From a virus (lineage: Duplodnaviria > Caudoviricetes): a stretch of 34,178 nucleotides of DNA. Positions 1 through 34,178 of the stretch are shown piece by piece (position 1 is the stretch's first letter; each line of letters begins with the position of its first letter). Made by a program: the position numbers and the translations under genes. Below the pieces are notes generated by a model. The model was not told the origin of the DNA. It was given only the letters and a program-made list of their open reading frames with translations, and ran no database searches. The DNA is taken from positions 1-34,178 of the IMG/VR virus record IMGVR_UViG_3300043908_002748; one strand, written 5' to 3'.

Positions 1-2
1 AT

Positions 3-239
3 GTCGGCTTCGCAGCCCACACCAAGGCGGATGGCACCGCCGTCTCGGCATCTGCAGCTGCCTACAAGGCCGCAGCCGCTTCGACATCGGCACAGATCGT
101 GGACATTGCTGCCACGCTCGCGCTGCTGAATGGCGAAGAGGTCGATGCTGACGAGAATGGCAAGACCGTCACGGTCACTATGGGCGGCGCCGCTGGCACC
201 GGCTCCATCGCCGTGACGATGCTCTACGTCATCAGCTAA
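3..239 (+). CDS. Capsid decoration/cement-like protein, 5'-truncated
   Basis: Open frame from base 3 (VGFAAHTKADGTAVSA...GTGSIAVTMLYVIS*). Lies between the capsid gene (via the circular junction) and the tail adaptor, and is followed by a terminator. Confidence 0.65.
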   Translation, partial: VGFAAHTKADGTAVSASAAAYKAAAASTSAQIVDIAATLALLNGEEVDADENGKTVTVTMGGAAGTGSIAVTMLYVIS

Positions 240-244
240 CGACG

Positions 245-274
245 AGGGGGCAGCTCAGGCTGCCCCCTTCTTTC
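245..274 (+). terminator. Rho-independent terminator after the head genes
   Basis: Perfect 10-bp stem AGGGGGCAGC-TCAG-GCTGCCCCCT followed by TCTTTC. Confidence 0.85.
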
Positions 275-287
275 ATAGGGGCTTGGA

Positions 288-878
288 ATGGCATCAGTCG
301 TCGATATCTGTAACTCAGCGCTGAACCAGATCGGTGCGTCGAACATCATCAGTTTGACGGAGGACAGCAAGGCTGCGCGGATCTGCAACCAGCGTTATGA
401 TTTTATCCGCGACTATGTGTTTCGAGCTCACCCTTGGAACAGCCTGATCCAGCGAGTGGAGCTGGCGCCAGACACAGCCACGCCGGCTTTCGAGTTTGCA
501 AAACAGTTTTCATTGCCGACAGATCCATTCTGTCTGCGGGTCCTCAGCCTCGATGATCCCGACATCATCTTCCGCGTCGAGGGCCGCAAGATCCTGACAG
601 ACGAGAGCACGATCAAGCTCAAGTATGTTGGCCGAATTACAGATCCCAACGCTTACGACACGCTGCTGATCGAGACCATTGCAGCCGCCCTGGCAGCTGA
701 CCTGGCCTATCCCCTGGTCGGCAGCGCCACCCTGGGCGCGAATATGAATGTGTTCTACCAGGAGAAACTCAAGGAGGCTCGCTTCGTAGATGCGACCGAG
801 GACAACCAGATCAACACCTCGGACACCAGCATCTCGCAAAACTTCTCGGCTGATACCTTCATCAATTCGAGGCTCTGA
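288..878 (+). CDS. Tail tubular protein A / adaptor (T7 gp11-like)
   Basis: 196 aa. Start SVVDICNSALNQIGA and the HPWN motif are typical of podovirus adaptors; synteny fits. Confidence 0.85.
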   Translation: MASVVDICNSALNQIGASNIISLTEDSKAARICNQRYDFIRDYVFRAHPWNSLIQRVELAPDTATPAFEFAKQFSLPTDPFCLRVLSLDDPDIIFRVEGRKILTDESTIKLKYVGRITDPNAYDTLLIETIAAALAADLAYPLVGSATLGANMNVFYQEKLKEARFVDATEDNQINTSDTSISQNFSADTFINSRL

Positions 879-3151
879 TGGCCAAGGCATCCCCGAGCTT
901 TAGCAACTTCACAGCCGGTGAGCTGAGCCCCCGCCTAGACGGGCGCACAGACATCCAGAAATATTTCAACGGCTGTAAGACGCTTGAGAATTTTGTCGTC
1001 CACCCGCATGGCGGCGCAAGCCGGCGGCCTGGCACGATCTTCGTCCGCGAAGTCAAGAACAGCGCACACAACGTCCGGCTGATCCCTTTTGAGTTCAATG
1101 TCGAGCAAGCCTATATCCTGGAGTTCGGCGACCAGTATTTCAGAATCCACAAGGATGGCGGCACGGTTGTATCGAGTGGCAGCCCGGTCGAGGTGACGAC
1201 GCCCTACCTCCACACCGAGCTCGCCGACATCAAGTTCACGCAATCCGCGGACGTGATGTATATCGTCCACCCCAACCATGCGCCCAGGAAGATCACGCGC
1301 ACCAGCCACACAGCCTGGACGATTACGGCTGTGGACTTCCAGCGTGGCCCGTTCCAGGACGCTAACCTAACCAGCACCACGCTAACCGCCAACGGCAGGA
1401 CCGGCACGGTGACAATCACCGCAAGCGCCAGCACCTTTGCCAGCACAGATGTCGGGCGCCTGGTCAAGCTGCACCACGGCTTTGCCAAGGTTGCCAGTTT
1501 CAGCTCGGCGACATCTGTCACCGCTGCTGTCCAGGAGACAGCTGACGGCCGGGCTGAGCTGGCGCCAAGCTACACAGCGACGACGCTGAGCTTCCATGAG
1601 GGTGACCCGTCTGCGACCGGGCTCGAGCACAATGACCGGATCCAGGACAGCGCCGGCAACTTCCTGACCCAGGGCTTTGCTGTCGGCATGAAGATCTCGG
1701 TCTCTGGCGCCGGCACCAGCAACAACAACGAAAGCGGCGCCATCATTGTCCAGATCACCCAGGACACGATGCTGCTTTCGCCCAGCGCGGATCTGACAGA
1801 CGAGGCAGCTGGCTCGAGCGTGACGATCTCAGGCGACCTGGTGGCAGACAGCAGTTTTGCCCTGGGCGCTTTTTCTGCGACGACCGGCTACCCAGCTGCA
1901 GTGACCTTCTACGAGCAGCGCCTTGTTTTCGCTTCGACAACCGAGCAGCCGCAGACAATATTTTTCTCGGTGGGTGGCAGCTTTGAGGATTTCACAGATG
2001 GTGTGGGCGCAGCTGACGCGCTGACCTACACCCTGGGATCTAATCAGGTCAACGTCATCCGCTATCTCCAAGCTGGCAGGGTGTTGTTGGTCGGCACGTC
2101 AGGCGGCGAGTTCGTGGTGACAAGCTCCGAGGATGCGCCTCTCAGCCCGACCAACGCGGTGGTCAAGCGTCAGGCAACCTATGGCTCGGCCAACATCCAG
2201 CCGGTCCAGGTGGCCAACGTCACGCTGTTCGTACAGCGCGCCAGGCGCAAGCTGCGCGAGCTGGTGTTCGATCTGAACACAGACAGCTATCAGGCGCCGG
2301 ACATGACGCTCCTGGCCGAGCACATAACGACCAGCGGCATCAAGGCAATGGCGCTTCAGCAGGAGCCGGACAACGTCGTCTGGTGCGTCCTGGAGAACGG
2401 CAAGTTCGTCGGCATGACCTACAGGCGCGAAGAGAACGTGATCGCCTGGCATGAGCATCTGATTGGCGGCAGCTTCGGATCTGACAGCTTCGCTCACGTC
2501 GAGAGTGTTGCGACGATACCTGGCGCCCTGGATGAAGATCAAACCTATCTGATCGTGAAGAGGACCATCGGTGGAGCGACTAAGAGATATATTGAATATT
2601 TTAATTTCTTTGATTTCGGAGACAATATCCTTGACGCCTACTTTGTCGATTCGGGGCTGACCTACAGCGGGTCAGCTGCAACGACGATTAGCGGCCTGGA
2701 TCACCTCGAGGGGCAGACAGTGCGAATCGTGGCAAATGGCGCCACCCACCCCGACAAGGTGGTGAGCAGCGGTGCCATCACGCTCGACTTTTCTGCAACC
2801 AACGTCCACATCGGCCTCGGCTACACCTCGACACTGCAGACCATGCGGATCGATGCCGGCGGCACAGAAGGCACGTCCCAGGCAAAGACCAAGCGCATCC
2901 ATGAGGTTACGCTCAGACTGTTCCGCACAGTGGGCGTGGAGGTCGGCAGCTCGACCAGCGAGCTCGACCGGATACCGTTCAGATCTTCGGCTGATGCAAT
3001 GGACTCTGCCCTGGCGCTTTTCACGGGCGACAAGGAGGTCGAGTTCCGAGGAGGCTTCGACACTGACGGCTTCATCGTTGTTAGGCAGTCCCAGGCGATG
3101 CCCATGACGATCCTTTCGATCATGCCGCGTCTCATAACATTCGATCAATGA
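878..3151 (+). CDS. Tail tubular protein B / nozzle
   Basis: 757 aa. Motifs FTAGELSPRLDGRTD, GGASRRPGT, FTQSADVMY, YPAAVTFYEQRL; directly follows the adaptor. Confidence 0.9.
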   Translation: MAKASPSFSNFTAGELSPRLDGRTDIQKYFNGCKTLENFVVHPHGGASRRPGTIFVREVKNSAHNVRLIPFEFNVEQAYILEFGDQYFRIHKDGGTVVSSGSPVEVTTPYLHTELADIKFTQSADVMYIVHPNHAPRKITRTSHTAWTITAVDFQRGPFQDANLTSTTLTANGRTGTVTITASASTFASTDVGRLVKLHHGFAKVASFSSATSVTAAVQETADGRAELAPSYTATTLSFHEGDPSATGLEHNDRIQDSAGNFLTQGFAVGMKISVSGAGTSNNNESGAIIVQITQDTMLLSPSADLTDEAAGSSVTISGDLVADSSFALGAFSATTGYPAAVTFYEQRLVFASTTEQPQTIFFSVGGSFEDFTDGVGAADALTYTLGSNQVNVIRYLQAGRVLLVGTSGGEFVVTSSEDAPLSPTNAVVKRQATYGSANIQPVQVANVTLFVQRARRKLRELVFDLNTDSYQAPDMTLLAEHITTSGIKAMALQQEPDNVVWCVLENGKFVGMTYRREENVIAWHEHLIGGSFGSDSFAHVESVATIPGALDEDQTYLIVKRTIGGATKRYIEYFNFFDFGDNILDAYFVDSGLTYSGSAATTISGLDHLEGQTVRIVANGATHPDKVVSSGAITLDFSATNVHIGLGYTSTLQTMRIDAGGTEGTSQAKTKRIHEVTLRLFRTVGVEVGSSTSELDRIPFRSSADAMDSALALFTGDKEVEFRGGFDTDGFIVVRQSQAMPMTILSIMPRLITFDQ

Positions 3152-3594
3152 ACGCTATCGATTACGAGGCAGTTCACCTCGAGCAGCTGATGGAGGGCGA
3201 GCTCAACGCTGGCGCTGAGCGCCTGGGCTACATGATGCAATATGCCCACCGCCTCGAGCAGCCTGGCTGGGCCTACACGGCTATCGACCAGGGCGAGGTA
3301 CTGTTTTGCACAGGCATTGTGGATATGTGGCCTGGGACTGGGGAGGTTTGGTTCATCGGCAGCCAGGATATCCACAGAAAGCCCCGGAAGGTCATCGAAT
3401 ATTGCAGGGGCGCCATGCGCCGCTGCGCCCTGGAGAACGACCTGTGGCGCATCCAAGGGGTTTGCAGGGCAGACTGGCCGAGCGCTCTGCGGTTCGCAGA
3501 GTTCTTTGGCTTCAAGAATGAGGGGCTGATGCGCCGCTATGGCCCCGAGGGTGCAGATTATTACAGGGTAGCGTGGTTCCCAGATGGGCATTGA
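3148..3594 (+). CDS. GNAT acetyltransferase-like protein (T7 gp13 position)
   Basis: 148 aa. C-terminal ALRFAEFFGFKNEG resembles a GNAT motif; sits between nozzle and internal virion genes. Confidence 0.7.
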   Translation: MNAIDYEAVHLEQLMEGELNAGAERLGYMMQYAHRLEQPGWAYTAIDQGEVLFCTGIVDMWPGTGEVWFIGSQDIHRKPRKVIEYCRGAMRRCALENDLWRIQGVCRADWPSALRFAEFFGFKNEGLMRRYGPEGADYYRVAWFPDGH

Positions 3595-4087
3595 AACAGC
3601 AATCTTCGCAGCTGCTGCTGGCAGCGCCGTCCAGGCTTATGGTCAATATCAGGCCGGCAAAACACAGCAAGCTGCTTACAACTTCAACAGCCAGATCGAT
3701 GAGCGCAACGCCAAGGCTGCCGACCAGCAAGCTGAGCAAATCCAGCTGGCAGCAGATCTCGAAGCCATCAAGTTCCGCAATGACTTCCAGCGGCTGCAGG
3801 ACGCTACCGCCCAGGCCAACCGATATAACGGCTGGATGGCTGACACCGGCACCCCGCTCAAGGTTGCCCTGGCTAACGCGACCGAGGCTGAGGAGGAGCT
3901 GGCCATAGCTGACTACAATGCCAGCATCGGTGCTGCCCAGGCTCGAGAGAGCGCTGTTCAGTCCAGGATGTCATCGCAGCTGAACCAGATGTATGGCCGG
4001 GCAGCTCGCCGGGCTGGGGTCATCAACGCCGGCAGCAGCCTCCTGGCCGGTGCGTCTAACGTCGGTTATATCAGGGCAACGGCATGA
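3584..4087 (+). CDS. Internal virion (ejection) protein, gp14-like
   Basis: 167 aa, Ala/Gln-rich and helical with hydrophobic Gly/Ala ends; synteny. Confidence 0.75.
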   Translation: MGIETAIFAAAAGSAVQAYGQYQAGKTQQAAYNFNSQIDERNAKAADQQAEQIQLAADLEAIKFRNDFQRLQDATAQANRYNGWMADTGTPLKVALANATEAEEELAIADYNASIGAAQARESAVQSRMSSQLNQMYGRAARRAGVINAGSSLLAGASNVGYIRATA

Positions 4088-5922
4088 GGGTTCCAACCTA
4101 TCAATCGCAGGGCAAGCGGACCACCGAGGTCTCTGCACGTCAGCTGAACGTCAGAGCCAACCCAGGCGCCTTGGCTGCCGAAAGCCAGGCGCTGGCAAAT
4201 TTTGGTCAGACTGCAGCCAAGGTCGGCCAGACCTGGTACGAGCAGTCTCTGAAAGCAGAGCGCGCTGGCCAGCTCAAAAGCGCAGAGAACCAGCTGGCTC
4301 AAAAATTACGGGATGTTGAGATCCAGGCGCTCAACACAGATCCAAAAGATGTCCCAACACTTTATGAGCAAGAGACGACAGCTGCCATCGCAACCATCAC
4401 CAGCGGCATCAAGGACCCTGTCGTGCAGCGCCGCTTCAAGGGCAGCGCAGCCACAGCCACACTGAACAAGAGCGTCACCATCTTCAAAGATGCGCGCCTT
4501 CGCGGCATCGATCAGAACATGGCGAGCTTCGACACGCGCATCGATGAGCGGATCAACACCATTGCAACAGGTGGCCGAGCTGATGCTCATGCGGCAAGGG
4601 TCGAGCTTTTTGGCGGCATAGCAGCTGACGGCTCCCAGGTTGCCGGCATCTTTGAGGAGATGGCTGACGCTGGCTATATCAAAGCGACAGACATTGCTTC
4701 TAGGAGGCAGACCGCAGAACAGCGCATCGACTTCCTGGGCGCACAAAGTATCCTCAACGGCGTGGCTATCCGGCGCTCAGCAGAAGATGCTGAGAGTTTT
4801 CTGATTACGCTGCAGGATCCAAAGCAGTTTCCAAACATGAAGCCTGAGAAGCGCGAGCAGCTCATCAACCGCACGAACACCCTGGCGGTGACGTTGCGCC
4901 GCGCAGCCAACGCAGAAGCTGCCAAGGCTGACGCAACTGCAGCTCGAGAGCTCAAGACAACCCAGGACACCAACTTCGCTCAGCTGATGACCCAGGTGCG
5001 TCAGTCTCGTGAAGGCGTCGAGGGCGCAGAGATGCCGACCATGCTTGATGTCATCGAGCACCAGGGCAAGCGGACGCTGACCGATACCCAGGTGACAGCG
5101 CTCGAGAAAGCTATCCTGGGACAAGACGCAGCTGCCACAAACACAGTCACGCTGGCCGGCTTTTATGCAAGACTGGATCAGGCGGAAAACCAGGAAGACA
5201 TCGATCAGCTGATGGCTGACGCGCTGACACATATTGGCCCTAATGGCGATATCCAGCTGCAGGATTTCCTGAGCCTCAACGCCTACAGCAACGGCCTGAT
5301 GGACAAGACCCCGCGCGCTATGGAGATCAAGCGGGTCAACAAGCTGCTGCGGAGCGCCATAGGTGACAGCGACGTAAACTTTGGCAGCCAGTTTGACCCC
5401 CAGTTTATGGGCCAGCTTCGAGCTGATGCCATCGACACCTATCACCAGCTCGTCCATGACACTGGCCGGGAGGATCCGCTTGAGCCGAAAGAAGCCTTTC
5501 AGATGGTCATGCGGATGTTCAACGATGCGAAGACGCAGTCGCTGACCTTCCTGGCCCCGAGCTCGACGGTTCTGGATCTGATTGCAGAAACAAATCCAGG
5601 CAACGCTCAAAAACTTAAAAAGTTCAACACTTGGACTGAGGTCGATCTTGAGAACGCCGGCAGGCTCGTTTCGGAATCTAAGAAACTAACGCCGCTGCAA
5701 AAAGCTCTTGAGCTCGAGACCCTGCTGCTTATCCAGCAATCTGTCCGCGACCGAGCTGAGGCATTGAAGCCGACCGTCGATAGCAACGCAAAGATTGGCG
5801 AGGGAGGTCCTAACGAGACGGACAATAACAAGGGCCTCCTTGAAATGCTCCAGTCCTATATTGGAGGAGGAAACGGTGGCACAACCGAGGATCGCTTGAA
5901 ACGCATAAGGGAGCGGGGCTGA
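4084..5922 (+). CDS. Internal virion (ejection) protein, gp15-like
   Basis: 612 aa, helical, starts MRVPTYQ; stop/start overlaps with both neighbours. Confidence 0.7.
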   Translation: MRVPTYQSQGKRTTEVSARQLNVRANPGALAAESQALANFGQTAAKVGQTWYEQSLKAERAGQLKSAENQLAQKLRDVEIQALNTDPKDVPTLYEQETTAAIATITSGIKDPVVQRRFKGSAATATLNKSVTIFKDARLRGIDQNMASFDTRIDERINTIATGGRADAHAARVELFGGIAADGSQVAGIFEEMADAGYIKATDIASRRQTAEQRIDFLGAQSILNGVAIRRSAEDAESFLITLQDPKQFPNMKPEKREQLINRTNTLAVTLRRAANAEAAKADATAARELKTTQDTNFAQLMTQVRQSREGVEGAEMPTMLDVIEHQGKRTLTDTQVTALEKAILGQDAAATNTVTLAGFYARLDQAENQEDIDQLMADALTHIGPNGDIQLQDFLSLNAYSNGLMDKTPRAMEIKRVNKLLRSAIGDSDVNFGSQFDPQFMGQLRADAIDTYHQLVHDTGREDPLEPKEAFQMVMRMFNDAKTQSLTFLAPSSTVLDLIAETNPGNAQKLKKFNTWTEVDLENAGRLVSESKKLTPLQKALELETLLLIQQSVRDRAEALKPTVDSNAKIGEGGPNETDNNKGLLEMLQSYIGGGNGGTTEDRLKRIRERG

Positions 5923-7319
5923 TGCAAGAGAACGATCCCATCGAGCGCTTCGTTGCAGCCCGTCATTCGCAGCGCGGCAAGTCTCTGTTCGAGCAGATGC
6001 ACTTTATGAATAGCGAGATGCCGATTGACGTGGACTATGTCTATGACAACGACATCACAGATCCTGGCAGACCATCGGCGCCAACCGAGGACGAGCTGAT
6101 CGCTGACCCACAGTTCCAGGCGGCTTCCAAGGTTGTCTTCGATGCCTTTGGTGGCGAGGGCAAAGCTGATCGCCAGTATGGCATGATGATCGGCCAGGAG
6201 CCGCCCAAGACCCGAGAAGATTACGCAAAGTGGGGCATGGAGTTCATGGGGTGGTTCAACTACAACCTCCCGCAGATGGGCATGATCGGCTATAAGGCCA
6301 GCCAGATGGAAGAGGGCGGCATGGAGCGCTTTGCCCTGTTCGAGCTGATGGAGCTGTACGATCAAAAGCAAATCAGCTGGTCCGGCACCCGTCGCTTCTG
6401 GACAGGGGTGCTGACAGATCCATCCACATATCTGGGACTTGGGACTTTTGGCATCGGGGTTGCCGGCCGTACAGGGGTCAAGACTGCAACCAAGACCGGG
6501 CTTAAAGAGGTCCTCAAGCGAAGCGCTGGCACGGCAGCCTCGCTTGAGGCCGCCGCGTATGGCGCTGCTGATGATGTCATGCGCCAAAACGTGAAGATCG
6601 GAGCCGGCCAGCAAGGCGAGCTCGACTTCACGCGAACGGCAGCAGCAGCAGCGACATCTGCGTTGCTGGGCGGATCTATCGTCAAGGGCGCGCAGTTCCT
6701 GGCAGACCAGCTGCCAACAAATCAGCTAATGAACAAGATCTATGACGGCGCAGATGAGGCCCAGGCTAATCTTGTCGGTTTTCTCAAGGAGTTTTCTGAG
6801 CGGCCTATTGAGACGGGCGAAGTTTCAATCATACCAGAGAACCAGCCCAAGGTTGTTGATCCAGGGCTCAAGGATCCCGTAACAGCCAAGAAGAAGGTCA
6901 AGCGCAAGGGCTACAAATCGCCTGAGCAGCTGAGCGACATCGTGCGCGCCGGCATCGCTGTTGATCGTCCTGACGAAGCCCAGGCATTGGTCGATAAGCT
7001 GGCCGATAATTTTGAGATTGTCGATGAAGGATGGGATGCCAAGCCTGGCGGTTACTTCGACCGCAAGGTGATGGTCAAGCTGCCAAACGGCAAAACGGGC
7101 GAGCTGCAGATCTATTCTCAGGAAATTGCTGCAGCTAAAAACGACATGCACATAATTTACACGCAAGCCCGTGACATCGAAAAAGATCCGAAACAGCAGG
7201 ATAAATATCAGGATCTGCTCAAGCAGAGTGACGCCATAGCAGCTCAAGCCCTGACAGCTGGTGCAGCGATATGGCAGCCCATCTACGACCAGATCAACCT
7301 GACGGTCCCTGGCTTGTAA
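5922..7319 (+). CDS. Internal virion protein with C-terminal RelA/SpoT-like nucleotidyltransferase domain
   Basis: 465 aa. Ejection-type segment DPSTYLGLGTFGIG plus Gly/Ala helices, then LKDPVTAKKKVKRK...DIVRA...GGYFD...GELQI...HIIY in the order of RelA/SpoT synthetase motifs. Confidence 0.75.
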   Translation: MQENDPIERFVAARHSQRGKSLFEQMHFMNSEMPIDVDYVYDNDITDPGRPSAPTEDELIADPQFQAASKVVFDAFGGEGKADRQYGMMIGQEPPKTREDYAKWGMEFMGWFNYNLPQMGMIGYKASQMEEGGMERFALFELMELYDQKQISWSGTRRFWTGVLTDPSTYLGLGTFGIGVAGRTGVKTATKTGLKEVLKRSAGTAASLEAAAYGAADDVMRQNVKIGAGQQGELDFTRTAAAAATSALLGGSIVKGAQFLADQLPTNQLMNKIYDGADEAQANLVGFLKEFSERPIETGEVSIIPENQPKVVDPGLKDPVTAKKKVKRKGYKSPEQLSDIVRAGIAVDRPDEAQALVDKLADNFEIVDEGWDAKPGGYFDRKVMVKLPNGKTGELQIYSQEIAAAKNDMHIIYTQARDIEKDPKQQDKYQDLLKQSDAIAAQALTAGAAIWQPIYDQINLTVPGL

Positions 7320-7353
7320 TTAACGCCTCCAAAAGGTAGGATTAACAGATAAG

Positions 7354-10300
7354 ATGTCGATCGATCCCAACGCTCCAGAAGCGCTGGCGAATCAGGTCGG
7401 CTTGGCGGGTGGGCTCCTTGAGCCGCTAACAGGCGCCGAGCTCACGCAACCTGATCCCAGCGCTTTTGAATTTAGCCAAGCCCCCGACAGCGAGTTCGAT
7501 CTCTTAGCCCCTATCAAAACGGTCGAGCAGGACGAGATCCAGCTGGCTATGTCTGGGCCTATCAGCAAGAACCTGGCGCGACTTATCGGCTTCGACTTCA
7601 GCGGCACGTTTGGCGATGCCGCAAAGAAGGTCGATGACATGGCGGCCAACCGGGGCAACCTGGACACCAGCGGCCGCACGGATGTCGAGGGCGAGCAGCT
7701 GACCTTCGAGGACGGCGTTTATGCTCCTTATGAGCGGGGCAGCGTTCTGCCAAATCTGAGGGCCGAGGGCGAAATGCCCAACCTTAGATTCGACAGGCCT
7801 AAGCTGGCAGATGAAGAGCGCGCTCAGATGGTCATCGAGGGCGTGGACCGTGAGGTGGAGATCCAGCCTGACGGGATGCTGGATGACTTCCGAGCTGTCG
7901 GATCCAGGGGCGATGAAAAGATCCCCGACGAGGGCCGGGTGCTGAGCACCATCCAGGCGATCAGCTCGACTTACTCGGGGCAGATCGATGAGGCCAAGCG
8001 CGGCGTGATCGAGACCGAGGCCACCAGGCAGATGGCTGACATCCTGGGGATGGACGCCAACAAGCTCTCGAGAGCAATTCTGGGGCGCAAACCTGGTCAG
8101 GCAATAAGCCTGACTGGCCCAAATGGCCAACCAGTAGGAATGGCCGAGACAATGCTGGCCTCGAGGGATCTGCTCGTCACCGAGATCAAATACCTGGACG
8201 AGCTGGCCAAGAAGGCAGAGACCGGCACAGACGAAGACGCGCTGCGCTTCCGCGAGCAGCTCGAGCTGGTCACTCAGCTGCAGATGCAGATCAAAGGCGC
8301 CCAGACTGAAATCGCTCGGGCGCTTGGTCAGTTTCGGATCCCGGCCAGGGGTGGCCAGGCTGGCGCCGCTGCAGAGACAAGGTCAGCTGACATCACTACG
8401 CTGCTCGAGGAGTATGGCGGCTCTGAGGATGTCCGCCTGATGGCCAAGGCCTATCTCGAGGCTGGATCGGTTGCAGATCGTGCTGCGATCACTAGGGCCG
8501 GCAGTAAGTTCAAAAAATTTGGTGATGCGTTTTACGAGGCGTGGATCAATATCCTCCTCAGCAATCCCATCACGCATATCAAAAACAACGTCGGCAACAT
8601 CCTGATTATGGGCGCGCATGTCGCCGAGACAGGCATGGCTGCTACCGTAGGCACCGCCAGGCGCGCTATGGGCGGCGAGGGCGGCGTCTATTTTGGCGAG
8701 GTCCAGGCACAGCTTTTCGGCGCCATGATGGCCATGCAGGATGCCTGGTCGGCATCAGGCAAGGCTTTCAAGACCGGAGAAGCGCCTATCCTGGGATCGA
8801 AGATAGACGGTCAGCGCGGGAAGCGGCCGGTCAGAGCTTTCTCAGCGGAAGGCTTCGAGGCGCAGGGTCCGCTTGGAGTCACGGCTGATGTTCTTGGCAG
8901 CGTATTTACCCTGGGTCGGGCCCCCACAAAGATGCTCGAGTTCGAGGACACCTTTTTCAAGGTTGTCGCGCAACGAATGAGCCTATACCAGCAAGCCTAT
9001 CGCACAGCCAAAGGAGAGGGCCTGACAGGCGATGCGCTGAGCTCGAGGATCGCGGAGTTCGTCTATGACCCGCCGGCATCAGCTTTGAAAGAGGCTGACG
9101 CTCACGCTAAATATGTCACCTTGCAGACTGACCTGGATGCAGCTGGCAAGGCGCTAAACGGGGTCCGAAAGATCCCAATGGTCAGATATTTTCTGCCCTT
9201 CTTTAAGACGCCTTACAACGCGGCTAAGTACGCGATGGTCGAGCGCTCACCGCTCGGCTTTGCTTACGGTGAAAGCGCAAGAGCGATCAAACGCGGCAAG
9301 GCACCTGGCGCATCACCAGCTGACAAGGCTGCAGCTGATATGGCGCGCACCAGGATCTATGTTGGCAGCATGACAATGATGACGGTCGGCATGATGGCGG
9401 CAAACGGTCAAATCACCGGCGCCGGACCAGCTGACCCTGAGCTCAAGGCCGCTCTGCGCCGTACCGGCTGGCAACCTTACTCGATCCGAGTCGGTGATAA
9501 ATATATAAGCTACGCAGGGGCTGAGCCTTTTTCCACAACCCTTGGCCTGGCAGCTGACGCAGCTGAGCTTGGCATGAGCTCGAGCCTGGATGGCGCCAGC
9601 TGGGAGCGCGCGCTTATGGCGGCTGGCGGGGCCATTTCTTACAACATGACAAACAAAACATTTCTCCAGGGATTTGCCAACCTTGTCTCAACTGTCAATG
9701 ATCCTGGTCGATATGCAAATGGCACGGTTGATAGTTTTGTGCGCTCGCTAGTCCCACGACTGATAGCCCAGACAGAGAAGGTTCAAGATCCTCTGGTGCG
9801 TGATGCCAGGTCTGTTATCGATCAGCTCAGGAGCCAGGTGCCCTGGCTTAGCAACACGCTGCCGGCCAAGCGCAACTTCTGGGGTCAGAAGGTCATGCTG
9901 TCACCGGCCCTGGGGCCGGACATGCTGAGCCCAATCTACACAAGCACCATCGGGCCCAACCCTGCAGCTGAGGGTGAGAACGCAGCTCAACGAGCCTTTG
10001 ATCTCGATCAGATGTTCATCACGCTGCGCTGGGGCCCTGGCAAGCACCCAGATGTCTACTCACAGAACGGCATTAAGGTCGGCCTCAAGCCCAAAGAGAT
10101 CGAGCAGTTCCATATCTACGCTGGTGCCAGGTCGCTCGAGTATATCGAGGAGGTGGTGGAGAACGATAACTTCCAGCGTCTATTCAAGATCTGGAACGAC
10201 GAGGTCAGCCAGCCGACAACGCTGATGGATGTCCAGATTGCCGACAAGACACTGACGCCAAGCACTAACGCCCAGGAGGCTCGTGAGCTCTGCATCGACA

Positions 10301-10452
10301 TGCTGCAGAGCGCAGTGACGGCCGCCAGGCAACAGGCTCGCCAGGATCTGTTCAATGATCCCACCTACGGGTCTGAGATAGAAAGCGCATCCGAAGATTA
10401 CATTCAGCTCATGCGAGAGAAGAACGCTAACATCAGGGATATGATGCGATGA
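7354..10452 (+). CDS. Large internal virion (ejection) protein, gp16-like
   Basis: 1032 aa. Motifs LSNPITHIKN, PFFKTPYN and GWQPYSIRVGDKYISY are typical of large podovirus ejection proteins; last gene before the fibre. Confidence 0.75.
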   Translation: MSIDPNAPEALANQVGLAGGLLEPLTGAELTQPDPSAFEFSQAPDSEFDLLAPIKTVEQDEIQLAMSGPISKNLARLIGFDFSGTFGDAAKKVDDMAANRGNLDTSGRTDVEGEQLTFEDGVYAPYERGSVLPNLRAEGEMPNLRFDRPKLADEERAQMVIEGVDREVEIQPDGMLDDFRAVGSRGDEKIPDEGRVLSTIQAISSTYSGQIDEAKRGVIETEATRQMADILGMDANKLSRAILGRKPGQAISLTGPNGQPVGMAETMLASRDLLVTEIKYLDELAKKAETGTDEDALRFREQLELVTQLQMQIKGAQTEIARALGQFRIPARGGQAGAAAETRSADITTLLEEYGGSEDVRLMAKAYLEAGSVADRAAITRAGSKFKKFGDAFYEAWINILLSNPITHIKNNVGNILIMGAHVAETGMAATVGTARRAMGGEGGVYFGEVQAQLFGAMMAMQDAWSASGKAFKTGEAPILGSKIDGQRGKRPVRAFSAEGFEAQGPLGVTADVLGSVFTLGRAPTKMLEFEDTFFKVVAQRMSLYQQAYRTAKGEGLTGDALSSRIAEFVYDPPASALKEADAHAKYVTLQTDLDAAGKALNGVRKIPMVRYFLPFFKTPYNAAKYAMVERSPLGFAYGESARAIKRGKAPGASPADKAAADMARTRIYVGSMTMMTVGMMAANGQITGAGPADPELKAALRRTGWQPYSIRVGDKYISYAGAEPFSTTLGLAADAAELGMSSSLDGASWERALMAAGGAISYNMTNKTFLQGFANLVSTVNDPGRYANGTVDSFVRSLVPRLIAQTEKVQDPLVRDARSVIDQLRSQVPWLSNTLPAKRNFWGQKVMLSPALGPDMLSPIYTSTIGPNPAAEGENAAQRAFDLDQMFITLRWGPGKHPDVYSQNGIKVGLKPKEIEQFHIYAGARSLEYIEEVVENDNFQRLFKIWNDEVSQPTTLMDVQIADKTLTPSTNAQEARELCIDMLQSAVTAARQQARQDLFNDPTYGSEIESASEDYIQLMREKNANIRDMMR

Positions 10453-13109
10453 CGGTATCAACAACCAGCAATAAGGTCAGTTTTAGTGCCAATGGCAGCA
10501 CGACCGTCTTTGCCTATAACTTTAAGATCTTTGCTGACTCGGATCTGACGGTCATAATCAGAGATGCGGACGGTGCTGAAACGACAAAGACGCTGACCAC
10601 GCACTATACCGTCTCGGGCGCTGGATCTGCATCTGGAGGCAATGTGACCTTTACCAGCGGCAACACGCCGGCCAATGGTGAGACTGTTGTCATCCAGCGC
10701 CAGCTCACCAAGACACAAGGCACCGACTACGTTGCCAATGATCCTTTCCCAGCGGAAAGCCACGAAGACGCACTGGACCGCCTGACCTTCATCACGCAGG
10801 AGCTTCAAGAAGAGGTTGATCGCTCGATCAAGGCCTCGGTGACTAACACGATTTCTGGCGCTGAGTTTACGGTCTCGGCAACTGATCGGGCCAACAAGGT
10901 CTTCGCTTTCGATGGTTCGGGCGACCTGGCAGTAACGCAGGAGCTTGGCACCTTCCGAGGCAACTGGGCTGCAAGCACGGCGTATGCGGTGCGCGACCTG
11001 GTGAAAGACACCAGCACCAACAACATCTTCATCGTAAACACAGCGCACACCAGCTCCGGCTCCCAGCCGCTCACGAGCAATGCTAACAGCGCCAAGTATG
11101 ATCTAATCGTTGATGCTGCCACTGCCACCACTGCTCAGACAGCCGCCGCGTCCAGCGCCAGCTCTGCGAGTACCAGCGCGTCCACGGCGACGACTAAAGC
11201 CTCAGAGGCATCGACAAGCGCTGCAACAGCTTCAACTCAAGCTGGCATTGCCACTGCAAAGGCGGTTTTGACTGCCGCAGACGCAGTTTCAACTGCCGCT
11301 GATGTAGTGTCCACAAATGCAGATGTAGTGACTACAAATGCGGATGCAGCGACGACCACTGCTGACCGCGCCCAAGTCAATACTGATAAAGGTGTTGTCG
11401 CAGCCGACAAAGCGACAGTGGCAGCAGACAAAGCAACGGTGGCCACTGACAAAGCTGCTGCGGCATCAAGCGCCTCTTCTGCCTCGACATCTGCCTCGAC
11501 GGCGACGACAAAGGCCGCAGAGGCATCGACTTCTGCCAGCAATGCCTCGACTTCTGAGACCAATAGTGCGTCATCGGCAACCGCATCGGCATCGTCTGCC
11601 ACGGCTGCGGCCGCAAGTCAGACGGCAGCGGCTGCCAGTGCTGCTTCTGCTGCCACAGCATTTGACAATTTCGATGATCGTTTTCTTGGCAGCCTCTCAA
11701 GCGATCCAAGCACCGATAATGACGGTAATGCACTGGTGACTGGTGCGCTGTATTTCAACACGACAGCTAACGAGATGCGGGTCTTCGATGGCGGCAATTT
11801 TATCGCCGCCACATCTGCTGGCAATGTCTCGCTTATACTCTATGAATACACGGCGACCAATGGGCAGACCACATTCTCAGGCTCTGACGACAACAGCGCC
11901 ACGCTGTCTTACACGGCAGACAATATTCAGGTGGTGATGAACGGTGTCGTTCTCGACCCATCTGACTTCACTGCTACCAACGGCACAAGCGTCGTGCTGG
12001 CCTCTGGTGCGGCTCTCAATGACCTTGTGAACATCTATGCGTTCAAGTCATTCACCACGGCTGACATGGTGAGCAAGAGTGCTGGCGGCACATTTGCTGG
12101 TGCGGTTGGCTTTAGCGGCGGCATCACTGGCGATGTTGCTTTTGACACCAGCACGCTCAAAGTCGACGCAGCTAACAATAGAGTGGGCATTTCTACTGCT
12201 TCGCCCACCGCACCGCTGCATCTCAACACCTCTGCAAGCGGCGATATCGCTATCCTTAACACCAGCGCAAACAGTGGCACAGGATTGTTTATTAACAGCC
12301 AGACAGCCAATCAAATTGATGTTGTCGGCTATGATGGTAGCGCAGCCAATGCTGTGAACATCAGGTCTGGTGGTGCGACTGGTTCAGGGTTGAATGTAAA
12401 TACCAGCAATAATGTCGGCATTGGGACGACCAGCCCTGTCAGCCAACTGACATTGGCTAACACCAGCGACATTGTATTCACGCAAAACGGCTACGGAATT
12501 TCGTGGGGTGGTGACAACGGCAGTCCAAGAATTTTCGGCACGTCCGGCGGTGCTTTAAGCTTCAAGCACGGTGGCGGTTCGACTGCTGTGACCATCGACA
12601 CCAGCGGCACCGTTTTAGTCGGATCAACTAGTTTTTCCGAAGATGGCAGCACAAACTCTATAAAAATCCATCCCGACGAAATCTTGACCGGAACCACAAG
12701 CACTTCAGCGAACACTCATTTAGGCTTTTCAAACCCGAATGGTCGTGTCGGTTCAATCATTACAAATGGGTCTGGAACAGCTTTCAATACCTCGTCAGAC
12801 TACCGCTTAAAAGAAAACGTAGCTGACATGACCGGCGCTATCACCCGTGTGAAGGCACTGGCACCGAAGCGGTTCAACTTCATCGCAGACGCCGACAGGA
12901 CCGTCGATGGCTTCCTAGCCCACGAGGCGCAAGCAGTCGTGCCGGAGGCTGTAACTGGCACTAAGGATGAAGTCGATGATGACGGCAACGCGGTCATGCA
13001 GGGCATCGATCAATCCAAGTTGGTCCCTCTCTTGACCGCAGCCCTGAAGGAAAGCATCGCCAAGATTGAAACATTGGAAGCCAAGGTCACGGCACTGGAG
13101 AACGCATAA
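10449..13109 (+). CDS. Tail fibre with T7 gp17-like N-terminal anchor and C-terminal peptidase S74 chaperone
   Basis: N-terminal anchor (EDALDRLT), Ala/Ser/Thr coiled-coil shaft, VGIGTTSP-type repeats, then TSSDYRLKENV...GFLAHEAQAVVPEAV...IDQSKLVPLL. Confidence 0.9.
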   Translation: MTVSTTSNKVSFSANGSTTVFAYNFKIFADSDLTVIIRDADGAETTKTLTTHYTVSGAGSASGGNVTFTSGNTPANGETVVIQRQLTKTQGTDYVANDPFPAESHEDALDRLTFITQELQEEVDRSIKASVTNTISGAEFTVSATDRANKVFAFDGSGDLAVTQELGTFRGNWAASTAYAVRDLVKDTSTNNIFIVNTAHTSSGSQPLTSNANSAKYDLIVDAATATTAQTAAASSASSASTSASTATTKASEASTSAATASTQAGIATAKAVLTAADAVSTAADVVSTNADVVTTNADAATTTADRAQVNTDKGVVAADKATVAADKATVATDKAAAASSASSASTSASTATTKAAEASTSASNASTSETNSASSATASASSATAAAASQTAAAASAASAATAFDNFDDRFLGSLSSDPSTDNDGNALVTGALYFNTTANEMRVFDGGNFIAATSAGNVSLILYEYTATNGQTTFSGSDDNSATLSYTADNIQVVMNGVVLDPSDFTATNGTSVVLASGAALNDLVNIYAFKSFTTADMVSKSAGGTFAGAVGFSGGITGDVAFDTSTLKVDAANNRVGISTASPTAPLHLNTSASGDIAILNTSANSGTGLFINSQTANQIDVVGYDGSAANAVNIRSGGATGSGLNVNTSNNVGIGTTSPVSQLTLANTSDIVFTQNGYGISWGGDNGSPRIFGTSGGALSFKHGGGSTAVTIDTSGTVLVGSTSFSEDGSTNSIKIHPDEILTGTTSTSANTHLGFSNPNGRVGSIITNGSGTAFNTSSDYRLKENVADMTGAITRVKALAPKRFNFIADADRTVDGFLAHEAQAVVPEAVTGTKDEVDDDGNAVMQGIDQSKLVPLLTAALKESIAKIETLEAKVTALENA
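11271..11460 (+). repeat. Degenerate 21-bp tandem repeats encoding heptads in the fibre shaft
   Basis: TAADAVS/TAADVVS/TNADVVT/TNADAAT/TTADRAQ/VNTDKGV/VAADKAT/VAADKAT/VATDKAA, flanked by two copies of AASSASSASTSASTATTKAxEASTSA. Confidence 0.85.
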
Positions 13110-14134
13110 TGAGCAGAGCAAGAGATTTCGCAGACCTCGCCGGGGCGGCTGATGCTGGTGGCATTACCGGCAAAAACCTCATCATCAACGGTGCGATGCA
13201 GGTGGCACAGCGGGGTACGAGTGTAAGTAGCTTCAGCAGTGAGGGATATGCCTCTTTAGATAGGTGGAAGCTGATAGGCGCAAACTTTGGAACATGGACC
13301 GTTTCACAGTCAACTGATGTTCCTAGTGGTCAAGGCTTTGGCTACTCTATGAAATTAGATTGCACTTCCGCTGACACAAGCATAGGCGCAGATGATAGCT
13401 TGCGGTTGCGTCAAGGCATTGAAGGTCAAAACGTACAGAGTCTCGCCAAAGGGACTTCTGGGGCAAAAAGCGTCACGTTCTCTTTTTGGGTAAAATCCAA
13501 CAAAACCGGAACATACGGCTTTGAATTTAGAGACCAAGACAACACAAGACATAACTGTAGGACTTATACCATTGATTCAGCTAATACTTGGGAGAAGAAA
13601 ACTCTTACATTCCCCGGTGACACAAGCGGTGCTTTAGATAATGACAATGCGATGTCGCTACAGCCTCAATGGTTTTTGATAGCTGGAAGCAACCTTACTA
13701 GCGGAACCGCACAAACGACTTGGGGTTCTGTTGTCGCTGCGAATAGAGCCGTAGGTCATAACGTCAACTTAGCTGATAGCACCAGCAACGAATGGTATAT
13801 TTGCGGGGTGCAGATGGAAATCGGCGAACAGGCCACGCCGTTTGACCACTCAGAAAGCTATGGCGAAACTCTGGCTAAATGTCAGAGGTATCATCAACGC
13901 CGAAGCGGCAGAATCAACACTCTTCTAACATCTACTAGCGGTGCAAACCGACACGCGCACATTTATTTTACTCAATCCATGAGAGTTGCGCCGACTGTAA
14001 CTGGCACAGCTAGTTCTCTGACTTTCTTTTCTCAACACATCGACGAACAATCATGCGACGCGGGGAATACATTTCCTAACAGCGGAGCGGGAGACTTTTA
14101 CATTGAAAGTGTTGTCATGGATGCGGAGTTGTAA
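13109..14134 (+). CDS. Second fibre / putative carbohydrate-binding receptor-binding protein
   Basis: 341 aa. KNLIINGAMQVAQRG...GVQMEIGEQATPF...LAKCQRY pattern common in marine phage fibre genes. Confidence 0.7.
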   Translation: MSRARDFADLAGAADAGGITGKNLIINGAMQVAQRGTSVSSFSSEGYASLDRWKLIGANFGTWTVSQSTDVPSGQGFGYSMKLDCTSADTSIGADDSLRLRQGIEGQNVQSLAKGTSGAKSVTFSFWVKSNKTGTYGFEFRDQDNTRHNCRTYTIDSANTWEKKTLTFPGDTSGALDNDNAMSLQPQWFLIAGSNLTSGTAQTTWGSVVAANRAVGHNVNLADSTSNEWYICGVQMEIGEQATPFDHSESYGETLAKCQRYHQRRSGRINTLLTSTSGANRHAHIYFTQSMRVAPTVTGTASSLTFFSQHIDEQSCDAGNTFPNSGAGDFYIESVVMDAEL

Positions 14135-14136
14135 AA

Positions 14137-14325
14137 ATGGATGACATGGACATCACATCAGCACAGTTTTGGGCTAGCACTATCGACGGTAGCGATACAA
14201 GTATCAAAGCCACAATCAATGGCGAGGTGCTATTCGTGCCTAATAACGCACCCGGCAACCGCCACTACGACGAAATCATGCGACAGCAGTCGGAAGGACT
14301 GCTGACCATTCAGGATGCTGAATAA
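14137..14325 (+). CDS. Small fibre-associated protein
   Basis: 62 aa acidic protein with VPxxxxGNRHY motif, immediately after the fibre gene. Confidence 0.7.
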   Translation: MDDMDITSAQFWASTIDGSDTSIKATINGEVLFVPNNAPGNRHYDEIMRQQSEGLLTIQDAE

Positions 14326-14495
14326 TGAGCAAGCCCACAGCCGCATCTGTACAGGCCCAGATCGACACGCATGAGGCGGTGTGCGCTGAACGCTGGAAGG
14401 AAACCATCCTGCGTATCAAGCGCATTGAGACGATTATGATCGGCACAGCCGGCACCACCATTGTCCTGCTTGTAGGCGTCCTGCTGGGGCAGTGA
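14325..14495 (+). CDS. Small coiled-coil protein with C-terminal TM helix (lysis region)
   Basis: Not in ORF track. MSKPTAASVQAQIDTHEAVCAERWKETILRIKRIETIMIGTAGTTIVLLVGVLLGQ; TAATG-coupled to the previous gene. Confidence 0.75.
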   Translation: MSKPTAASVQAQIDTHEAVCAERWKETILRIKRIETIMIGTAGTTIVLLVGVLLGQ

Positions 14496-14671
14496 TCCAC
14501 GCTTTTCTGCTGTTCGTGTTTCTGGACGGCAAGCTGGTTTCAAACGATCTCTATTTCTATAGCGTTGATGACTGCACTTACTTTGCTCGTGCGCTGCATA
14601 AGCAAGGTGGGCAGATCACGGCCTATTGCCTGCCTAAGCTCATAGATTCAGACAAAGTGAAGGTGTACTGA
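14492..14671 (+). CDS. Small hypothetical protein
   Basis: Not in ORF track. GTG start, MIHAFLLFVFLDG...DDC...TAYCLP...KVY; overlaps stop/start codons on both sides. Confidence 0.7.
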   Translation: MIHAFLLFVFLDGKLVSNDLYFYSVDDCTYFARALHKQGGQITAYCLPKLIDSDKVKVY

Positions 14672-15369
14672 TGGATCCTGTCACGCTAATGGCCGGCGCC
14701 ACGGCGAGCTATAACGCCGTGAAGCGCGCCATTGCCGCTGGTCAGGAGCTCGAGTCCATGATCGGCAGTCTGTCGAAGTGGATGAGCTGCTTGTCGGATC
14801 TCGACCAGGCAGAGCGTGAAGTAAAGAATCCTCCGATTTTCAAGAAGCTGTTCTCCGGCAAGAGCATCGAGCAAGAAGCTCTCGAGATCTTCGCGGCCAA
14901 ACAAAAGGCACAGCAGCAGCGTGATGAGCTGCGCCAGTTTATCGGCCTGACCCTGGGCATGTCCAAGTGGAACGAGCTGGTCGCTACTGAGGCGCGTATC
15001 AGAAAGCAACGCCAGGAGACCATGTACGCGCAGCGTGAGCGCCGGCGTAAGTTCGTGGAGATCGTGGCCTGGGTTGTCATGATCGGCGCTGGCTTGGCGG
15101 TGCTGACGGCCTTCATCCTGTTACTCAAAGCTCATACGGCGCAAGCGCAAGCCGCCAACGACTTAACCGTTTGCCGGCTGGTGAAGTGCATGAAGATCGA
15201 TAAGCGCCAGGAGGCTTGCGTATATCGAGGTGCCCACAACACCCAGGAGACTCTGTTCTATAGCTACGGTGAATGGAAGCCGCGCGAATACCTCTGCCAG
15301 TGGAACCCTGACCAGCCGCCACCGCCGAATGTCTATGAGGTCTTGAAGGCCATCAAGGAAAGCCAGTGA
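14671..15369 (+). CDS. Membrane protein with C-terminal Cys-containing domain
   Basis: 232 aa. Helical N-domain, one TM segment, AQA motif, then a domain with four Cys. Confidence 0.75.
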   Translation: MDPVTLMAGATASYNAVKRAIAAGQELESMIGSLSKWMSCLSDLDQAEREVKNPPIFKKLFSGKSIEQEALEIFAAKQKAQQQRDELRQFIGLTLGMSKWNELVATEARIRKQRQETMYAQRERRRKFVEIVAWVVMIGAGLAVLTAFILLLKAHTAQAQAANDLTVCRLVKCMKIDKRQEACVYRGAHNTQETLFYSYGEWKPREYLCQWNPDQPPPPNVYEVLKAIKESQ

Positions 15370-15683
15370 CACAGAAGAAGTTCGAGCGCGACAGCAAGTT
15401 CGCGGAAGACTGGGATCTCGACGGTGATGGCCTGGTCAGTGATGACGAGGTCGAAAGCAGCAGACAGATTAAGCAGACGGAGACCGAGCTGCGCCGCCAC
15501 CTGGCTCAGCTGCGGATGGCTCGCTTTACGCTGGCAGCGATGGGCGCGTTCACGCTGGCCATGTTCTTCATCCCGCTGGAGCGGGTAGAGGCTTTGGCTG
15601 ATATCTCGAATCTTTTCTACATCTCGGGTGCCGGCATTGTCGGCGCCTACATGGGCTTCACTACCCTCGGAGGTAAGAAATAA
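15366..15683 (+). CDS. Two-TM membrane protein with EF-hand-like loop (holin/antiholin-like)
   Basis: DLDGDGLVSDDE loop plus two hydrophobic helices; next to the holin. Confidence 0.7.
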   Translation: MTQKKFERDSKFAEDWDLDGDGLVSDDEVESSRQIKQTETELRRHLAQLRMARFTLAAMGAFTLAMFFIPLERVEALADISNLFYISGAGIVGAYMGFTTLGGKK

Positions 15684-16054
15684 TGCTCGGAGTTTTAGCA
15701 TCCATTCTTGGCAATGGCGACGTCATCAAAAAGGGCATGGATCTGATCGATGATGTCCACAGCTCCGACGAGGAGATGGAGCGCGTCAAGGCTCAGGCCA
15801 AGATCGACACGATGGCAGCCTACGCTCCTTTTAAGGTTGCCCAACGCTACCTGGCGCTGATGTTCACTGCCACGTTTTTGCTGTCCTTCGCGCTTGTCCT
15901 GGTTATGACGCTGCTCGGCAAAACGAACATTCCTGACATCAAACAGGTCATCGATGACTTCTACCTGGGCGAGGCAATGCTCACCATCCTCGCGTTCTAT
16001 TTTGGCGGCGGGATGCTCGAGGGCGTGGTCGGCAAGGTGAAGGCCAAGAAATGA
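15683..16054 (+). CDS. Putative holin
   Basis: 123 aa, two clear TM helices, AFYFGG motif, directly upstream of the endolysin. Confidence 0.7.
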   Translation: MLGVLASILGNGDVIKKGMDLIDDVHSSDEEMERVKAQAKIDTMAAYAPFKVAQRYLALMFTATFLLSFALVLVMTLLGKTNIPDIKQVIDDFYLGEAMLTILAFYFGGGMLEGVVGKVKAKK

Positions 16055-16500
16055 AGCTATCTAAAAATTTCAGCCTGGTCGAAATGACCAAGAGCCAGAC
16101 GGCTCTTCGCAGGGGCATCGATAATACGCCGCACCCTAACCAGGTCGAACACTTGGAGAGGCTCTGTGAGGCCGTTCTGCAGCCAGTGAGGGATCATTTC
16201 GATAGACCCGTCACAATCACGAGCGGATATCGCTGCGCTGAGCTCTGTGTCGCCATCGGCTCGAAGCCGACCAGCCAACACGCGAAAGGCCAGGCAGCTG
16301 ACTTCGAGGTGCCTGGCGTCTCGAACATGGAGGTCGCGCAGTGGATCGCTGACAACCTCGAGTTCGATCAGCTGATCCTCGAGTGCTACACGGGCGGCAA
16401 CACCGGCTGGATTCATTGCTCGTATGTTCACGAGCCGCGCAAGGAGCTGCTCACCTACGATCGCGAAAACGGTTATCGGAAAGGACTGATCGATGCCTGA
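16051..16500 (+). CDS. Endolysin, peptidase M15A family
   Basis: LSKNFSLxE, ITSGYRC, SQHAKGQAADF and WIHCS zinc-peptidase motifs. Confidence 0.92.
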   Translation: MKLSKNFSLVEMTKSQTALRRGIDNTPHPNQVEHLERLCEAVLQPVRDHFDRPVTITSGYRCAELCVAIGSKPTSQHAKGQAADFEVPGVSNMEVAQWIADNLEFDQLILECYTGGNTGWIHCSYVHEPRKELLTYDRENGYRKGLIDA

Positions 16501-16651
16501 GAAACTTGAGAAGAGCTTGATGGCCCAGGCAAAGAAAAAGGGTCTCAAGGGCAAGAAGGCGGATGCCTATGTTTATGGCACACTGACCAAGGTGGCCGGG
16601 CCCAAGGGCGCGAAGAAGGCTGGCATGACTGGGTCTGTCCGCCGTGGCTAA
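16493..16651 (+). CDS. Small Lys-rich protein (52 aa)
   Basis: Not in ORF track. MPEKLEKSLMAQAKKKGLKGKKADAYVYGTLTKVAG...; AGGA RBS; overlaps neighbours. Confidence 0.7.
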   Translation: MPEKLEKSLMAQAKKKGLKGKKADAYVYGTLTKVAGPKGAKKAGMTGSVRRG

Positions 16652-16955
16652 GACGCCAGCCTGGCAACGCAAGGCCGGCAAGAATCCGAAAGGCGGCCTC
16701 AATGCCAAGGGCCGGGCTTCAGCTCGGCGCCAGGGGATGAACCTCAAGGCGCCTGTCAAGAAGGGTGACAACCCTAGACGCGCCAGCTTCCTCTCCCGCA
16801 TGGGCAACATGCGTGGCCCCGAGCGAGACAGCAAAGGCCGGCCGACCAGGCTGCTGCTGAGCTTGCGCGCCTGGGGAGCGAGCTCGAAGGCAGACGCTCG
16901 CAAGAAGGGCGCAGCAATTTCCAAACGCAACAGATCCAAGAAAGGAAAAGCGTGA
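16644..16955 (+). CDS. Basic protein (resembles DUF6321)
   Basis: 103 aa. AWQRKAGKNPKGGLNAKGRAS...RRASFLSRM...SLRAWG. Confidence 0.75.
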   Translation: MAKTPAWQRKAGKNPKGGLNAKGRASARRQGMNLKAPVKKGDNPRRASFLSRMGNMRGPERDSKGRPTRLLLSLRAWGASSKADARKKGAAISKRNRSKKGKA

Positions 16956-17050
16956 TGCCAAAACACACTGGTTATGGACTTAGCAAGGCCAAGAAGGCCA
17001 GCATCCTCAAGATGGCCGGCAAGAAAAAGCCACCAATGAAGAAGAAGTGA
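16955..17050 (+). CDS. Tiny Lys-rich peptide (31 aa)
   Basis: Not in ORF track. MPKHTGYGLSKAKKASILKMAGKKKPPMKKK; TGATG-coupled at both ends, AAGGA upstream. Confidence 0.65.
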   Translation: MPKHTGYGLSKAKKASILKMAGKKKPPMKKK

Positions 17051-17232
17051 TGGCGAAGAAATCGACCGTCAACAAGGCTGGCAACTACACCAAGCCTGGC
17101 ATGAGAAAGCGCATGTTCAAGTCGATCCTGGGCAGAGCTGTCCAAGGCACCGCAGCTGGCAAATGGTCAGCTCGGAAAGCTCAGCTCCTGGCTAAACGCT
17201 ACAAGGCAGCGGGTGGGGGATATCGAAACTAA
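17050..17232 (+). CDS. Basic protein (resembles N-terminal part of DUF5872)
   Basis: NYTKP...GKWSARKAQLLAKRYKAAGGGY motif. Confidence 0.75.
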   Translation: MAKKSTVNKAGNYTKPGMRKRMFKSILGRAVQGTAAGKWSARKAQLLAKRYKAAGGGYRN

Positions 17233-17465
17233 TGCACAATCCTCAGCACAGTTTGAAGCAATGGGGCAAACAAAATTGGCGGACCAAGAGCGGCAAGAAG
17301 AGCTCGGTCACGGGCGAGCGGTATCTGCCCGAGGCAGCGATCAAGTCGCTCAGCTCATCGGAATATGCTGCCACTACCAGGGCGAAGCGCAAGGCGAAAT
17401 CCCAGGGCAAGCAGTTCTCGAAGCAGCCCGTAAGCATTATGAAAAAGACCAGGCGGTTTCGGTAG
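17232..17465 (+). CDS. Basic protein (resembles C-terminal part of DUF5872)
   Basis: QHSLKQWGKQNWRTKSGK...TGERYLPEAAIKSLS motif; TAATG-coupled. Confidence 0.75.
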   Translation: MHNPQHSLKQWGKQNWRTKSGKKSSVTGERYLPEAAIKSLSSSEYAATTRAKRKAKSQGKQFSKQPVSIMKKTRRFR

Positions 17466-17612
17466 CCGGTCACTAATCCAAGTGACCAGCGGTCACTTTT
17501 CGGTCACGGACGAGGTGCTCTGACATAACTTTCAGCATGTCTCGATGACATTTACCTTGGACGTAAGCGATTGTTTTGCTACGTTTCAGAGCATGTCAGA
17601 GCATGGTTTCGA

Positions 17613-17639
17613 CGGGTTCGAGTCCCGTCACTCCCGCCA
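17613..17639 (+). other. attP: attP core: 3' end of a tRNA (probably tRNA-Asp)
   Basis: CGGGTTCGAGTCCCGTCACTCCCGCCA gives a T-arm, acceptor 3' strand, discriminator G and CCA, with no 5' tRNA half upstream. Lies about 1 kb from the integrase. Confidence 0.85.
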
Positions 17640-17653
17640 TCACTAAGGCCAGT

Positions 17654-17691
17654 AAGTCTCTGAAAGCATTAGCTTTTGGAGGCTTTTTTTT
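17654..17691 (+). terminator. Rho-independent terminator after the att core
   Basis: 14-bp stem AAGTCTCTGAAAGC-ATTA-GCTTTTGGAGGCTT (3 G-U pairs) followed by a T run. Confidence 0.8.
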
Positions 17692-17747
17692 GTGCCTGGG
17701 TCACTGTTCGGTCACTGCAATATCAAGACAGGGCGCGGGATTGTCCC

Positions 17748-17776
17748 TTGACCTTGGCATATTATGCCCCTATATT
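17748..17776 (+). promoter_or_regulatory. Sigma70 promoter of the integrase operon with an operator in the spacer
   Basis: TTGACC-17bp-TATATT; the spacer is TTGGCA-N5-TGCCCC. Confidence 0.75.
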
Positions 17777-17809
17777 TGATATGTAGGGTCAATATTGAGA
17801 GGAGATGAG

Positions 17810-18019
17810 ATGCCCAAGACTGCGTTTGAGACCGTCAAAAAGCTCGAGGCTAAACTCGCCGCCTTGAAAAAACTAAAGCCCACACCGGGCAAGGGCTGGG
17901 CCGTCATCAAAGTCAAGGAAAAGCTCGCTGAGCTTTGCGCTCCGGTCGAGGGCTGCGAGGAGTGTGAGCTCTTCGAGACCAAGTGTGTTGAGTGTCTGAT
18001 GTATGAGGAGGCTGCCTGA
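17810..18019 (+). CDS. Small hypothetical protein with Cys cluster
   Basis: GAGGAG RBS before ATG 17810; C-terminal C..CEEC..CVEC. Confidence 0.7.
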   Translation: MPKTAFETVKKLEAKLAALKKLKPTPGKGWAVIKVKEKLAELCAPVEGCEECELFETKCVECLMYEEAA

Positions 18020-18213
18020 TGACTGTTGAGTATCACGAGATCTGGGTCTGGCCTGACTTAACGGTCAAGCAGGATCACGAGCCTTTCAAGGCTTTCACCT
18101 GGCGCGGCCAGGAGGAGGCCGGCATTGCCAAGGCTTGGGAGGAGGCGCCCAAGTTCGGCGTCGTTCCTTTCCTAGTGACGGCGCGGCCAGCAGAGGAGGT
18201 TGCCCATGCCTGA
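18019..18213 (+). CDS. Hypothetical protein
   Basis: 64 aa, AGGAGG RBS, TGATG coupling. Confidence 0.75.
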   Translation: MTVEYHEIWVWPDLTVKQDHEPFKAFTWRGQEEAGIAKAWEEAPKFGVVPFLVTARPAEEVAHA

Positions 18214-18487
18214 TTTTACTCCCGCCGCCATCAAGAAGGCCATCGGCGCCAAGCGCTGGGCCAAGGTCGAGGCTTGTGATTTCGATTGCGGCGTCCTCGA
18301 TCTGATGTTCAAGCCTGGCTGGGTTCACCCCGGCTATGCGCTGACGACCTTCGTCCTCGAGCCCGGCTACCACGAGATGACCAAGACTGCTGTCATCGCC
18401 GAGCTCAAGGACTTCATCGATGACATGATCTACGACGACGATCTCTGGGACAAAGTCGTCAACCCCTGGAAGAAGGAGACTGCATGA
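18206..18487 (+). CDS. Hypothetical protein
   Basis: GAGGAGG RBS before ATG 18206 (MPDFTPAAIKK...). Confidence 0.75.
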   Translation: MPDFTPAAIKKAIGAKRWAKVEACDFDCGVLDLMFKPGWVHPGYALTTFVLEPGYHEMTKTAVIAELKDFIDDMIYDDDLWDKVVNPWKKETA

Positions 18488-18660
18488 AACTGATTGAGGG
18501 CTGGAAGAACGGCAAGACCTACAAGGTCGCTGAGTTCGAGACATTCGAGGAGTGCGAAGATTACTGGATGACCTTCTTCCTCCACGAGCCCAAATACAAA
18601 ACCAAGGTGATCGGCAAGACAATCATCTATTGGCCGGTCGAAGAGAAGGAGGCTGCCTGA
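18484..18660 (+). CDS. Hypothetical protein (58 aa)
   Basis: Not in ORF track. MKLIEGWKNGKTYKVAEFETFEECEDYW...EKEAA; AAGGAG RBS, ATGA overlap. Confidence 0.75.
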   Translation: MKLIEGWKNGKTYKVAEFETFEECEDYWMTFFLHEPKYKTKVIGKTIIYWPVEEKEAA

Positions 18661-19811
18661 TGAAACTAGATGTCAATCACTACCCGTCTCGGGCGAAGAC
18701 AGGGCGAGCTGCCTACTGCGTCGATACTCGCTATGTCCTCGAGGATGGCGAACAAAAGTATTTCGCCACGAAGCAAGAAGCTCATGCCTACATAACGCGA
18801 CTCGAGGACGAGCTGCAGCTCAACACAGATGGCGCCTGGGACTGGACGTTCTACGATCTGCTCGGATTCGAGAAGGACAAGCCTGTTGGCGCCTGGGTCA
18901 AGCATCTGCAAAGCGAGTACGACAAGGGCAAGATCAGCAAATCGAGCTGGTCTGAGAAACACCGTCACGCGAAAGATTTCCTGACGCTCAAGGTGAACAA
19001 CAAGAGCACCGCGCAGCTCAAGGTCCGCGACCTGGAGATGAAGCATGTCCAGCTGCAGCTGCTCGATCAGATGGCTGTCGGCCGCACCGCGAAGACAGTC
19101 AAGAACATCCTCACCAGCCTCCGCTCTATGAACCGTTACGCGATCCTGGTCGGCTGCCGGAAGACTGATCCCTGGCAGGGCGCGATTGCCATCGGCGAGA
19201 TCGAGGGCAAGGCAACAGACGGCAAGGTCGAGCGTGTCCAGCCGGCAGCGGTCAAGTCGATCATCGAGGCGATGGATCCCTGGTGGGCGCTCATGGCTAC
19301 CTTCGCCAGTTCGACCGGGCTGAGGCAGGGCGAGCAGCGCGCGCTGACCTGGGCTGACCTGGACCTGGATGGCTCCAAGGTCGATGTCAACAAAGCGGTC
19401 AAGCACCGGGCTGAGGTCGGTCCTCCTAAGTCTCCCAAGGGCTACCGGAAGGTCACGCTGCCCAGGGGCCTGGCGATCCAGCTGCGCGAGCTCTACATCA
19501 AGCGCGGCCGGCCGGCCAAGACCGAGCTGGTCTTCCCGACCAGGACGGGCGCCATCATCAGCGACAGCCGGTTCCAGGAAAACATGGACAAGGCCTGTGC
19601 CAAGGCCGGCGTCGAAAAGATCCGGTGGCACGATCTGCGACATTACTATGCCAGCCAGCTGCTGCGCGCTTTCAAGAATGACTGGTGGACGATCACCAAT
19701 CTCATGGGCCACGAAAGCGTCCAGACGACGCAAGAGACGTATGGGCACTGGATCGAAGATGATGAAAAAGATGCCCACATGCTGGACGCAGTGAGCTCGA
19801 TCTTTGAATAA
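18660..19811 (+). CDS. int: Tyrosine integrase
   Basis: Catalytic set TGLRQGE, PKS, HDLRH, LMGH, TY. Start placed at ATG 18660 after AGGAGG. Confidence 0.95.
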   Translation: MKLDVNHYPSRAKTGRAAYCVDTRYVLEDGEQKYFATKQEAHAYITRLEDELQLNTDGAWDWTFYDLLGFEKDKPVGAWVKHLQSEYDKGKISKSSWSEKHRHAKDFLTLKVNNKSTAQLKVRDLEMKHVQLQLLDQMAVGRTAKTVKNILTSLRSMNRYAILVGCRKTDPWQGAIAIGEIEGKATDGKVERVQPAAVKSIIEAMDPWWALMATFASSTGLRQGEQRALTWADLDLDGSKVDVNKAVKHRAEVGPPKSPKGYRKVTLPRGLAIQLRELYIKRGRPAKTELVFPTRTGAIISDSRFQENMDKACAKAGVEKIRWHDLRHYYASQLLRAFKNDWWTITNLMGHESVQTTQETYGHWIEDDEKDAHMLDAVSSIFE

Positions 19812-19835
19812 AACAATATGCCTTTAATGGCGATT

Positions 19836-19860
19836 AGGGCCGCGCTGGCGGCCCTTTCTA
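19836..19860 (+). terminator. Terminator between int and the convergent early operon
   Basis: AGGGCCGC-GCTG-GCGGCCCT stem followed by TTCTA. Confidence 0.65.
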
Positions 19861-19872
19861 TATAGGGGTGGG

Positions 19873-20040
19873 TCAGTAGCCGGCCATGTGTCCATCAGCT
19901 CGCTGAGCTCTTCCTGACTCCCGTAAGGCACGATCTCCTCCTTCCGCTCGCTCGAGACCCGCCGCCGTTTCTTGGCGACGGGTTTCTTTTGCTGCTTGGT
20001 GGAATCGGATCGCGAGGTCATCCAGCTGCTCAGCTGTCAT
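19873..20040 (-). CDS. Small hypothetical protein (start uncertain)
   Basis: MTAEQLDDLAIRFHQAAKETRRQ...; start overlaps the end of xis and the ORF stops just before the hairpin. Confidence 0.45.
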   Translation of the reverse strand: MTAEQLDDLAIRFHQAAKETRRQETAAGLERAEGGDRALRESGRAQRADGHMAGY

Positions 20041-20278
20041 CGACCTGGTCAGATACGAGCCGTGGGCCAAGACCCTCAGCTCCCCCAGGACTGGCCAGAC
20101 CAGCAGCTCCGCTGAGCTGCTCGATGTCCTGGCGCCGGTAGTAGTACCGCCGGCCCGTGCGGATCTTCTCAATGCCCTGGGCATCAAGGAGCCGAGCTGT
20201 TTTCTGACGCGCCGCATCACCGTCACTACCGAATAGGACAAGGCTTGCCTCCGCTGTTGTCATCATCGCGCCCACCAT
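20030..20278 (-). CDS. xis: Putative excisionase (MerR-like HTH)
   Basis: MTTAEASLVLFG...IRTGRRYYYRRQDIEQL; convergent with int; TAATG-coupled to the upstream gene. Confidence 0.65.
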   Translation of the reverse strand: MVGAMMTTAEASLVLFGSDGDAARQKTARLLDAQGIEKIRTGRRYYYRRQDIEQLSGAAGLASPGGAEGLGPRLVSDQVDDS

Positions 20279-20655
20279 TAGATTGCATCCCAACTTGTCG
20301 CGGCAGCTGGTGCAGCTGCAGGGGCTGGTGCGGGAGCGGGTGCCTGGTCTCGAGGCTTGTTCGGATAGATTGCAAAGGTCGCAACCTTGGGGAAGTTCTT
20401 CACCTCTTCGCCATCTCTGAGTGACAGCGTGATGCTGAGCTCGACGCCGGCATCAGCAAGGATCTTGCCGAGCTCGTCGCACTTGGCTTTCTGCTCGGCG
20501 GTCATCGGCTCGAAGCGCCGCGTGTCCTCGTTGAAGTCGGTTCGATACTGGATCCAGGCTGTGGCCCGATACAGGTTTGGCGCCTGATTCGGTGCGGCTG
20601 CTTTGATATCTTCGCGCAGCTTGATCTCGGCGCGGCTGAGGTGAGGCGAGTTCAT
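20278..20655 (-). CDS. Putative ssDNA-binding protein
   Basis: 125 aa with a Pro/Ala flexible tail ending WDAI; follows the annealase-like gene. Assigned mainly by position. Confidence 0.45.
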   Translation of the reverse strand: MNSPHLSRAEIKLREDIKAAAPNQAPNLYRATAWIQYRTDFNEDTRRFEPMTAEQKAKCDELGKILADAGVELSITLSLRDGEEVKNFPKVATFAIYPNKPRDQAPAPAPAPAAAPAAATSWDAI

Positions 20656-21305
20656 TTTCTTTCTCCCGTGTTGGCTTTCTCATATTGCTCGTCGTAATAA
20701 GCTCTGAGCAGCTCGAAGAGCTGCTGATCGGCAGCCTTGAGACCTTTCAGGTCTTTCATGTTGCCGCTGAGCCAGCTCGTTAGTTTCGAGGCGCCACCGT
20801 CCTCGCTGGCCAGCTTCTTGATTTTGTTCATGGCGCTGTTTGCCCAAGTCTCCCAGGGACCGCGCTCGGGCTCAGCTGCTGCTGGCTCAGGCGCCGGCTC
20901 AGGCGCAGCTGCGCGCTGCGGCCGCGATGCTTTGAAATCGTCGGCCTCTTCCTCCGAATAAACATAACCGGCTATGTTGATGAGCTTTAGGATCACGCGG
21001 TCTTTCGCGCGCTTCTCAGCCATCGCAAAAGGGTATGAGTTTTTGTTGTTGTAGGGGGTGGCTTCGCCGATAGACCATTCGACCTGGTCGCCCAGGTGGC
21101 CGGTTACCAGCATGACAACAGACTTGGTCTGTGCGTCAGCCTCGATCATCACCGGCGAATCGAAGGTAATTCCCTTGTGCGCTGCCACCAGCTCGAGCGC
21201 TTTGTGTAACACCACTGGCGTACCGTGGCAGTCCCAGACGGCGTCCTGGGGCTCGAGCTGCAGCTCCTGGAAGATCTGTTTCAGCTGCTCAGGGATTTTA
21301 GCCAT
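20652..21305 (-). CDS. Putative single-strand annealing recombinase
   Basis: 217 aa. YPFAMAEKRAKDRVILKL...VYSEEEADDF core, then a Pro/Ala linker and helical tail; in an operon with an exonuclease. Confidence 0.6.
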   Translation of the reverse strand: MAKIPEQLKQIFQELQLEPQDAVWDCHGTPVVLHKALELVAAHKGITFDSPVMIEADAQTKSVVMLVTGHLGDQVEWSIGEATPYNNKNSYPFAMAEKRAKDRVILKLINIAGYVYSEEEADDFKASRPQRAAAPEPAPEPAAAEPERGPWETWANSAMNKIKKLASEDGGASKLTSWLSGNMKDLKGLKAADQQLFELLRAYYDEQYEKANTGERK

Positions 21306-21625
21306 TGCTCGCCCCTCCCTGTAATCTGCCAGACGATCTCCTGCCGGCCTCGGTCATTCTTGGCGCGCTCGCCGCTGTCGCGGACCAGACCCATACGCTC
21401 GAGCTCGGTCAGCCTGGGCTTGACGCTGTAAAGCCAGGCGTCCATCTTTTCGGCAACCTGACTACCAGTTAGGCCAGGGTGGACTGAGGCGAGGCTTTGC
21501 AGGGCTTTGAGCCTCAGTCCACTTAGCTTGGGGGCCACAAACTCGAGCGCGAGCTGCTCGGTATCAGGGCCATGTCTGTGAGCTGTCGGCCCAGGATCGC
21601 CAGGCCAGGTGATTTCTTTCTGCAA
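21281..21625 (-). CDS. Winged-helix DNA-binding protein (start uncertain)
   Basis: GLTGSQVAEKM...SVKPRLTELERMGLVRDSGER...IVW. Confidence 0.75.
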   Translation of the reverse strand: MQKEITWPGDPGPTAHRHGPDTEQLALEFVAPKLSGLRLKALQSLASVHPGLTGSQVAEKMDAWLYSVKPRLTELERMGLVRDSGERAKNDRGRQEIVWQITGRGEQWLKSLSS

Positions 21626-21626
21626 T

Positions 21627-21797
21627 TCAGCCTCCCATCAAAAGCGTGACCAGCACTGCGAAGCACCAGAGTGAGAACGCGGCAAAGATCGAAAAGAAAA
21701 CGACGCCCAGGACGCGCAGTGCTTCGCGCAGCCTGGAATAAGGACGCAGCTGACGGCCGGCGTCATCGACGTGCAGCCAGATTAGTTTCTGTCTCAT
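21627..21797 (-). CDS. Small membrane protein
   Basis: MRQKLIWLHVDD... with a hydrophobic C-terminal half; start overlaps the upstream stop. Confidence 0.65.
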   Translation of the reverse strand: MRQKLIWLHVDDAGRQLRPYSRLREALRVLGVVFFSIFAAFSLWCFAVLVTLLMGG

Positions 21798-22723
21798 GCT
21801 AACCCCCATACGCGCTTCGCCTCGGCCAGGTAGCCGGGCGGCTCGTTCCAGATGATGTTTTTGAAGTCAGGTGCGACCATGCCCAGGAGCTGCTCCTTGG
21901 TCTCGGCGGCTTGCAGGAGGTTTTCGGTGCAGCGGTGCTGGACCTTGATCTCCTCGACCACGTCAGCCAGGAAGTCATCCTTGAGCTCGTCGCAGTTTTC
22001 AGGCGTGAATATCTGATAGTTCGAGGCGTTGGCGTACACCAGGAAAGGCGGCTGCCTACCGTTGATCGCCCAGAAGCCGGCCGCCTGGAAGACGTTCTTC
22101 ATGTCAAACATGCCGGTGAGAGACTTGGGGATCGCGGCTGCTTTGAAGCCAGACTTGCTTCGCTTGTCGAGGCTCGACCATTTTGTCTTGAGATCGCCCC
22201 GGCGGTTGTAATCTGGCCTGGTGTTGTGCGGCAGCGCGAGCCCAGGCAGCATGTCGAGCAGCTCGATTTCGCCCAGGATGCGGTTCTCCCGAGCCATCGC
22301 CTCTCGCAGCCCTGCTAGAGCGTGTTCAATGACCGCTGGCAGCTCTTCGATATACTTCTGGTGCCTGGCTGCATCGGATCCATCGTCCCAGTCACGGGGC
22401 TCGTAATCGCGATAGGAGGCAATCTGTTTTGCGATGGCCTCAGCTGGATCCGCTCCTTCGAGCAGGATGGCGTCACAACAGGTCTGCGCGTCAATGCCGC
22501 CCTGCATGGCGGCCGAGCGGCCGGTCTTGAGCCGGTTGATGGTCTTCCAGGCTTTTGCCTTTTGACCAGGGGTGCTGTTGGGGTTTTGGACTACTTCCCA
22601 GGCCTTTTTGACCTGGGGCCGGACGTGCGCTTTGTCGAAAAAAGCCTTCGCCCGTTCTCGAGTAGGGTTTGAGTGCCAGAAGTAAAAATGCCTGGCTGCC
22701 CACTCAGGGGTATCAAGTAGCAT
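21794..22723 (-). CDS. PD-(D/E)XK exonuclease-like protein
   Basis: 309 aa. E...RPDY...GDLKTK...QAAGF motif order; GGAG RBS. Confidence 0.7.
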   Translation of the reverse strand: MLLDTPEWAARHFYFWHSNPTRERAKAFFDKAHVRPQVKKAWEVVQNPNSTPGQKAKAWKTINRLKTGRSAAMQGGIDAQTCCDAILLEGADPAEAIAKQIASYRDYEPRDWDDGSDAARHQKYIEELPAVIEHALAGLREAMARENRILGEIELLDMLPGLALPHNTRPDYNRRGDLKTKWSSLDKRSKSGFKAAAIPKSLTGMFDMKNVFQAAGFWAINGRQPPFLVYANASNYQIFTPENCDELKDDFLADVVEEIKVQHRCTENLLQAAETKEQLLGMVAPDFKNIIWNEPPGYLAEAKRVWGLA

Positions 22724-22752
22724 ATCTCATCTCCACGATTAAATCGTGAAGG

Positions 22753-22782
22753 AGCGTATGCCATCATGACAGATTACGTCAA
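22753..22782 (-). promoter_or_regulatory. Leftward early promoter with overlapping operator
   Basis: Minus strand TTGACG-18bp-TACGCT; operator-like ATGACA-GATTA-CGTCAA at 22766-22782. Confidence 0.6.
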
Positions 22783-22783
22783 G

Positions 22784-23479
22784 TCACTTATCTAGTATTA
22801 CCTCCACGCCCCTCATTGCTGGTCGGAAAGCGGCTGAAAGGGTTGCGGTTGCCCAGACGAGTTCTTGTCCTTTGATCGTGGCGCCCGTGTCAGGATTATG
22901 GATCGTAAAAAGATTATTTGGCTCTGGATAAAGTGTGCCACAAAGTAGTTGACGGGTTTTGCCACGTTCTTGGTACGGAATTTTGAGCAAAACATAACAT
23001 GAGTTCTGTATCGCACATTCAGACACATATTGGTTTTCGACTGGATCACGCTCAACAAGCTCGATTGCGTTTTTCCATCTTTGTAGTGGACCAGAATAAT
23101 CTTTATCGGCGGACCATACGATGGCTCCAGTATTTTGTTCAAGATAACTTGGGAGATAAACCTTCCCCATTGTATCGCCGACAGAGATCTTTCGTTCTAT
23201 ATCGAAGCCGCTGGGTGGGCACTGCGGATCGTTAGGGTCACAAGCAAGAAGGTGGCAATAGCCAATGATGGGTATTGGCGGTGTTGGGAATAAAACGTCT
23301 TGAGGTGTGCAATCCAGAATTTTGGCGTATCGCTCGGCGTCCTGCAGCGTCATTTGTATTTTGCCGTGTAGTTGACGCGACAAGGTTTCTGGCGTGATGC
23401 CTTTTAGGGCCGCCACTTCTCTTTTCGACATGCTCGACCGAGCGATCATTGCATCAAGGTTATTCGGCATGGTCGTCAT
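22784..23479 (-). CDS. CI-like repressor (XRE HTH plus atypical C-terminal domain)
   Basis: GGAGG RBS before ATG 23479; MSKREVAALKGITPETLSRQLHG HTH; divergent from the cro-like gene. Confidence 0.85.
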   Translation of the reverse strand: MTTMPNNLDAMIARSSMSKREVAALKGITPETLSRQLHGKIQMTLQDAERYAKILDCTPQDVLFPTPPIPIIGYCHLLACDPNDPQCPPSGFDIERKISVGDTMGKVYLPSYLEQNTGAIVWSADKDYSGPLQRWKNAIELVERDPVENQYVSECAIQNSCYVLLKIPYQERGKTRQLLCGTLYPEPNNLFTIHNPDTGATIKGQELVWATATLSAAFRPAMRGVEVILDK

Positions 23480-23489
23480 ATTAAACCTC

Positions 23490-23547
23490 CTGGCATTGTT
23501 TGCCAACCCGTTGTCATTGAGATAAGCCCATTGGCATAATCTGTCAA
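23490..23547. promoter_or_regulatory. cI/cro switch: two operators and opposed promoters
   Basis: Operators CTGGCA-N5-TGCCAA (23490-23506) and TTGGCA-N5-TGTCAA (23531-23547). Rightward promoter TTGTCA-18-CATAAT (23511-23540); leftward -35 TTGACA at 23547-23542. Confidence 0.7.
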
Positions 23548-23567
23548 GCTGTGTTACAAACACGGCC

Positions 23568-23780
23568 ATGACACTTGAGCAATGGCGATTAAAAAAGGGC
23601 TGGTCGAAGGCTCAGCTCGCTCGGAAGTTAGGCGCGAGCCATGCGAAGGACGTGACCAGGTGGTGCATCCGCCCTGGTAGTGACGGCCAGGTGATACCTG
23701 GTCGGACCTACATGGCAAGGATCATCGAGGTCACGGGGGGCGAGGTCATGCCGAATGACTTCTACATGGCCCGTGACTGA
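23568..23780 (+). CDS. Cro-like HTH protein
   Basis: 70 aa. MTLEQWRLKKGWSKAQLARKLG...VTGGEVMPNDFY. Confidence 0.88.
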   Translation: MTLEQWRLKKGWSKAQLARKLGASHAKDVTRWCIRPGSDGQVIPGRTYMARIIEVTGGEVMPNDFYMARD

Positions 23781-24144
23781 GGACGAGCTGCAGAAACAAG
23801 TCGTTGACTGGCTGCAGCTGGCTCTGCCGCCAGGCTGTGTCTTTCATCATTCCCCAAACGAGGGCACCAGGCACGTCGCTTTCAAGCAGAAGCTCAAGCG
23901 CCTGGGCACCAGGTTTGGCTGGCCGGATCTCGAGATCTTTGTGCCGGGCGACCAGGCCATTGGCGGCGTGAGCTGCGCGATCTTCATTGAGCTCAAGCGG
24001 CCCAAGGGCGGCAGCCTGAGCGCCAACCAGAAACAGATTCGAGACGAGCTCGAAGAGGCCGGCTGCCATTGGTATCTGGCCAGGTCGGTTGACCAGGTCG
24101 CTGAGGCTTTGGACATGCACGTCCAGCTGAGGGCCTCATGGTGA
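23773..24144 (+). CDS. VRR-NUC nuclease (Holliday-junction resolvase-like)
   Basis: EDELQ...HHSPNEG...GWPDL...FIELKRPKGGSLSANQK. Confidence 0.85.
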   Translation: MTEDELQKQVVDWLQLALPPGCVFHHSPNEGTRHVAFKQKLKRLGTRFGWPDLEIFVPGDQAIGGVSCAIFIELKRPKGGSLSANQKQIRDELEEAGCHWYLARSVDQVAEALDMHVQLRASW

Positions 24145-24323
24145 GGGTTATGGTGATTCCTGGCGTCTGGGAGGAGGCCAAGGAGTGCCAGGAGTGCCAG
24201 GGCCAGGGCAGGGCGGTCTATGAGGTCGCTGTCCCTGACTACATGCGAGGCGGCTATCTCGACGAGCGAGAGATGGAGTGCCAGAGCTGCAACGGCGATG
24301 GTTTTGTGAGGTGCGATGAGTAG
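24138..24323 (+). CDS. Small DnaJ-type zinc-finger protein
   Basis: Two CxxCxGxG motifs (CQECQGQG, CQSCNGDG). Confidence 0.75.
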   Translation: MVRVMVIPGVWEEAKECQECQGQGRAVYEVAVPDYMRGGYLDEREMECQSCNGDGFVRCDE

Positions 24324-24834
24324 GCAGAAGGATGACTGGTATCCCACGCCTCCGGTGGCTACCAGGAGGCTGCTCGATCACGAGCAGTTCGATGAAGTGA
24401 TTTGGGAGCCGGCAGCTGGGGATGGCGCAATAAGCCAGGTCCTTAGCATGGCTTGTTATGATGTCATCAGCTCGGATCTGAACGATTACGGATATGGCAG
24501 CTTCGGCATTGATTTCCTGCTTGAGCAGCGGCGCCAAGCCGACTGCATCGTGACTAATCCGCCTTACCGGCTCGCCGAGGAGTTCATCAAACATGCGATT
24601 TATTTGCATGTACGCAAACACGCTTGGTTGCTGCGCTTGAGCTTCCTCGAGGGGCAGAAGCGTTTTGAGCGTTTGTTCCGCAAGAATCCGCCAGCCAGGG
24701 TGCACGTCTTTTCGCAAAGACTGACAATCTGGCGTGGTGACGAGGAGGCCAGGCCTCACAGCGGAACGACGGCCTATGCCTGGTATGTGTGGGAACGGGG
24801 CTTCACGGGCTCAACCCAGCTGGGGTGGCTGTGA
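24316..24834 (+). CDS. DNA amino-methyltransferase (N6-A/N4-C type)
   Basis: DDWYPTP, motif I-like WEPAAGDG, motif IV NPPY. Confidence 0.85.
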   Translation: MSRQKDDWYPTPPVATRRLLDHEQFDEVIWEPAAGDGAISQVLSMACYDVISSDLNDYGYGSFGIDFLLEQRRQADCIVTNPPYRLAEEFIKHAIYLHVRKHAWLLRLSFLEGQKRFERLFRKNPPARVHVFSQRLTIWRGDEEARPHSGTTAYAWYVWERGFTGSTQLGWL

Positions 24835-24904
24835 CAAGGTCGAGAAAAATTTTGGATGAGGGGTTTTGTAATGGAGAAGTGTTGCATTTGCGGAAGGCCA
24901 GCTG

Positions 24905-25171
24905 ATGGCGTCAAAGATGAATCGGGGGGCACAGCCTACTGCGCCGAGCACGGACTCGATTTCGTGCGTGGCCTGTGGGAGGGGCCACTTAGTCATTGCT
25001 GGGACTTGGGTCTCGTTAGCTTCGGGAGACACGGTTTGTCGAAACGACACTTGCTGGCGCGTGATGGTAAAATGGTACAAGGAGAGAAATGATGCCGAGA
25101 AAATGGACGAAGGCACAACGAGAGGCTCAGAGCCGCCGGGCGACGGCGTACTGGGCGAAGGTGAGAGCTGA
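24905..25171 (+). CDS. Small Cys-containing hypothetical protein (competing overlapping frame 24871-25092)
   Basis: CVACG...CRNDTCW; overlaps another Cys-rich frame, so the coding frame is uncertain. Confidence 0.45.
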   Translation: MASKMNRGAQPTAPSTDSISCVACGRGHLVIAGTWVSLASGDTVCRNDTCWRVMVKWYKERNDAEKMDEGTTRGSEPPGDGVLGEGES

Positions 25172-25283
25172 CAACGAGGCGAAGGAACGGGCCGCACAAG
25201 CGCGCTCGAGCTTCGAGCCGGCAGCCGAGCTGCCCTGGTGGCGCCGTGTCATGATTGCTCTCGGATTCCATCAAGGGACTTGA
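25089..25283 (+). CDS. Small basic hypothetical protein
   Basis: AAGGAG RBS; MPRKWTKAQREAQSRR...PWWRR. Confidence 0.65.
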   Translation: MMPRKWTKAQREAQSRRATAYWAKVRADNEAKERAAQARSSFEPAAELPWWRRVMIALGFHQGT

Positions 25284-25307
25284 CAGGAATGTTGGCTTCG
25301 ATAAAAT
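25280..25307 (+). promoter_or_regulatory. Near-consensus sigma70 promoter
   Basis: TTGACA-16bp-TAAAAT. Confidence 0.65.
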
Positions 25308-25359
25308 CGGCGCAGCCGCAGCTTAGCAAAGCGCTAAGCTATGCGCTGAGCTGAGCGCT

Positions 25360-25629
25360 ATGCCTGAGCATAATCAAACTAATCTTATTATCTCTAACGT
25401 AGCTAAGCGGTCTAGCTTTGCTTATCGCTCAGCTATAGCACGGTCCAGGGCCAACCCGCTGGACGAGCTGCAGCGGCGCGTCATGCGCCGGCTTCGCCGG
25501 AGCTACAGCTCGGATCGATACGCGCAGCTGGTCCTCGAAGTCTCCAATCTTTCACCTTTCGACAGGCAGTTCTGGCTGCTGTCCATGCAGGAGCAGCTCA
25601 ATGCGGCTAAGCATGACAGAGCTCGATGA
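25360..25629 (+). CDS. Hypothetical protein
   Basis: 89 aa, basic and helical; start lies in a repeat-rich segment and is uncertain. Confidence 0.55.
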   Translation: MPEHNQTNLIISNVAKRSSFAYRSAIARSRANPLDELQRRVMRRLRRSYSSDRYAQLVLEVSNLSPFDRQFWLLSMQEQLNAAKHDRAR

Positions 25630-25990
25630 GCTGTTCCTCGAGGCTGCAGAGACTGAGCGCAAGCTCCCGGCTGCCTTTCGCAGACAGCGCATGTCAGGCT
25701 GGCCAGACTATCCCAGGGATGGCATGGCTTACGGGTACAATGCAATGGAGGTGCCCAGGCTCAAGCCTACGGGGGAGCAGATTGATCGCTGGGAGATGGC
25801 TTTGGATCTGGCGCTTCGCTACATGGATGACGAGGATCGGCGCCTGGTCTGGGCTGTATGTCAGAGCGCTGCCTTCCGGCAGCGGGGTCCGAGGTGGTCT
25901 CGGATTGCACAAATCCTCGGGCTGAATGACCCGAGGATCGTAAAGCGTCGTTACAAGGACGCGCTGGTCAGGCTGTATTACCGGCTGTGA
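25601..25990 (+). CDS. Putative late-gene regulator (DUF6362-like, Q position)
   Basis: LFLEAAETERKLP...WPDY...PTGEQIDR plus C-terminal HTH (WSRIAQILG); last gene of the rightward early operon. Confidence 0.65.
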   Translation: MRLSMTELDELFLEAAETERKLPAAFRRQRMSGWPDYPRDGMAYGYNAMEVPRLKPTGEQIDRWEMALDLALRYMDDEDRRLVWAVCQSAAFRQRGPRWSRIAQILGLNDPRIVKRRYKDALVRLYYRL

Positions 25991-26267
25991 CCTGGTCTAC
26001 CGTGTCCTGGTCGGCGACGAAGTCCTCAGCTGCAGCTTGCCGAGCTGCCTCGAAGCAGAGCTTTGCTGCATTGGCCATGACGATGGTGTACGCCTCGGTG
26101 ATGCCAGGGATGTCCTTGTCTGTGAGCTCGAGCTTGACGAAGCCGGCAAGGCCGCTCATCAGATCGCCATCCCAGCCACCCTGGGGCTCGTATCCGCGCT
26201 CGATGCAAGCCGTGCGGAACGCCTTGCCCAGGTCGCGGATCATGTCAAAGGCTATTTCTGTTTTCAT
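25968..26267 (-). CDS. Hypothetical early protein
   Basis: 99 aa, AGGAGG RBS. Confidence 0.75.
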   Translation of the reverse strand: MKTEIAFDMIRDLGKAFRTACIERGYEPQGGWDGDLMSGLAGFVKLELTDKDIPGITEAYTIVMANAAKLCFEAARQAAAEDFVADQDTVDQVTAGNTA

Positions 26268-26268
26268 G

Positions 26269-26502
26269 TTAGTCCTCCTGGTCGTGGTAAGTATCGAGCA
26301 CAGACTGCAAATCGCTCTGCAGTGACACCAGAGCGGTGAGCATGGAATCGACTTCGAGAAACAGGTCTTGCTGCTCCTCGTTCCGCGACATTACATCCAG
26401 CACCCGGTAGGCGTCATCGATCAGATCCATTGCTGTGTCGATGGGCGAAGACGCTGCTGCCAGTTTCTGCAGAGCTGATTTTTGTTGAGCTATGTTTGTC
26501 AT
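26269..26502 (-). CDS. Hypothetical early protein (acidic, helical)
   Basis: MTNIAQQKSALQKL...; GAGGA RBS and ATGA overlap at 26502. Confidence 0.7.
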   Translation of the reverse strand: MTNIAQQKSALQKLAAASSPIDTAMDLIDDAYRVLDVMSRNEEQQDLFLEVDSMLTALVSLQSDLQSVLDTYHDQED

Positions 26503-26678
26503 TTGCGCTTCCTCTTCTGTTTCATAACCATCTTGGCCGCTTCGAGCCGCAGCTCCTCCTCGCTGGTATTGCACCAGCGTCCAAAGCTCAGGGCTTTGAC
26601 CATTGCCTTGAGCTCCCACAGTGGGCGGCGCTTGAGCCGCTCCACCTCTTTGTCGATGTCAAACACGGTGATCGCCAT
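26499..26678 (-). CDS. Hypothetical early protein (59 aa)
   Basis: Not in ORF track. MAITVFDIDKEVERLKRRPLWELKAMVKALSFGRWCNTSEEELRLEAAK...; coupled at both ends. Confidence 0.75.
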   Translation of the reverse strand: MAITVFDIDKEVERLKRRPLWELKAMVKALSFGRWCNTSEEELRLEAAKMVMKQKRKRK

Positions 26679-26956
26679 CAGACCACCATCGCTTTCGCCA
26701 TCTTGGCTGCCGTCATCAAGCCAAGGGCGAAGCCCTTTTTCCAGGCAGGGTGGTCAGCCACGCCCCCGTACTCGCATGTCTCAGGGAACATCTCGACCGG
26801 CGTCATGCCAAAGGCGATGATGCCCTTCTGCTGATCGGTCGCTTTGGCGTATGCCTCGATCCCGCTGATCTTGCCCAAGCTCTGCTGGTGCTCGAGCTCG
26901 TCGTGGTAGAGCCGAGCGTCCCGCGCGCGTTGTTCTTCTTTGGTCATCACTGTCAT
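26678..26956 (-). CDS. Hypothetical early protein
   Basis: 92 aa, AGGAGG RBS. Confidence 0.75.
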   Translation of the reverse strand: MTVMTKEEQRARDARLYHDELEHQQSLGKISGIEAYAKATDQQKGIIAFGMTPVEMFPETCEYGGVADHPAWKKGFALGLMTAAKMAKAMVV

Positions 26957-26967
26957 GTCAGTCCTCC

Positions 26968-27327
26968 TCAGTGTTCGACACGGTCATGGATAGGCACGGC
27001 GCCGTAGAACGTGGCGCCCGTGATCTTCTCGACAGCCTCGGTGAACCGGCTGTCGCTGGTGCCGGCGTAGTTACCGCCGAACATGGTCCAGGTCTTGTTG
27101 GTGTACTCGTCATGCGGCACGATCTTGGCGCTGCCTCCCACGTTGCCAGGCACAAGCCAGGCTGCTGGCCGCGTGGGCGTGGGATCAAACGGGCCATCGA
27201 CGTTGACCAGCGTGAGCTTGTGGACGCCGGTCTCGCAGTTAGTGACCCCGCCGTTGGTGCAGTCAGTCACCTCGAGAAAGTCGTCGTTCTCTCGGAAACT
27301 GCGGTAGACATCAACAATTATTCCCAT
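26968..27327 (-). CDS. Conserved phage protein of unknown function
   Basis: AGGAG RBS; DCTNGGVT...GPF.P...MFGGNY..TSDSRF...AVPIHDRVE is a pattern I recognise from other phages. Confidence 0.8.
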   Translation of the reverse strand: MGIIVDVYRSFRENDDFLEVTDCTNGGVTNCETGVHKLTLVNVDGPFDPTPTRPAAWLVPGNVGGSAKIVPHDEYTNKTWTMFGGNYAGTSDSRFTEAVEKITGATFYGAVPIHDRVEH

Positions 27328-27337
27328 GTCGCTTCTC

Positions 27338-27565
27338 CTAAGCTCTGACAAGCTCACGGTCGCCAGCTGGGAGCTCGTCCCACATGGCGCGCCGCATCTT
27401 GAATTTGACGTTGGTGATCGGTGTGCAGCACCTGACCCACTTGTGGCCAACGATGGCCCACATGAGCCTGAGCCCTGCAGCACCAGCTGGCGCCTTCATG
27501 CCCAGGTAGACCTTGAACAGCTTGGCTGTCTTCCAGGTCTTGCCTGTTGGTCGCTTGGTCTTCAT
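27338..27565 (-). CDS. Hypothetical early protein (basic)
   Basis: 75 aa, AGGAGG RBS. Confidence 0.75.
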   Translation of the reverse strand: MKTKRPTGKTWKTAKLFKVYLGMKAPAGAAGLRLMWAIVGHKWVRCCTPITNVKFKMRRAMWDELPAGDRELVRA

Positions 27566-27573
27566 CAGTCCTC

Positions 27574-27813
27574 CTACTTTGTTGTTGGGATCTCAGCATC
27601 TGCCCAGGTCTTGCCCCGAGCCTTCGCGGCCAGGCTGTACTGCTTGCCAGGCTCGGGCTTGTCCTCGGTCTTGGGCTTGGGCTGCCAGGGCACCAGGTAG
27701 GTGATGCCTGTCAGAGCCCCGTAGATCTCGATGATGACTTCGAGGTCATGCTTGTCGCGGTAGGCGACAGCCTCCTCCCAGATCTTGAAACGCTTGCCTT
27801 CTCGTCTTGCCAT
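27574..27813 (-). CDS. Hypothetical early protein
   Basis: MARREGKRFKIW...; AGGAGG RBS before ATG 27813. Confidence 0.7.
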   Translation of the reverse strand: MARREGKRFKIWEEAVAYRDKHDLEVIIEIYGALTGITYLVPWQPKPKTEDKPEPGKQYSLAAKARGKTWADAEIPTTK

Positions 27814-27824
27814 CGGCAGTCCTC

Positions 27825-27917
27825 CTATGTAGCCAGTGCCAAAAGTAAAGGGCCGCCCAAGGTGCAAACCCCGGCGACCCACATAAAGATCACTTCGACA
27901 GTCATTTCGTCAGTCAA
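27825..27917 (-). CDS. 30-aa hydrophobic peptide
   Basis: Not in ORF track. AAAGGAG RBS, TTG start, MTDEMTVEVIFMWVAGVCTLGGPLLLALAT*. Confidence 0.55.
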   Translation of the reverse strand: MTDEMTVEVIFMWVAGVCTLGGPLLLALAT

Positions 27918-27937
27918 TCGAATCTCCTTTCACCTTG

Positions 27938-27966
27938 AATATAAGCACTGTGGCATCATTTGCCAA
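27938..27966 (-). promoter_or_regulatory. Leftward promoter of the small early gene cluster with operator
   Basis: Minus strand TTGGCA-17bp-TATATT; operator GTGGCA-N5-TGCCAA at 27950-27966. Confidence 0.75.
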
Positions 27967-27993
27967 GGGCCTTGACGTGAAAATCGACAGGGC

Positions 27994-28022
27994 TTGCACG
28001 ATTGTCGTGAAAAGCGTACAGT
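27994..28022 (+). promoter_or_regulatory. Candidate late promoter
   Basis: TTGCAC-17bp-TACAGT upstream of terS. Confidence 0.5.
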
Positions 28023-28075
28023 CTTTGCCAAGCTCGAGTTTTGCTCCCTGCAGCTCGAGCCCTTCCTCCTTCCCT

Positions 28076-28112
28076 TGGGGCCAGGTTCGCAACAGCCTGG
28101 CCTCATTTCTTT
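28076..28112 (+). terminator. Terminator-like hairpin in the terS leader
   Basis: TGGGGCCAGG...CCTGGCCTCA stem followed by TTTCTTT. Confidence 0.55.
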
Positions 28113-28121
28113 GGGGGCCGT

Positions 28122-28532
28122 ATGGCTAAGCGTAAGGTTACAAAGCAGCAGCTCCAGGAGATCTGTGACCGCATTGCGGAAGGCGAAAGCCTGACCAGGA
28201 TCTGCAACCACAGCGAACATCTGCCGAGCTGGCGGACCATGCTGCGCTATGTCCAGGACAACGAGGATGCCTACAGCGCATATCGAAGGGCCAGGGCTCT
28301 GCAGTGCGAGGTCATGCGTGACCAGATCCTTGACCTGGTCGAGGCTGAGCTGCCGACAGATCCAAAGCTGGCTATGGCTGAGGTGCAGCGTCGTCGCCTC
28401 GAGGCTGACCACAAGGACAAGCACATAAGGCAGATGCAGCCGCTCGGGATCAGAGACAAGGCAGACGACAAGCAGCAGACCAGCGGGGCGATCACGCTGA
28501 GCTGGCAAGGCGGGGCCGTTACTGCGGGGTGA
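28122..28532 (+). CDS. terS: Terminase small subunit
   Basis: EICDRIAEGESLTRIC...LPSWRT...Y.RAR HTH pattern (Sf6 gp1-like); upstream of terL. Confidence 0.85.
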   Translation: MAKRKVTKQQLQEICDRIAEGESLTRICNHSEHLPSWRTMLRYVQDNEDAYSAYRRARALQCEVMRDQILDLVEAELPTDPKLAMAEVQRRRLEADHKDKHIRQMQPLGIRDKADDKQQTSGAITLSWQGGAVTAG

Positions 28533-28935
28533 GCAGTGTAGTGTCCTGGCTGCGTGGCAGGGCTCGCGCGCACGAGGCAGACCAGGCATGTCAACCAAGT
28601 TTCAGTTTACTCAGCGCAGCTCAGTGACCGAGCAGTGACCGAGCGGGCTGTGATGCCCGGCTCTGCTAGGTTTGGGCGCGGGATCGGCTCCCGCACCGGG
28701 GGCTTTGCCTGGCAGCCGAGGACCCCCACCACCCCCAGACCCGGCCGCCGGATCTATATACATATATAGCCTGACAGGAGCCTGTCTCTCGCATGGACAT
28801 AGACCTGACCCGCCCCGTAATTTACGCAGCCGATTGCGCGCCATGTGAGCTTTGCGGAGAGCCTGTGTGCCCACGTTGCCTGGAGCACTACGCCGAGTGT
28901 CCTTGCTCCGGCCCTGACAGCTCTGACGACGATTG

Positions 28936-30216
28936 ATGCAGATCGAGATCCCCTACGCTCCCAGGCCACTGCAGGGCCAGCTCCACGGCGAGCTCTCGAG
29001 CAAGCGCTGGGGCGTCGTTGTATGTCATCGGCGCTTTGGCAAGACGGTCATGGCGATCAACCATCTGCTGAGGGATGCGATCCTGTGCGCTGAGTCTAAT
29101 CCGAGGTATGCGTACATTGCGCCCACATATCGCCAGGCCAAAGCTGTTGCCTGGGATTATCTCAAGCAGTTTGCTGGTGCGGTGCCTATGGTGCGCTTCC
29201 ATGAGACCGAGCTGCGAGCGGATCTGCCGAATGGTGCGAGGATCCAGCTGTTGGGTGCTGAGAACCCTGACAGTCTTCGGGGGATTTACCTGGACGGGGC
29301 TGTCCTGGACGAGATGGCGGATATGCCGGAGAGTTTGTTTCCTGAGATCATCAGGCCGGCTCTGAGCGACCGCAAGGGCTGGGCGCTGTTCATTGGTACA
29401 CCCAGGGGCCACAACGCCTTCTATGAGCTTTATACGGCTGCTGAGGGGCAGTCTGATTGGCACACAGCGATCTATCGGGCGAGTGAGACCGGGATCCTTG
29501 ATGATGAGGAGCTCGAGGCAGCCAGGTCGATGATGACGGCTGACCAGTATGCTCAGGAGTATGAGTGCTCTTGGGTGGCGAATGTACCGGGGGCTGTTTT
29601 TGGCAAGGAGATGCAGGAGGCTCATGAGAAGGGCCGCATTGGTTCGGTCCCTTACGACCCGAGCTGCAGGGTGGATACCTGGTGGGATCTTGGTGTTGGC
29701 GACTCGACTGCGATCTGGTTCACGCAGTCTGTCGGCAGGGCGATCCACGTCATAGATTTTTACGAGAACAGGGGGGAGGGCCTTCCGCATTACGCGAAGG
29801 TTCTCCAGGAGAAGGACTATTTTTACGGCACCCACAACGCGCCGCACGATATTGAGGTCCGCGAGCTGGGCTCTGGCAAGAGCCGCCGCGAGACTGCCTG
29901 GGATCTAGGAATAAATTTTAGGGTAGTTCCGAAGCTGCCGCTCGAGGATGGGCTCCATGCCGCACAGATGCTGATCCCTCGGTGCTGGTTTGATTCAGAG
30001 CTCACCAAGCCGGGGCTCGAGGCGCTCAGGCAGTATCACCGGGCCTACAATGAGCGGCTTCGCAGCTTTAGGAACACGCCTGTCCATGACTGGTCGAGCC
30101 ATGCTGCGGATGCTTTCCGCTATCTGGCGGTAGGGCTACGCGAGAACAACTGGTCAGACCGGCCGCCACAGATCATGGCCGACAGTAAGTACAACCCACT
30201 GGGGATGAGCTTGTAA
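28936..30216 (+). CDS. terL: Terminase large subunit
   Basis: Walker A HRRFGKT, LRGIYLDGAVLDE, IGTPRG, nuclease WDLG and SHAADAFRY. Confidence 0.96.
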   Translation: MQIEIPYAPRPLQGQLHGELSSKRWGVVVCHRRFGKTVMAINHLLRDAILCAESNPRYAYIAPTYRQAKAVAWDYLKQFAGAVPMVRFHETELRADLPNGARIQLLGAENPDSLRGIYLDGAVLDEMADMPESLFPEIIRPALSDRKGWALFIGTPRGHNAFYELYTAAEGQSDWHTAIYRASETGILDDEELEAARSMMTADQYAQEYECSWVANVPGAVFGKEMQEAHEKGRIGSVPYDPSCRVDTWWDLGVGDSTAIWFTQSVGRAIHVIDFYENRGEGLPHYAKVLQEKDYFYGTHNAPHDIEVRELGSGKSRRETAWDLGINFRVVPKLPLEDGLHAAQMLIPRCWFDSELTKPGLEALRQYHRAYNERLRSFRNTPVHDWSSHAADAFRYLAVGLRENNWSDRPPQIMADSKYNPLGMSL

Positions 30217-30461
30217 TGGGATTTTTAAGACCAAAGGTTCCAACACCTCCACCGCCTCCGCCGCCACCTCCGCCGCCCGTGGTCCCTGAGCCGACTGTCA
30301 GGCCGAATGACCCTGTCGAGGTTGCAAAGCGCAGGGCCAAGGATCCGAAGGCTGTGAGCCGGGCTAAGACCGTCAAGACCAGTGCGCGCGGCGTCATTGA
30401 GGATGCACCCCTGGAATATGCCAGCCTGATGGGCAAGGCGAAGAAGAAGGAGGCCAGCTGA
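30216..30461 (+). CDS. Small proline-rich protein
   Basis: 81 aa with a poly-Pro run; lies between terL and portal. Confidence 0.75.
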   Translation: MGFLRPKVPTPPPPPPPPPPPVVPEPTVRPNDPVEVAKRRAKDPKAVSRAKTVKTSARGVIEDAPLEYASLMGKAKKKEAS

Positions 30462-31057
30462 TGGGCGGCCCGGTAGCAGAAGACAGCGGACGCGATAACC
30501 GCGCGGCTGTCAATCAGGTCGCAGCCAGGCAGCGTCGAGCTGAGGCGAATCGCTTGCCAGGAACCCTGGGAGCCATCCAGGGCGCCATAGGTGACATGAA
30601 CCGCCGGAATATTACACGAGGCCTGGAGCTCGGCGGCGAGGCTGTCAGGGATGATCGCGGCCAGGTTGTCGGCGTCATCAACACCAACAGGATGGGCGCC
30701 AGGGTTTATTCAGGCCGAGGAGAGTTCAACCCGTTTGCGCCACCCGATATGAGCAGCGACAACGATCAGCCGAGAGCAGCATCAGCTGCAGCTCCGCCTC
30801 CAGCAGCTCCGCCGCCCGCTAGTGCGCCGCCTTCATCTCCCGGCGGAGGCGCGCCAGGCTCCTCCGGCCCGGCCGCGCCGGCGGCGGACCCTGTTCAGCC
30901 TCGCTCGGTTGTCAGGGGCGCCACAGAGACCGCAGCCGCAGCCAGGGGCAGATCTAGCCCCTACAGGCAGGGCAGACGTACCAGGAGCATCCTGACGAGC
31001 TCACGCGGCGTCCTGGGCGCTGCGCCAACAGAAAAGAAACAGCTTCTAGGGAGCTAA
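30461..31057 (+). CDS. Pro/Ala-rich protein preceding the portal
   Basis: 198 aa ending RSILTSSRGV...KKQLLG, a tail typical of the pre-portal gene in this phage group. Confidence 0.75.
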   Translation: MGGPVAEDSGRDNRAAVNQVAARQRRAEANRLPGTLGAIQGAIGDMNRRNITRGLELGGEAVRDDRGQVVGVINTNRMGARVYSGRGEFNPFAPPDMSSDNDQPRAASAAAPPPAAPPPASAPPSSPGGGAPGSSGPAAPAADPVQPRSVVRGATETAAAARGRSSPYRQGRRTRSILTSSRGVLGAAPTEKKQLLGS

Positions 31058-31058
31058 C

Positions 31059-32663
31059 ATGGCCGTGGATGACAACGCAGCCATGCTGCTGAAACGCTTT
31101 GGCAGCCTGGAAAACCAGCGCCAAACCTGGGAAAGCCACTGGCAAGAGATTGCTGATTACGTCGTGCCGCGCAAGGCAGACGTGACAAAGGTCAGATCTC
31201 CTGGTGACAAGCGCTCCGAGCTGATCTTCGACGGCACCGCCATCCATGCGGCCGAGCTGCTCAGCGCCTCGCTGCACGGGATGCTGACCAACGCCTCGAC
31301 CAGCTGGTTCTCGCTTAGCTTTGGCGACCGTGAGCTCGATGGCGATGACGAAGCCAGGGAGTGGCTGCAGTCTGTCGAAGACGTGATGTATAACAGCTTC
31401 AATCGCTCCAACTTCCAGGAGCAGATCCACGAGCTGTATCACGATCTGATTACATTCGGCACGGCCGTCATGTTCGTTGAGGCAGATGATGATTTCTCTC
31501 TGCGCTTTTCGACCAGGCACATATCCGAGTGCTATCTTTCAGAAGACCAGAATGGCCGCGTCGATACCGTCTATCGCAAGTTCAAGATGCCGGCGAGGGC
31601 CGTGATGGCGCGCTTTGGCGCTGAGAACGTCAGCCCGAAGATGCTGAAAAAAGCCGACACAGATCCTTATCAGATGATGACCCTGATCCACGCCGTCTAT
31701 AAGCGCGACGAGCGGGACGTGACCAAGGTGGACAGCCAGAACAAGCCTATCGCGTCGGTCTATCTGGATCCCGAGGAGAAGATCATCATCAGCGAAGGGG
31801 GCTTTGATGAGTTCCCATATATGGCACCCAGGTTCCTCAAGAGCTCTTTCGAGATCGGATACGGCCGCAGCCCGAGCATGACAGCCCTGGCTGACATCAA
31901 GATGCTGAACAAGATGTCCGAGGTGACGATCCGCGCTGCACAGAAACAGGTGGATCCGCCGCTCCTGGTGCCAGACGACGGCTTCATCCTGCCGGTCAGG
32001 ACCGTGCCAGGCGGCCTCAATTTCTATCGCAGCGGGACACGCGACCGCATCGAACCACTAAATATAGGGGCTAATAACCCTCTGGGCCTCAACATGGAGG
32101 AACAGCGCCGCCAGGCAATAAGGGCAGCCTTCTATGTCGATCAGCTGATCCTGGGCCAGGGACCGCAGATGACCGCCACCGAGGTTGTGCAGCGGACAGA
32201 AGAGAAGATGCGCCTCCTGGGCCCGGTCATGGGCCGGATGCAAGCCGAGCTGCTGCAGCCGCTTATCAGCAGGACCTACAACATCCTGGCCAGAAACAAG
32301 GCCTTTGCGCCGGCACCGGAGTTCATGCGCGACAGAAACATCGAGATCGAATATGTGAGCCCACTGGCCAAAGCACAGCGCCAGGGCGACATCCAGGCGC
32401 TGACCAGGCTGCTCGAGCTAATGATGCCGCTCACCCAGATTGACCCGTCCATCATGGACTACATCGACACAGACGGCGTCTCGAAGCACATCATCAAGGT
32501 GCTCGGCATCCCGGCAACAGCCATCAAGGGCGACCAGCAAGTTACCCAGGAACGCCAGCAGCGCGCCCAGGCACAGCAAGCCCAGGCTCAGCAGCAGCAG
32601 CTGACCGAGCAAGCCCAGGCAGCTGGGGCAGCGGCGCCGTTTATTGAGGCGACCAAGCAATGA
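31059..32663 (+). CDS. Portal (head-to-tail connector, T7 gp8/BPP-1-like)
   Basis: 534 aa. YGRSP, MTATEV, RLLGPV, IEYVSPLAKAQ motifs. Confidence 0.95.
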   Translation: MAVDDNAAMLLKRFGSLENQRQTWESHWQEIADYVVPRKADVTKVRSPGDKRSELIFDGTAIHAAELLSASLHGMLTNASTSWFSLSFGDRELDGDDEAREWLQSVEDVMYNSFNRSNFQEQIHELYHDLITFGTAVMFVEADDDFSLRFSTRHISECYLSEDQNGRVDTVYRKFKMPARAVMARFGAENVSPKMLKKADTDPYQMMTLIHAVYKRDERDVTKVDSQNKPIASVYLDPEEKIIISEGGFDEFPYMAPRFLKSSFEIGYGRSPSMTALADIKMLNKMSEVTIRAAQKQVDPPLLVPDDGFILPVRTVPGGLNFYRSGTRDRIEPLNIGANNPLGLNMEEQRRQAIRAAFYVDQLILGQGPQMTATEVVQRTEEKMRLLGPVMGRMQAELLQPLISRTYNILARNKAFAPAPEFMRDRNIEIEYVSPLAKAQRQGDIQALTRLLELMMPLTQIDPSIMDYIDTDGVSKHIIKVLGIPATAIKGDQQVTQERQQRAQAQQAQAQQQQLTEQAQAAGAAAPFIEATKQ

Positions 32664-32884
32664 CGCCGGAAGATACCAGGGAGCTCTACAAGGAGGTCTT
32701 CACGTCAGTTCAAGGGGAGCGGATCCTCGAGGATCTGGGCGTGAGGTTTTGTGAACATTCTTCAACCTTCTCTGTAGATCCCAACGAAACAGCCTACCGT
32801 GAGGGGCAGCGCACGGTGGTTCTGTTCATCAAGTCGATGCTGCGCGACCATAAACAGCTAGAGGAAATGGCACAGAATGAGTGA
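32660..32884 (+). CDS. Small head-associated protein (BPP-1 Bbp19-like)
   Basis: YKEVFTSVQGERILEDL...TAYREGQRTVV. Confidence 0.8.
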   Translation: MTPEDTRELYKEVFTSVQGERILEDLGVRFCEHSSTFSVDPNETAYREGQRTVVLFIKSMLRDHKQLEEMAQNE

Positions 32885-33707
32885 AGAACAGGTAGCGGAG
32901 GTCTCCACCGAGGAGGTAGCCCCGTCTGGCACCAGCGAAGACTGGCGCTCAATGATCCCCGAGGAGATCCGGGATCACAAATCACTTTTAACCATCCAGG
33001 ATGTTGGTAGCCTGGCGAAGGGCTTTGTCCACGCACAATCCATGATCGGCGCTGACAAGATTGCGCTTCCAGGTAAATCGTCCACTGCTGACGATTGGAA
33101 CGCCGTCTACAGCAAGCTCGGGCGTCCAGAGGACCCTAGCGGCTACCAGATCAACTACACCCCTCCAGAGGGCGTCCAGCCGGACGACGGGGTGGTTCAG
33201 TGGTTTATGGGCGTGGCCCATGAGGCCGGGCTCAACAACGCCCAGGCGCAGACGATCATGGACGCTTATGGCGGACGGCTCGGCGAGCTCGTCGGACAGG
33301 ACCAGGCACATAGCGAGCAGATCCAGGCAGACACAGAGCTCGAGCTCAAGCGCGAGTGGGGCGAGGCCTATGACGATCAGCTGGGCCTGGCCAACGCAGC
33401 GCTCGAGACTTTCGGTGAGCTTGACTTTGCAGAGACACCCATGCCGGACGGCACGATGCTGGGCGACAACCCGTCCTTCATCCGATTCCTGGCAAACATC
33501 GGATCTTTCATCCATGAGAAAGTGTCGGAGGACACGCTCGAAGGGGTGAAGATGACAGGCGGACAGACGCCTGACGAAATGCGTGAAGAGCTGGCTCAGC
33601 TGCGCGCACCTGGCACCCCGTACTGGGACAACAGGCATCCAGAGCACGACTTCCAGGTGAGGAGGGCTTACGAGATCGAAGAGAAGATCGCAGCCATCTC
33701 TGCCTAG
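32877..33707 (+). CDS. Capsid scaffolding protein
   Basis: 276 aa, acidic. KLGRPE, GLNNAQAQ, LKREWG motifs; between portal and capsid. Confidence 0.85.
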   Translation: MSEEQVAEVSTEEVAPSGTSEDWRSMIPEEIRDHKSLLTIQDVGSLAKGFVHAQSMIGADKIALPGKSSTADDWNAVYSKLGRPEDPSGYQINYTPPEGVQPDDGVVQWFMGVAHEAGLNNAQAQTIMDAYGGRLGELVGQDQAHSEQIQADTELELKREWGEAYDDQLGLANAALETFGELDFAETPMPDGTMLGDNPSFIRFLANIGSFIHEKVSEDTLEGVKMTGGQTPDEMREELAQLRAPGTPYWDNRHPEHDFQVRRAYEIEEKIAAISA

Positions 33708-33866
33708 TCTGTAACGCAGGACAAGCTCCGGCCCCTGCAAACACAGACACAAAAACCAGGACAAGCCCCAGGCCCCTGGCGGACGCAGCCGTAAACTGTA
33801 CGAACCTTTCGTCCGGCGGTCGCCGGGTAGCGAGCAATCAAAACGCTAGTGTGAAAGGAGAGCAAC

Positions 33867-34178
33867 ATGAGTGCTCAAATCACCACCGCGTTTTCCCAGC
33901 AGTTTTCGACCAACGTCCAGCTCCTGTCTCAGCAGCGTGGCTCCATTCTTCGGGGCGGCGTATCTGAGGAGAGCGTCACGGGCGAAAAGGCTTTCTTCGA
34001 CCAGGTCGGAGCAGCCGCTGCTGTGAAGCGCACCTCGCGCCACGGGGACACCCCCGTCGTCGAGACCCCCCATTCGAGACGAATGGTCACGATGGATTCG
34101 TATGAATGGGCTGACTTGATCGATGATGCTGACAAGGTCCGCATGTTGATCGATCCGACATCAACCTATGCCCAGGCA
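33867..34178 (+). CDS. Major capsid protein, 3'-truncated
   Basis: AAAGGAG RBS; MSAQITTAFSQQFSTNVQLLSQQRGS...TPHSRR...WADLIDDADKVRMLIDPTS, open to the window end. Confidence 0.92.
   Translation, partial: MSAQITTAFSQQFSTNVQLLSQQRGSILRGGVSEESVTGEKAFFDQVGAAAAVKRTSRHGDTPVVETPHSRRMVTMDSYEWADLIDDADKVRMLIDPTSTYAQA

Follow-up and report, generated by a model that had tools for sequence, protein, structure and literature searches.

A predicted RelA/SpoT-fold synthetase domain on an ejection-type scaffold in a temperate podophage

We analyzed a stretch of viral DNA of 34,178 nucleotides (the window) from a temperate podophage whose portal is of the HTVC010P type. A 465-aa open reading frame in its ejection block appears to join a gp16-slot-type N-terminal scaffold to a predicted synthetase domain of the Tas1/Apk type. 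Our best guess, which we hold tentatively, is that the product is a low-dose (p)ppApp/(p)ppGpp synthetase injected into the host. What is new is the acceptor side of the domain, DEGW...GYFDRK, which marks a subfamily.

Results

A 465-aa gene among internal virion genes

An earlier note, made from the DNA letters, had placed the gene among ejection proteins, and family matches bear this out. Upstream lie two genes of 'internal virion' families and one that encodes 612 aa; downstream come a third 'internal virion' gene and the tail fiber gene:

288..3151, + strand, tail tubular A and B genes (phrog_394, phrog_376), the upstream edge of the ejection block
3148-3594, + strand, IVP-A-like gene (phrog_308, E 6e-10)
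3584-4087, + strand, IVP-B-like gene (phrog_418, E 2e-7)
4084..5922, + strand, 612-aa gene in the IVP-C/gp15 slot by synteny, translationally coupled to the 465-aa gene
5922..7319, + strand, 465-aa gene, an ejection-type scaffold joined to a RelA/SpoT-fold synthetase domain
6084..6707, + strand, all-helical Gly/Ala-rich N-terminal scaffold (residues ~55-262), homologous to the N-termini of gp16-slot proteins
6723..7316, + strand, SYNTH (pyrophosphokinase-fold) domain (residues 268-465), from profile, VIA and Foldseek
7354..10452, + strand, 1032-aa IVP-D-like protein (phrog_6651, E 4e-43)
10449..13109, + strand, tail fiber (PF13884 and tail-fiber PHROGs), the downstream edge of the ejection block

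The ATG of the 465-aa gene overlaps the upstream stop (TGATG, 5920-5924), and an SD-like AGGGAG stands ahead of it at 5908-5913. Family scans (Pfam, PHROG, NCBIfam) gave no match for the 612-aa protein; the 1032-aa protein also matches Syn5 gp45 and proteins annotated 'internal virion protein D'. The 465-aa gene encodes a large helical protein between IVP-B and the tail fiber, the position and type by which podoviral IVPs are recognized, and the layout with three large IVPs is that of Greip (HTVC010P type). Both halves are under purifying selection relative to 8 relatives (dN/dS 0.06-0.08 for the N-half and 0.10-0.27 for the C-half). The opposite strand over the synthetase domain contains stops and no competing long ORF. 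Between 3500 and 11000, promoters and terminators were not above chance.

The C-terminal half has a predicted RelA/SpoT synthetase fold

The 465-aa protein itself had no Pfam, PHROG or NCBIfam family match, and a PDB search with the single sequence returned a chance match only. PF04607 (RelA_SpoT) was reported for 14 of 21 homologues (E 0.085 to 9e-7), two of which exceed the gathering score. A profile of the domain searched against the PDB returned Tas1 first (E 9.2e-9) and SaEAS second (8e-7), with the next match at E 0.29; identity between the domain and Tas1 is ~20%.

In the AF2 model, residues ~260-457 take up a RelA/SpoT synthetase fold (domain pLDDT mostly 70-90), that is, a predicted nucleotidyltransferase-type mixed sheet with flanking helices, and the chain extends 70 residues past syn4 as three helices. 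The first 12 rows of the VIA comparison are all RSH synthetases, including RelP (Z 15.8, 180 aligned, rmsd 3.3), RelQ (Z 15.4), Tas1 (Z 14.4, 165 residues, rmsd 3.6), SaEAS (Z 13.7) and CapRel (Z 11.7), and the first non-RSH row has Z 7.2. Foldseek placed Tas1 in the top row, nearly tied. The fold assignment of the earlier note thus held up in the model and Foldseek check it had proposed for the C-half. Because the structural scores for RelP and RelQ are as high as that for Tas1, the fold leaves the product undecided.

Donor motifs resemble Tas1 and Apk2, and the acceptor side is distinctive

The five motifs from which the earlier note had recognized the domain are present in the order it gave (L316-K329, D339-I345, P375-K382, G393-I397, H410-Y413). 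We counted residue conservation in ~150 top-ranked family domains (150 or 152 per column):

6870..6896, + strand, syn1: K317 (150/150) and K325 (145/150), equivalent to Tas1 K305 and K313
6936..6953, + strand, syn2: D339-x-x-R342-x-G344 (D 149/150, R 150/150, G 144/150), with D339 and R342 equivalent to Tas1 D327 and R330
7023..7034, + strand, family signature D368-E-G-W371 on the acceptor-side strand (D 149, E 144, G 147, W 142 of 152)
7050..7067, + strand, syn3: G377-Y-F-D-R-K382 (Y 149, D 151, R 145, K 145 of 152)
7101..7109, + strand, syn4: E394-x-Q396 (E 152/152, Q 151/152), with E394 equivalent to the Tas1 catalytic E382
7137..7172, + strand, syn5 region: K406, H410, Y413 and R417 (K 148, H 126, Y 151, R 128 of 152)

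The catalytic D and E, whose conservation the earlier note had made a test of its claim, are thus nearly invariant, and the catalytic positions are also kept in 17/17 proteins from a whole-protein search that used no motif pattern. We consider it very likely that the domain is catalytically competent.

The donor-site pattern, [G/P]xK...DxxR, is of the Tas1/Apk2 type, whereas RelA, RelQ and FaRel2 have RxK...DxxGxR. Like Tas1, syn1 has no Arg two positions ahead of K317 (K/R at 315 in 6/150). Tas1/Apk1 of Pseudomonas aeruginosa (PDB 6OX6), a T6SS (p)ppApp synthetase, shares this pattern and the C-terminal H..Y..R helix. The DxxR word and the missing RxKD/ExDD had been taken as deviations from canonical enzymes; this view has to be given up, since in alignments Tas1 has D-L-A-R-N and K-V-I-D-G-N at the equivalent sites, and Apk2 carries RYT at syn2 (PMC12226406).

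On the acceptor side, Y378 occupies the position of the acceptor-stacking Tyr (Y366 in Tas1), but the syn3 word is GYSGVN in Tas1 and GYQSIH in RelA (alignments). Apk2 has GxN at syn3 and YH at syn4, where the 465-aa protein and its family have DRK and QIY/QIW. The syn motifs alone failed to switch the specificity of Apk2 (PMC12226406).

The earlier note had listed nucleotide alarmones and pyrophosphorylated tRNA evenly as products. The first part stands. Donor motifs of the Tas1/Apk/EAS type make the second less likely than that, because tested members of this type make nucleotide alarmones; those of the Apk1-like group produce (p)ppApp, (p)ppGpp or both (PMC12691689, PMC10083569). On balance, the acceptor is probably a free nucleotide.

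The main rival reading, which we consider unlikely, is that the ejected pyrophosphokinase modifies an RNA 3' end (the tRNA CCA or another RNA) and so affects translation at entry. FaRel2 and CapRel, which are tRNA-pyrophosphorylating toxSAS, have the same fold, and the CapRel structural match is consistent with such an acceptor. The acidic acceptor-side signature (DEGW, D380) and the lack of a conserved basic residue at 364-379, read from sequence charges only, resemble the reduced positive patch reported for FaRel2 (PMC11782079) and may point to a reduced patch here too. However, the conserved basic residues R381, K382, K406 and R417 may rebuild the patch, and the donor residues used by FaRel2 (R64/K66, D90-G93-R95; PMC11782079) have no counterpart in the family. 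The profile search of the PDB returned no tRNA-targeting toxSAS. FaRel2 and CapRel are also accompanied by a pZFD antitoxin, which we found neither in cis nor adjacent to the 465-aa gene, there being no small neighbor, and a block of translation would hurt the incoming phage.

The N-terminal half is homologous to the N-terminus of gp16-slot proteins

The scaffold is 46% identical to the N-terminus of LUZ100 gp47 (E 2e-40), itself an IVP by synteny only. It forms the N-terminus of 1000-1400-aa gp16-slot proteins, most of them without a synthetase domain. There are 33 longer homologues, seven of which also match the 1032-aa neighbor, and the link from the scaffold to IVP-D runs through fusion with this neighbor in relatives.

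Folded separately, the N-half reached pLDDT 76; its best VIA match was a membrane helix pair (Z 7.4), and Foldseek gave no match at E<=0.001. Neither sequence nor structure matched the solved ejection proteins in the PDB, including those of T7 type. Greip gp6, which occupies the same slot, was not significant against the scaffold profile (E 0.066). The strongest hydrophobic segment of the 465-aa protein (Kyte-Doolittle 1.1) is weak for a membrane span. We discounted as evidence a weak Atlas lead to P22 gp16 (0.83) and a PDB match of the scaffold at E 2.7.

The missing structural match and the result for Greip gp6 would fit a nucleotide-binding or structural module, or a protein that is not ejected, with no alarmone-type reaction at entry. 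We regard this as improbable: the catalytic positions are near-invariant, including in the motif-free set, the gene is under purifying selection, and the domain is repeatedly fused to unrelated virion proteins. Packaging and ejection of the 465-aa protein are likely. Other IVPs are known to carry domains destined for the cytoplasm, as with T7 gp15/gp16, epsilon15 gp15-17, N4 vRNAP and H66 gp60 (PMC4819975); the gene block and the principle are the same here, and the cargo would be a pyrophosphokinase-fold domain.

The subfamily is large and often joined to virion proteins

At 50% identity the DEGW-GYFDRK subfamily comprises 237 clusters at E<=1e-30 and 1029 at E<=1e-10. It is largely missed by Pfam and mostly unannotated; PF04607 was absent in 33/33 scanned long members (for one of them, among the matches listed). 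A named virion or polyvalent domain was found in 23 of the 33 scanned family proteins, only PHROGs of unknown function in 6 and none in 4. The named partners are LPD38, the phrog_6651 IVP, MuF, portal, the DUF2213 head protease, ddrB-ParB and ART-PolyVal; the co-cargo includes ART, NUDIX, phosphatase and ParB-like domains, and P0028 is a member fused to MuF. A recognized tail-tube or fiber gene is present in 53 of 64 distinct loci, and the phages that bear the family have portals most like those of HTVC010P-type pelagiphages.

None of the cultured phages (50,697 records) carries the subfamily. Their sole match, PHB04, has GYRDLM at syn3 and is distant, so it falls outside. One GTDB match, in an archaeal MAG, lies on a contig of 38 kb, from which we assign no host. 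The literature search, which was not exhaustive, found no report of this subfamily or of a podoviral ejection protein that carries a synthetase; members may be listed in the supplements of Iyer 2017 or among the 1,369 Apk1 homologues of PMC12691689.

The earlier note had proposed to look in related genomes for swapped enzymatic domains in the same slot; one scaffold lineage bears three distinct synthetase lineages. That the synthetase was exchanged while the scaffold lineage kept one in the slot suggests that the reaction is what is selected. L034 and PHB04 had long branches (7.3 and 4.9) and unreliable placement in the first domain tree, and they were omitted from later domain trees.

RelA/SpoT domains also occur in phage polyvalent proteins, where they are predicted to be co-injected with ddrB-ParB, LPD38 and ART-PolyVal; the idea of an injected RelA/SpoT domain had already been proposed in Iyer 2017 (PMC5512222). 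The long relatives of the subfamily have the same companion domains, and the proposed role is the same. The RelA/SpoT domains described in the available part of that paper come from Spirochaete and epsilon-proteobacterial (pro)phages and from MuF fusions, and the DEGW-GYFDRK subfamily is not among them. Polyvalent proteins fuse conflict domains to LPD, ParB or ART companions in one virion-delivered polypeptide; the 465-aa protein has two domains only and no LPD match.

No linked immunity gene was found for the predicted synthetase

The genome contained no hydrolase and no antitoxin adjoining the 465-aa gene, in line with the earlier note, and 55 of 59 loci had no small immunity-type gene after the synthetase gene; the same search detected the cassette of PHB04, our positive control. 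Tas1/Apk1 has a PAAR delivery domain and a Tis1 immunity gene, whereas the 465-aa protein has no PAAR match and no Tis1. Apk2 of temperate phages (PMC10083569, PMC12226406) is likewise a C-terminal synthetase on a virion protein with a DxxR-type syn2, but it is fused to MuF and followed by iapK/tis1 and often aph1. The 465-aa protein lacks PF04233 and TIGR01641 (both detected on P0028) and sits in a podoviral IVP slot, and downstream of its gene we found none of these genes, the next being the 1032-aa IVP. All tested Apk1-like enzymes show strong toxicity when present in the cytoplasm, and those of phages come with immunity genes (PMC10083569, PMC12691689). SaEAS (PDB 8VX3), VpEAS/RelV and AaEAS are also without immunity genes, their compartment avoiding toxicity, which is a precedent for control by location (PMC12691689). 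These EAS enzymes leave bacteria by Sec or T7SS; the export domains given in that paper are Sec, WXG/LXG, XopAD, MuF, DUF4157 and Rhs/PAAR, with no podoviral ejection protein listed (PMC12691689).

The missing immunity gene would also suit an ejected pyrophosphokinase whose acceptor is new to this fold, providing counter-defense or end protection without toxicity; for example, it could act on ADP-ribose, oligonucleotide messengers or another defense signal or cofactor, or on the 3'-OH of the DNA as it enters. The syn3 word, unlike GxN or SxH and fixed over ~150 clusters, points this way, as do the ART, NUDIX, phosphatase and ParB-like co-cargo and the MuF and portal fusions, which locate the domain at the DNA end. 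We nevertheless find it quite improbable. Tested SYNTH domains in the literature cited here show no such activity, a divergent motif is no proof of a new substrate, and such co-cargo is typical of polyvalent proteins generally (PMC5512222). A broader conjecture, which we think doubtful, is that DEGW-GYFDRK domains are widespread, virion-only, antitoxin-free pyrophosphokinases injected by aquatic phages, with an acceptor new to the fold (a messenger in defense, the end of an RNA or that of the incoming DNA). Hosts would counter the enzyme, and one podoviral ejection-protein lineage would for this reason keep a slot dedicated to synthetases that can be exchanged.

Least probable is a potent Apk2-like toxin that kills or stalls non-lysogens or aids lysis. 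It would be controlled by an unrecognized inhibitor, such as the N-terminal part of the 1032-aa neighbor, the scaffold of the protein itself or a small gene elsewhere. The Tas1/Apk2-type donor motifs, the lower toxicity of full-length Apk2 relative to its isolated domain (PMC10083569) and the many small genes in the window without family assignment lend this some weight. So does the N-terminal 170-aa stretch of the 1032-aa protein, found in 49/131 synthetase-bearing loci and 0/64 others, although the bearers are also nearest kin and kinship confounds the co-occurrence search for an unlinked antitoxin.

Discussion

In the reading we prefer, an injected low-dose synthetase, few copies of the protein would be packaged and ejected along with the DNA. 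We speculate that the domain is exposed to the cytoplasm behind the Gly/Ala-rich helices at 236-262. The enzyme would use ATP as donor and transfer pyrophosphate onto a purine nucleotide, giving a brief, sub-lethal pulse of (p)ppApp and/or (p)ppGpp ahead of phage gene expression. The missing antitoxin would be most simply accounted for if activity or dose is low, if the gene is expressed from the late operon alone, a short time before the cell lyses, and if the protein is sequestered as the head assembles.

The purpose of such a pulse, perhaps to reset host metabolism as infection begins, is a matter of speculation. The scanned ORFs of the genome showed neither an RNA nor a DNA polymerase, so the phage would depend immediately on the RNA polymerase of its host. 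In vitro, pppApp opposes (p)ppGpp at E. coli rrnB P1, and it is therefore conceivable, again speculatively, that a small dose lifts the stringent brake of a starved host.

That phage virion proteins can carry RelA/SpoT domains is already known (Iyer 2017; Apk2). Among virion-borne alarmone synthetases, Apk2 has been characterized as an enzyme rather than for its role in infection (PMC10083569). The family described here offers a form that mostly lacks a linked immunity gene; a toxin-immunity reading cannot account for this form, which suggests that the incoming phage itself benefits. The domain stands alone at ~200 aa and has definable catalytic mutants, so that its product can be tested directly. 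A new acceptor would extend the chemistry known for RelA/SpoT enzymes; if the product is (p)ppApp or (p)ppGpp, phages would set host alarmone levels before expressing any gene.

The gene and its phage

The 34,178-base virus record, with a completeness rating of 99%, encodes an integrase, a CI-like repressor, a terminase, a portal, tail tubes, internal virion genes and a tail fibre, as assigned by family scans. The gene of interest lies among the internal virion protein (IVP) genes:

4084..5922: 612-aa gene, IVP-C/gp15 slot
5922..7319, plus strand: intact 465-aa ORF; TGATG couples its start to the upstream gene
7354..10452: 1032-aa IVP-D-like gene

All motifs quoted in the earlier note were present in the 465-aa ORF, and both halves were under purifying selection relative to eight relatives (dN/dS 0.06-0.08 for the N-terminal half, 0.10-0.27 for the C-terminal half). 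In one related locus (L031:6892-10152), the homologues of the 612-aa gene and of this gene look shortened or frameshifted where they meet, through either sequencing error or decay; they measure 493 and 444 aa, and small ORFs lie between them.

The portal was 61-63% identical to HTVC010P-type pelagiphage portals. At positions 18552-23780 the HTVC010P-like backbone, which has 57% GC, bears the integrase, a CI/Cro pair and recombination-like genes that run leftward. The virus is a temperate relative of pelagiphages, presumably with a higher-GC host. Relative to the related locus L018, the record lacks about 792 bp at its junction (34178/1), a gap that takes in most of the major capsid gene; the missing bases are those that complete this gene and begin the following one. 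The same structural block was found on a 38-kb contig (L048, PAOW01000004.1) that had been binned with a MAG assigned to Methanobacteriota; misbinning is a more probable cause than an archaeal host.

Fold of the C-terminal domain

The protein itself had no family-model match in Pfam, PHROGs or NCBIfam scans; PF04607 was listed for 14 of 21 homologues, above the curated score in two of these. A profile of 18 domains gave two significant PDB chains, Tas1 (E 9.2e-9) and SaEAS (8e-7). With the AF2 model, RelA/SpoT-type (RSH) synthetases filled the first 12 VIA rows (Z of 15.8 for RelP, 15.4 for RelQ, 14.4 for Tas1, 13.7 for SaEAS and 11.7 for CapRel), and the first nucleotidyltransferase outside them scored 7.2. 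Foldseek concurred, with Tas1, RelP and SaEAS nearly tied, and BFVD matches were uncultured-phage RelA/SpoT, ART-PolyVal and DdrB-like proteins. The C-terminal domain is thus predicted to have a RelA/SpoT synthetase fold, as had been proposed from its motifs.

Donor and acceptor motifs

In the profile alignment, K317, K325, D339, R342, Y378, K382 and E394 matched Tas1 K305, K313, D327, R330, Y366, N370 and E382 (6OX6 chain numbers plus 21, the offset at which R330, N370 and E382 carry the names given in PMC12691689). The earlier note had regarded DxxR as a deviation, which it is not: DxxR is the ordinary syn2 motif of Tas1 and Apk2 (Tas1 has D327 and R330, and Apk2 has RYT as given in PMC12226406). 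Tas1 likewise has no Arg two residues ahead of the first Lys (K317 here). RelA, RelQ and FaRel2 have RxK and DxxGxR instead. RxK/DxxGxR are also the donor motifs of tRNA-targeting toxSAS enzymes, and judged by these motifs the protein is not one of them.

The altered residues after GY are a genuine deviation, on the acceptor side, which reads D368-E-G-W371 and G-Y-F-D-R-K382; at syn3, GxN is the motif of Apk enzymes and SxH that of RSH enzymes. The product is not readable from sequence, because the Apk1-like group is reported to include (p)ppApp-only, (p)ppGpp-only and promiscuous members (PMC12691689), and swapping syn motifs left the Apk2 product unchanged in the work of PMC12226406.

Two classes of acceptor were weighed. 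Residues 364-379 contain no conserved basic residue and two extra acids flank the Tyr, whereas alarmone synthetases are described as having a large basic patch at the acceptor site (PMC11782079). This counts against a nucleotide acceptor and may fit transfer to an RNA 3' end. Conserved R381, K382, K406 and R417, together with a donor site unlike that of tRNA-targeting enzymes, favour a nucleotide.

A domain family on virion proteins

The profile matched 2789 clusters (50% identity) at E ≤0.001, 1029 at 1e-10 and 237 at 1e-30. Conservation was counted in the best 150 of the 2789 clusters (152 domains), a ranking that itself favours these motifs: K317 and R342 were kept in 150/150, D339 in 149/150, D380 and Q396 in 151/152, K382 in 145/152 and E394 in 152/152. 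The catalytic D and E are therefore conserved among the best-ranked homologues. All of these residues, with K325 and Y378, were kept in 17/17 proteins from the whole-protein search, and with positions 366-383 masked, 54 of 54 tested domains still scored ≥25 bits (6.9 for shuffles).

Among the same best 150, 76 proteins exceeded 1000 aa. Domain architecture was scanned in 33, a selection biased to long proteins: 23 had a named virion or polyvalent domain, six had only unknown-function PHROGs and four had nothing. Partners included ddrB-ParB (8), ART-PolyVal (6), LPD38 (4), DUF2213 head protease (3), portal (2), MuF (1) and IVP PHROGs. PF04607 was among the matches listed for none of the 33, which explains why the family goes largely unannotated. 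The domain defines a large family, and a search of cultured-phage records found no cultured phage carrying it. Two proteins each have two tandem family domains, P0027 (2287 aa) on an LPD38 ejection protein and P0028 (1042 aa) on a MuF protein; in P0063, P0065, P0069, P0084 and P0093 the domain is joined to portal proteins or to head-protease (DUF2213) polyproteins that also bear a NUDIX, ART, phosphatase or GNAT domain.

A probable ejection-type scaffold

Over 154 residues, the N-terminal half shares 46% identity with the start of LUZ100 gp47, a protein that its authors assigned to the slot of T7 gp16 from synteny only (PMC10134795). The scaffold occurred in 33 longer homologues (1012-1372 aa), none with the synthetase; seven of these also matched the 1032-aa neighbour, a protein similar to Syn5 gp45 and to others with an IVP-D annotation. 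In 60 more distant viral loci (of 80 kept and 182 found), the scaffold was mostly the start of one long gene, and the synthetase was absent from 59, eight of these genes being cut by a contig end. From the long homologues and distant loci, the gene and its neighbour correspond to one gp16-slot protein elsewhere, and the synthetase would be its optional cargo. These comparisons fit the ejection-type character suggested for the N-terminal half.

Greip, an HTVC010P-type phage, has the same layout of three large genes; the "internal virion protein" that it encodes at this position, of 421 aa, has no synthetase, and its scaffold-profile match was not significant. In the slot upstream, Greip gp7 (L196:23062-25311) has an annotated pesticin lysozyme domain, for which the 612-aa gene gave no such match. 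Cytoplasm-destined domains are known on IVPs (PMC4819975). The scaffold folded alone was predicted to be all-helical, and structure searches gave no clear relative. We therefore infer, as probable, that the protein is packaged in the virion.

Apparent exchange of the C-terminal domain

A scaffold tree (n = 55) placed 11/11 synthetase-bearing proteins in one supported set (98/94) that includes one enzyme-less long-branch protein; a strict single-clade test gave p = 0.047 in this tree with long branches. When the domains themselves were placed on a tree of 52 rows, one clade (100/99) held nine of the 11 scaffold-linked ones. The P0154 domain, a long branch, fell in another (99/97), and forcing it together with the nine was rejected (p = 0.014, quick test; 1.9e-6, careful test). 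One locus (L034:2372-4222, on the same contig as L103) has the same scaffold, slot and neighbours with an RSH-type domain (RxK, DxxGxR, GYRATH; PF04607 at 36.6 bits; top PDB matches RelA and RelQ) and no small gene downstream. In P0022 the scaffold carries another domain at residues ~250-496, with a weak phrog_2579 match and a VTIYRA motif that by eye we take to be ART-like. Swapped domains, which the earlier note had suggested looking for, do occur in this slot. The simplest reading is that the synthetase slot was gained once and that its enzyme was replaced at least twice from other synthetase lineages.

Search for an antidote

The HD_4 model, positive in 11/14 control genomes, and a single phage hydrolase query found no match in this genome. 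Among 64 distinct synthetase genes in mutually related loci, 59 were complete with a next ORF, which was large or cut off in 55 and <200 aa in four. One of the four is a distant cassette that served as positive control, in Bordetella phage PHB04 (L050:9326-14031, MF663786). There the portal is followed by a 493-aa RelA/SpoT-domain protein that carries a hypothetical-protein annotation, then by a 69-aa gene and by genes for an HD hydrolase and a phosphatase. This cassette, from a cultured phage, is Apk2-like with GYRDLM at syn3. In keeping with the earlier note, these searches found no hydrolase and no adjacent antitoxin gene in this genome; the compared loci span 7-10 kb on each side of the synthetase, and an unlinked or divergent antidote may exist.

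Possible function at entry

That polyvalent and MuF proteins of phages can carry RelA/SpoT domains, as the earlier note stated, has been in print since 2017, and so has the idea of an alarmone-like response triggered at entry (PMC5512222). The protein resembles the characterised Apk2 enzymes in architecture but is not one of them, as it lacks their MuF domain, GxN/YH signature and immunity genes. The literature searched contained neither a description of the DEGW-GYFDRK subfamily nor one of a podoviral ejection protein bearing a synthetase; its supplements may list members.

Most likely, the late operon would supply the protein and a few copies would be packed, to be ejected with the IVP-C- and IVP-D-like neighbours. 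The domain would then enter the cytoplasm and move pyrophosphate from ATP onto a purine nucleotide. The missing antitoxin would be accounted for by a small number of copies, by low turnover or by sequestration, and immunity-less EAS enzymes offer a precedent for control by location (PMC12691689). We give such a nucleotide alarmone pulse a little less than an even chance. The main alternative, an RNA 3' end as acceptor, is unlikely. Improbable, to about the same degree, are the absence of any alarmone-type reaction at entry, an acceptor other than a nucleotide or RNA 3' end, and a potent toxin with hidden immunity.

The finding is real and extends the already known phage-borne RelA/SpoT domains, and the L034 protein is its natural comparator. 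A (p)ppGpp pulse tilting lysis versus lysogeny is one possible purpose. Another would be to release a starved host from its stringent state, since the scanned ORFs showed no RNA or DNA polymerase and, in vitro, pppApp activates rrnB P1 in opposition to (p)ppGpp (PMC6491832).
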